Assembly (NCBI GenBank): GCA_036339235.1
Contig: JAYZCA010000101.1
Location: 1-46,161 of the forward strand
Source of the DNA: Candidatus Latescibacterota bacterium
Lineage (GTDB): Bacteria > Latescibacterota > UBA2968 > UBA8231
Direction: 5' to 3'
Length of the DNA: 46,161 nucleotides
The notes beneath the pieces were generated by a model. The model was given only the letters and a program-made list of their open reading frames with translations. It was not told the DNA's origin and did not search any database. Both the position numbers and the translations under genes were made by a program. This document shows positions 1-46,161 of the stretch, piece after piece (within the stretch, counting starts at the first letter, position 1; every line of letters begins with the position of its first letter).

Positions 1-201
1 GTGGGGGTTAACAACCTGGCCGCCGTCATCGGCGAGGAGGAAGACACGATCACCGAGGTGTACGAGCCTTACCTGATTCAACAGGGCTTCCTCAAACGGA
101 CGCCGCGCGGGCGCCAGGTGATGCCCCGGGCGTACGAGCACCTGGGACGGCCACTGCCGCAGGACGGTGGGGATCAGGGAGACCAGTTGGGACTGCTGTA
201 G
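1..201 (+). CDS. ruvB: Holliday junction helicase RuvB, C-terminal fragment (5' truncated by window edge)
   Basis: The translation ...[33 protein letters not shown] matches the conserved RuvB C-terminal winged-helix region. TAG stop at 199-201. Confidence 0.85.
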
Positions 202-885
202 GTGATGTTGCTCGCTCTCGACACGGCGACCCCTGCCGGCAGCGTGGCTGTCGAGGAATCGGGACGGATCCTGTCGCTGCGAACCTTTGACGCGGCGCGC
301 GGGCACTCCCGCAGGCTCTTCGTCGAGATCGACGCGGCCCTGGCCGATGCCGGACGCGAGCGGTCACAGATCGATGGCGTGGCGGTTACCACCGGCCCCG
401 GTTCGTTTACCGGTCTGCGCATCGGACTGAGCGCTGCCAAAGGGTTGTGCATGGGCCTGGGAGTCCGCCTGATCCCGGTGTCGACCCTGGAGTCGCTGGC
501 GGCGCGCCTGCCGTTTTGCCGGATGCCTGTGTGCACCCTGCTCGACGCCCGGCGCGGCGAGGTCTATGGCGCCGCGTATGATACAACTGCTGGCGCACCC
601 CGCGAAGTGCATCCGCCCTGTGCGGACGAACTCGAGCGTCTGCTGGCGCGCTGGGGGTTCGAGGACGTACTGTTCACCGGTGATGGTGTGGACAGGTGGT
701 CCGACCTGCTGTCCACCGTGCCCGGTGCAAACCTGGCGCCGCCGTCCGTTCGGCGACCCTGTGCCGATGCCGTAGCCTGGCTGGCCAGCCGGCAGCCGGG
801 GTCGACCGGGCAAGATCCGAACCTGGTGCAGCCAGTTTACCTGCGCACGCCGACTTTCGTCCCCGCAGGGCAGAAGCCGTCGTGA
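202..885 (+). CDS. tsaB: tRNA t6A37 biosynthesis protein TsaB (YeaZ family)
   Basis: N-terminus LLALDTATPAGSVAV and the motif TGPGSFTGLRIGLS are typical of TsaB/YeaZ. Start is GTG 202 or ATG 205. A rimI partner follows, as in many bacteria. Confidence 0.85.
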   Translation: MMLLALDTATPAGSVAVEESGRILSLRTFDAARGHSRRLFVEIDAALADAGRERSQIDGVAVTTGPGSFTGLRIGLSAAKGLCMGLGVRLIPVSTLESLAARLPFCRMPVCTLLDARRGEVYGAAYDTTAGAPREVHPPCADELERLLARWGFEDVLFTGDGVDRWSDLLSTVPGANLAPPSVRRPCADAVAWLASRQPGSTGQDPNLVQPVYLRTPTFVPAGQKPS

Positions 886-1343
886 CCGCAGCGACCCTGT
901 GCCTCACGCCGGACGAGATCAGGCGCGTGCTGGAGATCGAGGAAAGCGCCTTCAGCCACCCGTGGACAGTGGCTGATTTCGAGTGGCTGTCGCAGGATGA
1001 GCGCAGCCTGAACCTGGGAGTGTGGAAGGGGGAGGCCCTCGTGGGCTACGCCATCGGCGCCGTCGAAGGCGCGGTGTTCCACCTTGCGAGCCTCGCTGTT
1101 GACTCGACCTGTCAGCGTCAGGGATGGGGCAGTAGATTATTGAGCGGTTCGCTGGAGCGAGCTGCACGTCGCGGTTGTCGATCGTGCCGACTCGAGGTGC
1201 GCCGCTCCAACGAGGTGGCACTTAATATGTACGGGAAATTCGGATTCGCCGTGGACGGGGTCCGGGGGCGGTTCTACAGCAAACCGGTGGAAGACGCCTG
1301 GCTCCTCAGCCGATCGCTTCCGGCGGCACCGGGGGCCCAGTGA
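882..1343 (+). CDS. rimI: ribosomal-protein-alanine N-acetyltransferase RimI (GNAT)
   Basis: GNAT motifs are present (IEESAFSHPW, LAVDSTCQRQGWGSRLL, RLEVRRSNEVALNMYGKFGF). GTG 882 overlaps the tsaB stop (GTGA). The longer tracked ORF from 696 would overlap tsaB heavily. Confidence 0.8.
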   Translation: MTAATLCLTPDEIRRVLEIEESAFSHPWTVADFEWLSQDERSLNLGVWKGEALVGYAIGAVEGAVFHLASLAVDSTCQRQGWGSRLLSGSLERAARRGCRSCRLEVRRSNEVALNMYGKFGFAVDGVRGRFYSKPVEDAWLLSRSLPAAPGAQ

Positions 1344-1369
1344 CCGACGGAATAATGTAACAGGAGAAG

Positions 1370-2485
1370 ATGATGGCCCAGGTTACTCTCAAAGACGTGA
1401 GAAAAGTTTTCGACAAGGACGTTGTCGCTGTCGATGACGCCAATATCGAGATCCATGATCGCGAGTTCGTCGTCCTCGTCGGACCGTCGGGCTGCGGCAA
1501 GTCGACGACTCTGCGCATGGTGGCCGGTCTCGAGGAGATGACGAGCGGCGAGATTTACATCGACGGCAAGCTGGTCAACGATATCCCGCCGAAGGACCGT
1601 GATATCGCCATGGTGTTCCAGAACTACGCGCTCTACCCACACATGACCGTCTACCAGAACATGGCCTTCGGACTGAAGTTGCGTAAGTACCCGAAGGAGG
1701 AGATCGAGACCCGGGTGCGGGACGCGGCGGAAATCCTCGGCATTCAGGATCTGCTCGAGCGCAAACCAAAGGCGCTGTCCGGAGGACAGCGGCAGCGTGT
1801 GGCTGTGGGGCGCGCCATCGTGCGCAAGCCGAAGGTCTTCCTCTTCGACGAGCCTCTTTCCAACCTCGATGCCAAACTGCGTGTGCAGATGCGTACCGAA
1901 ATCAGCAAGCTGCACACGAGCCTCGAGGCGACGATGATCTATGTCACCCACGACCAGGTCGAGGCGATGACCATGGGTGACCGCATCGTCGTGATGAAGG
2001 ATGGCCGCATTCAGCAAAACGACACGCCCCTGAACCTGTACAACAAGCCCGTCAACCAGTTCGTAGCCGGGTTCATCGGCAGTCCATCGATGAACTTCGT
2101 GCAGGGCACACTGGTCGCCGAGGGGGGTGGGCTGGTGTTCGACGAGGGGAATCTCAGACTGCCGCTGCCGAAGGAACACCACGACGCACTGAAGGATCAC
2201 GTCGGCAAGGAGGTCACTCTTGGCATCCGCCCCGAGGACATTCACGATCCCGACAGCATGGGGCGCAGTGTCGAGGCCGTCGAGATCGAAGCCCTCGTCG
2301 AGGTCGTCGAACCCATGGGCAACGAGGTCTTCCTCTACCTGACCACGGGGAAGTCCTCCTTCGTGGCCCGCGTCGATCCCGTCCACATCCCCACCGTCAA
2401 GCAGCGTGTCCGTCTGGCCGCCGAGATCGACAAGGCCCACTTTTTCGATCGCGAGACCGAGATCAGTCTCCTGGCTCGAAAGTAG
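1370..2485 (+). CDS. ABC transporter ATP-binding protein, carbohydrate-import type (MalK/UgpC/MsiK family)
   Basis: Walker [10 protein letters not shown], signature LSGGQRQR, Walker [12 protein letters not shown] and a TOBE/MalK-like C-terminal regulatory domain. An aggag RBS precedes the ATG. Confidence 0.9.
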
Positions 2486-2497
2486 CTATCTGCTTCC

Positions 2498-3589
2498 TTG
2501 TCGCTAGATCGAATCACCGGCCAACAACGGGCAAAGGCGCAGATCAGCGCCTGGTTTGCCTCCGGGCGGCTGCCGCATGCGGTCCTGATAACAGGTCAGG
2601 AGGGTGTCGGTAAGCGCCGCTTGGCCCTGGAGCTGGCCAAGGCCATCAATTGTCGTCAAATGCCCGGAGTTGGCTGTGACAGCTGTTCTTCGTGCACCAA
2701 GGCGGAGAGTCTCTCGCACCCGAACGTCCACGTTCTGTTGCCCCTGCCGACGGGGGTTTCGCGCAGCGGCACCGATGCCGAGCAGTTCGCGACGATACGA
2801 GAGACTGCGCTGGAGTACCTCGCGGGCGGATCCATGTCGCGCAGCGGCAGCAACCTGCCCAAGGATCATATCCTGCTGCTGCAGCGCGAGATGTCCTTCG
2901 CACCTACGGAAGCCCCGAAGCGCGTGGCCATCATCTTCGAGGCCGACTGCATGCAGAAGGCCGGCGCCAACTCGCTGTTGAAGATCCTCGAGGAACCACC
3001 ACGCCACGCAGTCTTCCTACTGGTATCGGCTGCCCCCGACCGTCTGCTGCCGACGGTCGTGTCGCGCTGCCAGCGGTTGCCCCTACGCCCGTTGACTGCA
3101 GACGAAACACGCGATCAGCTCGTGAGCGTAGGGATGTCGCAGGAGCAGGCTGAGCTGGGTTCTCGCCTAGCTGAGGGCAACCGGTTCCTCCCGGCAAGCG
3201 TGGCAGGAGACGACTTCGACAGACTGCGCCAACTCGTGGAGCGTTTTATCGACTCGGCCTTGTCCGGCCGCGAAGACGAATACTGGTCCCTGCTTGAGGA
3301 TCTGGGTGGACGTCCCGACAAGCAGAAGATGGAAGGGTTTCTTGGATTGTGTTCGGCGTATCTGCGCGACCTCTTTCTGATCGACACGAGCCGCGAGTCG
3401 AAGGTGGCGAATGTGGACCGCACGCCTCAGCTTGCGGGATGGTCGGGCCGCGTCGATCGGCGCCGCCTGGCGGGAGTGGCAGAGAGTCTCGACGCGGCCT
3501 TCGACAGTCAGAGACACAACGTCAGCCCCCAGCTGCTGCTGGCCGACATCTGGCATCAGTTGCGCCGGTCCGGGATCGTGGGCGGTTGA
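2498..3589 (+). CDS. holB: DNA polymerase III subunit delta'
   Basis: ITGQ...L......GRLPHAVLITGQEGVGKRRLALELAKAINC plus a Cys cluster (CDSCSSC) and LLKILEEPP, the clamp-loader delta' pattern. Apparent TTG start. Confidence 0.8.
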   Translation: MSLDRITGQQRAKAQISAWFASGRLPHAVLITGQEGVGKRRLALELAKAINCRQMPGVGCDSCSSCTKAESLSHPNVHVLLPLPTGVSRSGTDAEQFATIRETALEYLAGGSMSRSGSNLPKDHILLLQREMSFAPTEAPKRVAIIFEADCMQKAGANSLLKILEEPPRHAVFLLVSAAPDRLLPTVVSRCQRLPLRPLTADETRDQLVSVGMSQEQAELGSRLAEGNRFLPASVAGDDFDRLRQLVERFIDSALSGREDEYWSLLEDLGGRPDKQKMEGFLGLCSAYLRDLFLIDTSRESKVANVDRTPQLAGWSGRVDRRRLAGVAESLDAAFDSQRHNVSPQLLLADIWHQLRRSGIVGG

Positions 3590-4440
3590 ACGAACGACGA
3601 CCGCCCGGCAACCTGTCACGACCGCGCCGGCGTTTCGGTCAGCACTTTCTCGTGGACGGCGGCGTACTGCAGGACATTGCGGCCCGCGTGCAGCCCACAC
3701 CCGAGGATCTGGTCCTCGAGATCGGCCCCGGTCGAGGCGCATTGACGGCGCCGCTGCGGGCGCGGGTCGAACGCCTGGTGGCCGTCGAGATCGACCGTGA
3801 CCTGTGCGCTCATCTCCGTGAGCGTTTCCTCGAGCCCGGTCTCCGAGTAATCGAGGGTGATTTTCTGCGACTGGACCTGCGACAGTTGCTCGAGGAGGAG
3901 GGACGATCGACGCTGTTCGTCGTCTCCAACCTGCCGTACAACATCACGGCTCCCGTGCTCTTCAGGCTGCGGGAGCACGCAGATCTCGTGCGCCGCGCCG
4001 TTTTGACCCTGCAGAAGGAGGTCGCGGAGCGGTTGGTGGCCCCGGCGGGAACCCGTACCTACAGTCAGCTCACCGTGTTTCTCGGGCAGTGCGCCCGCAT
4101 CAGCCTTGCCCGGCTGATCCCGAGCACGGCATTCCGACCGCGACCCAAGGTGGACTCCGCCGTCATCGATGTGGAATTCCAGCCTGGCCGCATTCCGGTC
4201 GATGACATGCGCGTCTTCGAACTCGTGGTCAAGGCGGCCTTCAGCCAGCGCCGAAAAATGCTGCGCAACGCGTGGAAGTCGCTTTCTGCCCCAGACGGGG
4301 GTGGGACCATCCCTGCGCCGGACCTGGAGAACATGGCGGCTGCAGCCGACGTCGACCTGACGCAACGCGCCGAGGTTCTGTCCATCGGTCAGTTCGCCCG
4401 CTTCGCGTCGGTCGTGGGGGCGTCGGGATCGTCGGGATGA
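3586..4440 (+). CDS. rsmA: 16S rRNA (adenine1518/1519-N6)-dimethyltransferase RsmA/KsgA
   Basis: RRRFGQHFLVD, LEIGPGRGALT, VVSNLPYNITAP and FSQRRKML motifs. An in-frame TTG at 3586 overlaps the holB stop (TTGA). The tracked ORF start at 3349 lies inside holB. Confidence 0.85.
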   Translation: MNERRPPGNLSRPRRRFGQHFLVDGGVLQDIAARVQPTPEDLVLEIGPGRGALTAPLRARVERLVAVEIDRDLCAHLRERFLEPGLRVIEGDFLRLDLRQLLEEEGRSTLFVVSNLPYNITAPVLFRLREHADLVRRAVLTLQKEVAERLVAPAGTRTYSQLTVFLGQCARISLARLIPSTAFRPRPKVDSAVIDVEFQPGRIPVDDMRVFELVVKAAFSQRRKMLRNAWKSLSAPDGGGTIPAPDLENMAAAADVDLTQRAEVLSIGQFARFASVVGASGSSG

Positions 4441-6341
4441 CCCTCAGGATCGCTATCCTTGTGCTGCTCGCTGCGGCGACGGCGTGGGGTCAGAGCTACT
4501 CTTTGAATTTCAGCAAGCGGTCCGACCGGCTCACCTGGCGACCGACCTTTCCCAGCTGGAATTACTCCACTCCCGTCACACTGTCGACAGCCGGGGACTC
4601 GACGTCCATGCTGCGCCTCAACGCATCGATGTCGCTGAGCGCGATCCTCGACGAGCGGGACGGACGCAACAACTGGACCGAGACGGCCAGTATCCGCACG
4701 TCCGTGCTGTACCCGATCCTGGGACCGCGCGCCTCGGTGGGCATCACTGCGAGCATGTCGAGCCGGAACGCCACCCTGCTGAACCAGAGGACGCGCAACC
4801 AGACAATCAATTTTCGCTTCCAGTATCAGCCGCTCAGCGGCACAGACGGCATTTTCGAGGACCTTCGCTTCGATGTCGTGCCCGGGGTGATCACGGCGCG
4901 ACGCGCCAGCCCCGTGAACCCCGACAGCGTTATCGAAGAGACAGGGCTGCAGTACACAGGGTCGATGAGAACGTCCCCAGATTTCGTTCTTTTCGGCGAG
5001 CGTCTGACGACGAGCCTGTCCCTCGGCAAGACGGACAATACCCTCGAAAACAACAAGAGCCGCAGTGAAAACCTCCGTGGCAGCTCGGCCTATACGCTGC
5101 CGGGGGATGTGCGCACGAATCTCTCGTTCTCCGAGTCGCGGTCGGAGACAGGGGTGACGCGCTCCGTCATCGACAGCGCCGACACGGCGGTAGTGGCAGA
5201 GCTGTCAAAGCGCCGCAACCGGACCGTCAGTGCCTCGCTGACGACCAAGATTCACGGCTTCAACGTACGGTCGTCACAGTCGTGGTCGGAGGGCCTCAAC
5301 ACGAACACGGCTAACGCCGCCGCCGATCCGCGCAATCGGTTCTATGCCCGTGACCGCGAGAGCGAGCGCTGGAACCTGTCCGGCAACGTCGACGGACGTA
5401 TCGCCGAGGAGCTGACAGGTTCGGTGCGACTATCGTGGGCGGCGACGGACGAGAGGCGTCTGCCGGTGCCGCTGCCGACGGGTGGTGTGTATCGCGATCC
5501 CACGGATGATCGCGAGGATCGTGACCTGCAGGTTGGAGGCAGCCTGAACTGGCAACCCGCAGAGGGACATCAAATGCAGGTTTCGGCGTCGGTGCGGATG
5601 AATCGGATCGAGAATCCGGGAGCTCCCGAGCAGGATCGCGACAGCCACAACCAGGTGGCGTCCCTCACCTACCGGGGCCGGCGTGACGGCGGCATGCGCT
5701 ACGATGTCTCCCTGTCCTCGACCCGGTCCCACCGCGTCAACCTGGATGCGGCGCGGTCTGCCGACAATCAGCGTTCCAGTGAGCTGCGGCTGTCGACCAA
5801 TACCAGCTACAGCCGCATGGCGGCGCAGTTCTCTCACAACTTTGAAATATCCGCACGCCGGAGTATCTTCGATTTTGACCGTCGGGTAAACACCAAGATC
5901 GTCAACCGGCGCAGCAATATTCGCCGCGGCTGGTCGATGCGTCACACCCTCCGCCACTCCCTCTTCGAGACGCTGCAGCTGAACACGACCTACTCCTACA
6001 GCGCCGACGATCTGGGCACTCTACTGGTGGGGAACGGGTCGCAGATCGTCGAGCAGGACAACAACGACCATCGCATCAGTGTGTCGATGAATTACCGTCC
6101 GAGCGTTGCCACGAATTTCGGTGTCAGCTACAGCTACCGGCTGGACCGGCAGTGGGCGTTTTTCTACGCACGTGACACGATCGACCGCGAGCTGTCGTTC
6201 CGCAACGCGCACCGAAACCTCGCTGTCAGTATGTCGTACAAGCCCACCGGGTACACCGGGCTGACAGCTCGCGCCAGCCGCTCGCACCAGCGCAGCGGAA
6301 CCTTCGACGACCTGTCCCTGACCATCAGCCGTACGTTCTGA
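4437..6341 (+). CDS. hypothetical outer-membrane beta-barrel protein (634 aa, signal peptide, C-terminal Phe)
   Basis: ATG 4437 overlaps the rsmA stop (ATGA). N-terminus MTLRIAILVLLAAATAWGQ looks like a signal peptide. The body is an S/T/R/N-rich alternating pattern and ends ...LSLTISRTF, an OMP-like terminus. I recognise no family. Confidence 0.6.
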   Translation: MTLRIAILVLLAAATAWGQSYSLNFSKRSDRLTWRPTFPSWNYSTPVTLSTAGDSTSMLRLNASMSLSAILDERDGRNNWTETASIRTSVLYPILGPRASVGITASMSSRNATLLNQRTRNQTINFRFQYQPLSGTDGIFEDLRFDVVPGVITARRASPVNPDSVIEETGLQYTGSMRTSPDFVLFGERLTTSLSLGKTDNTLENNKSRSENLRGSSAYTLPGDVRTNLSFSESRSETGVTRSVIDSADTAVVAELSKRRNRTVSASLTTKIHGFNVRSSQSWSEGLNTNTANAAADPRNRFYARDRESERWNLSGNVDGRIAEELTGSVRLSWAATDERRLPVPLPTGGVYRDPTDDREDRDLQVGGSLNWQPAEGHQMQVSASVRMNRIENPGAPEQDRDSHNQVASLTYRGRRDGGMRYDVSLSSTRSHRVNLDAARSADNQRSSELRLSTNTSYSRMAAQFSHNFEISARRSIFDFDRRVNTKIVNRRSNIRRGWSMRHTLRHSLFETLQLNTTYSYSADDLGTLLVGNGSQIVEQDNNDHRISVSMNYRPSVATNFGVSYSYRLDRQWAFFYARDTIDRELSFRNAHRNLAVSMSYKPTGYTGLTARASRSHQRSGTFDDLSLTISRTF

Positions 6342-6389
6342 CTCCCCATTCCAGCGCCCGCCTGCGGGCCGCCGCCCAGGAGCACGTCC

Positions 6390-7313
6390 ATGCCCCCGAT
6401 GCCCAAGTCCGACAAAATCTGGTTCAACGGCGAACTCGTTCCCTGGGACGAGGCCCGGATTCATGTCCTTGCCCACGTCGTGCACTACGGGTCGTCGGTA
6501 TTCGAGGGGATTCGCTGCTACCACACGCAGAAAGGGCCCGCGGTATTCCGCCTGGCGGAGCACATCGACCGTCTCTTCGATTCGGCCAAGATCTACCGCA
6601 TGGAGATTCCGTACAGCCGTGATCAGATCCGCGAGGCGGTGCTCGACACGATCAGGGTCAACAAGCTGGACGCCTGTTACGTCCGCCCCATCTGCTTTCG
6701 TGGCTACGATTCTCTGGGGGTCGACCCGACGACGTGTCCCGTAGACGCGGCGATCGCCGTGTGGCACTGGGGCGAGTACCTGGGCGACGACGCCCTGAAG
6801 AAGGGTGTGTCGGTGTGCACATCGTCGTGGAACCGTTCGGCGCCCAATACCTTGCCGAACCTGGCCAAGGCCGGTGGCAACTACCTCAACTCCCAGCTGG
6901 TGCGCATGGAGGCCAATCTCAACGGCTACGATGAAGGCGTCGTACTCAGTACCGATGGACTGGTCAGCGAGGGTAGTGGCGAGAACATCTTCGCCGTGAA
7001 GGCGGGCAGGATCATCACACCCATGTCGTACCAGTCGATCCTGCCCGGACTGACGCGAAACACGGCGATCATGCTTGCCGCTGACCTGGGTATCGAGGTC
7101 GTGGAGCAGCCCATGCCGCGCGAGTTTCTCTACATCGCGGACGAGGTGTTCTTCACAGGCACAGCGGCGGAGATATCACCGATCCGCGCCATCGACCAGA
7201 TTCAGATCGGCGACGGCGCGCGTGGCCCTGTCACCGAGAAGATCCAGACCCTGTTCTTCCAGACGATCAACGCCGAGGTCGAGGATCGACACGGCTGGCT
7301 CACATTCGTCTGA
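6390..7313 (+). CDS. ilvE: branched-chain amino acid aminotransferase
   Basis: [35 protein letters not shown] and the fold-type IV PLP motifs ([15 protein letters not shown]) are present. Length is 307 aa. Confidence 0.9.
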
Positions 7314-7668
7314 TCGGTTTCCACGCTTCGCATCAAGCAGCGTCGTCCGCCAACCCGTCGTATCCCAATTGCCCAAAAACGCCCGCACAGAGGCCTACCC
7401 CGCTGGCTGCCGGCTATGACGGCTCTTCGGTACCAACATTCCCAGCCTTCCGAAGAGCCCCTGCCAAGCTCTCCGCCGGTGATTGAAACCTCCCTGGCGA
7501 ACTCGTGCAATCACAACAAAACAGATAATTATACTGCAAACAGTGCCATGATCCACTTCTGACAGGTGGACTCTCCTGGGCAAACTGGAACGGTCACGCC
7601 TGCAGCACCTACAGTATTTGGTTGCTTTTTGCCGCAAAATTCCCGACTGTTTCGTGGATCCGGCATAT

Positions 7669-7684
7669 GTAAACGCATGTTTAC
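7669..7684. promoter_or_regulatory. perfect inverted repeat GTAAAC-GCAT-GTTTAC, candidate operator upstream of the receptor gene
   Basis: Read directly from the sequence. It sits about 100 nt upstream of ATG 7782, inside the lowest-GC stretch of the window. Confidence 0.25.
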
Positions 7685-7781
7685 CTGAGAGGATTGCAGT
7701 AGAGAATAAAGGAAGCAATAGCACACAACCCGTCTAGTTGATCTCACCGAGTTGATCGCTCTCTACAGGGAGGAGCTGTCG

Positions 7782-10700
7782 ATGGACCGGAAGACCCACT
7801 GGCGCGACGCCTTCGTTGCGACGTGCCTCCTCGCCCTGGCCAGCACGGCCGCCTGGGCAGGCAATGGCAAGATTACCGGCACAGTCACGGACAATGCGAG
7901 CGGCGCACCGCTCGCCAGTGCAAGCATCGCCCTCGACGGGACGAGGCTGGGCACGGTGACCGACGATGAAGGCCAATTTTTCATACTCAACGTGCCGCCC
8001 GGCACGTACACACTCCGCGCCACATACATCGGCTACGCCGCCTACGTCATCGAAGAGGTCCGGGTTTCAGCCGACCTGACGACCGATCTAAAGGTGCGTC
8101 CGTCGACGGAAGCGATCACGACGGAAGAGGTCGTGATTCGCGCCGAGCGCCCCATCATCGACCCGAACGCGACCAACGCGGTGCGGATCATCGGTGCCGA
8201 GGATCTGGAGATTCTGCCTTTCCGCGGCGTGCAGAACGTGCTCGCCCTGCAGGCGGGAGTGGTCGAGGACGAAGGGGCCCTCCACATCCGCGGTTCCCGC
8301 AGTGACGAGATCGCCTACTACGTCGAGGGCGCCAGCGTGCGCAACGTCGTCACCGGCAATACGGCGGTAAACTTGATCGACGAGGCGCTGGCCGAAATCC
8401 AGCTGCAGGCCGGCGGCTTCAGCGCGGAGTACGGCGGCGCCACCGCCGGAATCGTCCTGCAGGAGCTCAAGACCGGCTCTAACGACCTGCACATTAGCCT
8501 TCTGTCGGAGACGGACAACTTCGCCTCCGATGGTGAGAAGTTTCTCGACACGTACTCCTACGGTTACAGCAACCAGGTCCTCACCATTCAGGGCCCTGTG
8601 CTGGGTAACGACAAGATCCGCGCCTTCGTCGCCAGTCAGCGCCGGGTGTTCGATTCAAGACGTGTGGTCTGGGACGGTTTCAACTTCGAAAACGGCGTCG
8701 ACGGCATCGACCTGACCGACACAGGTGATCGCGGCGGTCGCGTCCACTGGAAAACGGATGAGGACGGAAACAAGATTCCGGACACCCGCGACAATTTGAC
8801 GCTGACGCCAGGCAACATCGCGCACTCGGGTCGTGATGCCTACGACTTCAACGGCACGCTGGTGTTCGATTATCAGCCGGTCAAGCTGCAGATCACGGGA
8901 CTGTGGTCGGACGAGTCGCGGGAATACAACGGCGCGCCGATCCGCAACATGCTGAACACGGCGCGGCTGCCCGAGGGAGAGCATGGAACCAGCCTGATCA
9001 ACCTCAAGGCGACGCACCTGCTCGATCCGAGCATGTTCTACGAGGTCAACATCAGCCGCTATACGCAGACCCGCGAGATTTTTGATCCGGTTTTCAAGGG
9101 CAACTGGTGGGTCTACAACGACAGCTTCTCCGTGGCCAACGCCAACGCTGAGTGGGTTCCCTATAGCAACACGGGGACGAACCAGGCGCCTCTCGATTTT
9201 TCCGGATTCCCCTTCAACCGGCCCGGTACGCCCACGTCCTTGGGCGGCTCCGATCGCGGCAGTGTATACGTGAACGAAAAGGATGTCTACTGGGGACTGG
9301 GCAGCAATCTGACCAAGCAGACCGCGAACCACGAGATCAAGCTCGGGTTCGATTACCAGAAGTGGACATCGCGCCGTTACCAGGCGGTGCTCAACTCTGT
9401 AAGATCCGCCATTTCCGGTACCTACCCGAGCCTCGACGCGGTGTACGACCGCTACTATGCCGGCGAGATCGCCCAGGGCGATATCCTCGACGAGATGATC
9501 CGGGTCTCGCAGGGAAATGCTGCAGGCCAGGGCAACGAGGCGGAGTTCCAGTCGCTGCTGCGCAACACCATGCGTCACGACCATTTCGGCTACGACGTCT
9601 ACGGCAACGAGTCGGATGCATCCGGTCTGGAGGCGCCGCGCGAGCCGGTTCTCGGTACCGCCTTTATCCAGGACAAGATCGAGTACAACGATCTGATCGT
9701 GAACATCGGCCTGCGGATCGATTACTACGACGTCGACAGCTGGCGTTTCAAGGACCCGTCCTCCCCGGTGCGTGATGCCACAGGCTACACGCTCGACCTC
9801 GACTCAATGGAGAAAACGGAGACCTTTACCGAGATCAGCCCGCGCCTGGGTTTCTCCTTCCCGGTGTCGGATCGTAGCGTGTTCCATGTTCAGTACGGCC
9901 GCTTCAACCAGATGCCGGCCATGCGCAACATGTTCACCGGCGGGGCGCAGTTGGCCCAGGAGTTGGGTGGACAGAATTACATCCGTTACCCGACGGCCTT
10001 CGACATCGAGCCCATGCGCACCACGCAGTACGAAATCGGGTTTGACCGCCAGTTCAACGACGTGGCTTCCTTCGACATCACGGGCTTCTACCGCGATGTG
10101 AAGGGTCAGATCCAGGTCGCCAGGCAGGACATCGCCTCCACGGCAGTCAACGCCGAGTCCTTCAACTACCTGCAGAACGGAGACTTCGCGACGACGAAGG
10201 GACTCGAGTTCGTCTTCAAGGTGCGCCGTACGAATCGTCTGCGGACAGAGTTGCACTACACACTGTCCGACGCGCGGGGCACCGGTTCGACGACGGGATC
10301 CGGGATTTCGGGCGTCGAAAACGACACGGACCTGCCGACGGTCATCTCGCCTCTGGATTTCAACGAGACGCATCGAGGGTCGATGTATTTCGACTACCGC
10401 TTTGGCAAGAATGACGGTGGCGCGATCCTGAGCCAACTGGGCATCAACACCCTGTTCACCTTCACCAGCGGTCATAACTTCACCTTCTCCACCGGTTCGC
10501 TCGGACAGGGCGGCGCTGAAGACGGCGGCATCCTGAACAGCGTCGACGCACGCAACCGCAAGCCTCTGGAGTCGATCAATCACTCGACGACGCCGTGGAC
10601 CTTCCAGGTCGACCTGAAGATCGACAAAGGCTTCGACTTGATGGGTATGGACGCCAAGGTCTACAGCTACGTGGAGAATCTCTTCAACCGCAGAAACGAA

Positions 10701-10919
10701 GCCAATGTTTACCAGCGCACCGGTAACTCCACCGATGACGGCTTCCTGACCAACAGTGACCTGAGCAGCGAGATTATCTCGGCCACCGGTGGGCTGTCCT
10801 ACACTCGTCTCTACCAGGCCATCAACATAGCCAACCGTCAGCACTACTGGTTCAACGAGGGCGGTGATCTTCTGCGCGCGCCGAGGCAGATCCGTTTCGG
10901 CATCGAACTGGGGATCTGA
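7782..10919 (+). CDS. TonB-dependent outer-membrane receptor with N-terminal carboxypeptidase-regulatory-like domain (SusC/RagA-like architecture)
   Basis: A gggaggag RBS precedes ATG 7782. Signal peptide ...ALASTAAWAG is followed by GKITGTVTDNASGAPLASASIALDG...DDEGQFFILNVPPGTYTLRATYIGY (CarboxypepD_reg). A plug region follows (ALQAGV...IRGSRSDEIAYYVEGASV...EIQLQAGGFSAEYGGATAGIV), then a long barrel. Confidence 0.85.
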   Translation: MDRKTHWRDAFVATCLLALASTAAWAGNGKITGTVTDNASGAPLASASIALDGTRLGTVTDDEGQFFILNVPPGTYTLRATYIGYAAYVIEEVRVSADLTTDLKVRPSTEAITTEEVVIRAERPIIDPNATNAVRIIGAEDLEILPFRGVQNVLALQAGVVEDEGALHIRGSRSDEIAYYVEGASVRNVVTGNTAVNLIDEALAEIQLQAGGFSAEYGGATAGIVLQELKTGSNDLHISLLSETDNFASDGEKFLDTYSYGYSNQVLTIQGPVLGNDKIRAFVASQRRVFDSRRVVWDGFNFENGVDGIDLTDTGDRGGRVHWKTDEDGNKIPDTRDNLTLTPGNIAHSGRDAYDFNGTLVFDYQPVKLQITGLWSDESREYNGAPIRNMLNTARLPEGEHGTSLINLKATHLLDPSMFYEVNISRYTQTREIFDPVFKGNWWVYNDSFSVANANAEWVPYSNTGTNQAPLDFSGFPFNRPGTPTSLGGSDRGSVYVNEKDVYWGLGSNLTKQTANHEIKLGFDYQKWTSRRYQAVLNSVRSAISGTYPSLDAVYDRYYAGEIAQGDILDEMIRVSQGNAAGQGNEAEFQSLLRNTMRHDHFGYDVYGNESDASGLEAPREPVLGTAFIQDKIEYNDLIVNIGLRIDYYDVDSWRFKDPSSPVRDATGYTLDLDSMEKTETFTEISPRLGFSFPVSDRSVFHVQYGRFNQMPAMRNMFTGGAQLAQELGGQNYIRYPTAFDIEPMRTTQYEIGFDRQFNDVASFDITGFYRDVKGQIQVARQDIASTAVNAESFNYLQNGDFATTKGLEFVFKVRRTNRLRTELHYTLSDARGTGSTTGSGISGVENDTDLPTVISPLDFNETHRGSMYFDYRFGKNDGGAILSQLGINTLFTFTSGHNFTFSTGSLGQGGAEDGGILNSVDARNRKPLESINHSTTPWTFQVDLKIDKGFDLMGMDAKVYSYVENLFNRRNEANVYQRTGNSTDDGFLTNSDLSSEIISATGGLSYTRLYQAINIANRQHYWFNEGGDLLRAPRQIRFGIELGI

Positions 10920-10983
10920 GGTCATGAGTCAGACCAAATCCCAAGATTCAGAAATGACACTGCACGATGGAAGGAAGAGGACC

Positions 10984-13900
10984 ATGAGGATGATACCTGC
11001 TGCGGTGGCTGCGATTGCCGTCGGGGTTATGGCCCTGGCGGCACCGGCCTTCGCTCGCGACGCAAGTCCGGCGCCGGCTGCAAAGGTGGCTCAGGACGAG
11101 CGTGCCTTCGGTCAGAGCTCGCTGGTGAACATCAACAATATGTCCTACTGGTTTGTGCGGGACGGCAACTCGGCCAACAACCCCGCCAACGGCAACTCGG
11201 GCGTAACCTTTCCGAGGTCGACGGATCAGGTCATCTACCAGGATGGCATGATCTGGGGTGGTATCGTCAACGACGGTGATGCGCAGACGCTGCGCGTCGG
11301 CGGTCAGACCTACGCCGTGGGCACCGTACCTGGCCTCATCGTGGGGAATGGCGTGGGTGAGGACCCGGCCGATCCCAGTGTCCGCATCTACCGCATCCGC
11401 AAAGACTATCGCTTTGCAGACCTCAAGCTGGATTACTCGGAATTGTTCAACTTGGGACTCAGCGAGGTGACCGACGCCGATGTGGCGGCCTTGCGCGCTC
11501 AGTACGACAAGGACTGGCGCGAGTGGCCCGCGGCCAAGGGCGCGCCTTTCTACGACAACGACGGGGACGGCGTCTACACGCCCGCCTTTGACGGCAACGG
11601 CGATCCCATCTTGGACGGCACCGCCGATCAGCCGGGTGTGGCCAACGCCGACATGGTGGCCTGGTTCGCCATCAACGACCTCGACGTCGGCGCCGCCACC
11701 AGCCTCTACGGTTCCAAGCCGATCGGCCTGGAGATCCAGATCACGATCTGGGGCTACGCCCGCACCGATGAGCTGGGTGACGTCATCTTCAAGAAGTACC
11801 AGGTCACCTACGAAGGCACGGCCACCACGCCGGACGACGCCGTCATCAACGACATGTATTTCGCGCAATGGTCGGATCCCGACCTCGGCGACTACGGTGA
11901 CGACTTCGCCGGCGGCGATGTCGAGTTGAGTCTCGGCTACGTATACAACGGGCAGGCAGACGACTCGCACTACGTCGGTTTTGGCCTGGCGCCGCCGGCG
12001 GCGGGGTATGATTTTCTGCAGGGCCCGATCGTTCCCGTCTACCTGAAGGACGATGCGGGCGCCAACCAGCTCGACGACGACGGCAACCCGATTCTCGACC
12101 TGAGCGCCGAGGCCATTTATAACTTCGGGAGGCGCCCGGGCTACAAGAACCTGCCGATGACGTCCTACGTATTCTTCGCTGCCGGCAGCGCCATCGGCGA
12201 TCCGGAACTGGGCGAATACGTGGGCACCGAAGAGTGGTACAACCTGCTGCGCGGATTCCAGCCGCAACCGGACATCAACAACCCCGTACCCTTCGTCAAC
12301 CCGCTCACCGGTGAGGAGACCAAGTTCACCCTCGACGGCGATCCCACGACCGCCGCCGGCTGGAACGACGGCATCCCGCTGCCCGCGGGCGACCGCCGCA
12401 TCGTTCTCGACACGGGCCCATTTACCATGGCCCTGGGTGACACTCAAGAGGTCGTGGTTGCCCTTCTTGGCGCCATCTCTACGGACCGGCTGCGCAGCGT
12501 GGCCAAGCTGAAGTTCACCGATCAGTTTGTGCAGGACGCCTACAACAGCTTCTTCCAGGTTGCGTCGCCGCCGGCGTCGCCGAATGTGCGCGTGGCGCAG
12601 CTGGATCAGGCCATCGTGCTGGATTGGGGCTGGAACCCGATCTCGGTGGCCGAGACCGAGAACGTGGCTTCACCCGGGTTCGAGTTCGAAGGCTACAACG
12701 TATATCAGAAGCCCGCAGCTGAATCCAGCCTCGATAACAGCGTCCTTCTGGGCACGTTCGATAAGGAGAACGGGGTTACCACGCTTCTCGGTATCGATCT
12801 GGATCCGGTCTCGGGAATCGTTCTCAACGTACCAAAACAGGTGGGCACCGACTTCGGCATCCGTCGGAACCTGACGATTACGAAGGACGCTGTCCGCGGC
12901 GGGCCGCTCGTCAACGGCCAGGACTACTACTTTGCCGTGACGGCCTACAACCGCGCCACCGGAGAGGCGTCGGCGGTTACGACTCTGGAGAGCCCCGGTC
13001 TGTTGCAGATCAGCAAGCCGCAAGATCCGCCCGTCGGCTCCCGGTATTCGTCGGATGCGGCGCAGGTCATTGCCGGCACTCACACAGCTGGCGCCAGCGA
13101 CGGCTCGGCGACAGCCACGGTAGTCGACCCGACCCAGACAACGGGTCATGACTACCAGGTAACCTTCGACACCGACGCCGACGGCAACGTCACGTGGTCA
13201 TTGAGCGACCTGACCATGAATGCGTCGCTTGTCACGGACCAGACCAATCAGACGGGTCAGGCAGTGTATATCGGTGCGGACGGCTTCGAGATCGCAGTCA
13301 ATGGCCCGCCCAACGGTATGAAGGCCTGGGGGGCTCCCGAGACGACCTTCGCGGCCAGCGGCCTCAGCCTCGCAGAATTCAGCGCTCAGTCCACCGGCAG
13401 CAGTGCCACTCGATGGTTTACGTGGGCCAACGCCGACTTCGGTACCGAGGGTTTCTCGGGCGCCATGACTGGCGACATCAATGGCAATTGGTTCGAGCCA
13501 TCTCCTGTGACCCCGGCGGATCTGCGCACCGTGGAACTGCGCTTTACCGCGGTGAACGAGGCGGAGGGAGAGGACCAGTACAAACCTCTGGATCTGGCCA
13601 ACGAAAACGTCTCCTACGCTTACCGATACCTGCGAGGAGCCGGGAACGACCCGCCGGCACAGGCTGACATGACCTCCACCGAAGCCCCATGGGACGTGAG
13701 CAAATACATCATCAACGCTGAGGGTCCGGGGGCCTACGTTTACCAAGAACGGGTGCCCATCGCCCTGTCGGCGTGGGACATCGAGGCTGATCCACCGCGC
13801 CGGCTGGCCGTCGGGTTCCTCGAAAACAACGCGCCCGGCGGGCTGGTGAACGGCGCCTATGGCCCGGCATTCTACAACACAGTAGGCAACGTCGCGGGAG

Positions 13901-14505
13901 ACGGTCCTCGTGAGTGGCTGTTCATCTTCGATGCGGACTACACCGAGTTGGGTAACAACAACTCGTTGCTGACCGATTTCGGCTTGCTGCCGAATGCCAC
14001 CGGCGATGCCACCGAGCCGATCATTCCGATCATGTGGGCGATCTTCGCGGGTCGGCGTATTCCCGATCGGTTCCCTCAGGACGGCTTCCAGTTTTTGCTG
14101 ATGGCCAACCACGTCAACACAGCCAGCGACGTGTTCAACATCAGCGTCGCAGGGGTTGAGACGTCGGACGCGTTCCTTGCGGAGGACATCAAAAAGATCA
14201 CCGCCTTCCCGAATCCGTACTTCGGGGTGAACTCGGCCGAAGTCAGCCGCTACAACCACTTCGTCACCTTCAGCCATCTGCCGAACAAGGTCTCGATTCG
14301 AGTGTTCGACCTGTCCGGCACGTTGGTGCAGCGGCTCGACAAGGACGACAACGATCAGTTCCTGCGCTGGGATCTGGACAATGAGAACGGTTTGCCCGTG
14401 GCCAGCGGCATGTATTTCGTGCACATCGACATGCCCGATATCAACAAGACGAGAATCCTGAAGCTGGCCGTCGTCGGCGAGCAGCAGTTCCTCGAGAATT
14501 TCTAA
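10984..14505 (+). CDS. large secreted/surface protein with Fn3-like region and T9SS-type C-terminal sorting domain
   Basis: RBS ggaaggaagagg lies upstream of ATG 10984, giving signal peptide MRMIPAAVAAIAVGVMALAAPAFA. ATG 10924 is an alternative start. C-terminus is AFPNPYF...VSIRVFDLSGTLVQRL...WDLDNENGLPVASGMYFVHIDM...KLAVV, the T9SS type A CTD pattern. Confidence 0.75.
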   Translation: MRMIPAAVAAIAVGVMALAAPAFARDASPAPAAKVAQDERAFGQSSLVNINNMSYWFVRDGNSANNPANGNSGVTFPRSTDQVIYQDGMIWGGIVNDGDAQTLRVGGQTYAVGTVPGLIVGNGVGEDPADPSVRIYRIRKDYRFADLKLDYSELFNLGLSEVTDADVAALRAQYDKDWREWPAAKGAPFYDNDGDGVYTPAFDGNGDPILDGTADQPGVANADMVAWFAINDLDVGAATSLYGSKPIGLEIQITIWGYARTDELGDVIFKKYQVTYEGTATTPDDAVINDMYFAQWSDPDLGDYGDDFAGGDVELSLGYVYNGQADDSHYVGFGLAPPAAGYDFLQGPIVPVYLKDDAGANQLDDDGNPILDLSAEAIYNFGRRPGYKNLPMTSYVFFAAGSAIGDPELGEYVGTEEWYNLLRGFQPQPDINNPVPFVNPLTGEETKFTLDGDPTTAAGWNDGIPLPAGDRRIVLDTGPFTMALGDTQEVVVALLGAISTDRLRSVAKLKFTDQFVQDAYNSFFQVASPPASPNVRVAQLDQAIVLDWGWNPISVAETENVASPGFEFEGYNVYQKPAAESSLDNSVLLGTFDKENGVTTLLGIDLDPVSGIVLNVPKQVGTDFGIRRNLTITKDAVRGGPLVNGQDYYFAVTAYNRATGEASAVTTLESPGLLQISKPQDPPVGSRYSSDAAQVIAGTHTAGASDGSATATVVDPTQTTGHDYQVTFDTDADGNVTWSLSDLTMNASLVTDQTNQTGQAVYIGADGFEIAVNGPPNGMKAWGAPETTFAASGLSLAEFSAQSTGSSATRWFTWANADFGTEGFSGAMTGDINGNWFEPSPVTPADLRTVELRFTAVNEAEGEDQYKPLDLANENVSYAYRYLRGAGNDPPAQADMTSTEAPWDVSKYIINAEGPGAYVYQERVPIALSAWDIEADPPRRLAVGFLENNAPGGLVNGAYGPAFYNTVGNVAGDGPREWLFIFDADYTELGNNNSLLTDFGLLPNATGDATEPIIPIMWAIFAGRRIPDRFPQDGFQFLLMANHVNTASDVFNISVAGVETSDAFLAEDIKKITAFPNPYFGVNSAEVSRYNHFVTFSHLPNKVSIRVFDLSGTLVQRLDKDDNDQFLRWDLDNENGLPVASGMYFVHIDMPDINKTRILKLAVVGEQQFLENF

Positions 14506-14536
14506 GCCAGCACCAAGTCAGAAGGAGATCAAACGA

Positions 14537-15577
14537 ATGACACGTAATTTCAAGATCGCCTCCGCGGCGCTGGCTCTGGTCCTGGTGGTGTGTGCCGCGG
14601 ACATGGCGCACGCTGCCGGCCAGAATCGAGCCGGCACAGCCAGCGCTACGGAACTGTTGATCCCCGTCGGGGCTCGGGACATGGCCATGGGAGGTTCTTC
14701 GGTAGCCACCACAACCGGACTCTCCGCCCTGTTCTGGAACCCGGCTGGATTGTCCCGGTCCGCCAATAACACCGATGTGATGGTGTCATCCATGTCGTAC
14801 CTGGCGGACGTCCGGGTAAACTACGTCGCCTTGGGCAGTCGCTTCACTTCCATCGGGTCCTTCGCGCTCGACATCAAGTCCCTGGACTTCGGGGACATTC
14901 CCATTACCACCGAAGAGCGACCGGACGGAACGGGTGGTACCTACACACCCACCTTCTTCACCGTGGGGCTGCACTACTCCCGGGCGTTGACCGATCGCAT
15001 TTCGGTGGGTGGAACATCGCACTACGTCGTCAACAAGATCGAGCGTGTCGACGGCACCGCCCTGTCCTTCAGCGCCGGTCTGCAATACAGTGACCTGGCC
15101 GAAATCGAAGGGCTCAACCTCGGTGTGGCGGTGAAGCACATCGGTCAGCGCATGCAGTACGACGGTGCCGGCCTGCTGCGTCGTGGTTCCCTCGACGACC
15201 TGCGCCGGCCGCCGTCGGACTACAAGGTGCAGTCTTCGTCGTCAGACCTGCCGTCGATTTTCGAGATCGGCCTCGGTTACCGCTACAATCCGGCCGGACT
15301 CGGTCAGGTCAACCTCTCAACGGTGTTCCGGCACAACAACTACACCTACGACCAGTACCGCAGCGGTGTCGAGTACGTGCTCAACGACATGTTCACGCTT
15401 CGTGGCGGCTTTGACGTGGCTGACGGTTCCGGAGACGATTATCTCTTCGGCACCAGTTTCGGCTTCGGCATTCAGAGCGACTTGGGCAGCTTCAAGGACG
15501 TGCGTGTGGACTACGCCTACACTTCAGTCGACCTGTTCGATGCTCTCAACACGTTTACCTTCCAGGTGGGCTTCTGA
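14537..15577 (+). CDS. PorV/PorQ (FadL-like) family outer-membrane barrel protein
   Basis: An aaggag RBS and a signal peptide ending AHA are present. N-terminal motif is ELLIPVGARDMAMGGSSVATTTGLSALFWNPAGLS. The protein has alternating beta-strand character and ends ...NTFTFQVGF. Confidence 0.7.
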   Translation: MTRNFKIASAALALVLVVCAADMAHAAGQNRAGTASATELLIPVGARDMAMGGSSVATTTGLSALFWNPAGLSRSANNTDVMVSSMSYLADVRVNYVALGSRFTSIGSFALDIKSLDFGDIPITTEERPDGTGGTYTPTFFTVGLHYSRALTDRISVGGTSHYVVNKIERVDGTALSFSAGLQYSDLAEIEGLNLGVAVKHIGQRMQYDGAGLLRRGSLDDLRRPPSDYKVQSSSSDLPSIFEIGLGYRYNPAGLGQVNLSTVFRHNNYTYDQYRSGVEYVLNDMFTLRGGFDVADGSGDDYLFGTSFGFGIQSDLGSFKDVRVDYAYTSVDLFDALNTFTFQVGF

Positions 15578-15581
15578 GAGT

Positions 15582-16607
15582 ATGCGGCTGAAACAGGCAG
15601 TAGCAGTGTTTGGGGCCACCCTCCTTCTGGGGGGTGGCCTCTTCGCTTTCGGTTGCCAGAGTTCTGCCCTGGCATCGGGCAAGCTCTACATGAAGCAGAA
15701 GAAGTATGACAAGGCCCGCGTACAGCTCGAACTCGCCGTGGAGGTGGAGCCTGGGAACGCAGAAGCCCACTACAACCTGGGACGAATCTGCGGGTTGCAG
15801 GGAGATTACGTGGAGCTGGCCGTTGCTTTCGACCGTTCCCAGGAACTGAGTCCCGATTTCGACGAGGAGATCACCGGCGAGCGACTGCACTACTGGTCGA
15901 GGAGTTACAACGATGGAGTGCGCGCCGCCGCCGGACGGGGGGCGGACTTGGTCACGGCTCGCAGACACTTCGATACGGCCATCCGGATCCTTCCCGAACG
16001 GCTCAAGGCCTGGCGCAACCGCGCCTCCGTCGACTACCAACTCGGCGATATGGACGCGGCCCTCGCTGGCTACGGGCACGTCCTTGAGCTGGCTCCGGAG
16101 GACACGACGACGGCGCGTGTCATGGGCGTCATCTACCTGGGTGAAGAGCGCTACGATGAGGCGGTGGCCAGCTTCGAGCATGTCCTACAGTACGGCGAGC
16201 ACCGCGGGGCGTTGGTCAACCTTGCCAGCACGCAGATGCAGTGGGGGCAGAACGATGCGGCCGTGGCGAGTCTGCAGCGCGCCCTGGTCCTGGATCCCGC
16301 CTGTTTTGTCTGTCACTACAACCTGGGCAACCTGTACTGGTCCACCGAGGCCCATCCGCAGGCGCTCGAGAGTTTCCGCAGTGCTGTCGAGCTAAGGGCG
16401 GATGACGTGGATGCCCGGTTCAACCTCGCCATCACCCACCTGGTCATGGAAGACCTCGACGCCGCCCAGCCTCTACTGGAAACGCTGTCCGTCGACGACC
16501 CGGACAATGGAATCGTGTGGCGCGAACTGGGCCGCATCTACGCCCTGCAGGCGCGAATCCCCGAGAGCGAGGCGGCATACGAAAGAGCCGAGGCCCTCGG
16601 CCAGTAA
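15582..16607 (+). CDS. tetratricopeptide-repeat lipoprotein
   Basis: MRLKQAVAVFGATLLLGGGLFAFGC is lipobox-like. Repeated TPR units follow (AEAHYNLGRI.., AWRNRASVDYQLGDMDAALAGY.., CHYNLGNLYW.., ARFNLAITH..). The tracked 15165 start lies inside the previous gene. Confidence 0.8.
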   Translation: MRLKQAVAVFGATLLLGGGLFAFGCQSSALASGKLYMKQKKYDKARVQLELAVEVEPGNAEAHYNLGRICGLQGDYVELAVAFDRSQELSPDFDEEITGERLHYWSRSYNDGVRAAAGRGADLVTARRHFDTAIRILPERLKAWRNRASVDYQLGDMDAALAGYGHVLELAPEDTTTARVMGVIYLGEERYDEAVASFEHVLQYGEHRGALVNLASTQMQWGQNDAAVASLQRALVLDPACFVCHYNLGNLYWSTEAHPQALESFRSAVELRADDVDARFNLAITHLVMEDLDAAQPLLETLSVDDPDNGIVWRELGRIYALQARIPESEAAYERAEALGQ

Positions 16608-16633
16608 ACTAGAAAACAGGCAAGACGTCATTT

Positions 16634-16672
16634 GCTGCGGCGGGTCCATAGGATTCGCCGCAGCGTTTTTTT
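16634..16672 (+). terminator. rho-independent terminator between convergent genes
   Basis: GCTGCGGCG, a 13-nt loop, CGCCGCAGC, then G and a T7 run. It sits just after the TPR gene stop, and the T-run abuts the stop of the minus-strand gene. Confidence 0.6.
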
Positions 16673-17402
16673 ACATCACATGCAGCCAGTCGTCGAGTAG
16701 AAAGCTGATGCGGCCGATCAGCAACGACAGGCGGGCCATGATCGTGTAGCCGAAGGACGCCCCGAAAGAGACCATCAGGAACCAGATACCCAGTCGCGCC
16801 GCGTGTCCCACTGTCCCCGTGTGTTCTACCGAGAAGAAGAAGTAGACGAGGACCGTAATCACGCCGATGAGGACGAGGAGCAGGTTGAGACCTGCCCAAC
16901 TCATGCTCAGGGGCGCCAGACTTGGTTCGACCTGACCCAGCAGAAAGGATGACATGTAACGAGGAATGGTAAGGCCGGCGCCCACGCCGACGACGAAGGC
17001 GAAGGAGATCCGGCTCAGCCAGCCGAACTTGCTCGAGAAGCGGGTCAGCATCAGCAGGCCGAGAAGGGTGGGAAAGAGCAAGACCCACGGGTTGTGGCCG
17101 CCGCCGCTGGCACCCTCGGCGCCGATGTCGAAGTAGCTGACGAGGATCTCACCGTAGAGCGAGTTGTACCAGGTGATGCCGAAGATATAGGCCGCTGCGA
17201 CGCCGACGTAGACGTGCTCGGCAAACTTGAACAGCGGGTTGTCCTTGTACAGGAAGCTGTAGAGCGCCAGGGTGCAGCCGGCTGCGACGATGACGCCGAT
17301 GCCGTCCCAGTCGAGGGCCAGCACGCCGCTGGCCACGAGGCTGGCGTTGGCGACGGCGAACAGCCCGAGGAAGCCGATCAATACATAGCTGTCTTTGGTC
17401 AT
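16671..17402 (-). CDS. hypothetical polytopic membrane protein (last gene of minus-strand operon)
   Basis: RBS aaggggag lies upstream of the ATG giving MTKDSYVLIGFLGLFAV.... There are multiple hydrophobic segments. The opposite-strand ORFs are R/D/G-rich shadows. Confidence 0.65.
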   Translation of the reverse strand: MTKDSYVLIGFLGLFAVANASLVASGVLALDWDGIGVIVAAGCTLALYSFLYKDNPLFKFAEHVYVGVAAAYIFGITWYNSLYGEILVSYFDIGAEGASGGGHNPWVLLFPTLLGLLMLTRFSSKFGWLSRISFAFVVGVGAGLTIPRYMSSFLLGQVEPSLAPLSMSWAGLNLLLVLIGVITVLVYFFFSVEHTGTVGHAARLGIWFLMVSFGASFGYTIMARLSLLIGRISFLLDDWLHVM

Positions 17403-17415
17403 AACGGCGCTCCCC

Positions 17416-18246
17416 TTAGGCTTTTCCACCGCGACGACGGGTCGTGAAGTAGACCCCGTTGCCGAGCACGATGAAAAGGATGATGATGAGGTGGCTCACC
17501 GACTGCGGTTCCATACCGGCCGTGGCACTGCCCGGAGCCTCGATGAGGGTCTCGTATTCGGCGGCGCCGGCGAGCCCGCCCAGCAGACCGACGAGCTGTT
17601 TCGACTGCAGAAAGGGATACAGGTCGGGCGCCATCACGGCGGTACAGCCACCGGCAAACGGAAACCGGTGCTTCTCCTGGCCGAAGGGGATCCACCAGAA
17701 CTCCATCGAGTCGCCGGCGGCGAAGTCGAAGACGAAGGAGAAGTCCTTCAGGTTCCTTACGCCCTTCAGCACGGCCAATTCCCCCACCGGCGTACCTGCC
17801 GCGTCGAAGGGGAAGGTACCGGCCAGGCTCTGACCCAGATTCAGGACCACTGCCAGGTTGCCCGGCTTGTATCCAAGGAAGGCATAGTCGGCGCCGTACT
17901 CCATGCCAAACTCAACTGCCAACTCGTCCATGATCGGCTGAGCGATGCCGACGGCTTCGGGCCAAAGACAGATGCCGACGACCTTTCGACCGCGACTGAA
18001 CAGGTGCCGCAGGATGGCCCGCGTCATCGGCACCATTTCGGGCACGGTGCTGGCTCCGTAGGAGAAGCTGACGAGGACCGGTCGGTCGGCATCTTCGACG
18101 CTGATGCGTTCGATCTCGTCGTACACCGAGCGCACCGTCGGCGTCGGCTTGATCGGCAGGGGAATGTCGACCAGCAAGGGGATGGCGATACCCAGGAAGA
18201 TGAAGATGAAGATGATGCGGCGGTCGATGTTGATCAGGCGGTCCAT
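17416..18246 (-). CDS. hypothetical bitopic protein (N- and C-terminal TM helices flanking a ~200-aa soluble domain)
   Basis: MDRLINIDRRIIFIFIFLGIAIPLL... and ...HLIIILFIVLGNGVYFTTRRRGG. The start ATG shares a base with the upstream stop (TGATG). Confidence 0.65.
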   Translation of the reverse strand: MDRLINIDRRIIFIFIFLGIAIPLLVDIPLPIKPTPTVRSVYDEIERISVEDADRPVLVSFSYGASTVPEMVPMTRAILRHLFSRGRKVVGICLWPEAVGIAQPIMDELAVEFGMEYGADYAFLGYKPGNLAVVLNLGQSLAGTFPFDAAGTPVGELAVLKGVRNLKDFSFVFDFAAGDSMEFWWIPFGQEKHRFPFAGGCTAVMAPDLYPFLQSKQLVGLLGGLAGAAEYETLIEAPGSATAGMEPQSVSHLIIILFIVLGNGVYFTTRRRGGKA

Positions 18247-18902
18247 CAGTCACCTCCTCCGCCCAAATACGAGCGCTCGATACCGAAGATGATACGCAGC
18301 GACGTGGCGATGGCGCCGAGGCTGACACCCATCAGGATGCCACGCTTGGCAGCCATGTTGGGCACCGACATGAGCCATTGCATCGTATCGGGGATGACGT
18401 CAGAGATATAGGCGCCGATGGGCACGCGACCGAGCATGACTATGATCGCCGATACCAGCAGGATCGCCGCCTCCGGTGTCCGGGCTCGAAAGGTCCGGTA
18501 GGCGGCCGACGAGATGTAGAAGGCGAGCATGGAGAACATCGTCGCCGAACTGGCCACGTGGATGCTGGTGAACATCCACTGATAGGGCCCGGTCGTGGCC
18601 TGCGAAGTGAAAGGTCCATTGCCGTCGTTGTAGACGACGAAGAGAAACATCACGCCGAAGCTGATGTAAACGATGAGGCTGTAGGCCCACCCTGCCTGTC
18701 GTTGCCGGATCTTCGACCAGTGAAGACTGAGAAGGCTGACAAGGCCGAGGATATAGGCGAAAGCGTAGACCAGACGCAGCCACAGAGCGAACTCGCGCTC
18801 CACCGACTGAGCCCACTCGTGCGGGACATAGTAGATGGCGAATCCAGTCATGCCGAAGGCGAAGCAGAAGAGGAAGGGCAGGGTGCGTGTCATGAACAGC
18901 AT
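18246..18902 (-). CDS. hypothetical polytopic membrane protein
   Basis: An aggagag RBS is present and about 5-6 hydrophobic helices can be read (FLFCFAFGMTGFAIYY, LVYAFAYILGLVSLLSL, ...). I recognise no family. Confidence 0.65.
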   Translation of the reverse strand: MLFMTRTLPFLFCFAFGMTGFAIYYVPHEWAQSVEREFALWLRLVYAFAYILGLVSLLSLHWSKIRQRQAGWAYSLIVYISFGVMFLFVVYNDGNGPFTSQATTGPYQWMFTSIHVASSATMFSMLAFYISSAAYRTFRARTPEAAILLVSAIIVMLGRVPIGAYISDVIPDTMQWLMSVPNMAAKRGILMGVSLGAIATSLRIIFGIERSYLGGGGD

Positions 18903-18913
18903 CGGTCTCTCCT

Positions 18914-20116
18914 CTACAGGGCGGCGAACAGGTGAGTCAGAAAGTCGACGCCGAACGATGCTACCACCGTGCCGACGAAGAGGAGTCCGATGAGCAGCGC
19001 CTTGCCGACGTCCTGGCCCTTCAAGCTGCCGAGCAACTTCGGCTCCTTGGAGAGGTAGGCGCTGGCCGCGTAAAGCTCCTCACCCATGAGCGTGTAGTCG
19101 CAGGTCGTGACGAAAAAAGGCAATTGGGTATAGGCGTCTGTGCCGGCGATCTGGATGGCGCCGGTGGTACTACCCGTCTCGGCCAGCAACAGCGACTCGG
19201 CGTAGAAGTAACCCATCATGACATGCGCCGCCGGCCTCTCGCGGACCATCATGCCCGCCACGGCAGCGGCGTAGGAAAACTGTTCGGTGGCGGCCATGAA
19301 GACGCTGTCCGGGCGATAGGCGTCAGGACGTCCCTCCTTCAAGTAGGCCTCCTTCACCACCTCCTGGCTCACCGACATGACCACAGGATCGACGTTGGCG
19401 ACGCGCAGGTCGGTGTCGAAGCGCGCCGTGCGCTGGGCCACGCGCCCGAGGATGTTGACGGCGGCGATCGTCGGGATCTGGTCCATGCCCTTCAGGCCGT
19501 GAACGAACAACACCGACTTGCCCATCTCCGTCGCCCGCCCGAGGGCCTCGTCGAGCGCCTCCAGCCCGGCGATGCGCCGGATGAACAGGTCCTTGCGGCG
19601 GGCTATGGAGATGAAGAACAGGATACAGACGGACAGGCCGATGGTGAGGACGATGTTGTTCCACTTGGCCGTGTTGAACCAGTTGCCACCCGGTACGGCC
19701 GACGCCACCTCGCCGAGCACCTCACCCGTGGAGGTCTGCGCGCCGAGGCGGACGAAATAGAGGGTGCCGTCCTGCAAGGGAGCGGGCTCGTCGGTCTCTC
19801 CCACGGCATAGTCGGTGATATGGACGACGTGAAAGCGTTCGTTGTCGTCGTCGTAGCCGAACAGGGCCGGCTCACCCGACTTCAACCCGGGAGTCGCCGA
19901 TTCCACCGCCAGTCGGAAAGGCCCGTCGGCGGCCGTCGCCACATAGACGCGGTAGCCGGACACCACCGCTGTCTCGGCTCGTGGCCAGGTGATCGTCAGG
20001 CTGGCCCCGGCGTCGTTCGGTGTATCGAAGGCCACGATGTCGACGGGAACCTGGGCTCCGGCGGCGACATGGAGCGCCACGCCGGCGACTGCGATCCAAG
20101 ACGCGATCTTGCTCAA
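18914..20116 (-). CDS. hypothetical membrane protein: signal peptide, Fn3-like ectodomain, TM, ~230-aa cytoplasmic domain, C-terminal TM
   Basis: A TTG start at 20116 is preceded by aaggagag, giving MSKIASWIAVAGVALHVAAGAQ. The alternative GTG 20143 overlaps the upstream stop. LTITWPRAE..SGYRVYVA looks Fn3-like. TM helix NNIVLTIGLSVCILFFISIA is present. Confidence 0.65.
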   Translation of the reverse strand: MSKIASWIAVAGVALHVAAGAQVPVDIVAFDTPNDAGASLTITWPRAETAVVSGYRVYVATAADGPFRLAVESATPGLKSGEPALFGYDDDNERFHVVHITDYAVGETDEPAPLQDGTLYFVRLGAQTSTGEVLGEVASAVPGGNWFNTAKWNNIVLTIGLSVCILFFISIARRKDLFIRRIAGLEALDEALGRATEMGKSVLFVHGLKGMDQIPTIAAVNILGRVAQRTARFDTDLRVANVDPVVMSVSQEVVKEAYLKEGRPDAYRPDSVFMAATEQFSYAAAVAGMMVRERPAAHVMMGYFYAESLLLAETGSTTGAIQIAGTDAYTQLPFFVTTCDYTLMGEELYAASAYLSKEPKLLGSLKGQDVGKALLIGLLFVGTVVASFGVDFLTHLFAAL

Positions 20117-20139
20117 ACCGTCTCTCCTTGAATGGACAC

Positions 20140-21267
20140 TCACTCCTCGATCAACTCGACGTTGGCTCTGGGTACTACCGCCCGCGTGCCATCCTCGAAC
20201 TCCACTTCGAGAACGCGCACGGAGGCGCCGGATTCGACCTGCTGCAGGTCGGCGATCAGCCGCCCCACCGTGCCGATGCGGCCGAAGTAAGGCGCGCGGA
20301 TCACGCGCAACGCGTCGCCCTCGCCCATGCCGCCGCTGTGTCCGGCCTTAACGTCATCTGCCGGTGACTCGCGGTCGAGGTCAGGTACGATGATTTCGGG
20401 GCGCATGACACCGGCGCGAATCTGCGTCGCCCCCGACAGGGAGGCCTGTTGGCCGTGGCAGTGTGCGAGGATGTCGAACGTGCGGCGGGCCATGGCGATG
20501 CGGCCGAAGCCCTCGGTGAGGATGACCGTAAGGCCGATGTCTTCGGCGCCGGTGATGGCGACGCCGAGGTCGTAGCCGAGCAGCTGGCGCAGATCGCTGT
20601 CATGGATGCCGGCGCCGATCACGCCGCTGGCGCCTACCTGTCGCGCCTTGTCGATGGCGGCGTAGCTCGCCAGCCCGCTACCGACGACGATGTGCCCGGC
20701 GCACTGTGCGTCGATCGCATCGGGGTTGAGGTCCTGACCGGGACCGTCGCTGATCATGTGCAGCGGACCGCACGTCTCGTCGCCGACGCCGAAGATCCCC
20801 TGCACGAAGGCGCCGCGCGTCTCGACGACGACGCCTTCATCGGCGATGACTTCGACGATGTTACCATCGACGTAAGCCAGCACTTCGACTGGGAGAGGCG
20901 GCTCGCGCAGCAGCACCTGGCCGGTGACGCTGGAGATGCTCTCCAGCGTGCCCTCGATCTCGGCCTCGACGACGGTCTTGAACCACTTGATCAAGGGCCG
21001 CGTGGCGGCGATCACGTCCCCCTTGCGCACCGCGTCGCCCTCACTCTTGAGCATGAAGGTGGGTAGCTCATCGGCAGAGATCCCAAGGCGATTGATGACG
21101 TTCATGGTGCGCACGTTGCCAGGCAGCTCGGTGCGGGCCACGACCTGCTGACGCTGCACGGTGTCGCCCACCTGTCCCAGCACCTTACCCTGCATGGGCA
21201 GTCGCCGGGTCCGCCGCAGGACGGCATCGCGCGTAACCCGCAGGCCCGGTGTGTAGGCGTGGGCCAT
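20140..21267 (-). CDS. hypothetical protein with barrel-sandwich-like N-terminus and KOW-like C-terminal motif; partner of the GlmL-like ATPase
   Basis: The ATG lies 1 nt after the upstream stop. C-terminus GDALRVIRAPYFGRIGTVGRLI...VRVLEVEFEDG resembles a KOW/SH3-like motif. I recognise no enzyme family. Confidence 0.65.
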   Translation of the reverse strand: MAHAYTPGLRVTRDAVLRRTRRLPMQGKVLGQVGDTVQRQQVVARTELPGNVRTMNVINRLGISADELPTFMLKSEGDAVRKGDVIAATRPLIKWFKTVVEAEIEGTLESISSVTGQVLLREPPLPVEVLAYVDGNIVEVIADEGVVVETRGAFVQGIFGVGDETCGPLHMISDGPGQDLNPDAIDAQCAGHIVVGSGLASYAAIDKARQVGASGVIGAGIHDSDLRQLLGYDLGVAITGAEDIGLTVILTEGFGRIAMARRTFDILAHCHGQQASLSGATQIRAGVMRPEIIVPDLDRESPADDVKAGHSGGMGEGDALRVIRAPYFGRIGTVGRLIADLQQVESGASVRVLEVEFEDGTRAVVPRANVELIEE

Positions 21268-21268
21268 G

Positions 21269-23107
21269 TCAGGCTTCCTCCCCGGTGTCAGCGTAAAGCC
21301 CCAGGGCCTGGTTCCAGCGGGTCACGCACTCGCGCCTGGCGTCGTCGTCATCGGGCAGGTGGACCGGTCGTCCCCGGCCGTCGAGGATGAGCCCGACGAC
21401 GCCGCTGCGCACTCGTGTCCGCAGTTCCTGACCGGCTCCGGCTCCCACATCCCAGCCGCGGGCGGGTCGCAGGACCATCTCGCCTTCGACACCATCGGCC
21501 AGTGGGATCACTTCGAGGTCTCCATATCGCAGACTGCCCTGTATTCCGGGGGCACCATCGACCTCGAGGTCGTAGGTGACACATGCCTCGCCGGTCTTGC
21601 CGGATCCGCCCACGGGGGCGACGCAGGTGCCCAGGTACACGATGCAGTCGCGCTCGAACACGTCGGTGGCAGCCTTCTCATCGACCGAGGCAAGCACGCC
21701 CAGGTGGGGCATCATGAAGATGCTGTCCACCGCCAGCTGTGTGACGCCCTCGGGCTGGAAGGCATCGATGAGCATCGCTGTCGTCTGCGACCGCCGCGGC
21801 GCGTGCGACAGGACACCGCCGCTGCCAACCAGCAGATCGAGAGCCATCATGTCGATGAGGCTGTCGCCTGAGGCGGCTTGCTCGAACACGTCGGACAGGG
21901 TGCGCTCGGTCTGCACCCCCTTGAGCCCGACGGCTAGCGCACGGTGCTGGATGAGGGCAAGCCGCAGCGCCTCACGGGCGACGCCCTGCTCGATCTGCAG
22001 CTCCTCGAGCATCTGCGGGATCGTCGTGGGCCGGATCATCTTGTTTTTGATACGGTCGCGCAGGTCGGCTTCCTCGATGTCGATGGCGATCCAGCGCATG
22101 ACGTTGGCCATCGTCGCCTCGGCGAGCACGTTAGATATGCTGTAGGACATCCCGAGGTTGGCGCTCACGGTGCGGTTGAACACGGGTTCGGCGGAGAGGC
22201 CGTCGTCGCCGGTGGTAGAAAATACACTGAACACGTCGGTCGTGGCGCCGCCGATGTCGACACCGAGGACGTTGATATTCTGCCGGCGGGCAATGGTCTG
22301 CATGATCTGTCCCACCGCCGCCGGCGTCGGCATGATGGGCGCGCCGGTCCAGGACATGAGTTCGCGATACCCCGGTGCCTGGGCCATGACGTGTTCGAGG
22401 AACAGATCATGGATGACGTGGCGCGCCGGTGCGAGGTTTTCGCGCTCGAGAACGGGGCGAATGTTTTCCGACTGGTGCAGCGTCGTCCGGTCACCGAGAA
22501 CGCGCTCGACCTCAGACCTTGCATCCCGGTTACCGGCGAAGATGACGGGCAACTGGAAGCCGGTGCCGAACCGCGGGCGCGGGTCGGCGGCGGCGACGTA
22601 TTCCGCCAGTTCGACGACATGTGAAATCGTGCCCCCGTCGGTACCGCCGGAGAGCAGGACCATGTCGGGCCTCAGGTTACGGATGCGCTCGATCTTTTCA
22701 TGGGGCAGGCGGCCGTCGTTGGCGGCCAGCACGTCCATCACGATCGCCCCGGCACCCAGCGCGCAGCGCTGAGCACTCTCGCCCGTCATCGATTCGACGA
22801 CACCGGCGACCATCATCTGCAGCCCTCCGCCGGCACTCGATGTCGAAATGTAGATGTCGACGCCGCGCATTCCATCTGCGGGGGTGATAATTCGTTCGCC
22901 GTCGAGGATCTGTCGACCCGACAATTCCTCGATCTCCTGGATGGCGTTGAGCACACCGCGCGTCACATCTTCGAAGGGTGCCTCCACCGTGGTAGGGGCT
23001 TCGCCGCGACAGGTCTGTCGGTAGATGTCACCCTGGCGTTCGATGAGGATGGCTTTTGTCGTCGTGCTGCCGCAGTCGGTGGCGATGACGACATCCAGTT
23101 TACCCAA
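21269..23107 (-). CDS. GlmL/MutL-family (glutamate mutase L-like) ASKHA-fold ATPase, long form (612 aa)
   Basis: VVIATDCGSTTTKAIL, YISTSSAGGGLQMMVAGV, VLLSGGTDGG, LGVDIGGATTDVFS and LLVGSGGVLSHAP are the motifs I associate with Pfam MutL (PF13941). TTG start overlaps the upstream gene by 8 nt. Confidence 0.8.
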   Translation of the reverse strand: MGKLDVVIATDCGSTTTKAILIERQGDIYRQTCRGEAPTTVEAPFEDVTRGVLNAIQEIEELSGRQILDGERIITPADGMRGVDIYISTSSAGGGLQMMVAGVVESMTGESAQRCALGAGAIVMDVLAANDGRLPHEKIERIRNLRPDMVLLSGGTDGGTISHVVELAEYVAAADPRPRFGTGFQLPVIFAGNRDARSEVERVLGDRTTLHQSENIRPVLERENLAPARHVIHDLFLEHVMAQAPGYRELMSWTGAPIMPTPAAVGQIMQTIARRQNINVLGVDIGGATTDVFSVFSTTGDDGLSAEPVFNRTVSANLGMSYSISNVLAEATMANVMRWIAIDIEEADLRDRIKNKMIRPTTIPQMLEELQIEQGVAREALRLALIQHRALAVGLKGVQTERTLSDVFEQAASGDSLIDMMALDLLVGSGGVLSHAPRRSQTTAMLIDAFQPEGVTQLAVDSIFMMPHLGVLASVDEKAATDVFERDCIVYLGTCVAPVGGSGKTGEACVTYDLEVDGAPGIQGSLRYGDLEVIPLADGVEGEMVLRPARGWDVGAGAGQELRTRVRSGVVGLILDGRGRPVHLPDDDDARRECVTRWNQALGLYADTGEEA

Positions 23108-23465
23108 TACGTTCGTCTTCCTGTCGGTTGATGGTGTCGATAACCAGGTCCAGGCTGTGACGTCTTTCGAGCAGACGGATGAGCAGATCGGTTTCGGACT
23201 TGGAGAATGCCATGTTCAGCAGCGGGCCGAAGAAGGCCAGAAACTGGCTGCCGATGAAGCTGAGGGGCCGGGCGCTCTCCAGGGCCATCAGGGCCGGCGC
23301 CGCGAGGCGGCGGCGTACGACGATTCTGGAGAGGCGCTCGACTAAGGCGCGCTCCTGATCGGTGAAGTCCACCCCCGAGTCCACGGCGAAGGCGTAGGCG
23401 AAGGTGGCACGCAGGCGCTCAATCCGCGACATGGAGCCTGACCATAGCGTCGACGTCGTCGGCAT
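23100..23465 (-). CDS. small hypothetical protein (start uncertain: 23465 or ATG 23432)
   Basis: The ORF overlaps both flanking genes (8 nt downstream, 14-47 nt upstream), which suggests translational coupling. I recognise no family. Confidence 0.5.
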   Translation of the reverse strand: MPTTSTLWSGSMSRIERLRATFAYAFAVDSGVDFTDQERALVERLSRIVVRRRLAAPALMALESARPLSFIGSQFLAFFGPLLNMAFSKSETDLLIRLLERRHSLDLVIDTINRQEDERIG

Positions 23466-23913
23466 AGACGCCGTCGCCGAAACGCAGAAAGACGCCGCGG
23501 AAGGAGTCGAGACGGCTCTGATGACGGAAGGGGCTCAGGAAGATCCCGTCCGCGTGCCGCACGAAACGCCGGAACGTCGTCCACCGCCGCCGTCGCCACA
23601 CCAGCTGCTTCCAGGCGGCGCCATCGGCATCTATGACATACCGGGTCGGCAGAAAGTAGTCCATCGTCGCCAGGACCAGCACAACGACAGAAATCGCGCC
23701 GTACACCGGATTGCCGAGGCTGACCGTCATCACGGCGGCCGATCCGACGATCGCCGCGATCAGGGCGATCGACTTGATAGGTGGCTCCTCCCGCAGTGGG
23801 TGACAGGTCCACACACACTGCTGCGGACCGCCATCGGCGGGTTCCGGATGCTCCTGGGGTGGCGCGTCGTCCATTGTTTCGGGAGGCAGATCTATAGCTG
23901 AGGTCAGTGTCAC
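23419..23913 (-). CDS. hypothetical membrane protein (two TM helices followed by a basic beta-rich domain)
   Basis: IALIAAIVGSAAVMTVSL and YGAISVVVLVLATMDYF are followed by WKQLVWRRRRWTTFRRF. Start is GTG 23913 or ATG 23874. It lies 50 nt downstream of lysA. Confidence 0.55.
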   Translation of the reverse strand: MTLTSAIDLPPETMDDAPPQEHPEPADGGPQQCVWTCHPLREEPPIKSIALIAAIVGSAAVMTVSLGNPVYGAISVVVLVLATMDYFLPTRYVIDADGAAWKQLVWRRRRWTTFRRFVRHADGIFLSPFRHQSRLDSFRGVFLRFGDGVYADDVDAMVRLHVAD

Positions 23914-23963
23914 GCGACCGAACAGCTACAGTATAGAACACGCGGGCGTTGCACGCATGCGCG

Positions 23964-25232
23964 TCAGCGCAGAAACTCCGGGACCACCTCGTTCTGCAGG
24001 ACCTGCTCCAGTGTCTGCCGGCGACGGACGAGATGGAATGTGCCGTCACAGCCCAGCAGGACCTCGGGTGCCTCGGGAAAGGAGTTATAGTTCTTCGTGG
24101 ACATGGCGGCACAATAGGCGCCTGCTCCATCGATGACGATGGGGTCACCGATCTGTGCCACTGTGAGCGTGCGCGGCAACAGTCCTTCTGGATTGCCGGG
24201 CTCGGGGGTGAGGATGTCACCGCTCTCACAACAGTGCCCAACGACCAGATACTCCTTCGTCGATCGCTTCTCCGGTTCCAGGGGCAGTAGGATGATCGGA
24301 TGCTGGGCGCCGTACATACTGGGCCGGACGATCTCCGTCATTCCCGTGTCCGCCTTGATAAAGGAGTATCCCTCCTTGCCGGTGTCGACGATGTCGATGA
24401 CACTGGCCACAACGGCGCCTGCATTGGCGACAAAGAATGTTCCAGGCTCGATCTCCAGGTGTATCTGACGGCCGTCTTGGTCGGCAAATCTGCGCAGTTC
24501 CGCAGCGATGGGCTCACCGGCGCGCTGCAGGTCCGTCGAGACCTCCGTGCTCATGCGCCCCACCTTGTAGCCGCCACCCAGGTTCACCCTCGTCACTTCC
24601 GGCAGATGGCGGACGAGATTCATCGTCAAGCCCGAACAGCGCTGCCACACCTCCGGGTCGCTGCCCGAACCGATATGGGTGTGCAACCGGGTGATCTTCA
24701 GGTCGTATTCACGCGCCGTCCGGACAACGCGCTCGAGGTGGGTGTGCCAGATGCCGAAACTCGCCGACGGGCCGCCCACGTTGGTGCGGTTGCTGTGGCC
24801 GGAGCCCAGACCGGGATTGAGGCGGACGCTAACCTCCTGGCCCGGACACGCCTGTCCGAAGGCTACCAGCTGCGCCAGGGAGCAGGCGTTGAAACCGGTT
24901 CCCAGGCCGATCAGTTCGGCCAGATCCTCGGGGAGCTGCTGGGCTGTGAGCAGGATACGTTTGGCCGGCACCCCAGCGGCGATGGCCCGGTGCACTTCCC
25001 ACCCCGAACTGGCATCGATGTGCAGGCCCGCCTCGGTGAGCACTCTCAACACGGCGGCGGAGGGGCATGCCTTCATCGCGTAGCGCACGGTGAGGCCGAA
25101 GGGCGCTGGAAAGCCGAGGGCGACGGCAGCCTGGCGCTCCAGCGACGCCTGGTCGTAGACGAAGAGGGGGGTGCCGAACTCGGCCTGTAGCCGGCGCACC
25201 TGATCCTCGGAGAGAAAGCGGAAATTTTCCAT
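23964..25232 (-). CDS. lysA: diaminopimelate decarboxylase (Orn/DAP/Arg decarboxylase family 2)
   Basis: FGTPLFVYD, PLP-lysine context YAMKACP, HTHIGSGS and GHCCESGDIL motifs. Length is 422 aa. Confidence 0.75.
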   Translation of the reverse strand: MENFRFLSEDQVRRLQAEFGTPLFVYDQASLERQAAVALGFPAPFGLTVRYAMKACPSAAVLRVLTEAGLHIDASSGWEVHRAIAAGVPAKRILLTAQQLPEDLAELIGLGTGFNACSLAQLVAFGQACPGQEVSVRLNPGLGSGHSNRTNVGGPSASFGIWHTHLERVVRTAREYDLKITRLHTHIGSGSDPEVWQRCSGLTMNLVRHLPEVTRVNLGGGYKVGRMSTEVSTDLQRAGEPIAAELRRFADQDGRQIHLEIEPGTFFVANAGAVVASVIDIVDTGKEGYSFIKADTGMTEIVRPSMYGAQHPIILLPLEPEKRSTKEYLVVGHCCESGDILTPEPGNPEGLLPRTLTVAQIGDPIVIDGAGAYCAAMSTKNYNSFPEAPEVLLGCDGTFHLVRRRQTLEQVLQNEVVPEFLR

Positions 25233-25333
25233 GCCTGCCTAATGTCTCTATCTTGCTATTTTTATTGGGACTTGGTAGCTTCTCGACGCTTCAGATTATC
25301 GCCCTCGCCCCGCACATCGTCAAGACAGAGCCC

Positions 25334-27157
25334 TTGCCGCGCCACATTCTCGGCATCTCCGCCTACTACCACGACTCCGCCGCCTGTCTGGTCAGCGACG
25401 GGCGCATCGTGGCGGCGGCGCAGGAGGAGAGATTCTCACGCCGCAAGCATGACGCCCGCTTCCCGACTCTGGCGGCGAAGTACTGCCTCCAGGAGGCCGG
25501 AATCGGTGTGGACGACCTGGAGTGCGTGGGGTTCTACGACAAGCCGCTGCTCACCTTCGAACGCCTGCTGGAAACCCATCTCGGAACGGCACCGAAGGGA
25601 CTGCGCCTCTACTGGAAATCCATGTCGGTCTGGCTCAACCAGAAGCTGTGGATTCCACAGGAGGTTTGCCGGGGTCTCGGCGCCGATGTAAAGGTGCTGT
25701 TCGGCGAACACCACGAGTCCCACGCGGCGTCAGCCTTCTATCCGTCTCCCTTCGAGGAAGCCGCCATCCTGACGACGGACGGCGTCGGCGAGTGGACGAC
25801 GACGAGTTTCGGGTTTGGACGAGGGACCGAACTGCACACCCTGGCAGAGATCAAGTTCCCTCACTCCCTCGGGTTGCTCTACACGGCGTTCACCTACTTT
25901 ACGGGGTTCAAGCCGAATTCCGGCGAGTACAAGCTGATGGGCCTGGCACCCTACGGAGAGCCGAAGTACGCCCAGCGTATCCTCGATGAGATCGTGGCGC
26001 TCGCCGAGGACGGTTCCTTCCGCCTCAACCTCGACTACTTCAACTACGTCGCCGGCCTGACGATGACCTCCAGCGCCATGGACGCCCTGTTCGACGGCCC
26101 TGCCAGGAGGCCGGAGACGCCGCTGACTCAGCGCGAGATGGATATCGCCGCCTCCTGCCAGAAGGTGACCGAGGAGGTCCTGTTGCGCATGGCGCGCGCC
26201 GCGCATCGCGAGACGGGGATGAAAAACCTGTGCCTGGCAGGTGGTGTGGCACTCAACTGCGTCGGCAATGGTCGGCTCCTGCGCGAGAGCCCCTTCGAAA
26301 ACCTGTGGATCCAGCCCGCTGCTGGCGATGCCGGGGGCGCCGTAGGTGTGGCCCTGGCTCTCTGGCACCGCCACTTCGAGCAGCCGCGCAGCGCAGACCC
26401 GGATGGCGACTCGATGTCGGGTGCCTACCTGGGCCCGGCTTTCGCAGCCGACGAGATCGAGTCCTTCCTCGAGACACAATCGGCGCCGGCAGCGAGCCTG
26501 GGCGCCGATGAGCTATCCGTGCGTGTGGCCGAGATCCTCGCCGAGGAGAAGGTCGTGGGCTGGTTTCAGGGGCGTATGGAGTTCGGACCGCGGGCGCTGG
26601 GGGCGCGCAGCATCCTCGGGGATCCGAGATCGTCGGCGATGCAGTCGCAGATGAATCTCAAGATCAAGTACCGCGAGAGCTTCCGCCCCTTCGCTCCCAG
26701 CGTCCTGCGCGAGCACGTGGCAGACTGGTTCGAGATGGACTGCGATTCGCCCTACATGCTGCTGGTAGCCCTCGTGAAGCAGGAGAAGCAGATCCAGATG
26801 ACGGACGAACAGGATGCCCTGTTCGGGATCGACAAGCTGAAGGTGCCACGCTCGGAGATTCCCGCCGTCACCCATGTTGACTACTCGGCCAGGGTGCAGA
26901 CGGTACGCCGCGAGGTCAACACAGCCTACCACGATCTGATCCAGGCTTTCTACAGCCTCACCGGATGCCCCCTGCTGGTCAATACCTCCTTCAACGTCCG
27001 CGGCGAACCGATCGTGTGCACGCCGGAGGACGCTTACCGCTGCTTCATGCGCACCGAGATGGATTACCTCGTACTCGGCAACTTCCTGCTCGACAAGCGC
27101 GACCAGCCCGAATGGCTGGAAGAAGTCAGCTGGCAGGAAGAATTCGAGCTCGACTGA
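25334..27157 (+). CDS. carbamoyltransferase (NodU/CmcH family)
   Basis: ILGISAYYHDSAACLV..G.IVAAAQEERFSRRKHDARFP, EHHESHAASAF and LNTSFNVRGEPIV motifs. I prefer the in-frame TTG 25334, which gives MPRHILGIS. The tracked start at 25253 adds an atypical leader. Confidence 0.85.
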   Translation: MPRHILGISAYYHDSAACLVSDGRIVAAAQEERFSRRKHDARFPTLAAKYCLQEAGIGVDDLECVGFYDKPLLTFERLLETHLGTAPKGLRLYWKSMSVWLNQKLWIPQEVCRGLGADVKVLFGEHHESHAASAFYPSPFEEAAILTTDGVGEWTTTSFGFGRGTELHTLAEIKFPHSLGLLYTAFTYFTGFKPNSGEYKLMGLAPYGEPKYAQRILDEIVALAEDGSFRLNLDYFNYVAGLTMTSSAMDALFDGPARRPETPLTQREMDIAASCQKVTEEVLLRMARAAHRETGMKNLCLAGGVALNCVGNGRLLRESPFENLWIQPAAGDAGGAVGVALALWHRHFEQPRSADPDGDSMSGAYLGPAFAADEIESFLETQSAPAASLGADELSVRVAEILAEEKVVGWFQGRMEFGPRALGARSILGDPRSSAMQSQMNLKIKYRESFRPFAPSVLREHVADWFEMDCDSPYMLLVALVKQEKQIQMTDEQDALFGIDKLKVPRSEIPAVTHVDYSARVQTVRREVNTAYHDLIQAFYSLTGCPLLVNTSFNVRGEPIVCTPEDAYRCFMRTEMDYLVLGNFLLDKRDQPEWLEEVSWQEEFELD

Positions 27158-27270
27158 CGGCGGCGTGAACGAAGATTCCAGGACCAGGAGGGTGGCTCCA
27201 CGCCGCCAGACCGAGATCGCGCCGGCACCCGACCCCGCTGCCCCCGTGCGCGATCTCTACGCGAGCCCTG

Positions 27271-27720
27271 ATGACTGCGACTGACCTGCCCTTCTGGAGA
27301 CCCCCGTCGCCAGGTCCGCGCGACCTGCGCAAGTTCGGTCTGCTGTTCTGCGTCCTGAGCGCCGCTCTGGCTGGATATCTGGTCTGGAGTCGTGGCGTCG
27401 ACGCCGCCACCGTTCCGGGGGCGATCAGCGCTGCCCTGCTGTTGCTGAGCTTGGGCCTGCCGTCGCTGCTGAAGCCGGTGTGGTGGCCCTGGATGGTCGT
27501 GGCCCGCGTCCTGGGTTTCGTCAACAGCCACCTGCTACTGGCCGTCGTCTTCTACCTGATGTTCACGCCCATCGGGCTGGTCATGCGGCTGCTCGGCCGT
27601 GACCCGCTGGGGGACAGGGATTTTGGCCGCGCCCGGCAAATCGCCGCCGACGGCGGTAGCCTGTGGCAGCGCCGTGAGAAGGCACAACTGTCTCTCCATC
27701 ACTACGAGCGGCAGTTCTGA
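27271..27720 (+). CDS. SxtJ-like small membrane protein
   Basis: LRKFGLLFCVLSAALAGYLVW and a second hydrophobic block NSHLLLAVVFYLMFTPIGLVMRLLGRDPL. It sits directly after a carbamoyltransferase, as for sxtI-sxtJ. Confidence 0.6.
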   Translation: MTATDLPFWRPPSPGPRDLRKFGLLFCVLSAALAGYLVWSRGVDAATVPGAISAALLLLSLGLPSLLKPVWWPWMVVARVLGFVNSHLLLAVVFYLMFTPIGLVMRLLGRDPLGDRDFGRARQIAADGGSLWQRREKAQLSLHHYERQF

Positions 27721-27768
27721 TGATCCGATTTCAGGTTTGATCAGGTAGAGACCCACCGTTATATTCCT

Positions 27769-28266
27769 ATGTTCGAGCAAGGTCAAGTTGAGGGTGTCGA
27801 TTCCGATCGCTTCTGGATGGGTCGCGCCCTGCAGCGGGCGCACATCGCCGCCGAGCAGGACGAGGTGCCGATCGGCGCCCTCATTGTGCGCGCTGGAGCC
27901 ATCGTCGGTGCTGGTTGGAACATCACCGAACGCGGTCAGGATGCCACGGCGCATGCCGAGCTGGTCGCCCTGCGCCAGGCGGCGCGGGCCTTGGGGTCGC
28001 GGCGGCTCGAGGACAGCGTTCTCTACGTCACCCTCGAACCATGCGCCATGTGCGCTGGCGCTATCGTGCTGGCACGGATCCCGCGGCTCGTGTTCGGGGC
28101 GTACGACCCAAAGGCCGGAGCCTGCGGCACGTTGCGGAACGTGGTCCAGGATCCGCGCCTCAATCACACCTGCCAGGTCACCGGCGGTGTGCTGCACAGG
28201 GAATGTGCCGGCTTGCTCCAGAGCTTCTTCGGTGGCCTGCGAGGCCGGCGGCCGAGGACGAAGTAA
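27769..28266 (+). CDS. tadA: tRNA adenosine(34) deaminase
   Basis: The CDA zinc motifs HAELVAL and TLEPCAMCAGAI are present, followed by PRLVFGAYDPKAGACG. Confidence 0.9.
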   Translation: MFEQGQVEGVDSDRFWMGRALQRAHIAAEQDEVPIGALIVRAGAIVGAGWNITERGQDATAHAELVALRQAARALGSRRLEDSVLYVTLEPCAMCAGAIVLARIPRLVFGAYDPKAGACGTLRNVVQDPRLNHTCQVTGGVLHRECAGLLQSFFGGLRGRRPRTK

Positions 28267-28270
28267 GTTC

Positions 28271-28360
<90 letters not shown>

Positions 28361-28383
28361 TTCACCTCGCACACGGTCGAGGT

Positions 28384-28476
28384 GGAGAGGTGACCGAGTG
28401 GTCGAAGGTGCACGACTGGAAATCGTGTGTAGCGTTTATAGCGCTACCGTGGGTTCGAATCCCACTCTCTCCGCCA
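28384..28476 (+). tRNA. tRNA-Ser (anticodon GGA)
   Basis: Acceptor GGAGAGG, anticodon stem-loop CACGA-CTGGAAA-TCGTG, long variable arm, T-arm GTGGGTTCGAATCCCAC and an encoded CCA. Confidence 0.9.
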
Positions 28477-28493
28477 TTTTCTACAAGTTCTGT

Positions 28494-28569
28494 GGGGCAG
28501 TAGCTCAGTTGGGAGAGCGCTAGGTTCGCAATCTGGAGGTCGTGGGTTCGATCCCCATCTGCTCCACCA
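28494..28569 (+). tRNA. tRNA-Ala (anticodon CGC)
   Basis: Acceptor GGGGCAG/CTGCTCC carries the G3:U70 alanine identity pair. Also AGCTCAGTTGGGAGAGC D-arm, anticodon loop TTCGCAA, T-arm GGGTTCGATCCCC and an encoded CCA. Confidence 0.9.
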
Positions 28570-28641
28570 TTTTTCTCCGCAGGAGCCCGTTGGCAAGAGG
28601 CCAGGACCTTGGCTGCATCGACGGGTTCCCGCGTTTCTACT

Positions 28642-28913
28642 GGGTCGTGCTAGATGGGGAGTTAGCGGTGCCCTGTACCCGCAATCCGCTCTAGCGGGAT
28701 CGAATTCCCGTCCAGAGGTCCGTTTGCCTTCTTACCGGCCGGCCCCGAGGGCGCTGAAGGCCGGATTCCACGCAACGCGAGGCTTCTGAACTCCGTCAGG
28801 ACCGGAAGGTAGCAGCGGTAAGAATGCTGATGCGTGTGCCGTGGAAATATCTGGCTGGAGCCCGAGGGAACCGAACGGCGTTGGGCATCGGATCGAAGAT
28901 GGGTGCACGGCCC
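28642..28913 (+). ncRNA. ffs: signal recognition particle RNA, long (Alu-domain-containing, Bacillus scRNA-like) form
   Basis: The domain IV core GTCAGGACCGGAAGGTAGCAGC...GATGCGTGTGCCGTGGAAATATCTGGC closely matches E. coli 4.5S as I remember it. The 5' part GGGTCGTGCTAGATGGGGAGTTAGCGGTGCCCTGTACCCGCAATCCGCTCTAGCGGG and the 3' end GGTGCACGGCCC match remembered B. subtilis scRNA. The two ends pair, and a T-run follows. Confidence 0.85.
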
Positions 28914-28989
28914 ACTTTTTTATTGTATGAACCGATGGTGAACTGACTTCGGTCAGACGTCGTATCCACCGCTTCCTGCCAAAGTCCCC

Positions 28990-30743
<1,754 letters not shown>

Positions 30744-30744
<1 letters not shown>

Positions 30745-31352
30745 TGGCCTCACTTGGGCCGCAGCCGCTGGAGGACCTGGTCACGGCTCTGTCTCGCCTT
30801 CCCGGAATCGGACGCAAGACGGCGCAGCGACTGGCGATCTACCTGCTCAAGTCGCCGCCCCAGGAGGCGCAAGCACTGGCCGAAGCCATCCGCGGGGCGC
30901 GCGAGAACATCGGTCACTGCTCGCGATGTTTTCACCTGACCGAGCGCGGCAACGAGTTGTGCCATGTGTGCAGCGATACGAATCGCGATCAGGCGGTGAT
31001 CTGTGTGGTCGAAGAGGCCAGCGACGCTCTGGCTCTGGAACGTAGCGATCTGATGCGAGGCACCTACCACGTCCTTGGCGGAGCCCTGAGTCCCCTCGAC
31101 GGCATCGGCCCAGCCGACCTGCGCATCGACGAGCTGGTCGAGAGAGTGCGTCGCGACGGCGTGCGCGAGGTCATCCTGGCACACAACGCCAGCGCCGAAG
31201 GCGAGGCGACGGCGGAGTACATCCATCAGCGGCTGGACGGGCTCACCACTGTCACCCGGCTGGCTCGCGGCCTGCCCGCTGGCTCCGATCTGGACCTGGC
31301 GGACCGCACGACCCTGGCTCACGCCCTGCAGGGACGCACGACCTTCAAATGA
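30744..31352 (+). CDS. recR: recombination protein RecR
   Basis: LPGIGRKTAQRLAIYLL helix-hairpin-helix, Cys4 zinc finger CSRCFHLTE...CHVC and a Toprim region are present. The ATG overlaps the dnaX stop (TAATG). Confidence 0.9.
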
Positions 31353-31948
31353 CGGACACAGCAAGCGGGCGCCGGACGATCGTCAACCTGCCCAATATTC
31401 TCACGGTTTCGCGCATTCTCGCCACGCCTCTGTTTCTGGCGATGCTGTTCTCCGAGGGCGCCCACTGGCGGGGCGCCGCTGTCATCGTGTTCCTGCTGGC
31501 GTCCCTCACCGATCTCTACGACGGCCGGCTGGCGAGGGCGCGCGATTGTGTCACCGAGTTCGGCCGCTTCATGGACCCCCTGGCCGACAAGATCCTGGTC
31601 ACCTCGGCGCTCGTCGCCTTCGCCCTGGGACGGATCGTCAACGCCTGGATCGTGGTGCCCATCGTCATCCGCGACGTGGTCATCACCGGCATGCGGATGT
31701 ATGGTCTCTATCAGGGCCGCATGATGGAGACCTCGCGACTGGCCAAGTGGAAGACGACGGTGCAGCTGGTCACCGTCATCGTCATCCTGACACTTGTCGG
31801 CCTGCAGGAAGTCGCCGGCTACTACGAGTGGGGTGTGCAGGCGGCGTGGGCCTGGCTGCCCCTGCTGAGCAATGGCCTGATGGCGGCGGTCCTCGTGCTT
31901 ACCCTGATGTCCGGTTTTCACTACTTTTTTCGTACCGGATCGGCCTGA
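31349..31948 (+). CDS. pgsA: CDP-diacylglycerol--glycerol-3-phosphate 3-phosphatidyltransferase
   Basis: PNILTVSRI and the CDP-alcohol phosphotransferase motif DLYDGRLAR....[11 protein letters not shown] are present. ATGA overlap with recR. Confidence 0.85.
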
Positions 31949-32397
31949 TCGCCTTCCTGCGGACCGTTATCGCCACCGTGCTGTTCTCGGGGCGAGCACC
32001 GATTGCTCCGGGCACGACGGGCTCGGCGGTCACAGCCGTCGCCTGGTTCGTCTTCGGCAGTTCTCTGACGCCATTGGTGTGGGTTCTGCTGCTGGTGGGG
32101 GTCACGGCAGTCGCCGTCGTCACGGCTGGTGCCGAAGCGCGGGCCCTCGGCCGCCAGGATCCGGGACCGGTGGTGATCGACGAGGCGGCGGGGTTCCTGT
32201 TCACCGTGGCCTTCCTCCCCCACGGCCTGTGGACGACCCTGGCGGCGTTTGTGCTGTTCCGCATCCTCGATATCATCAAGCCGCCTCCTGCCCGCCAGCT
32301 GGAAGCCCTGCACGGTGGCTGGGGGATCGTCCTGGACGACGTGGCTGCCGGCATCATGGGCAATCTGCTGCTGCGCGCCGGCCTGGCCCTGCTGTAA
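31939..32397 (+). CDS. pgpA: phosphatidylglycerophosphatase A (start codon unresolved)
   Basis: [37 protein letters not shown] and [12 protein letters not shown] are PgpA-like. The first canonical in-frame start (GTG 31978) would remove the conserved N-terminal helix. ATC 31939 and CTG 31945 are the only upstream options. Confidence 0.7.
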
Positions 32398-32459
32398 CAG
32401 CTTTGCCGCTGTGGCATCGCTGGCACGAAACCGACCCGAGGGGAGTTGAGACGACGACC

Positions 32460-33551
32460 ATGGCCAAGAAGGACAACAACGGCAAGGCACCCGACGACAA
32501 GGGCAAGCAGCAGTCCCTCGATCTGGCGCTGGCGCAGATCGAGAAGCAGTACGGCAAGGGATCTATCATGCGCATGGGGGCGGAGGGTGGCATCGTCGAA
32601 GCCGAAGCCATCTCATCGGGGGCGCTGTCCATCGATCTGGCGCTGGGTATCGGCGGGTTCCCCCGCGGCCGGATCGTCGAGATCTATGGCCCGGAAGGGG
32701 CCGGCAAGACGATGGTGTCGCTGCACGCAATCCGCGAGGCACAGCGTGCCGGCGGCACGGCGGCCTTCATCGATGCGGAGCACGCCCTCGATATCACCTT
32801 CGCGCGGCGTATCGGCGTCGACGTCGAGAACCTGATCATCTCGCAGCCCGACTCCGGTGAGCAGGCTCTGGAGATCGTCGAGACCCTGGTGCGTTCGGGC
32901 GCCTTCGACATCATCGTTCTCGACTCGGTGGCAGCTCTGGTGCCGCAGGCAGAACTCGAGGGTGACATGGGAGACTCGCACATGGGGCTGCACGCGCGGC
33001 TGATGTCGCAGGCTCTGCGCAAGCTGACGGGCAGCATCAGCCGCTCGCGCACATGCGTGATCTTCATCAACCAGTTGCGCATGAAGATCGGCGTCATGTT
33101 CGGCAATCCAGAGACGACGACGGGCGGTCGAGCCATGGGTTTCTACGCCTCGGTCCGTGTCGATATCCGTCGTATCGGCCACATCAAGAATGGCGACACG
33201 AACATCGGCATCCGAGCCCGCGTCAAGATCGTGAAGAACAAGCTGGCGCCTCCGTACCGGCAGGCGGAGTTCGACATCTACTTCTCCGGCGAGAAGATCG
33301 GCGTGTCGCGCGAGGCGGATCTGCTCGACATCGGCGTGGAGCACGAGCTGGTGGACAAGGCGGGGACCTGGTTTTCATACGAGGGCGAGCGCCTCGGCCA
33401 GGGGCGGGAGAATGCTCGCCAGTATCTCGCCGAGAACCCTGCGGTGGCACAGGCGATCGAGACCCGCCTGCGCGTCGCACTGGGCCTCGCCACTGCCCCC
33501 GAAAAGGCGCAGAAGCCTCCCGTGCCTGCCGACGACAGCGCCGCAGAGTAG
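32460..33551 (+). CDS. recA: recombinase RecA
   Basis: [21 protein letters not shown], Walker [18 protein letters not shown] and the [23 protein letters not shown] loop. The tracked 32079 start lies inside pgpA. Confidence 0.95.
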
Positions 33552-33560
33552 TCGATCGCT

Positions 33561-34049
33561 GTGAACGACATCAAAGGACGCGAAAAAACGCGCCGCATCG
33601 CCTTCGATCTGCTGGGAGTACGGGACCGTTCCGTGAAGCAGATGCGGGAGCGTCTGGCCAAGCGGGGCTGCGCAACTAGTGACATTGACACTGTGGTGGC
33701 CGACCTGGAGGCTTTGGGTCTGCTCGACGACTTCAAGTACGTGCGCCGCTGGATCGAGACTCGGCGCGAGCGCCGACCCGAGGGCGTGCCCAAGGTCACG
33801 CGCGACCTGTTGCGTCGGGGCATCGACAAGGCCGCTATCGAGCAGGTGCTGGCCGAACTCGATGTCGACCTGGCGTCAGGGGAGGAGGCTCTGCAACTGC
33901 TGCGTCGCAACAGCGGCCGCTACGCGGGTCTCGATGCGTTGAAAGCGCGGCGGCGTATGATGGGTTTGCTGGCGCGGCGCGGGTTTGATCCGGAGACGAC
34001 CCGCAAGGCGGTGGAGACCGCCTGGTCCGAATTCGAAGGTGACGAGTGA
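33561..34049 (+). CDS. recX: RecA regulator RecX
   Basis: Position directly after recA. Three-repeat helical pattern (A.DLL..R.RS..Q.R..L...G, L..LGLLDD..Y...W). GTG start. Confidence 0.8.
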   Translation: MNDIKGREKTRRIAFDLLGVRDRSVKQMRERLAKRGCATSDIDTVVADLEALGLLDDFKYVRRWIETRRERRPEGVPKVTRDLLRRGIDKAAIEQVLAELDVDLASGEEALQLLRRNSGRYAGLDALKARRRMMGLLARRGFDPETTRKAVETAWSEFEGDE

Positions 34050-36658
34050 TGAAGTCCAGAGAGATCCGCGAGACCTTCCTGTCCTTCTTCGAGGGCAAGG
34101 GCCACACGCGCGTGCCCAGCGCCTCCGTCGCCCCCACGGACGACCCCACCCTGTATTTCACCAACGCCGGGATGAACCAGTTCAAGGACGTGTTCCTCGG
34201 GCTGGGCAGCCGGCCGTACTCCCGAGCCGTGGACACGCAGAAGTGCATCCGCGTCTCCGGCAAGCACAACGACCTCGAAGAGGTCGGCGTCAGCCCGTGG
34301 CATCACACGTTCTTCGAGATGCTCGGCAACTGGTCCTTCGGCGACTATTTCAAGGAAGAGGCCATCCAGTGGCATTGGGAACTGGTGACCGAACGCTTCG
34401 GTATGGACAAGGAGCGCCTGTGGGCGACGGTTTTCGAGGGAGGCGAGGGCGTACCCGCTGACGACGATGCCGAAGCCCTGTGGACGAAGGTCACCGATTT
34501 GCCGTCGGACCGCGTCGTCAGGCTGCCGGCGAAGGACAACTTCTGGGAGATGGGGGAGACCGGCCCCTGCGGGCCGTGCTCCGAACTGCACTATTACCTC
34601 GGCGATGATCTGCAGGCCCAGAACCTGGATCTGTTCCTGCAGGACGGGCCCGAGTTCGTCGAGATCGGCAATCTCGTCTTCATCCAGTTCAACCGGGACC
34701 AGGAAGGTTCCCTGCAGCCTCTGCCCGCCCAGCACGTCGACACAGGCACCGGCTTCGAGCGTCTGTGTGGCCTGTTGCAGAACAAGGACAACAACTACGA
34801 CACCGACGTCTTCCGGCCGCTCATCGAGCACATCGCCGACGTCACGGGCGGTGACCCCGACAGCGACGCCGGCCGGGTCCCCATGCGCGTCATCGCCGAT
34901 CACGTTCGTTCCCTGACCTTCGCCATCGCCGACGGGGCGTTGCCCGCCAATGACGGCCGTGGCTACGTGCTGCGCCGCATCCTGCGTAGGGCGTCACGCT
35001 TCGGTCGCCAACTCGACCAGCACGAGCCCTTCATCCACAAGCTGGTGGAGCCCCTGGCCGCCTCGGTGGCGCACGTGTTCCCGGAGGCCGCCGCCCAGGC
35101 GACGCACATCGCCATGGTGATCGAGGCCGAGGAGGAATCCTTCGGCAACACTCTCGATCGTGGTCTCGAGATCTTCGCACGCCTCGGCGACAAGGGGGAT
35201 ATTTCCGGCGCTGACGCATTTCAGCTCTACGACACGTACGGCTTTCCCCTTGACCTGACGGAGCTGATGGCACGCGAGCGCGGCCTCAGCGTCGACACGG
35301 ACGGGTTCGAGCGCGAACTCGAGCATCAGCGCCAGCGGGGCCGGGCGGCTACGAAGGGGTGCTTTCGTGCTACCGAGGGTGTGGAGGACGCGGTCGCCGG
35401 CGAACACTCGGAGTTCATCGGCTACGACGAACTCGAGGCCGATGCCATCGCCGTCCACGTCGAGTCAGTGGAGGACACGGTGCGCGTCGTGCTCGACAAG
35501 ACACCGTTCTACGCCGAGTCGGGTGGCCAGGTGGGTGACCGCGGCATGTTGCAGGGGGACGGCTTCCGCATCGAGGTCGAAGACACGTTGAAAGCCCGTG
35601 GCGGTATCGTCCATGCCGGTACTCTTGTCAGCGGTGAACTGCCCGTCGCCGGTGCCGCCATGCACGCCGCCGTCGACAGGTCGGCGCGCGACGCCGTGGC
35701 CCGCAATCACACATCGACACACCTGCTGCACGAGGCCCTGCGCCGCACCCTTGGTGACCATGTCGGGCAGATGGGCTCCCTCGTGTCTCCCGATCGTCTG
35801 CGCTTCGACTTCTCCCACTTTCACGCCATGGAGCCGGAGCAGCTGCTGCAGGTGGATCAGATCGTCAACGAGCGGATCCGCGACGACCTGGAGATCTCCA
35901 CCTTCGAAGAGGATCTTGATCGCGCCAAGACGCTCGGGGCCCGGGCCCTGTTCGGCGAGAAGTACGGCGACCGTGTGCGCGTTGTGAAGATCGAGAATTT
36001 CAGCCTCGAGCTGTGCGGCGGGACGCACGTAAGACACACGGGACAGATCGGCGCCTTCGATCTGAGCCTGGAGAGCGGTATCGCCGCTGGCACGCGGCGA
36101 ATCGAGGCTCTCACCGGCGCCGGCGCCGAGCAGGCCGCCCGGCAACACCGCCAGTGGCTCGGCGAGATCGGCCAGTTGCTGAATGCGCCCTCCGGGGCGT
36201 TGCCCGAACAGGTGCGGGCCCTGCAGGAGCGCATGCGGGAACTGGAGAAGGCTCTGGCCGAGGCGCGACGCAAGGCCGCCGATGACAGCGCCGCAGACCT
36301 GACGGCGGGGGCCGTCGACATCGATGGGGTCCACGTTGTGGCCAGCCGTGTGCAGGTCGACGACATCGGCGCCTTGCGCTCGATGGCTGACGGTATCCGC
36401 GAGGGGTTGAGTTCAGGTGTCGGAGTGCTTGGAGCTGACGTGGCGGGTAAGGTCTCCTTCATCGCTGTTGTCACCCAGGATCTGATCGAGAAGCGTGGCC
36501 TCAAGGCGGGAGACGTGGTCAAGGAGGTGGCGCAGATCGCCGGTGGATCCGGGGGTGGCAAGTCGCACATGGCCCAGGCCGGCGGCAAGGATCCCGGAAA
36601 AATCGACGCGGCCATCGCCGCCGCGCCTGAGATCATCAGGCGGCGCTTGGCGGGCTGA
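34049..36658 (+). CDS. alaS: alanine--tRNA ligase
   Basis: IRETFLSFFEGKGHTRVPSAS, FTNAGMNQFK, HHTFFEMLGNWSFGDYFK and the editing-domain HTSTHLLH / CGGTH motifs. GTG 34046 is an alternative start. Confidence 0.95.
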   Translation: MKSREIRETFLSFFEGKGHTRVPSASVAPTDDPTLYFTNAGMNQFKDVFLGLGSRPYSRAVDTQKCIRVSGKHNDLEEVGVSPWHHTFFEMLGNWSFGDYFKEEAIQWHWELVTERFGMDKERLWATVFEGGEGVPADDDAEALWTKVTDLPSDRVVRLPAKDNFWEMGETGPCGPCSELHYYLGDDLQAQNLDLFLQDGPEFVEIGNLVFIQFNRDQEGSLQPLPAQHVDTGTGFERLCGLLQNKDNNYDTDVFRPLIEHIADVTGGDPDSDAGRVPMRVIADHVRSLTFAIADGALPANDGRGYVLRRILRRASRFGRQLDQHEPFIHKLVEPLAASVAHVFPEAAAQATHIAMVIEAEEESFGNTLDRGLEIFARLGDKGDISGADAFQLYDTYGFPLDLTELMARERGLSVDTDGFERELEHQRQRGRAATKGCFRATEGVEDAVAGEHSEFIGYDELEADAIAVHVESVEDTVRVVLDKTPFYAESGGQVGDRGMLQGDGFRIEVEDTLKARGGIVHAGTLVSGELPVAGAAMHAAVDRSARDAVARNHTSTHLLHEALRRTLGDHVGQMGSLVSPDRLRFDFSHFHAMEPEQLLQVDQIVNERIRDDLEISTFEEDLDRAKTLGARALFGEKYGDRVRVVKIENFSLELCGGTHVRHTGQIGAFDLSLESGIAAGTRRIEALTGAGAEQAARQHRQWLGEIGQLLNAPSGALPEQVRALQERMRELEKALAEARRKAADDSAADLTAGAVDIDGVHVVASRVQVDDIGALRSMADGIREGLSSGVGVLGADVAGKVSFIAVVTQDLIEKRGLKAGDVVKEVAQIAGGSGGGKSHMAQAGGKDPGKIDAAIAAAPEIIRRRLAG

Positions 36659-36670
36659 GAATAGCGCCTG

Positions 36671-37417
36671 ATGAAAAGCACGCTCGAAAGACTCCTGGAG
36701 GTACGCGCGCGGCGGGGGGCAGGGTACCTGACCCTGCTCGATCCGGATCGGCTGTCCCTCGACGAACTCGAAAGCCGGGCGCAGGCGTGCGCCGACGCCG
36801 GCGCCGACGGCATCTTGGTCGGTACGAGCCTGATGTTGTCCGCGCCCGGCAATACGCGACTCTTCGAACGGCTCCGCGTCGCCGTCGACATCCCCGTGAT
36901 CTCCTTCCCGGGGGATGCCGGCCAGGTGGTGAGCACGGCGGATGCGATCCTGTTCCTGAGCATGGTGAGCGGTCGCAACGCGGAGCTGCTCATCGGTCAG
37001 CACGTACGAGCGGCGCCCCTGCTGAAGGAATACGGCGTCGAGGTGATTCCAACGGCCTACATGCTGGTCGAATCGGGTACCCTCACCTCCGTCGAATACA
37101 TGAGTAATACCAAGCCCATACCGCGCGCCAAGGACGACATCGCCATGGCGCATGCGCTGGCGGCGCAGTACCTGGGCATGAAGCTGGTCTATCTGGAGAC
37201 GGGCAGCGGTGCAGCCGCCTCCGTACCGGTGTCGATGGTCCGCTCCGTATCCCGCTACGTCGATCTGCCCGTCATCGTCGGCGGCGGCATACGCGATCCC
37301 GAGGTGGCGCGCGAAAAGGTCGACGCCGGCGCCGCCTTCGTCGTCACTGGAAGTGTAGTGGAAGACGACCCGGGCAGGCTGCGGGAACTCAGTGCCGCCG
37401 TCCATGTCTCCGGGTGA
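36671..37417 (+). CDS. geranylgeranylglyceryl phosphate synthase-like prenyltransferase (PcrB/GGGPS family, group II-like)
   Basis: LLDPD, ADGILVGTS, IPVISFPGD, ADAILFLSMVSGRN, IPTAYMLVE, AQYLGMKLVYLETGSGA and LPVIVGGGIR align along the whole length with my memory of archaeal group II GGGPS. Confidence 0.8.
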   Translation: MKSTLERLLEVRARRGAGYLTLLDPDRLSLDELESRAQACADAGADGILVGTSLMLSAPGNTRLFERLRVAVDIPVISFPGDAGQVVSTADAILFLSMVSGRNAELLIGQHVRAAPLLKEYGVEVIPTAYMLVESGTLTSVEYMSNTKPIPRAKDDIAMAHALAAQYLGMKLVYLETGSGAAASVPVSMVRSVSRYVDLPVIVGGGIRDPEVAREKVDAGAAFVVTGSVVEDDPGRLRELSAAVHVSG

Positions 37418-38148
37418 GTTCGCCGGAGGTGACGGTCTCGTCGACATTCACTGTCACGCCCTGCCGGGCGTCGACGACGGCGCTGCCAGCGTCGCCATGG
37501 GCCTCGACATGTTACGCCGCGCCCGCCGACGAGGGCGTCGATGACGTGGTGCTCACGCCGCACTACAGGCCCGAGGACGGACCGGAGCGGGCGCAGCAGT
37601 TGCAGGATTATTTCGAGGGGTTCGCTGTCGACGTCGCCGACGCCGGTATCGGCGTGAGAGTCCATCTCGGCGCTGAATTGGGGTTTCGCTTCGGCCTGGC
37701 TCATCTGGCACAGTCTCACGATGGCGCGACTGGCTGGCGGGCCGTATGTGCTCGTCGACCTGCCCCCCGGACCGCTGTCACCCGGGCTGGAACAGGCGTT
37801 CTTCGAAATCCGCACGGCGGGCTACCGGCCGGTGCTGGCCCATCCGGAGCGGCACCGTGAGCTGGCCGCCGCTTCGGTCGCCGCGCCCAGGCCGCTGCCA
37901 TCTGTCTTGCCGAGTCCGGGCAGGCTGACTTCGTCGGCAGCGACGGGCACGACCTGGAGAAACGGCCTCTGTCCCTGCGCTCCGCCTACGAGCAGATGGT
38001 CGGGCTGACCGGGGCTGAGGAGGCACAACGGCTGTTCGCACGCAACCCGCTGCTGTGTATTGACGGGAAACAGGTAGAAACGGGGCCTCGCAATGTGGCC
38101 AGGGAACGTCCCGGTATGTGGTCCTGGCTGCGTCAGCGGCTCGGTTAG
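37404..38148 (+). pseudogene. disrupted CpsB/YwqE-like PHP-family protein-tyrosine phosphatase
   Basis: Homologous segments lie in three frames. LVDIHCHALPGVDDGA...LDMLRRA starts at ATG 37404 and stops at 37542. GVDDVVLTPHY...HLGAELGF is in the frame of ORF 37414. YVLVDLP...GYRPVLAHPERH is in ORF 37721. RRAQAAAICLAESGQADFVGSDGH...ARNP ends at TAG 38146-38148. About 35-40 aa expected between AHPERH and the SDGH block are missing. Confidence 0.65.
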
Positions 38149-38178
38149 ATCAGAGCAGTGAACGACACGGAAACGAGT

Positions 38179-38451
38179 ATGGTCGAGAAAAAAATCACCG
38201 TCACCAATGTGCTGGGTATTCACGCACGTCCTGCCACGTTGCTGGTGCAGGCAGCGTCGCGCTTCGAGTCCGACATCTTCCTGAGCAAGGGAGACGTGAG
38301 CCGGATCAACGGCAAGAGCATCATGGGTGTCATGATGCTGGCCGCGGAAAAGGGCGCCCAGGTGCTGCTGGAAGCAGAGGGGTCAGACGCGGAGGCCGCC
38401 CTGGAAGCGTTGGGCGAACTGCTGGCCAGCGATTTCGAAGGCCAGATTTGA
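38179..38451 (+). CDS. ptsH: phosphocarrier protein HPr
   Basis: The active-site His context NVLGIHARPAT and the regulatory Ser context INGKSIMGVM are both present. Length is about 90 aa. Confidence 0.85.
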   Translation: MVEKKITVTNVLGIHARPATLLVQAASRFESDIFLSKGDVSRINGKSIMGVMMLAAEKGAQVLLEAEGSDAEAALEALGELLASDFEGQI

Positions 38452-38461
38452 TCGAGTTCGC

Positions 38462-40231
38462 ATGAACCGAGAACACCTCAAGGTTTCAGGCATCGCCGCG
38501 GCGCCAGGTATCGCTATCGGCAAAGCCTTCGCCCACAGGGCGGAACGGCCAGCCGTTTCCCTGCGGCGGGTACCGGACTATCGCATCGAGTCCGAGATCG
38601 AGCGCTTTCATACAGCCCTCTCTGAGGTGTGTGAAGATGTGCGGCGTACACGGCAGCGCGTCGAATACGAGCAGGGCGCCGATCTGGCGATGATCTTCGA
38701 CGCGCAACTGGCCATGCTCGACGATGTGCAGGTGAAGGACGGCACCGTCGCGAGCATCCGTTCCCGCAACTGGTCGGCAGAGCGCGCCTTCGCCGAGACG
38801 ATGACCCAATTGCGCCAGGGATTCGAGCAGATCGAGAACGAGTATCTGCGCGCCCGCGTCGGCGACCTCATAGACATCGAGCAGCAGGTCCTCGTGCAAT
38901 TGGCAGGCGGTGGTCTAGGGCTGCAGAACACGCGATCGAACACGGTCATCTTCGCCCGCGATCTGCTGCCCTCAGAGGCCGCCCAGCTGGGTCAGCGACT
39001 GGTGAAGGGGCTGGTCACCGACGGCGGTGGCGCCACCTCGCACACCAGCATCATCGCCCGCTCCCTCGGCCTGCCCACCGTGGTCGCAACCGAGACGGCG
39101 TCGCGTCTGGTGTCGACGGGGGACCGCGTCATCGTCGATGGAGACCAGGGCACCGTCCACATCCGCCCCGACGCGGCGACCCTGCGCTATTACCGCTCGC
39201 AGTTGCGACGCCAGTTGCGTCGCGAGCGCGAACTGAGCCTGCGCAGCGACCTGCCCTCCGTCACTCACGACGGCACCGAGGTCACCCTGCTGGCCAACAT
39301 CGATCTGCCGCAGGAGATCGAACAGGCCGTCGCCAACGGCGCCCACGGTGTCGGCATGGTGCGCACCGAGTTTCTCTACGTCGGGCACCGCCTGCCGTCG
39401 GAGACGGAACAGGTGGATGCCTACGCCCGGGTTGTGCGTGCCATGGCGCCTTTTCCCGTCGTCATTCGCACCTTCGACCTGGGGGGTGACAAGCTGACCC
39501 ACGCCGTGGACTCCCTGCCCGAGGCCAACCCTTTTCTCGGCTGGCGTGGTATCCGTATCTGCCTGGATACGCCGGAGTTGTTCAAGACGCAGCTGCGAGC
39601 CATCCTGCGCGCCGGCGCTCTCGGCGACGCGCGGATCCTGTTGCCGATGATCAGCGGCCTCGACGACGTCCGTCGCGCCCGCGAGATGATCGCACAGGTT
39701 CAAGGTGATCTGCAGCGGCAAGGAATCGAGCACCAGGCGGACTGCCAGGTGGGTGTCATGATCGAGGTGCCCTCCGCAGCCATCATCTCCGAGCAGCTGG
39801 CGCGGGAGGTCGACTTCTTCAGCCTGGGGACAAACGATCTCGTCCAGTACACCCTGGCTGTAGATCGCGGCAACACCCGGGTCTCCGGCCTCTATGATCC
39901 ATTACACCCGGCGGTGTTGCGTCTCATCCAGCAGGTCACAGACAACGGCGCTGCCGCGGGGATCCCCACCAGTATCTGCGGCGAGATGGCGGCCGATCCG
40001 GTGGCTGCCGTCATTCTGATGGGGTTGGGCGTACACCTGCTGAGTGTCAGTCCCGGCGAGATTCCGGAACTAAAGGAAGTGGTGCGCGCCGCCGACCTGG
40101 CCGCGGCGCGGGAGGTTGCGCGCCACAGCCTCGGACTGGCTTCGGGCAAAGAGGTCCGGGCCCATGTCGAGACGACCCTGAAGGATGTATTCCTGGCCGC
40201 CAAGCCCCCGCGTCCCCACGAGGCGCCATGA
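38462..40231 (+). CDS. ptsI: phosphoenolpyruvate--protein phosphotransferase (PTS enzyme I)
   Basis: GGGATSHTSIIARSLGLPTVV (active His), GVGMVRTEFL, FFSLGTNDLVQY and SICGEMAADP motifs. Length is 589 aa. Confidence 0.9.
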   Translation: MNREHLKVSGIAAAPGIAIGKAFAHRAERPAVSLRRVPDYRIESEIERFHTALSEVCEDVRRTRQRVEYEQGADLAMIFDAQLAMLDDVQVKDGTVASIRSRNWSAERAFAETMTQLRQGFEQIENEYLRARVGDLIDIEQQVLVQLAGGGLGLQNTRSNTVIFARDLLPSEAAQLGQRLVKGLVTDGGGATSHTSIIARSLGLPTVVATETASRLVSTGDRVIVDGDQGTVHIRPDAATLRYYRSQLRRQLRRERELSLRSDLPSVTHDGTEVTLLANIDLPQEIEQAVANGAHGVGMVRTEFLYVGHRLPSETEQVDAYARVVRAMAPFPVVIRTFDLGGDKLTHAVDSLPEANPFLGWRGIRICLDTPELFKTQLRAILRAGALGDARILLPMISGLDDVRRAREMIAQVQGDLQRQGIEHQADCQVGVMIEVPSAAIISEQLAREVDFFSLGTNDLVQYTLAVDRGNTRVSGLYDPLHPAVLRLIQQVTDNGAAAGIPTSICGEMAADPVAAVILMGLGVHLLSVSPGEIPELKEVVRAADLAAAREVARHSLGLASGKEVRAHVETTLKDVFLAAKPPRPHEAP

Positions 40232-41223
40232 GCGATACCAACCTCCCTTGGGCAGTCGTCCCCGTCGCCGGTTTCGGTGCCCGCCTGCGGCCGCACACGC
40301 ACACGCGGCCCAAGCCGCTGCTGCACGTCGCCGGCAAGCCGATCATCGGCCACATCCTCGACCAGCTGGTGCCGCTGGGTATCGAGCGCATCGTGCTCGT
40401 CGTCGGTTATCTGGGGGATCGCATCATCGACTACGTGAAGGACCGGGGGGACTTCCGCCAGGTCGAGTTCGTCGAGCAGAAAGAGATGCTCGGCCTGGGA
40501 CACGCCATCTGGCTTACCCGCGACATCGTCGGCGACGATCCTCAATTGATGGTCTACGGCGACACCATCTTCCGGGCCGATCTGACCGACGTGCTGAGCC
40601 GATCCGGAGACGGCTATATCGGTGTCCACCGCGTCGACGACCCGGGTCGGTTCGGCGTCGTCATACAGCAGGATGATCGCGTCACCGGGCTGGTGGAGAA
40701 GCCGGACACCTTTGTCTCCGACCTGGCCATCGTCGGTGTCAACTGCATACGCGACAGCCGGCGTCTCTATGCCTGCCTGGGGAGGCTCATCCGTGAGGAA
40801 CGGCGTACCAGAGACGAGTTCCAGGTGACCGATGCCTTCCAGGCCATGATCGACGAGGGCGCCGAACTGGGCACGTTTCCAGTGGAAGACTGGTTCGACT
40901 GCGGCACGCGCGAGGCCCTGCTGGTAACCAATCGGGTCCTGCTCGAGGGCCGGAGCGTCCCCGACGCCGGCGACGATGTCGTCATCGTGCCGCCCGCGCA
41001 TATCGACCCCACGGCAAGGGTCAGCCAGTCCGTCATCGGGCCACACGCCTCCATCGGGGCCGGCGCCCGGGTGCAGCAGTCCGTGGTCCGTAACAGTATT
41101 GTCGGGGAGGAAGCGGTGGTGGAGAGTATCGTGCTCGAGGATTCCATCATCGGATTCCAGGCAGTGGTCACAAGCCGCCCGAGTCATCTCAACGTGGGGG
41201 ACCTGTCGCAGATCACGAGTTGA
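40228..41223 (+). CDS. sugar-phosphate nucleotidyltransferase with C-terminal left-handed beta-helix
   Basis: [31 protein letters not shown] and EKP...LAIVGV, followed by hexapeptide-like repeats ([24 protein letters not shown]...). ATGA overlap with ptsI. Confidence 0.8.
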
Positions 41224-41294
41224 GTCGCAGCCCAGACGTCCAGGGCGTACCGTTTGTGCGCCAATCCATGAACCACCAGAGGGAGGCACCACAG

Positions 41295-42455
41295 GTGAGT
41301 CACTACCTGTTCACATCCGAATCCGTTTCCGAGGGACATCCCGACAAGGTCGCCGATCAGATTTCCGACGCCATCCTCGACGCTATGCTCGCCGGGGACA
41401 AGAACTCGCGAGTCGCCTGCGAGACCATGGTGACAACGGGTCAGGTTATCGTCGCCGGCGAGATCACGTCGAAATCGCATGTCGATATCCAGAATACGGT
41501 GCGTAATGTCATAAAGGACATCGGCTACACGAACCCCGATTACGGGTTTGACTACCGGTCCTGCGGTATCGCGGTGATGCTCGACCAGCAATCCCCCGAC
41601 ATCTCTCAGGGAGTGACCGAAGCCGAGGGCCTGCACACCGAAATGGGTGCCGGCGACCAAGGCATGATGTTCGGCTACGCCTGCCGCGAGACGTCGTCGC
41701 TGATGCCCCTGCCCATCACGCTGTCACACAAGATCCTCCAGCACCTGGCGCGGGTGCGCAAGAAGGGCGCGATCAAGTATCTGCGCCCGGATGCCAAGTC
41801 GCAGGTGACGGTGGAGTACGTCGACGGCAGGCCGAGGTCGGTGGAGACGGTGGTTGTGTCGACGCAGCACGACCCCGACGCCAGCCACGCCCGCATCGAA
41901 CGGGATATGATCGCAGAGGTGAAGAAGGTGATCCCGAAGAAGCTGCTGACGAAGAACACGGAGTACCATATCAACCCCACAGGCCGGTTCGTCGTCGGGG
42001 GGCCGCAGGGCGACTGCGGGCTGACGGGGCGCAAGATCATCGTCGACACCTATGGCGGCTACTGCCCGCATGGTGGTGGTGCCTTCTCGGGCAAGGATCC
42101 CTCCAAGGTCGACCGCAGCGCACACTACATGGCCCGCTACGTGGCCAAGAACCTGGTGGCGGCCCGTCTCGCCGATCGTTGTCAGGTGCAGCTGGCCTAC
42201 GCCATCGGCGTGCCCGAGCCGGTTTCGGTGCTGGTGGATACCTACGGCACCGGGTCCCTGGCTGACGAGGCTCTGGCCGGACTCCTGGCCGAGGTCTTCG
42301 ACCTGACGCCGAAGGGGATCATCAAGAAGCTGAGACTGCTGCGCCCCATCTACCAGAAGACGACAAACTACGGCCACTTCGGCCGCAACGATGTCGATTT
42401 CACCTGGGAGAAGACGGACAAGATCCGGGCCCTGAAGCAGGTCGCAGGCAGCTGA
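41295..42455 (+). CDS. metK: S-adenosylmethionine synthase
   Basis: A gggagg RBS precedes GTG 41295. [44 protein letters not shown] and [16 protein letters not shown] motifs are present. Confidence 0.95.
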
Positions 42456-42464
42456 CGATGAACG

Positions 42465-42487
42465 GGGGCCGGGTGACGCCCGGCCCC
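42465..42487 (+). terminator. GC-rich hairpin after metK (no clear U-tract)
   Basis: GGGGCCGGG-TGACG-CCCGGCCCC begins 10 nt after the metK stop. Confidence 0.4.
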
Positions 42488-42613
42488 TGATCAATACGGT
42501 TCCCAACCCCACTCCAATTGACCTATATTGCCAAGCGAACCGGGGACGGTTCGCCGTGTTCGTCGAAGACGGGCGCGGACTACTTCCAAATTCGCTAACA
42601 GGAGTTCTCCCAG

Positions 42614-44719
42614 ATGAAGCTGCTTTCGGGAGTCCGATACCGCCTACTTCGGCGGTACAGCGGTAACGCTCTGGCGGGCGCGCTGGCTACCGCCCTTGTG
42701 GTCGGGTGCTCGGTGGAGCCCCCTGCCGCGCCGAGCACGAACTTTATCATCTCCATACCGGTGGCCAACGACAGTACGAGGGTCTCTGAGCTGGTCGGTG
42801 ATCGTGACGACTTTCTCGAGATCGACGACGTCACGGGTGGCATGAAGCTGAAGGTTACGATGCCACTGCAGTCCGCCGCCGTCACCGCGCCCCAGATCAT
42901 AGGCAGTGCCGAGGTGGGCCAAAACCTGCGCGTCACACCTCAGTCCAACAGCTTCTCCACGGCCATCGGCGACCTGTCGATCCCCGGGCAGACGATCCCT
43001 GAGGTCGAGGTCCGCATGAGCACACTTCTGGGTCGCGAGATCCCCACAGGGACCATCATCCCGCTGCTGCCGGGGTCGAGCTTCGACCTCGAGGTATCTC
43101 TGCCGCTGGCCAATGTCACGTCCCTGGAGATCGCCACCGGCGGTATGACAATATCGGTGGACAACGGCTTCCCGGTGGACATCGTCGGCCTGTCCCTCAT
43201 CCTGCGGGACAACGGCGCCGGCGGGGCCATAATCGATCAGATCGACCTGGGGACGGTCGCCGCCAACGGCGGCAGCGCCGCCGGCCGGTTCTCTCTGGCG
43301 GGGCGCACAATCAGCGGTGATCTGGCCCTGGCCGTCGCCGGAGGCACCGCCGACGGGGAGGACCTGACCGTCGACGAGGATCCCAGCCTCATCATCAATT
43401 CCGAACTCGAGACGCTGCTGGTAACGGAGGCGACGGCGCTGATTCCGCAACAGGAATTCGAGGACAACCAGACCCTCGACTTCCCCGATGACCGGATCCA
43501 GGTCACGGAAGCCGTCATGAGTGAAGGAGGCATCACTCTGATAGTGACCAACAATATCCCCATCATCATGGAAGTGGAATTGTCTCTGCCAGATCTGCGG
43601 GATGCCAACGGCAACGCGCAGACCCTGTTGCTCGATTCGCTGATCGCCGGGCAACCCCGTGAGATCACATTCGACCTGACCAACAACACGTTCGCCCCAG
43701 CCAATCCGCTGCAGATGCGGATTGCCTACCGGGCCCGCACCTTCGCTTCGGATACGGAAGTCACGATCAGTTCCGGCGGCGAGATCGACATCCAGGCCCT
43801 GACCGAGCAGATGGTCTTCAGCCGTGTCCAGGGCCGCCTGAACGAGATCAGTCTCACCATCCCTTCTCAGGAGCGCGACGTCGAATTTCCCGAAGGTCTC
43901 GACAACATCAACATCGCCACGGCGAACCTGGCGGTGCACATCACCAGTGGCGTTGGTTTCCTGGCCGATCTGGACATCACTTTTACCGGGACCAATACCA
44001 AGGGCACCGAAACCCTGGTGGTGCTTCAGACCTTCCAGCGCGGCAATCCCGACAATCCCAGGAGCCAGGTCCTGACCGTCGGCGGAGACGACCTGACGCG
44101 GTTTCTCAACCATCTGCCTACCAATATCAAAGTTCACCCGGTGGTCATCATCGGGGACGGCCTGGAAGAGGAGCTCATCGAGGCGGATCACTTCGTCTCC
44201 GTCGACAGTGTCGTATTCCTCACAGAGCCGCGGCTGACGGTGCTGTCGGAGACGCGTGTCGATCCCGACCCTGAAGATATCAGCTTTCGCGACTCCGAGA
44301 CGCGTGGCAAAATCGAGAGCAATTTCGTCTCAGCCACTGTGCTTACTGAAATCGAAAGCAGTATCCCTATCGGCATCGGCGTGCGGCTGTATGTCGCTTC
44401 CGACCCGGATCTGGTCTATACCGACCCCGTCATCACGATCCCGGAACTTTCGCAGCCGCCGTTCCAGGTACCGGCGGCGCCGGTCGACGCAAACGGACTG
44501 TCGAGTGGCCCGATCACCGCGGACCGGGATCTGGTAATCGTCAAAGAAGAGGTGCTCAAATTCATTCTCGAGGACGATCCCACCAAGTCCTTGTTCTCCG
44601 GCGTGCGTGTGACGATGCCGGCGACGGGGGGAGAGGTCGAGGTGCGCGCTACGGACTTTATCAACGTCATCGCCGGTCTTCGGGTTGAGCTCGAGCTCAA
44701 CGAAGACCTGGTCAAATAG
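42614..44719 (+). CDS. hypothetical 701-aa lipoprotein, acidic and beta-rich
   Basis: An acaggag RBS is present and ...ALATALVVGCS is lipobox-like. The body is a long D/E/T/I/V-rich sequence with no motif I recognise. Confidence 0.65.
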   Translation: MKLLSGVRYRLLRRYSGNALAGALATALVVGCSVEPPAAPSTNFIISIPVANDSTRVSELVGDRDDFLEIDDVTGGMKLKVTMPLQSAAVTAPQIIGSAEVGQNLRVTPQSNSFSTAIGDLSIPGQTIPEVEVRMSTLLGREIPTGTIIPLLPGSSFDLEVSLPLANVTSLEIATGGMTISVDNGFPVDIVGLSLILRDNGAGGAIIDQIDLGTVAANGGSAAGRFSLAGRTISGDLALAVAGGTADGEDLTVDEDPSLIINSELETLLVTEATALIPQQEFEDNQTLDFPDDRIQVTEAVMSEGGITLIVTNNIPIIMEVELSLPDLRDANGNAQTLLLDSLIAGQPREITFDLTNNTFAPANPLQMRIAYRARTFASDTEVTISSGGEIDIQALTEQMVFSRVQGRLNEISLTIPSQERDVEFPEGLDNINIATANLAVHITSGVGFLADLDITFTGTNTKGTETLVVLQTFQRGNPDNPRSQVLTVGGDDLTRFLNHLPTNIKVHPVVIIGDGLEEELIEADHFVSVDSVVFLTEPRLTVLSETRVDPDPEDISFRDSETRGKIESNFVSATVLTEIESSIPIGIGVRLYVASDPDLVYTDPVITIPELSQPPFQVPAAPVDANGLSSGPITADRDLVIVKEEVLKFILEDDPTKSLFSGVRVTMPATGGEVEVRATDFINVIAGLRVELELNEDLVK

Positions 44720-44742
44720 GTGAGGAGAGGAGGAGAACTGAC

Positions 44743-46161
44743 ATGACAACACGAACGATCCGCTTCGCTCTCGCCGCCGGCATCGTGACCGGCATGTTGA
44801 CCACGCAACCCGCCCAGGCCATCGGTTATGGCGACACCCGGCCGCGAGCCATGGGGTTGGCAGGCACGTACACGGCCATGGCCCGGGGTGTGGAGTCCCT
44901 CTACTGGAACCCCGCCAATCTCGCTTTGAAGGACGGCCCGAAGGTCTCGATTCCGGGGCTTGGGGGGGGCAGCTTTGTCCTCGAAAACAACAGCTGGTCC
45001 GTTTCGACGTATAACGATTTCAACGGCAACTTCATCGACGACGGCATGAAGGATGACATGCTCGCCGACCTGGACAAGGAAGGGCTAAAGTTTGGTTCCG
45101 ATTTAGGTGTGTTCATTCCCCTGGTGGGCGGGGCCGCATTTCTTCTGCCCTGGGGACTGAGCAGCGCCATGGCCTTCGATTTCCGCGTAGGCGTCGAAGG
45201 GCAGGTGCCACGCGACATGATCGAATTCATGCTGCGCGGCAATCAATTCGAAAGCGAGCGCATCGAAGACGAGCGCAACCCGAACTACGACATCGCCGAA
45301 TGGGACGGCGAGAGCTGGGGCCTCGCCGTGTTCAGTTGGGGTTTCGCGAAACCCTGGATTCCGGCGCAGTTGGAGCCCTACGTGAGTCAGTTTGCCGTAG
45401 GCATCACCCTGAAGGGAATGGGAGGTGCCTTGGCCGAGGTGACCGACTCGGAAGGCGGTTTCATCACCCGTATCAGCGGTATGCAGATGAACGCGAGTGG
45501 CGTCACTCGTAGCGCGGGAGGTATCGGGTTCGGCCTGGACCTGGGCGCCGTGGGTGTCACCAAGGACGGCAGAACCACCGTGGGCCTGTCCCTGGTGAAT
45601 CTGCTCGACGTCATGAACTGGAGCATCGAGACGCGTCAGGACTCGGTCTTCGTCACCGCCGAAGGCGTCAGCGTAACCAGCTTTACCGGCGCTGACGGTT
45701 TTGACGAGATCTTCGACAATCCCCGCGAAGTGTTGGTCGATGGCCGGCTCGATACCGTGTTGGAGAACGAGGTCGCCGAGGCGATCTGGGACAGCGGCGT
45801 CCCCGTATTCCATACGGAGCGGGACATCGGCAGTTTCAGTCGGTCCCTTCCGGCCATGCTGCGCCTCGGCGTAGCCCACAAGCCGATTCCAAGGTTGACG
45901 GTGGCGGCCAACTACGACCAGGCCTTCAGTTCCGGCATGGGTATCGACAGCACGCCACGCATCTCCCTGGCCACCGAGTATCGCCTGGTGGACTGGTTCC
46001 CACTGCGTTTCGGGCTGTCCGGTGGAGGCCGTGCTGGACGGTCCTCGGCGATTGGGATCTCCTTTGGGCCCTTCACCATCAAGCGCTTCCAGATGGAGTT
46101 GATGGAGATATCGTTTCTCAACCGGGGGGGATTCTTCCCAGGCAGCTCACAGGGCTTTGGC
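44743..46161 (+). CDS. PorV/PorQ/FadL/TraF-like outer-membrane barrel protein (3' truncated by window edge)
   Basis: The ORF is open to the window end, so it is absent from the supplied track. RBS ggagaggaggag precedes ATG 44743. Signal peptide ends ...TTQPAQA, followed by TRPRAMGLAGTYTAMARGVESLYWNPANLA, which parallels the motif of the 14537 gene. Confidence 0.65.
   Translation, partial: MTTRTIRFALAAGIVTGMLTTQPAQAIGYGDTRPRAMGLAGTYTAMARGVESLYWNPANLALKDGPKVSIPGLGGGSFVLENNSWSVSTYNDFNGNFIDDGMKDDMLADLDKEGLKFGSDLGVFIPLVGGAAFLLPWGLSSAMAFDFRVGVEGQVPRDMIEFMLRGNQFESERIEDERNPNYDIAEWDGESWGLAVFSWGFAKPWIPAQLEPYVSQFAVGITLKGMGGALAEVTDSEGGFITRISGMQMNASGVTRSAGGIGFGLDLGAVGVTKDGRTTVGLSLVNLLDVMNWSIETRQDSVFVTAEGVSVTSFTGADGFDEIFDNPREVLVDGRLDTVLENEVAEAIWDSGVPVFHTERDIGSFSRSLPAMLRLGVAHKPIPRLTVAANYDQAFSSGMGIDSTPRISLATEYRLVDWFPLRFGLSGGGRAGRSSAIGISFGPFTIKRFQMELMEISFLNRGGFFPGSSQGFG

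Follow-up and report, generated by a model that had tools for sequence, protein, structure and literature searches.

A conserved gene triad of a TonB-dependent transporter, a T9SS type-A surface protein and a PorV/PorQ-family barrel in Latescibacterota and other FCB phyla

A three-gene core encoding a TonB-dependent transporter (G1), a large Sec-exported multidomain surface protein (G2) and a PorV/PorQ-family barrel (G3) is present in hundreds of FCB genomes, and we found no description of it in the literature searched. The copy analyzed here lies in a 46,161 nt stretch of DNA (the window) from Candidatus Latescibacterota bacterium, contig JAYZCA010000101.1 of assembly GCA_036339235.1, and all coordinates are those of this whole stretch on the forward strand. 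An original prediction had described the locus as a SusD-less, self-contained device for surface capture and import; the observation itself is confirmed, and the overall interpretation is partly supported. We tentatively propose, as a reading a little short of probable, that G2 is a binding protein which the T9SS brings to the surface, where it is held by its cognate barrel G3 and serves the transporter G1. If this is correct, the role of the SusD lid would be filled by a T9SS-delivered, barrel-anchored protein.

The locus contains four genes, all on the forward strand, whose starts were chosen by RBS context and alignment of homologues: G1 (7782–10919, 1045 aa), G2 (10984–14505, 1173 aa), G3 (14537–15577, 346 aa) and a gene for a TPR-repeat lipoprotein, G4 (15582–16607, 341 aa). 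They are separated by 64, 31 and 4 nt respectively, as originally described, and all have a high GC3 (0.72–0.82). Upstream is a 468 nt non-coding spacer (7314–7781, forward strand), the presumed promoter and leader region, which contains no ORF with coding-like GC3, no match to an Rfam family or riboswitch and no site in a scan for the sigma-70 consensus. A block at approximately 7611–7660 of this spacer is common to the window and its closest relative, L021 (which lacks G1 as well as ~520 codons at the start of G2, through either deletion or misassembly). A strong intrinsic terminator (16633–16675, forward strand), composed of a hairpin at 16633–16665 with a 15 bp stem (10 GC pairs) and a 3 nt loop, and of a T7 tail, is located 26 nt past the G4 stop codon. 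The short gaps, the upstream spacer and the terminator following G4 support the assignment of the four genes to a single putative operon-like unit.

The order of the first three genes is strongly conserved. At least 577 relatives were confirmed in species-representative genomes, distributed among Latescibacterota, Ignavibacteria, Calditrichota, Kryptonia, KSB1 and Bacteroidota MAGs. Among related loci with enough flanking sequence, G1 is directly upstream of G2 in 70 of 73 and G3 directly downstream of it in 66 of 69, and these counts indicate an arrangement far beyond what chance would predict. Several diverged or tandem copies occur per genome; whole triads are duplicated in tandem at one locus (L059), and two copies in one MAG (L039 and L045) are mutual nearest neighbors for all three genes. 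The pairwise distances of G1, G2 and G3 are correlated (r = 0.89–0.93), a correlation that is confounded by their common phylogeny. In 31 loci outside Latescibacterota the genes that recur beside the triad encode DUF4397 lipoproteins, GWxTD proteins and housekeeping functions (serA and ssb among the latter), with no enrichment of CAZymes. In the window, too, the surroundings are housekeeping genes (recA, alaS, metK, dnaX and recR), and there are no peptidase clusters near the triad.

G1 has the organization expected of a TonB-dependent transporter, with a signal peptide, a CarboxypepD_reg-type NTE (residues 31–119), a TonB-box-like motif (EEVVIRAERP, residues 115–124), a plug (residues 130–223) and a large β-barrel. 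It matches the Pfam families CarbopepD_reg (70.6 bits), CarbopepD_reg_2 (E 1.2e-19) and Plug (26.1 bits, cutoff 23.9), and a profile of the G1 family compared with the PDB aligns with the PhuR barrel (4.3e-10), the NTE domains of RagA and SusC, and the CirA plug. The TonB-box-like motif, the plug motifs and the C-terminal β-signal are kept across phyla and, together with the NTE, indicate a transporter of working type; the strict conservation of the motif and plug suggests selection for energized transport. Fourteen G1 relatives were compared with barrel models, of which PF00593 is matched by six and PF25183 (OMP_b-brl_4), which we take to be the model for Oar-type barrels, by three; G1 of the window has no PF25183 match and in this respect differs from Oar. 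The NTE and plug bear out the receptor's proposed SusC architecture, but membership of the SusC/RagA family was rejected (TIGR04056 gives 65 bits where 368 are required, and covers residues 30–155 only). There is indeed no SusD-like gene among the neighboring ORFs scanned, although because G1 is not a SusC/RagA member this is a smaller anomaly than had been implied.

G2 begins with a signal peptide (...APAFA/RD) that lacks a lipobox. It has 1376 homologues, mostly 1080–1175 aa long, which are named either 'hypothetical' or 'T9SS type A sorting domain-containing', and no Pfam domain scores above threshold in it. An AF2 model of the full-length protein is mostly β (pLDDT 68), and its top Foldseek match is PorZ. 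The N-terminal domain (residues 40–535; 11101–12588), which is not covered by any family model, is predicted with confidence (95 sequences; pLDDT 90.9, pTM 0.92) to be a β-supersandwich, a fold also seen in the non-catalytic N-domains that GH15, GH94 and GH116 enzymes carry. Its Foldseek matches in the PDB include the N-terminal β-sandwich of dextran dextrinase (9ju0, E 6e-7), GH116, GH94 phosphorylases and GH65, all of them remote (TM 0.25–0.35, rmsd 7–11 Å). By predicted fold the domain is carbohydrate-binding-like, a β-supersandwich being no proof of sugar binding. A phmmer search places it in 4622 representative clusters, always starting at about residue 40–55, and it is ~45–55% identical between phyla. 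This appears far more conservation than is usual for SusD-like binders, and a conserved role in the envelope would fit it also. Following this domain is an Fn3-like part (residues ~536–680; 12589–13023), noticed originally from the sequence and now modeled by AF2 as a confident β-sandwich (approximately residues 535–680, strand pLDDT ~80–92); the Pfam fn3 model does not match it, and it contains two invariant or almost invariant motifs, FEGYNVYQ and the Fn3-type YYFAVTAYN.

Conservation in G2 is lowest in a cassette at residues ~700–1050 (13081–14133). Among near-identical Latescibacterota backbones there are at least three types of cassette, which share only 23–39% identity where the G2 N-terminal region is 88–95% and the C-terminal domain (CTD) 89–98% identical. 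In the clearest pair (L005 and L016) G1 is 97% and G3 95% identical; in most of the others both genes are 87–96% identical, with G1 at ~80% in two. This pattern indicates that the cassette is swapped by recombination, and it may have a role in specificity or in phage evasion.

The CTD (14206–14502) supports the original assignment of a T9SS-like sorting domain. The type-A model TIGR04183 (cutoff 23) scores 24.5 with whole G2 and 29.9 with the isolated domain, and all type-A motifs are present. The domain also bears a family-specific insertion and a conserved tail of 9–11 residues (...GEQQFLENF), whose pattern QEQQ(F/I/V)L..(F/Y) is kept in all phyla, and it is unusually conserved overall, more so than a generic signal needs. 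In a set of 39 family CTDs the PorZ CTD model matches all 39, TIGR04183 38 and the PorU CTD model 26, and the only T9SS-related PDB matches of the G2 domain are PorZ (5m11, E 0.0045) and PorU (6za2, E 0.12). The full PorZ model scores 41.6 against 260 with G2, and the CTD is the sole part in common. In sequence, therefore, the domain most resembles two CTDs that are retained, that of PorZ, which binds PorQ, and that of PorU, which stays on PorV (PMC10202324). To call the device self-contained is an overstatement, as a type-A CTD implies that G2 relies on a T9SS translocon whose genes lie elsewhere; no T9SS core genes were found in the window or its flanks, and the literature searched contains no mention of Latescibacteria with T9SS and no T9SS report for the phylum. 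With the gene order of the triad kept across several FCB phyla and the CTD passing its model, the original prediction nonetheless survives on both of these points.

G3 was correctly placed in the PorV/PorQ family of 14-strand-type barrels. It scores 150.1 with NF033709 (cutoff 90) and 39.5 with Pfam PorV (cutoff 27), the only family found in a Pfam scan at E up to 0.01, and the G3 family profile aligns with F. johnsoniae PorV (6h3i_F, 3.9e-21) and weakly with TodX/FadL. PorQ is its best-scoring specific model, followed by PorV, but orthology to either was rejected by the equivalog models (80.4 against a cutoff of 220 for PorQ, 66.2 against 250 for PorV). G4, the TPR lipoprotein that had been included in the module, adjoins G3 but is lineage-specific and lies outside the conserved core: by tblastn, only 25 of 78 loci have it, each of them of Latescibacterota type and with a G2 at least 51% identical. 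Its repeats match many TPR Pfam families (e.g. TPR_1, 1.6e-35), its signal peptide ends in LFAFGC, and the absence of an acidic surface-export motif after the cysteine is consistent with an accessory that probably faces the periplasm.

We propose that the locus would produce an outer-membrane complex in which two barrels are combined with a single large surface protein. G2, with its visible signal peptide, would be taken across the inner membrane by Sec and, as the type-A CTD suggests, across the outer membrane by the T9SS translocon. By analogy with PorZ–PorQ and PorU–PorV, and given its family-specific conservation, the specialized CTD would be left uncleaved and remain bound to G3, thereby tethering G2 beside G1. 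There the N-terminal domain and Fn3-like part may offer G1 a ligand (a glycan or glycoconjugate being most likely), so that G2 would in effect substitute for the SusD-type lipoprotein lid. TonB energy would drive import through G1, in which the TonB-box, plug and barrel are all intact and have conserved features. The linkage of the genes and these intact motifs suggest that the probable role of the triad is nutrient capture and import in which no SusD lipoprotein takes part. The swappable cassette would be an exposed module, changed by recombination with G1 and G3 unaffected, and either setting specificity or evading phage; G4 would be a periplasmic accessory specific to Latescibacterota.

Alternatively, G3 could be merely a dedicated PorV-like secretion shuttle, with the CTD cleaved, G2 released or linked to LPS, and G1 importing whatever the free or LPS-bound protein makes or binds, in no stable three-protein complex. 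The family membership of G3 and its alignment with PorV are compatible with this, as is a CTD with a full set of type-A motifs, since PorU cleaves most type-A CTDs in characterized systems (PMC10202324). We nevertheless consider it unlikely, given that the CTD is over-conserved for a generic signal, carries an invariant extra tail and is closest to two retained domains, and that G3 fails the PorV equivalog. Similarly doubtful is a constitutive envelope structure (a surface coat, adhesin or envelope-biogenesis complex) in which G2 is the major exposed protein, its cassette varying against phages or grazers, and G1 is an anchor or signal transducer and not a nutrient importer. The housekeeping surroundings, the lack of nearby CAZymes or peptidase clusters and the conservation of N-terminal domain and receptor between phyla all favor such a structure; exposed antigens typically show such recombinational replacement of a cassette, and FadL/PorV-like barrels hold surface proteins in non-transport roles, BamG–BamH for example (PMC12578637). 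It accounts poorly for the strictly conserved TonB-box-like motif and plug, and several diverged or tandem copies per genome are more typical of substrate-specific uptake systems.

Considerably less probable is that G1 itself exports G2, with G3 receiving it, the triad being a unit for secretion and display that works without the canonical T9SS. The PF25183 matches of three G1 relatives, if that model is Oar-type as we presume, and the lack of T9SS core genes in the window and flanks point in this direction, and there is a precedent in Oar, a transporter that also has a CarboxypepD_reg N-domain and on which protein secretion depends (PMC6434023). However, a folded 125 kDa protein is unlikely to pass a plugged 22-strand barrel, the bona fide type-A CTD, a close relative of the PorZ and PorU CTDs, favors the SprA route, and SprA is reported to occur generally in FCB phyla, Chlorobiota excepted (PMC12611786). 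As for an incidental adjacency of four unrelated envelope genes, to which we give almost no credence, it is refuted by the synteny over several phyla and by duplication of the triad as a unit.

The proposed complex has features in common with several known systems. Among them are the SusCD transporters or 'utilisomes' of Bacteroidota (a SusC/RagA transporter, a SusD lid and further surface lipoproteins), which likewise pair a large transporter having a CarboxypepD_reg-type NTE, TonB box and plug with an adjacently encoded big surface partner of carbohydrate-binding-like and Ig/Fn3 domains, in several paralogous copies per genome. The triad differs in that G1 falls outside the SusC/RagA model, SusD and accompanying CAZymes are absent, and the partner, G2, has a T9SS CTD in place of a lipoprotein anchor and a PorV/PorQ-like barrel of its own. 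Such a barrel dedicated to one cargo is not as exceptional as was originally thought, having precedents in PorZ–PorQ and PorU–PorV of the P. gingivalis attachment complex, in which the type-A CTD of a surface protein stays on a PorV/PorQ-family barrel, and in type-B CTD proteins such as SprB, encoded beside a dedicated 14-strand PorP/SprF-like barrel needed for secretion or anchorage (PMC10202324). The attachment-complex proteins are the best matches of the G2 CTD, and PorQ the best specific model for G3; the passenger domains of G2 are nonetheless unrelated to the PorZ β-propellers, the G2 and G3 genes lie side by side in linkage with a transporter gene, G3 is orthologous to neither PorQ nor PorV, and CTD retention, established in those pairs, is for G2 a prediction. 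SprB–SprF is alike in principle, but the CTD of G2 is type A, G3 is not of the PorP/SprF type, and the unit includes a transporter. In Myxococcus xanthus a CarboxypepD_reg transporter, Oar, is functionally tied to a secreted protein, although this is the CTD-less protease PopC, which Oar exports, and no PorV-like barrel is involved (PMC6434023). BtuB–BtuG and other Bacteroides complexes of transporter and surface lipoprotein also join a non-SusC transporter to an adjacently encoded, dedicated ligand-capturing surface protein (PMC10404256); there the partner is a β-propeller lipoprotein, with neither a T9SS signal nor a second barrel. Finally, in the Bacteroidota BAM a FadL/PorV-fold 14-strand barrel, BamG, holds the surface protein BamH extracellularly beside a larger barrel (PMC12578637; PMC12611786), but BamG is a FadL/Toluene_X member binding a lipoprotein and BamA, whereas G3 is a PorV/PorQ member encoded beside a CTD protein and a TonB-dependent transporter.

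The four genes lie on the + strand between 7782 and 16607 and encode, in order, a TonB-dependent transporter (TBDT; G1, 7782–10919, 1045 aa), a large protein ending in a T9SS sorting domain (CTD; G2, 10984–14505, 1173 aa), an outer-membrane barrel (G3, 14537–15577, 346 aa) and a lipoprotein (G4, 15582–16607, 341 aa); start codons were assigned from ribosome-binding context and the N-termini of homologues. The G+C content of the window is about 63%, and the third-position GC of the four open reading frames is 0.72–0.82, high as expected for real genes; the ORFs that overlap them in other frames are the shadow frames usual in GC-rich DNA. Gaps of 64, 31 and 4 nt separate the genes, in agreement with the 4–64 nt originally stated, a 468-nt non-coding stretch lies 5′ of G1, and a terminator (16633–16665, a 15-bp stem with a T7 tail) is located 26 nt past G4, so that the four genes look like one transcription unit. 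As a riboswitch or leader RNA could hint at the ligand, the region 5′ of G1 was searched against Rfam, with no match either above the gathering threshold or at E ≤1. A scan for sigma-70 promoters returns no more sites than are found in shuffled sequence, and conservation 5′ of G1 is seen only in comparison with the closest relative, too little from which to infer a promoter or operator.

G1 begins with a signal peptide, followed by a CarboxypepD_reg-type N-terminal extension (NTE; 70 bits) and a Plug domain (PF07715, 26.1 bits against a gathering score of 23.9, residues 130–223) that is matched by all 14 aligned relatives. The barrel of G1 alone has no Pfam match at E ≤0.01; six of the 14 relatives match PF00593 (best E 3.7e-31), and a profile of the 14-member family compared with the PDB matches the PhuR barrel (4.3e-10), as well as the NTE domains of RagA and SusC and the CirA plug. 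A 22-strand-type barrel homologous to those of known TBDTs is predicted from these comparisons. Three of the 14 relatives also match OMP_b-brl_4 (PF25183, best E 1.6e-18), which we take to be a model of the Oar-type barrel, and G1 itself does not at E ≤0.01. The SusC architecture initially proposed for G1 holds for its front end but not for the protein as a whole, as the SusC/RagA model TIGR04056 scores 65.2 bits against a cutoff of 368.25 and aligns with residues 30–155 only (the NTE and the start of the plug). We therefore regard G1 not as a SusC but as a genuine TBDT from a divergent family whose front end is SusC-like. The motif (V/I)x(I/V)(V/I)AERP, a candidate TonB box, is present between the NTE and the plug in 14/14 relatives; no HMM matches it, and its position and pattern resemble those of SusC-type TonB boxes.

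The gene 3′ of G1 is G2, which has neither a lipobox nor a match to the SusD Pfam models, and no ORF scanned in the window matches the SusD family, bearing out the absence of a SusD-like partner. G2 is predicted to be exported by Sec, with a signal peptide (…APAFA/RD) at its N-terminus, and its first ~1050 residues are matched by no Pfam or NCBIfam model. AF2 models the full-length protein only moderately well (pLDDT 68), and Foldseek with this model returns PorZ as the sole significant match, which is due to the CTD, besides generic Ig folds; the sequence searched against the PDB likewise gives a weak PorZ CTD match and chance matches only. Residues 40–535 (the N-domain), refolded with 95 homologues, give a model with pLDDT 90.9 and pTM 0.92, for which Foldseek returns, with low TM scores of 0.25–0.35, the N-terminal β-supersandwich domains of dextran dextrinase (9ju0, E 6e-7), GH116 β-glucosidases, GH94 phosphorylases and GH65 enzymes. 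The (α/α)6 catalytic domains of these enzymes have no counterpart in the N-domain. Together with the fold matches, this points to a carbohydrate-binding-like domain that is probably not catalytic. In the homologue alignment, no His or Cys outside the CTD is invariant. Beyond the N-domain are an Fn3-like sandwich (residues ~536–680), corresponding to the Fn3-like stretch noticed earlier, an Ig-like sandwich, a poorly conserved region (~700–1050) and the CTD.

The N-domain belongs to a large family: phmmer matches 4622 clusters (50% identity representatives) at E ≤1e-3, 1126 of them at ≤1e-30. It starts at residue ~35–60 in nearly all of the 150 best matches, and full-length members are mostly 1000–1400 aa. 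There are 1376 G2 homologues in the protein collection, and those with names are either 'hypothetical' or 'T9SS type A sorting domain-containing' proteins from Latescibacteria or Gemmatimonadetes MAGs.

The T9SS-like sorting domain assigned to G2 at the outset is recovered by TIGR04183, with 24.5 bits for the whole protein and 29.9 for the isolated CTD (cutoff 23); Pfam Por_Secre_tail (PF18962) scores below its cutoff (16.2 against 27), matching 13 of 33 relatives weakly, and the related FlgD_ig model matches 20 of the 33. Among 39 CTDs of the family, the CTD portion of the PorZ model matches all 39, TIGR04183 matches 38 (E ≤0.01) and the PorU CTD 26, and the only T9SS-related matches of the CTD in the PDB are PorZ (5m11, E 0.0045) and PorU (6za2, E 0.12). 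These profile matches identify the T9SS type-A CTD of G2 as one of the PorZ/PorU kind. Its conservation between phyla is unusually high. An insertion specific to the family follows the PNP motif, and the domain carries an additional tail, QEQQ(F/I/V)L..(F/Y), that runs past the aligned end of PorZ. G2 is not a PorZ orthologue, as the PorZ equivalog NF052228 matches the CTD only (model positions 667–756; 41.6 bits against 260) and the passenger fold differs from that of the two-β-propeller PorZ.

G3 is a PorV/PorQ-family barrel, as first suspected, scoring 150.1 bits against a cutoff of 90 on NF033709 (residues 36–344) and 39.5 against 27 on Pfam PorV, and its family profile matches PorV in the PDB (6h3i_F, 3.9e-21). 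It scores below the cutoffs of the PorV equivalog (NF033710, 66.2 against 250, N-terminal two-thirds only), the PorQ equivalog (NF033711, 80.4 against 220) and the PorV2 equivalog (46 against 325). G4 is a TPR lipoprotein, also in line with the original prediction, in which no acidic surface-export motif follows the lipid-bearing Cys. Assignment of G4 to PorW/SprE was rejected (17.6 bits against 250), the likeness being generic TPR similarity.

The triad formed by G1, G2 and G3 is widespread. A scan of one genome per species yields at least 599 candidate stretches, with at least 577 loci confirmed by tblastn, and the carriers are mostly from uncultured FCB phyla. The best 78 of these loci are from Latescibacterota, MAGs labelled Gemmatimonadota, Ignavibacteria, Calditrichota, Kryptonia, KSB1 and Bacteroidota MAGs. 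Where the contig extends far enough, a G1 homologue is directly upstream of G2 on the same strand at 70 of 73 loci, and a G3 homologue directly downstream at 66 of 69, a synteny that excludes chance adjacency. Of the four-gene order, G1–G2–G3 is kept across the FCB group but G4 is not: tblastn detects it at 25 loci only, all of Latescibacterota type. In other phyla, identity to the window drops jointly for the three triad proteins, to ~30–47%, and their pairwise distance matrices correlate with r = 0.89–0.93, a value to which shared phylogeny contributes. Several MAGs have two triads; one locus (L059:6537–23015) has two complete triads in tandem, and the pair of copies found in a single MAG (L039 and L045) are mutually nearest for all three genes, indicating that the triad duplicates as a whole unit. 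Another locus (L060:1598–8268) has two G2 paralogues in tandem and no receptor detected upstream. The closest relative of the window (L021, Latescibacterota Fu_MAG_110, ~87% nucleotide identity) has no TBDT gene, and its G2 lacks the first ~520 codons, so that mid-G2 directly follows the aminotransferase gene and spacer (L021:9685–10001 aligned with window 7317–12549), through either a natural deletion or a misassembly of the MAG.

Comparison of close Latescibacterota loci reveals a variable segment within G2. Identity is 88–95% over residues 45–650 and 89–98% in the CTD, but only 23–39% over residues ~700–1050 (window 13081–14133). There are at least three unrelated types of this cassette (in loci L005, L016, L019, L026, L056 and others). 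Where the swap is clearest, between L005 and L016, the G1 proteins are 97% and the G3 proteins 95% identical, and in the remaining swapped pairs G3 is 87–96% and G1 80–94% identical. The conservation of G1 and G3 across the swaps indicates that the cassette recombines with no compensating change in either barrel, as expected of an outward-facing module that touches neither of them.

Outside Latescibacterota, a DUF4397 lipoprotein, fused at some loci to CHRD domains, is encoded directly upstream of the receptor at 12–13 loci (upstream genes of this type are seen at L032, L035, L036, L038, L039, L043, L045, L049, L053, L058, L066, L067 and L069). A GWxTD-domain protein is encoded 3′ of the barrel at nine loci, and NHL-repeat proteins at four; together with the DUF4397/CHRD proteins these are possible additional surface components. 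Among 116 flanking proteins from 31 loci in other phyla there is no enrichment of glycoside hydrolases, lyases or peptidases, and their 25 commonest Pfam families include no GH, PL or CE family. The only glycan-related neighbor seen is a Reg_prop/Y_Y_Y/His_kinase sensor ~1.8 kb upstream of the triad in a Bacteroidota MAG (L054:1943–5125), of the type that regulates polysaccharide utilisation loci. The window does not qualify as such a locus, SusD and CAZymes both being absent from it.

As the most likely mechanism, we tentatively propose that G2 is a surface binder, delivered by the T9SS and held through its CTD by G3, that serves import by G1, the contacts between the three proteins being inferred. 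G2 would cross the outer membrane via a T9SS translocon whose genes lie elsewhere; it would stay attached to G3 through its conserved CTD and tail and be displayed beside G1. The N-terminal half could then capture a ligand, plausibly a glycan, and pass it to G1, so that G2 would do the job performed in Bacteroidota by the SusD-type lipoproteins, with G4 as a putative lineage-specific periplasmic helper. It is also conceivable, if unlikely, that G3 is merely a dedicated shuttle and that the CTD is cleaved. PorV is a shuttle that binds CTDs and takes cargo from the translocon; the CTD is kept by PorZ, which sits on PorQ, and by PorU, on PorV, and cognate PorV-like barrels have been proposed to shield CTDs from cleavage, as PorP/SprF-like barrels may likewise do for type-B CTD proteins (PMC10202324). 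These precedents also dispose of the idea that a cargo with a PorV-like barrel of its own is unheard of. Equally improbable, in our estimation, is a role for the triad as a constitutive complex of the envelope or surface coat, one that plays no part in nutrition and whose cassette varies under phage pressure. Such a complex would fit the absence of CAZymes, the strong conservation between phyla and the housekeeping context, as housekeeping genes are common beside the triad in other phyla and the window itself has recA, alaS, metK, dnaX and recR. The TonB-box-like motif, plug motifs and C-terminal β-signal of G1 are, for their part, kept from Latescibacterota to Ignavibacteria and Bacteroidota MAGs, which argues that energised transport by G1 is under selection.

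The remaining explanation dispenses with the T9SS altogether: G1 would be a TonB-energised 22-strand exporter of G2, in the manner of Oar, which exports PopC (PMC6434023), and G3 would catch and hold the PorZ-like CTD. Neither SprA/Sov nor PorK/L/M/N was found in the 46-kb window (among the longer GC3-filtered ORFs, most searched with Pfam and the unannotated ones also with NCBIfam), none of the best 78 loci has an ORF of at least 1300 aa (the SprA size class) in flanks judged by ORF size, and the literature searched does not mention Latescibacteria together with the T9SS. Indirect support for a T9SS core in the genome comes from the published statement that SprA is FCB-specific and missing only from Chlorobiota (PMC12611786); canonical Por_Secre_tail domains are also present in 4 of the 116 flanking proteins in other phyla. 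We consider such autonomous export and display very improbable; if true, it would mean that FCB phyla other than Bacteroidota have a way of exporting proteins that has so far gone unrecognised, with a head cassette that can be swapped by recombination.

Pairing a TBDT with a surface protein is the main way in which Bacteroidota harvest polymers, and to our knowledge the surface partner is a lipoprotein in every characterised case, our literature searches having returned none otherwise. The proposed surface-binder module would work like these TBDT–surface-partner complexes (the SusCD utilisomes and BtuB–BtuG) combined with an anchoring pair of the PorZ–PorQ type. Strictly, its components fall below the curated cutoffs for SusC/RagA, PorV, PorQ and PorZ; they belong to the broader families of TBDT plug and barrel, T9SS type-A CTD and PorV/PorQ barrels. 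The arrangement suggests a second way to build a TBDT–surface-protein complex, in which a T9SS-delivered partner would be pinned by its uncleaved CTD to a private PorV/PorQ-type barrel. A full-text literature search found no description of the triad, its breadth across FCB phyla, the N-domain family or the swappable cassette, and the triad goes unmentioned in the genome papers on Caldithrix and Latescibacteria. If confirmed, the proposal would supply a function for a large family of proteins that no family model covers, and would widen the principle that a cognate barrel keeps the CTD beyond PorZ–PorQ, to nutrient uptake. It would also offer a natural system, with exchangeable cassettes, in which to study what makes surface receptors specific or how phage pressure diversifies them.

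The window contains several other features. A second conserved cluster (16671–23107, − strand) encodes a GlmL/MutL-like actin-fold ATPase (21269–23107), a 375-aa ORF, a DUF6754 protein (18914–20143) and three multi-pass membrane proteins with no family match. Its last four genes are directly upstream of the TBDT gene and on the same strand in 19 Latescibacterota loci (with a gap of 33 nt in L005); in the window the cluster is flipped, so that it and the operon are transcribed towards each other. It may encode an inner-membrane partner of the module, or the arrangement may be just ancestral synteny. A PcrB-family (GGGP-synthase-like) gene (36671–37417, +) and a CDP-alcohol phosphatidyltransferase gene (31349–31948, +) recall the potential for archaeal-type ether lipids reported in FCB bacteria (PMC7852524). 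The RecA ORF (32079–33551, +, 490 aa) matches the RecA domain from residue 146 only, and either has an N-terminal extension or a longest-ORF start placed too far upstream. Genes for tRNA-Ser(CGA), tRNA-Ser(GGA) and tRNA-Ala(CGC), followed by the large SRP RNA, occupy 28271–28910 (+), and a 292-aa ORF (27535–28413, −) that overlaps the first tRNA is probably spurious in part. Two long ORFs with coding-like GC3 (4272–6341, +, 689 aa; and 42614–44719, +, 701 aa) have no Pfam or NCBIfam match, and the first of these is kept beside the aminotransferase gene in three related loci (L001, L002 and L021).

Follow-up and report, generated by a model that had tools for sequence, protein, structure and literature searches.

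Eight tightly packed genes on the minus strand

The window analyzed here is a 46,161-nt stretch of a Candidatus Latescibacterota contig (JAYZCA010000101.1), in which a preliminary description had placed eight consecutive ORFs on the minus strand. All eight were recovered at the same positions. They encode a small membrane protein (g1, 23419-23913, 164 aa), a short protein (g2, 23100-23465, 110-121 aa), an ASKHA (actin/Hsp70-fold) ATPase of the Pfam MutL family (g3, 21269-23107, 612 aa), its obligate partner (g4, 20140-21267, 375 aa), a bitopic membrane protein (g5, 18914-20143, 400-409 aa), a polytopic one (g6, 18246-18902, 218 aa), a second bitopic protein (g7, 17416-18246, 276 aa), and a second polytopic protein (g8, 16671-17429, 243-252 aa). 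With longest-ORF starts, the junctions from g1 to g8 are -47, -8, +1, -4, +11, -1, and -14 nt, and these are the overlaps and short gaps listed previously. Gene calls in orthologues point to later starts for g2 (codon 12, 110 aa; probable start ATG at 23432), g5 (codon 10, 400 aa), and g8 (codon 10, 243 aa; probable start ATG at 17402). Good ribosome-binding sites had been noted for several genes, and we saw good Shine-Dalgarno sequences ahead of the starts of g4 (GGGGAGGAAG), g6 (GAGGAGAG), and g7 (GGAGGAGG). On comparative grounds, g1-g8 are real genes and not chance ORFs, because dozens of genomes, representing several phyla, have orthologues arranged in this order.

A GC-rich hairpin with a 15-bp stem (16633-16665) lies between g8 and the convergent TPR gene. 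The preliminary description had assigned a terminator to this end of the operon. A hairpin is indeed present, but its T-run is on the plus strand and its A-run on the minus-strand (operon) side, so that its orientation serves the convergent TPR gene and it is at best a bidirectional terminator for g1-g8. At the other end, the gene upstream of g1 encodes diaminopimelate decarboxylase, runs in the same direction, and ends only 50 nt away; the transcript may therefore begin further upstream than g1 in the source genome.

Conservation of gene order across phyla

We found the same gene order in 81 loci drawn from at least 584 species hits. The loci belong to Latescibacterota, Gemmatimonadota, anammox and other Planctomycetota, Nitrospira, Methylomirabilota, and others; the cluster is spread over at least seven phyla, and its flanking genes are otherwise unrelated. 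Co-localization in other genomes, on which the earlier proposal of a single system depended, was borne out. With the counts anchored on DUF6754, the domain family of g5, 72 of 74 loci have g6, g7, and g8 collinear behind g5. In 56 of 69, g3 and g4 immediately precede g5 on the same strand, these upstream pairs spanning Latescibacterota, Gemmatimonadota, Scalindua, Phycisphaerae, Nitrospira, and Methylomirabilota.

By this comparison, the conserved core is the seven genes g2-g8, since g1 is missing from the Nitrospira, Scalindua, and Methylomirabilis loci (including Nitrospira locus L070, where it is absent upstream of g2). g1 is a lineage-specific accessory gene, with orthologues in 36 of the 81 loci (30-67% identity). 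Hydropathy places a TM hairpin at its residues 49-90, and its basic C-terminal domain may be PH-like; a pooled Pfam scan of g1 and g2 family members returned a single bPH_6 match (E = 0.014) and no consistent Pfam family for g1. The first gene of the core, g2, has no predicted TM segment. Its orthologues were found in 53 loci, and it matched no family in Pfam, NCBIfam, or PADLOC.

The two halves of the cluster, a cytoplasmic module (g2-g4) and a membrane module (g5-g8), also occur apart. In Brocadiaceae the modules are split: g5 is found with g6-g8 and away from g2-g4, no g3-g4 lying within 8 kb. The converse arrangement is seen at locus L090, where g5 accompanies g2-g4 and is apart from g6-g8. 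In Cloacimonadota, Zixibacteria, and Bacillota the ATPase pair lacks a nearby membrane quartet; none was found within 10 kb of g3-g4 in the first two, and in Bacillota the next gene encodes a small 4-TM protein of 132-139 aa.

A MutL-family ATPase outside a mutase context

The assignment of g3 to the GlmL/MutL-type ASKHA ATPases held at the level of the Pfam family. Residues 7-488 (nt 21644-23089, minus strand) match MutL (PF13941, E = 2e-129), with 432 bits over the full 450-position model, and are followed by an extra β-rich C-terminal domain (aa 489-612, nt 21272-21643, minus strand). The ASKHA phosphate and adenosine motifs are all kept, and the nucleotide-binding motifs DCGSTTTK, DIGGATTD, and GSGGVLSHAP are near-invariant. 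g3 is the most conserved and slowest-evolving gene of the cluster, with a median identity of 71% across phyla (range 62-88%). Its secondary matches to Hydantoinase_A and Hydant_A_N are sub-threshold, and those to MreB-like_C and FtsA (16-17 bits) are weak and far below cut-off. A fusion of a peptidase M1 domain to MutL exists. Among characterized proteins, those most closely related to g3 are soluble, either chaperones or enzymes, and none is a motor.

In public records, orthologues of g3 are named "glutamate mutase L" or "methylaspartate mutase." These names, together with the strong Pfam MutL match, would fit a GlmL, that is, an accessory or reactivating protein for a B12-dependent glutamate, ornithine, or lysine mutase encoded elsewhere, with unrelated neighbors. 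We find this scarcely credible. g3 fails to reach the curated cut-off of any of the three GlmL-type NCBIfam models (243.6 against 475 for NF040745 GlmL and 179 against 204 for TIGR01319, the third being NF040744 Or-4), and its extra domain of about 120 aa further separates it from GlmL/MutL proteins that share its nucleotide-binding motifs. It is never beside a mutase in the 81 loci. Their flanks have no recurrent family apart from the eight, whether mutase, B12-binding, or other, which extends to other genomes the lack of a B12 context noted earlier for this locus. The constant neighbors are instead g4-g8: g3 is always with g4, sometimes fused to it, and four membrane-protein genes usually follow. 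The hosts include aerobic nitrite oxidizers and anammox bacteria, which are not known for glutamate fermentation. Synteny effectively refutes g3 as the GlmL of a B12 mutase, and public databases mislabel this type of gene as a vitamin-B12 mutase gene.

g4 and its association with g3

The partner protein, g4, consists of an N-terminal β-rich region containing a barrel-sandwich-hybrid (BSH) hairpin (aa 73-117, nt 20917-21051), a central α/β domain with conserved EGFG and TQIRAGVxRP motifs, and a C-terminal KOW/SH3-like barrel (aa 315-375, nt 20143-20325), all on the minus strand. Its AF2 model (pLDDT 84) matched only KOW domains in Foldseek (Spt5 KOW, TM 0.83-0.84), in agreement with the KOW-like tail described previously. 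All forms of g4 with a membrane partner next to them have this tail, and the stand-alone Cloacimonadota and Zixibacteria fusions lack it.

The BSH matches of g4 (RnfC_N, Biotin_lipoyl, and NQRA_N) are weak in the window protein; in some orthologues, P0191 and P0161 among them, they attain the Pfam cut-offs. NqrA and RnfC, the peripheral subunits of Na+-NQR and Rnf, are laid out as a BSH, an α/β domain, and a small β domain. g4 has the same order of domains, and its gene likewise lies just upstream of bitopic and polytopic membrane subunits. However, g4 has no conserved Cys for an Fe-S cluster, no Fe-S, FMN, or NADH domain family was detected in it with Pfam and NCBIfam, and neither NqrA nor RnfC is among its top Foldseek matches. 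Pfam scans of g5-g8 matched no Rnf or Nqr subunit families, and the energy module here is an ASKHA ATPase rather than a dehydrogenase.

Many relatives carry g3 and g4 on one chain. Among the best 150 g3 representatives, 37 are 906-1053 aa long; P0362 is a natural g3 + g4 single chain, with 43% identity in the g4 part (E = 7e-93). Ozemobacteraceae, Cloacimonadota, and Zixibacteria also have long representatives (931-1003 aa), and both segments were confirmed in the long proteins of the latter two. At locus L086, g2 precedes a g3-g4 fusion, which is itself followed by the DUF6754 gene and three membrane genes. Because they are fused in other phyla, we conclude from these sequences that g3 and g4 act as one unit. 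Four Latescibacterota loci have oppABC between g3 and g4, which is odd for a strictly co-translated pair.

An ASKHA subunit with an obligate, sometimes fused partner is also characteristic of HyuA/HyuB, acetone carboxylase, and caprolactamase. It is possible, although we consider it unlikely, that g3-g4 is a hydantoinase/oxoprolinase-type enzyme, soluble, ATP-dependent, and made of two components, and that g5-g8 is the dedicated transporter of its compound, a small, possibly peptide-derived metabolite, the two sharing a pathway and not a complex. The sub-threshold Hydantoinase_A and Hydant_A_N matches of g3 favor such an enzyme, as do the invariant, enzyme-like EGFG and TQIRAGVxRP motifs of g4, which are conserved out to Firmicutes. 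The occurrence of g3-g4 alone in Cloacimonadota and Zixibacteria, the separable modules of Brocadiaceae, and the linkage of the cluster to Opp importer genes and a peptidase M1 domain are consistent with it as well. However, g4 is unrelated to HyuB-type subunits and unlike any other known catalytic subunit, and the operon adds a membrane complex that HyuA/HyuB systems do not have. g5-g8 matched no transporter family, nor do known metabolite transporters resemble a very highly conserved complex of four subunits that includes an Fn3 domain and a ~200-aa cytoplasmic domain. The dedicated small membrane protein kept by the Bacillota pair and the ability of g5 to track either module also argue against a mere shared pathway.

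The membrane proteins

After its signal peptide, g5 has a periplasmic Fn3-like domain (aa 37-150, nt 19694-20035, minus strand), a TM segment (aa 163-181), a cytoplasmic DUF6754 domain (aa 153-405 by Pfam, nt 18929-19687, minus strand; PF20539, E = 2e-116), and a C-terminal TM segment (aa 383-401). The AF2 model of the Fn3 region (pLDDT about 90) gave Foldseek Fn3 matches with TM 0.6-0.7, consistent with the Fn3-like domain that had been placed outside the cell. The DUF6754 part is very highly conserved, and its AF2 model is unreliable (pLDDT < 50). g6 has about six TM segments and a conserved cytoplasmic motif, SAAYRxFRxR; a sub-cut-off PAP2 match (E = 3e-4) was limited to the window protein, 1 of 26 orthologues scanned. 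g7 comprises an N-terminal TM segment, a domain of ~220 aa that is predicted to be periplasmic by the positive-inside rule, a C-terminal TM segment with conserved Q/S/H/N, and a basic tail. It is possibly a distant paralogue of the C-terminal half of g5; hhalign aligned the two with P = 0.019-0.08, and the register agrees with that of the motifs seen by eye. g8 has about seven TM segments and the conserved motifs YSFLYKDNP, EH, and GASFGYTxMARxSLLIGR.

The preliminary description had left room for these proteins to fall into well-characterized families, and none did. g5 matches DUF6754 only; g6, g7, and g8 match nothing in Pfam, NCBIfam, or PADLOC, and no consistent Pfam family emerged from 26 diverse orthologues of g6 or from 27 each of g7 and g8. 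PDB profile searches of g5 and g7 yielded no significant match. As judged by these searches, g5-g8 belong to no characterized family. The count of two polytopic (g6, g8) and two bitopic (g5, g7) proteins stands, but it omits g1, whose hairpin makes it a membrane protein too.

The MreB-MreC-MreD-RodZ, FtsA, and PilM-PilN-PilO systems similarly combine an actin-fold ATPase with bitopic proteins bearing periplasmic domains and small polytopic proteins. If g3 polymerized and g5-g8 anchored it, the cluster would be a membrane-anchored, actin-like cytoskeletal or positioning system. The ASKHA fold of g3, its cytoskeleton-like 62-88% identity across phyla, its bitopic and polytopic partners in the operon, and its weak MreB-like_C and FtsA matches would fit, but we regard this as improbable. 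At 16-17 bits those matches are far below cut-off, and g3 lies in the hydantoinase/MutL branch, with no sequence relationship to these systems beyond the superfamily; no filament former is known in that branch. g4 has no counterpart in these systems, and fusion to a globular g4 and an extra C-terminal domain are atypical of polymerizing actins.

A putative ATP-driven inner-membrane machine

The reading that we favor, and hold tentatively, is that the cluster encodes a two-module, ATP-powered inner-membrane machine of an undescribed kind. g3, with its intact nucleotide-binding motifs, and g4 would form one ATPase unit, possibly including the small g2, and g5-g8 would be the four subunits of a complex in the inner membrane. 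Its periplasmic face would carry the Fn3 domain of g5 and the ~220-aa domain of g7, and its cytoplasmic face DUF6754. g3-g4 would dock on the cytoplasmic face, most likely on DUF6754, and the KOW-like tail of g4 may provide the contact. As g3 binds and hydrolyzes ATP, g5-g8 would be driven through a conformational cycle by which a substrate is moved or processed, either across the inner membrane or at it. We propose g5 as the docking subunit between the modules, a hinge, because it tracks g6-g8 in Brocadiaceae and g2-g4 at L090. The conserved synteny, the g3-g4 fusions, the intact ASKHA motifs, the small 4-TM partner in Bacillota, and the distribution of the KOW tail speak for this reading. 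Weighing against it are the occurrence of either module without the other nearby, the four loci with oppABC between g3 and g4, and the lack of motors among the characterized proteins closest to g3. That the ATPase is physically coupled to the membrane proteins we infer solely from synteny. Of the envelope-spanning complex proposed previously, an inner-membrane complex with periplasmic domains is retained, but not the spanning of the envelope. The broader suggestion, that an ASKHA ATPase with a membrane complex represents a new functional context, is supported by the co-localization and family searches above; the cluster, an ATPase and obligate partner with four uncharacterized inner-membrane proteins, appears to be undescribed.

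ASKHA/Hsp70-type ATPases commonly act as remodelers, and g3-g4 could instead be an ATP-dependent remodeling chaperone resembling GlmL, DdrA, or EutA whose client is g5-g8 rather than a B12 mutase. It would assemble, activate, or repair a membrane complex that itself works without ATP. In favor of this, g3 belongs to the MutL family, and the founding member of that family has been described as a reactivating chaperone of glutamate mutase (PMC4682846); the modules are also usually, though not always, adjacent. We nevertheless judge it quite unlikely. No client-type cofactor domain was recognized in g5-g8, g3 falls below the GlmL model cut-offs, and the 1:1 operon layout, the g3-g4 fusions, and the extreme conservation of g3 better fit a stoichiometric subunit than a repair factor that acts only now and then.

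Genomic hints to substrate and input

In 27 of the loci searched, Opp-type ABC genes flank the cluster or are interleaved with it, with at least four arrangements and two phyla represented. Interleaving with Opp/Dpp oligopeptide importers, found in many Latescibacterota and Anammoxibacter, suggests a shared physiological theme, although none of g1-g8 is an ABC component. The linkage is mostly confined to one phylum, and Opp genes are absent from the window and from most loci of other phyla. In about ten loci (Anammoxibacter and L082 included), oppDF lies directly downstream of g8, with intergenic gaps of roughly 80-200 bp and no oppABC in the retrieved flanks. Such loci would be expected if g6 and g8 were the transmembrane domains of an ABC-type transporter powered by OppD/OppF-like ATPases, with g3-g4 in a regulatory role. 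This we consider very improbable, since neither g6 nor g8 matches an ABC permease family (26-27 orthologues each) and most loci, the window included, have no nearby ABC ATPase. Other loci have a complete oppABCDF set, as would an ordinary Opp importer with no more than a genomic linkage to the cluster. At L082, a Tricorn-like protease adjoins oppDF. Together with the peptidase M1-MutL fusion, these neighbors are the only recurrent hints to a substrate for the proposed machine, and they point to peptides. On the input side, a PilZ domain is fused to some g4 homologues, a hint of c-di-GMP input in some lineages.

Eight overlapping genes on the minus strand

The preliminary description had placed eight co-directional open reading frames (ORFs) on the minus strand at 16671-23913 and read them as one undescribed operon in which an ASKHA ATPase pair is joined to membrane proteins. 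The coordinates match exactly: g1 (23419-23913), g2 (23100-23465), g3 (21269-23107), g4 (20140-21267), g5 (18914-20143), g6 (18246-18902), g7 (17416-18246), and g8 (16671-17429). Using the longest-ORF starts, the successive junctions are -47, -8, +1, -4, +11, -1, and -14 nt, and g4, g6, and g7 each have a clear Shine-Dalgarno sequence upstream. The long opposite-strand ORFs are shadows of the high GC content that recur elsewhere only antisense to the real genes. The eight-gene unit is thus confirmed, with minor corrections. One of these concerns the terminator assigned to it: the hairpin (16633-16665) is real, but its T-run lies on the plus strand, so it chiefly terminates the convergent TPR gene and could serve g1-g8 at most bidirectionally.

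Upstream, a diaminopimelate decarboxylase (LysA) gene (23964-25232, minus strand; PDB 7jpj, E = 8e-140) ends 50 nt before g1. Because the two are co-directional, transcription of g1-g8 may begin at a more distant point upstream in this genome. A carbamoyltransferase-family gene (25253-27157, plus strand) is divergent from the LysA gene, with approximately 20 nt between the annotated starts. A carbamoyltransferase gene, together with dnaX, is also found near a stand-alone g3-g4 fusion in L084, a homologous locus from Cloacimonadota; this may be residual synteny or coincidence.

g3 is a MutL-family ATPase distinct from GlmL

The protein encoded by g3 (612 aa) matches the Pfam MutL family (PF13941) over its full length (432.6 bits, model positions 1-450 of 450; gathering threshold, 27 bits) and extends approximately 120 residues beyond this domain at the C-terminus. 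A search of the PDB by sequence and profile gave nothing significant for g3. The ASKHA motifs, taken as DxGxT for phosphate-1, DxGGxTxD for phosphate-2, and GxGG for adenosine, appear in g3 as ATDCGSTTTK, VDIGGATTDV, and GSGGVLSHAP, respectively, and are at least 97% conserved across 54 orthologs. The ATPase motifs are therefore intact, and ATP hydrolysis is predicted. g3 is also the slowest-evolving gene of the cluster, with a median identity of 71%.

The sole statement on the family that we found in the literature searched describes MutL/GlmL as a chaperone that reactivates glutamate mutase (PMC4682846); no mention of PF13941, TIGR01319, or DUF6754 was found in the searchable literature. Scores against the more specific models all fall under their cut-offs: 243.6 bits for the GlmL equivalog NF040745 (curated cut-off, 475), 179.1 bits for the GlmL subfamily TIGR01319 (204.05), and 215.9 bits for the Or-4 model NF040744 (600). 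The absence of a B12 mutase, first noted in the window, extends to other genomes, as all-against-all clustering of the flanking ORFs of 82 loci returned no recurrent mutase family, and no Pfam family of a B12-dependent mutase (glmS/glmE or ornithine/lysine aminomutase) occurred among the neighbors examined. g3 is in Pfam MutL, yet it is not GlmL proper, since it falls below the cut-offs of all three GlmL-type models and lacks a mutase neighborhood. A GlmL-style remodeling chaperone that has the membrane complex as its client would agree with the MutL domain and with the published role of the family; set beside the GlmL scores, we consider this reading unlikely.

Public databases name the orthologs of g3 "methylaspartate mutase" or "glutamate mutase L" (NCBI) or "TIGR01319 family" (JGI). 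Because the scores lie below the cut-offs of those models and no mutase gene is nearby, the B12-mutase names are a systematic mis-annotation, or over-annotation. The conventional "glutamate mutase L" label, for which membership in MutL speaks, is effectively refuted by synteny, and we give it next to no probability. g3, like g4 and g5, retrieves at least 8,000 clusters at 90% identity, which sets the scale of the problem, the naming having been seen in the orthologs that carry a source name. In metabolic reconstructions, such labels can falsely imply B12-dependent glutamate fermentation.

g4 is predicted to combine a barrel-sandwich hybrid with a KOW-like tail

The partner of g3, g4 (375 aa), has no significant family of its own: Pfam gave only far sub-threshold matches to Biotin_lipoyl and RnfC_N, and a PDB sequence and profile search gave nothing significant. 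In its AlphaFold2 model (pLDDT 84), a beta-rich region at the N-terminus is followed by a central alpha/beta domain and a small C-terminal barrel. In Foldseek searches of the PDB, the barrel aligned with Spt5 KOW domains (target TM 0.83-0.84, rmsd 1.3-1.5 Å, 59-60 columns) and, at lower TM, with full-length NusG chains. This KOW-like tail was the only part matched, with neither a whole-chain nor an NqrA/RnfC match among the best 50. The Pfam scan contained no KOW sequence match, and the resemblance, as modeled, appears purely structural and implies no nucleic-acid or ribosome role.

The N-terminal hairpin region matches barrel-sandwich-hybrid (BSH) families (RnfC_N, Biotin_lipoyl, and NQRA_N), above the Pfam cut-off in some orthologs. 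For RnfC_N (cut-off, 25.6 bits), g4 of the window scores 13.2 bits and the homologous protein P0191 scores 26.9 bits, whereas NQRA_N reaches only 17-18 bits on g4 orthologs against a cut-off of 25. The succession of BSH, alpha/beta domain, and small barrel, as well as the position upstream of membrane subunits, is similar to NqrA and RnfC. Unlike those proteins, g4 showed neither a conserved cysteine nor any domain family that binds a redox cofactor, and g6, g7, and g8 (26-27 orthologs each) yielded no RnfA/E, RnfD, or FMN_bind match at E up to 1.

A role for g4 as a biotinyl or lipoyl carrier, judged by a modifiable lysine kept family-wide in an (A/V)MKM or DKA hairpin, was rejected. The hairpin reads IKWFK, and its lysine is not kept beyond the cluster-linked clade: K97 is invariant in cluster-linked orthologs and replaced in the homologs from the locus L090, Bacillota, Cloacimonadota, and Zixibacteria. 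A lipoate/biotin ligase gene adjoins the cluster in one locus only. A motif resembling the SGAT of covalent flavinylation was likewise dismissed, as the conserved part is T-Q-I-R-A-G only. A PilZ domain is present at the N-terminus of some g4 orthologs and suggests regulation by c-di-GMP in the lineages concerned.

The membrane proteins fall outside characterized families

g5 (409 aa) consists of a signal peptide, an N-terminal domain, a transmembrane (TM) segment, DUF6754, and a C-terminal TM segment. The match to DUF6754 (PF20539; residues 153-405) scores 388 bits against a threshold of 27 bits, and this part is conserved to an extraordinarily high degree. By the positive-inside rule, the domain is predicted to be cytoplasmic. 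Its AlphaFold2 model has a pLDDT below 50 and allows no fold assignment, the underlying alignment being shallow, with no sequence below 58% identity. Read by eye, the alignments contain only F-x-H-G-L in place of a B12-binding DxHxxG motif, which was rejected. Residues 40-150 are modeled with a pLDDT of approximately 85-96, and their best Foldseek matches in the PDB are Fn3 domains (probability 1.00, target TM 0.55-0.70). There is no Pfam fn3 sequence match; judged from the model, the N-terminal domain has an Fn3-like fold.

Both g6 (approximately 6 TM segments) and g8 (approximately 7) are predicted to be polytopic. g7 is bitopic: a domain of approximately 220 aa is predicted to lie in the periplasm, and the C-terminal TM segment contains conserved Q, S, H, and N residues. 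g1 is a TM-hairpin protein, and g2 is a small protein without a predicted TM segment. No family was found for g1, g2, g6, g7, or g8 in Pfam, NCBIfam, or PADLOC, and g5 matches only DUF6754, in agreement with the initial view that the membrane proteins are uncharacterized. Pfam scans of 26-27 phylogenetically diverse orthologs each of g6, g7, and g8, and of members of the g1 and g2 families, gave no consistent family; assignment of g6 to PAP2 was discarded as an isolated match in 1 of 26 orthologs. Searches of the PDB by sequence and profile found nothing significant for g5 or g7. The PADLOC-DB defense models gave a single match (g2, E = 0.032) and no defense system. All-against-all comparison with hhalign detected no significant paralogy among the eight families, and a relationship between the C-terminal half of g5 and g7 (P = 0.019-0.08) is only suggestive.

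The core is widespread, self-contained, and modular

With two DUF6754 peptides as queries and one genome per GTDB species, at least 584 species carry DUF6754. The 80 best-matching loci belong to Latescibacterota, Gemmatimonadota, anammox Planctomycetota (Brocadia, Scalindua, and Anammoxibacter), Phycisphaerae, Nitrospira, Methylomirabilota, and a Thermodesulfobacteriota metagenome-assembled genome (MAG). The order g5-g6-g7-g8 is collinear in 72 of the 74 loci with enough sequence; in the remaining two, these genes are duplicated or rearranged. Of 69 loci, 56 have g3 and g4 immediately upstream in the same orientation. We looked for both a loss of co-localization and a place for the membrane proteins in known families, either of which would have spoken against the proposed operon, and found neither. 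Apart from g1-g8 and Opp genes, the clustered flanks contained no recurrent family, which indicates that the unit is self-contained. Since g1 is present in only 36 loci and absent from Nitrospira, the conserved core is g2-g8. No homolog of g4 or g5 was found on plasmids. This core is a widespread, self-contained two-module unit, apparently without prior description. It supplies a genomic context for DUF6754 and defines the unnamed families of g2, g4, g6, g7, and g8, along with the lineage-specific g1. Its carriers (nitrite oxidizers, anammox bacteria, Methylomirabilis, Latescibacterota, and Gemmatimonadota) are environmentally important and hard to study.

The cytoplasmic module (g2-g4) and the membrane module (g5-g8) can occur apart. 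Loci of the Brocadiaceae type have g5-g8 as a separate operon surrounded by housekeeping genes, and g2-g4 are absent within 8 kb. Conversely, L090 has g2-g5 together and no g6-g8 within 7 kb. L069 (9109-12888) and L080 (9218-13295) have a second DUF6754 gene and unassigned ORFs, by position divergent g6-, g7-, and g8-like genes, behind a single g2-g4 set, which suggests tandem duplication of the membrane module.

An exhaustive g3 search returned 3,080 representatives at 50% identity, and 37 of the best 150 are 906-1,053 aa long. One such protein, P0362 (995 aa), is a single chain with a g3 part (59% identical) ahead of a g4 part (43% identical, E = 7e-93). Long representatives (931-1,003 aa) come from Ozemobacteraceae, Cloacimonadota, and Zixibacteria, and both segments were confirmed in the latter two. 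In the locus L086, the fusion sits between g2 and a DUF6754 gene with three further membrane genes; in Cloacimonadota and Zixibacteria, it stands alone, without the KOW-like tail. Bacillota loci, among them one from the isolate Clostridium sp. 'deep sea', carry a g3-like gene with a g4-like gene (448-451 aa) behind it and then a gene for a small 4-TM protein with no detectable relation to g1-g8; one Bacillota g3-like gene is fused to a peptidase M1 domain. Together, the fusions, Bacillota pairs, and split loci indicate that g3-g4 is one ancient functional unit habitually encoded with a membrane partner, while the Brocadiaceae loci and L090 point to g5 as the component that joins the two modules. 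As the pair is also found in Firmicutes, there with another small membrane protein as its partner, the MutL family appears to have an overlooked general role unconnected with B12. A soluble, hydantoinase-like g3-g4 enzyme accompanied by its dedicated transporter would suit the fusions that stand alone; alongside the pair's habitual membrane partners, we regard it as conceivable though doubtful.

The ATPase-plus-membrane-protein pattern resembles MreBCD, FtsA, and PilMNO, in which an ASKHA protein has bitopic or polytopic partners, but there is no specific homology. An anchored actin-like filament shares that general pattern and is, in our view, very unlikely. An operon of mreB, mreC, and an mreD-like gene lies approximately 3 kb downstream of g5 in L090 (17576-20027), a single case that is probably coincidental.

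Individual MAGs show that the operon evidently tolerates interruption by transposases: an IS200-like Y1_Tnp gene lies between g5 and g6 in L039 (9255-9713), and a DUF772 transposase lies inside an opp insert in L007 (4037-5617). Two tandem Tll0287-like (PF11845) genes separate g4 from g5 in a Nitrospirae MAG (L064, 2872-4396). Single-locus insertions of this kind (the IS200 transposase, an MpaB-like oxygenase, and the Tll0287-like proteins) were set aside as uninformative on the operon.

Oligopeptide transport genes recur beside the cluster

Opp-type genes (SBP_bac_5, two BPD_transp_1 permeases, and two ABC ATPases) flank or interleave with the cluster in 27 of the loci searched. At least four arrangements occur: oppA upstream of g1; oppABC between g3 and g4 (four loci); oppDF just behind g8, as in two Anammoxibacter loci among others; and oppA upstream with oppBC downstream of the cluster. 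Interleaved loci include L007, L019-L022, L023, L027, L028, L030, L060, L061, L078, and L082, the last with a Tricorn-like protease after oppDF. The oppABC insertion splits a pair that elsewhere is translationally coupled or even fused. The window contains none of the Opp, protease, peptidase M1, or PilZ features.

Placement of oppDF directly behind g8 could suggest a cryptic ABC system powered by OppDF. However, none of g1-g8 matches ABC_tran or BPD_transp_1, the matches to ABC2_membrane_3 and TMD0_ABC are isolated, sub-threshold, and limited to one or two g6 orthologs, and in some loci, the Opp importer is separate and complete beside the cluster rather than part of it. This alternative is highly improbable.

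A candidate ASKHA-powered membrane machine

The best-supported reading is that the ATPase docks on g5 and energizes g5-g8; from the gene arrangements, we infer the docking, the energy coupling, and a peptide-related substrate. In this model, g3-g4, possibly with g2, would form an ATPase unit that docks on the predicted cytoplasmic DUF6754 domain of g5 and energizes an inner-membrane complex of g5-g8, while the periplasmic Fn3-like domain of g5 and the g7 domain would engage the substrate or an envelope component. We tentatively propose that g2-g8 may represent a new class of inner-membrane machine, ancient and present in at least seven phyla, with Nitrospira and anammox bacteria among its carriers, in which an ASKHA ATPase and a BSH-KOW adaptor power a four-subunit complex of novel families and may move peptides or envelope components. 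Its ASKHA power unit would set it apart from machines powered by ABC, AAA+, P-type, or rotary ATPases. Should the coupling prove real, transport or assembly at the membrane energized by an ASKHA ATPase on a dedicated membrane complex would be a possible new energizing principle.

Other features of the window

The plus strand at 28271-28910 encodes tRNA-Ser(CGA), tRNA-Ser(GGA), and tRNA-Ala(CGC), followed by an SRP RNA (Rfam RF01854, 166 bits). The latter is full length (256 nt) and of the bacterial large type, with the long Alu-domain form rather than the common small 4.5S type. A gene for a PorV-like outer-membrane protein of type IX secretion (14537-15577, plus strand; PDB 6h3i PorV, E = 3e-7) lies beside two very large ORFs of 1,055 and 1,213 aa (7752-14505, plus strand). 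The equivalents on a syntenic JGI contig are a PorV gene, a 1,108-aa protein of no named family, and a CarboxypepD_reg/OMP beta-barrel protein. The PorV-like gene and its neighbors point to an FCB-group (Latescibacterota/Gemmatimonadota-like) host with a type IX secretion system.

Follow-up and report, generated by a model that had tools for sequence, protein, structure and literature searches.

A predicted group II geranylgeranylglyceryl-phosphate synthase encoded downstream of alaS in a marine Latescibacterota genome

Geranylgeranylglyceryl-phosphate synthase (GGGPS) commits a cell to archaeal-type lipids, in which an isoprenoid chain is ether-bonded to a glycerol-1-phosphate (G1P) backbone; its occurrence in bacteria is thus relevant to the 'lipid divide' and to the possible natural existence of mixed membranes. 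Orthologs of GGGPS and of DGGGP synthase (DGGGPS) were found in 12 of 12 FCB phyla surveyed, including Latescibacteria (Coleman 2019; PMC6431249). Cloacimonetes enzymes were shown to be active, and recombinant Cloacimonetes GGGPS made GGGP (Villanueva et al. 2021, ISME J; PMC7852524). The presence of both lipid chemistries in one FCB cell, a mixed membrane, is a published hypothesis (PMC7852524). GGGPS in Latescibacterota is thus already known, and documented for the FCB superphylum; since the point is in print, the finding of the gene alone adds little. New here are the counts revealing the near-universality of GGGPS and of an unlinked DGGGPS-like UbiA gene in the phylum, a cut G1P dehydrogenase (G1PDH)-like gene, the identity of a PHP phosphatase relic, and the adjacency of alaS and GGGPS across several FCB phyla. 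Leads from this genome are the decayed partner phosphatase beside GGGPS and the cut-off G1PDH-like gene elsewhere. Furthermore, close relatives vary in the G1PDH-like gene and the GGGPS-linked phosphatase, and provide pairs for asking which accessory genes set the stereochemistry and fate of bacterial ether lipids.

The DNA analyzed here, referred to as the window, is the whole of a 46-kb contig (C101) from a marine Latescibacterota MAG that is 76% complete and comprises 430 contigs. Its GGGPS resembles that of Ca. Cloacimonetes (Cloacimonadota), which is also group II and FCB-type, with 51% identity to the copy in MAG NIOZ-UU1 from the study with the recombinant enzyme (PMC7852524). Both lineages have a DGGGPS homolog in the genome and a PHP phosphatase gene directly downstream of GGGPS; CDP-archaeol synthase (CarS, PF01864) is missing in Cloacimonadota, and a search of the present genome, which is 76% complete, gave no match. 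However, DGGGPS adjoins GGGPS in Cloacimonadota (9 of 9 loci), whereas here GGGPS follows alaS, the DGGGPS-like gene is unlinked and the phosphatase is only a relic. An AraM-type G1PDH-like gene is present here but was not found in the four MAGs of Villanueva et al. (PMC7852524).

The GGGPS of F. johnsoniae (4jej, group IIb), the best-scoring solved structure, is bacterial as well, has the same catalytic residues and uses the C20 substrate that is also predicted here; it is a dimer with Arg as the anchor residue, whereas Tyr143 leads to the prediction of a hexamer for the present protein. The enzyme of M. thermautotrophicus (4mm1, group IIa, hexamer) has in common the limiter Val86, an aromatic anchor, Thr in loop beta-alpha-8 and the Tyr/Tyr/Glu triad, but is archaeal and part of a complete G1PDH-GGGPS-DGGGPS-CarS pathway. 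B. subtilis PcrB (group Ib) belongs to the same family, PF01884, and catalyzes the same type of reaction in a bacterial host that has an AraM-type G1P dehydrogenase, and its product is dephosphorylated before use; it differs as a group I enzyme with a C35 substrate, a structure match of 41 bits and no second prenyl transfer.

Gene order and distribution of GGGPS

The following features of the window are relevant:

31349..31948, + strand: pgsA, bacterial CDP-diacylglycerol--glycerol-3-phosphate phosphatidyltransferase (TIGR00560, 122.7 bits, cut-off 109.1)
about 31945..32397, + strand: PgpA-like phosphatidylglycerophosphatase (NF008288, E 7.6e-23, 81 bits and thus short of the 226-bit cut-off; sole family match)
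32460..34049, + strand: recA and recX (from the ORF list; three RecX domains), the first genes of the conserved recA-recX-alaS-GGGPS block
34046..36658, + strand: alaS, alanyl-tRNA synthetase, an 870-aa ORF immediately upstream of GGGPS
36671..37417, + strand: predicted group II GGGPS, ATG start, 248 aa, intact
37414..38145, + strand: relic of a CpsB/YwqE-type PHP-family phosphatase gene, two frames of which match PF19567
38158..40231, + strand: ptsH (HPr; PF00381, E 6.4e-32) and ptsI, the downstream context of GGGPS

A sequence-only reading of the window had described GGGPS as lying in a bacterial housekeeping context, 12 nt after alaS, overlapping a downstream pseudogene and close to a bacterial-type pgsA-pgpA pair. 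This description proved accurate. The genes are ordered recA-recX-alaS-GGGPS-(PHP relic)-ptsH-ptsI; alaS ends at 36658 and GGGPS starts at 36671; the first frame of the relic overlaps the GGGPS stop codon (GTGA at 37414-37417); and the pgsA-pgpA pair, with recR as the ORF just before pgsA, is located about 4.3 kb upstream of GGGPS. The same reading had noted neither a UbiA-type DGGGP synthase nor a G1P dehydrogenase in the window. All matches of the genome to the UbiA and G1PDH families fall outside C101; therefore, both genes are indeed absent from the window.

The order recA-recX-alaS-GGGPS was kept in 15 of 15 close loci (L016-L030), closed chromosomes among them, and HPr directly follows GGGPS in those relatives that have no PHP gene (L019-L022, L025). 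In a wider set from several FCB phyla, the 3' end of alaS is located at most 450 nt upstream of GGGPS (38 of 69 related loci). No terminator-like or promoter-like site was found on the + strand in the 12-nt gap between alaS and GGGPS, and GGGPS is probably co-transcribed with alaS by read-through. Near-identical contigs from RNA libraries fall inside GGGPS; they are few and short, could be carried-over DNA, and none of them spans alaS and GGGPS.

The lineage is abundant and widespread in marine plankton, and at least nine studies have yielded seawater metagenomes that contain the locus. Within the phylum, GGGPS orthologs were found in 143 of 151 genomes and in all 52 of the high-quality ones; as a core gene of Latescibacterota, GGGPS is inherited vertically and present in a single copy. 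In a GGGPS tree, the query falls inside a Latescibacterota clade (99*). Bacteroidota form a separate half of 78 rows, and archaeal-type sequences a clade of 16 rows nested among other FCB lineages, in a tree that was built without a group I outgroup and leaves the deep forks unresolved. The 78-row half carried no labels and was considered as archaeal; this was rejected, as its nearest structure is 4jej and its contigs carry gliding/T9SS genes, SecA and RNase Y, which identifies it as Bacteroidota.

Family assignment and functional residues

The GGGPS protein passed the family cut-offs of PF01884 (143.7 bits, cut-off 23.9, E 7.7e-42) and TIGR01768 (180.4 bits, cut-off 113.3), as well as those of NF003198 (270.3 bits, cut-off 247) and of the GGGP equivalog TIGR01769 (197.7 bits, cut-off 161.6). 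Structures of group II enzymes (F. johnsoniae 4jej, M. thermautotrophicus 4mm1, 6jo3, 6nke) scored 131-169 bits, the best being 4jej (E 1.3e-48) and 4mm1 (E 6.4e-47), as compared to 41-45 bits for group I structures (A. fulgidus 2f6u, B. subtilis PcrB 3vzx/1viz). The equivalog model for heptaprenyl PcrB, NF003197, gave 31.1 bits at a cut-off of 260. Judged from these comparisons, the ORF at 36671..37417 is a group II GGGPS and not an enzyme of the Bacillus PcrB type. The sequence-only reading had arrived at the same archaeal-type (group II) assignment from sequence motifs, all of which are there: FPG (79-81), SGRN (100-103), YLETGSGA (174-181) and GGGIR (204-208). It had named a grouping with PcrB as evidence to the contrary, and GGGPS does not group with PcrB.

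All functional residues are present in the protein: D24, S53, V86, Y130, Y143, Y174, E176, GSG 178-180, GGG 204-206 and VTG 225-227. Every residue of the M. thermautotrophicus enzyme (Mt) named in PMC9385802 was found, and these residues are conserved across an alignment of 210 homologs; the numbering in the review differs from the SEQRES count of 4mm1, with the YxE-GSG motif being unambiguous. The Mg2+/diphosphate-binding residues D24 (Mt D25) and S53 (Mt S54) are conserved in 206 and 204 of the 210 homologs, respectively. Y130, Y174 and E176 correspond to the Tyr/Tyr/Glu triad for G1P stereospecificity and catalysis. The phosphate-binding loops are standard (G178-S179-G180, G204-G205-G206, V225-T226-G227); Thr in loop beta-alpha-8 is the group II residue, as opposed to Asn in group I, whereas most other bacterial sequences of the alignment have Val or Ile there. 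SGRN represents the bacterial variant of this motif: the 15 archaeal-type sequences in the alignment have N-S at 100-101, unlike the S-G found here.

Val86 aligns with Mt V86 and with I90 of the F. johnsoniae enzyme, the small aliphatic limiter in helix alpha-3', which is only 'proposed' as a limiter in the literature; from this residue, specificity for the C20 substrate is predicted. Tyr143 occupies the aromatic-anchor position, for which a rule on the oligomer state of GGGPS has been described (PMC7888582), and a hexamer is predicted.

Taken as an active group II GGGPS, the protein would convert geranylgeranyl diphosphate (GGPP) and G1P to GGGP, a reading to which we assign a probability of about 0.8; we infer activity, chain length, stereochemistry, oligomer state and product fate from sequence comparison. 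The enzyme would act as a (beta-alpha)8-barrel prenyltransferase that ionises GGPP with Mg2+ (Asp24) and forms an ether bond between the C20 chain and the C3 hydroxyl of G1P, with G1P presumably held by the Tyr130/Tyr174/Glu176 triad and the phosphate-binding loops.

Substrate supply and subsequent enzymes

A search of the genome for further pathway genes, as suggested in the earlier reading, yielded a G1PDH-like gene (C289), a DGGGPS-like UbiA gene (C126) and two polyprenyl synthase genes. According to that reading, the lack of any G1P source would have counted against an archaeal-type function; a candidate source exists in the AraM-type G1PDH-like gene, of which the C-terminal 176 aa are encoded at C289:3996-3469 and the remainder is cut off by the contig end. 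When the genome was searched directly with NF002022 and Pfam Fe-ADH_2, the matches were limited to aroB and generic alcohol dehydrogenases. This result was a false negative: the models match the N-terminal two-thirds, which are missing from the assembled fragment. The fragment was found via same-genus genomes and tblastn. Full-length orthologs from the same genus scored 157-160 bits with NF002022 (archaeal equivalog cut-off 413), keep the metal-ligand motifs and match PDB 9h4x 'G1P dehydrogenase' at 3.5e-42; judging by its length and name, 9h4x may be B. subtilis AraM. The neighbour of the G1PDH-like gene encodes a membrane/TPR protein and is no lipid gene. Distribution of the G1PDH-like gene is patchy, with orthologs in 28 of 151 genomes of the phylum, and it is absent from most that keep GGGPS. 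In this genome, it is the likely source of G1P.

GGPP is likely provided by a short-chain-type polyprenyl synthase encoded on C105, in which an uninterrupted DDxxD is preceded by Phe at position -5, corresponding to the type-I GGPPS pattern (PMC9385802); neither of the two polyprenyl synthases of the genome reached the GGPP-synthase equivalog cut-offs. Additionally, a protein encoded on C253 passed the GG-reductase subfamily model (203 bits, cut-off 158.8) and no specific equivalog.

The DGGGPS-like UbiA prenyltransferase gene (C126:4806-5702) is unlinked to GGGPS and has orthologs in 135 of 151 genomes of the phylum. Its best NCBIfam models are of the DGGGPS type, although the scores of 204 and 168 bits fall short of the equivalog cut-offs (269 and 296 bits, respectively). 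The protein contains both Asp-rich motifs, and its sole PDB match was M. jannaschii DGGGPS (6m31, 1.8e-25). Furthermore, reciprocal best hits connect the gene with the DGGGPS genes that adjoin GGGPS in Cloacimonadota and Poribacteria, with 30-37% identity to the Cloacimonadota proteins. An MR/MLE-family gene follows it, and the pair was considered as MenA beside MenC; this was rejected, as no MenA model matched and an MqnP-type prenyltransferase of the futalosine pathway is encoded on C425. Conceivably, GGGP is passed on to this equally conserved UbiA protein, and the resulting diether phosphate might then be activated and furnished with a head group by bacterial CdsA/PgsA/PgpA-type enzymes; we put this route at somewhat below even odds. 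Bacterial enzymes have been proposed to stand in for CarS (PMC7852524).

The phosphatase relic and the fate of the product

Compared with an intact 267-aa ortholog (L016:6757-7560), the relic downstream of GGGPS shows indels of +1, -2, -73 and +1 nt. It also occurs in two other public DNA runs, the contigs of which restore only the -2 indel. Intact orthologs match PF19567 with 180-210 bits and PDB YwqE 3qy6 at 1.4e-29; no intact paralog was found in this 76%-complete genome. The PHP gene is located directly 3' of GGGPS, whatever the upstream neighbour, in 25 of 77 loci, with cases in Cloacimonadota, Latescibacterota and Zixibacteria, and it directly follows GGGPS in about 46 of the 52 genomes of the phylum that have it. 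Sister lineages lack it, and at least 10 losses or gains were counted in the Latescibacterota family, whereas GGGPS remains intact. The PHP phosphatase is therefore dispensable for the conserved role of GGGPS.

Within the family, 15 genomes have both the PHP and the G1PDH-like gene, eight only the G1PDH-like gene, nine only the PHP gene and 31 neither. These are raw counts; among phylogenetically independent pairs, about four changed the same way, none the opposite way and five were unchanged, and the co-occurrence was not significant (sign test, median p 0.125). We tentatively suggest, as an idea that is more probably wrong than right by a good distance, that PHP may be a dedicated ether-lipid phosphatase acting on GGGP, DGGGP or an archaetidylglycerophosphate-like compound. 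G1PDH, GGGPS and PHP could then form an accessory module that was ancestral in the family and lost several times, often both genes together, and this genome would be in the middle of such a loss, its dehydrogenase retained but its phosphatase already decayed. If so, the ether-lipid pathway would gain its missing phosphatase, and natural presence/absence pairs would be at hand for testing the production of G1P-based, heterochiral lipids.

The proximity of this phosphatase also permits a different fate of GGGP, in which it would not become a bulk membrane lipid but be dephosphorylated, ancestrally by the downstream PHP phosphatase, to geranylgeranylglycerol, a minor carrier or specialised lipid comparable to acetyl-heptaprenylglycerol in B. 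subtilis. The position of the CpsB/YwqE-type gene directly after GGGPS in at least three phyla, and in nearly all genomes of the phylum that have it, is in line with this fate. The PcrB product of B. subtilis loses its phosphate through a phosphatase yet to be identified and thereafter serves as an acetyl carrier in lipoprotein N-acetylation (PMC12345273), and reviews call the function of bacterial ether lipids unknown (PMC7888582). However, the gene is a relic here and comes and goes among relatives with GGGPS intact, and the conservation of the DGGGPS-like gene, as wide as that of GGGPS, is in better agreement with a two-chain product. We consider the monoether fate possible, but rather unlikely.

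Three further explanations concern GGGPS itself. It might instead make heptaprenylglyceryl phosphate like the PcrB-type (group Ib) synthases of Bacillales, as both share PF01884 and 'geranylgeranylglyceryl/heptaprenylglyceryl phosphate synthase' is the combined name given in the public annotation; the failure of the PcrB equivalog (31 vs 260 bits), the 41 bits for PcrB structures vs 131-169 for group II, and Val86 at the proposed C20 limiter position make this highly improbable. A catabolic role, with GGGPS running in reverse or scavenging so that archaeal ether lipids from the environment are dismantled or reused, was raised by Coleman et al. (2019) for FCB genomes without G1PDH (PMC6431249), and most genomes of this phylum do lack the G1PDH-like gene. 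Yet GGGPS is universal, single-copy and in a housekeeping position after alaS, recombinant Cloacimonetes enzymes run in the synthetic direction (PMC7852524), and G1P supply is possible in E. coli without araM or egsA; we regard such a role as very improbable. Finally, archaeal DNA might have been misplaced in a bacterial bin, given a MAG of 430 contigs and 76% completeness. The likelihood of such an artefact is negligible: it is refuted by gene order, with GGGPS flanked by bacterial recA-recX-alaS and ptsH-ptsI within a 46-kb contig and the same order in 15 related loci including closed chromosomes, and by independent assemblies, with the locus being reproduced in two other public DNA runs.

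A group II GGGPS gene behind alaS

The gene for geranylgeranylglyceryl-phosphate synthase (GGGPS) was located where the sequence-only reading had placed it, 12 nt past the end of alaS and downstream of a pgsA-pgpA pair; the gene on its 3' side, claimed to be a pseudogene, indeed carries four indels. The features of the locus are:

31349..31948: pgsA; the preceding ORF is recR
about 31945..32397: PgpA-like ORF
34046..36658, + strand: alaS, stopping 12 nt 5' of GGGPS
36671..37417, + strand: GGGPS, ATG start, 248 aa
37414-38145, + strand: PHP phosphatase relic with four indels; relatives at L016:6757-7560, L033:6726-7508 and L050:6748-7530

All motifs named by the sequence-only reading were found in the protein (FPG 79-81, SGRN 100-103, YLETGSGA 174-181, GGGIR 204-208). 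It belongs to the PcrB family of Pfam (E 7.7e-42) and scored well over the curated thresholds of two NCBIfam models, NF003198 (270 bits against 247) and the GGGP equivalog TIGR01769 (197.7 bits against 161.6). Solved group II structures scored 131-169 bits (4jej, 4mm1, 6jo3, 6nke), whereas the group I structures, A. fulgidus 2f6u and B. subtilis PcrB 3vzx/1viz, reached 41-45 bits. With the heptaprenyl PcrB model NF003197, the score was 31 bits (cut-off 260). Judged by these scores, the protein is an archaeal-type (group II) GGGPS and not of the PcrB type, as had been proposed.

Functional residues of the Methanothermobacter thermautotrophicus enzyme (MtGGGPS) were taken from a 2022 review (PMC9385802), mapped via structure alignments and then checked in a 210-sequence alignment. 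All of them are intact in the window protein:

Residues of the window protein at mapped MtGGGPS functional positions
Mg2+/diphosphate binding: Asp24, Ser53
Tyr/Tyr/Glu triad: Tyr130, Tyr174, Glu176
Phosphate-binding loops: GSG 178-180, GGG 204-206, VTG 225-227
Proposed group II chain-length limiter (Mt V86, Flavobacterium johnsoniae I90): Val86
"Aromatic anchor" (Mt W141): Tyr143

The VTG loop contains the group II Thr, common to 13 of 15 archaeal-type sequences in the alignment; most other bacterial sequences have Val or Ile at this position. Val86 at the proposed limiter position is consistent with a C20 substrate. Under the rule given in PMC7888582, Tyr143 at the anchor position predicts a hexamer. 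The Flavobacteriales enzymes, which are dimers, have Arg there; in close relatives the position is Phe or Tyr.

The observation is confirmed and its interpretation supported, but bacterial GGGPS of the FCB type is already known. Orthologs of GGGPS and DGGGPS (the UbiA-family enzyme of the next prenyl transfer) were reported from each of the 12 FCB phyla surveyed, including Latescibacteria, with glycerol-1-phosphate dehydrogenase (G1PDH) only in Fibrobacteres and Cloacimonetes (Coleman et al. 2019, PMC6431249); the Cloacimonetes enzymes were shown to be active (Villanueva et al. 2021, PMC7852524). The window protein is already named by public annotation. Our additions are modest. Throughout the phylum, GGGPS and a DGGGPS-like gene are near-universal; some members of this Latescibacterota family, the window's genome among them, have an AraM-type G1PDH-like gene; a GGGPS-PHP phosphatase pair is conserved yet repeatedly lost; and GGGPS is linked to alaS over several phyla.

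Distribution and gene order

The source genome is a MAG of 3.86 Mb in 430 contigs, 76% complete. The closest GGGPS homologs (75-91% identity) come from MAGs labelled Candidatus Latescibacterota or "Gemmatimonadetes", which are the same lineage, and the locus was found again in seawater metagenomes of at least nine studies. A tree was computed for the query together with 80 labelled loci and 129 full-length representatives at 50% identity. In it, the query belongs to a 99*-supported clade of 18 Latescibacterota/"Gemmatimonadota"-labelled sequences; the tree has no group I outgroup and its deep forks are unresolved. The remainder comprises a large Bacteroidota half, recognised by nearest structure and contig content, and an archaeal-type clade of 16 rows amid other FCB lineages (nearest structures 6nke, 4mm1 and 6jo3, about 235 bits). 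Record titles of loci L016-L030 give one lineage as "Candidatus Latescibacterota" or "Gemmatimonadetes/Gemmatimonadaceae" depending on the submission, and both labels are interleaved inside the single 99*-supported clade.

Four genes were counted over one shared sample of the phylum:

Occurrence in 151 genomes of the phylum
GGGPS: 143/151 (52/52 high-quality genomes), single copy
DGGGPS-like UbiA: 135/151 (E ≤ 1e-30)
PHP phosphatase, relics and fragments included: 52/151 (E ≤ 1e-12)
G1PDH-like: 28/151 (E ≤ 1e-15)

This distribution makes GGGPS an old core gene of the phylum, vertically kept and not recently acquired. It is unlinked to the DGGGPS-like gene, from which more than 1 megabase separates it on closed chromosomes. 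One genome (G095, C60:38424-39146) has a GGGPS with one in-frame TGA.

The order recA-recX-alaS-GGGPS is kept in 15/15 close loci. Of the 69 loci with enough flank, 38 have the 3' end of alaS no more than 450 nt before GGGPS (9/9 in Latescibacterota, 7/7 in "Gemmatimonadota", 5/5 in Zixibacteria, 6/14 in Ignavibacteriota, 0/5 in Poribacteria, and 0/9 in Cloacimonadota, whose nine loci all have a DGGGPS-like gene next to GGGPS instead). In loci L016-L095, alaS also lies directly 5' of GGGPS in Kryptoniota, beside Latescibacterota, Zixibacteria and Ignavibacteriota. No mention of this linkage was found in the papers examined. Since no terminator-like or promoter-like site occurs on the + strand at the junction, read-through transcription from alaS into GGGPS is likely. 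Two marine RNA libraries yielded short, near-identical contigs within GGGPS (36873-37082 and 37130-37404), which may be DNA carry-over; none spans the junction.

Further pathway genes and a candidate G1P source

Searches of the whole genome for the UbiA and G1PDH families gave zero matches on the window's contig, in agreement with the sequence-only reading. Elsewhere, five UbiA-family genes were found. Four are best assigned as heme O synthase (C61), MqnP-like prenyltransferase (C425) and DPPRS-like (decaprenyl-phosphate phosphoribosyltransferase, C58), or have weak matches and no assignment (C221). The fifth is the DGGGPS candidate:

C126:4806-5702: UbiA-family gene, DGGGPS-type models best, under their cut-offs

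Its protein carries both Asp-rich motifs, has M. jannaschii DGGGPS 6m31 as sole solved-structure match (1.8e-25) and is the reciprocal best hit of GGGPS-adjacent DGGGPS genes from Poribacteria and Cloacimonadota, including MAG NIOZ-UU1 (Villanueva et al.). An enolase-superfamily (MR/MLE) gene lies directly 3' (C126:5702-6850, +). Furthermore, the genome encodes a geranylgeranyl-reductase-family protein (C253) and two polyprenyl synthases; in the one on C105, a Phe five positions ahead of an uninterrupted DDxxD corresponds to the type-I GGPPS pattern. CarS gave no match in this 76% complete genome.

Direct model searches of the genome for G1PDH gave no match. The two closest same-genus genomes encode a G1PDH-like protein of 439-475 aa, and the window's genome contains its C-terminal 176 residues (73% identity), with the remainder cut off by the end of a 3,996-bp contig:

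C289:3469-3996, - strand: partial AraM-type G1PDH-like gene; full-length orthologs L105:1396-2712 and L104:1294-2718

The negative model search is thus an assembly artefact, and the genome does not lack a possible G1P source, as this gene is a candidate. The only strong NCBIfam match of the full-length protein is the G1PDH model (157-160 bits, below the cut-off of 413); its best solved relative is 9h4x, deposited as "Glycerol-1-phosphate dehydrogenase" (3.5e-42), and the metal-ligand motifs are retained in alignment with M. jannaschii G1PDH. The family, also present in Myxococcota and Spirochaetaceae MAGs, is named G1P dehydrogenase by JGI and iron-containing alcohol dehydrogenase or sn-glycerol-1-phosphate dehydrogenase by NCBI.

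Its occurrence is patchy, with 28/151 genomes of the phylum, 23/63 of the family and 4/8 other genomes of the genus. A gene for a 687-aa membrane/TPR protein follows, and the G1PDH-like gene overlaps its start, which suggests an operon; this partner is no lipid gene. Therefore, GGGPS function across the phylum is independent of the G1PDH-like gene. This agrees with earlier work, in which a search of Cloacimonetes MAGs did not find egsA/araM and E. coli is noted to be able to supply G1P in their absence (PMC7852524; PMC6431249). A second copy in genome G081 (C103:23730-24927) has four in-frame TGA codons and is probably a pseudogene.

The PHP phosphatase partner

The relic at 37414-38145 derives from a CpsB/YwqE-type PHP phosphatase gene, a conserved partner of GGGPS. 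Intact orthologs are full-length enzymes of this type (PF19567 180-210 bits; PDB 3qy6, 1.4e-29). An intact gene follows GGGPS directly on the same strand in 25/77 loci (Cloacimonadota 10/11, Latescibacterota 6/9, "Gemmatimonadota" 5/7, Zixibacteria 1/4, Bacteroidota-labelled MAGs 1/2, unlabelled loci 2/19); by coordinates, the homolog adjoins GGGPS in about 46 of the 52 homolog-bearing genomes of the phylum sample. Within the phylum, the gene is repeatedly decayed or deleted: G000, G087, G118 and G132 have fragments, whereas internal stops interrupt the copies of G011, G022, G041 and G047. Two other public DNA runs have an extra AG after 37715 and keep the other indels, including a 73-nt deletion; the discrepancy reflects strain variation or else a minor error in the window's assembly. 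The assembled genome contains no intact paralog.

The main text of Villanueva et al. (PMC7852524) mentions no phosphatase. In B. subtilis, an unidentified phosphatase acts on the product of PcrB, which then serves in its dephosphorylated form as acetyl carrier for lipoprotein N-acetylation (PMC12345273). By analogy with this precedent, the FCB GGGPS product might be a specialised rather than a bulk lipid, a possibility we regard as rather unlikely.

Joint gain and loss of the PHP and G1PDH-like genes is so far no more than a lead. When 59 genomes of the family are placed on an AlaS+GGGPS tree, each gene changes state at least 10 times; about four phylogenetically independent pairs change in the same direction, none in the opposite, and five are unchanged (sign-test median p 0.125). 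Within genera g1, g7 and g5, the PHP gene is kept in exactly those genomes that bear the G1PDH-like gene.
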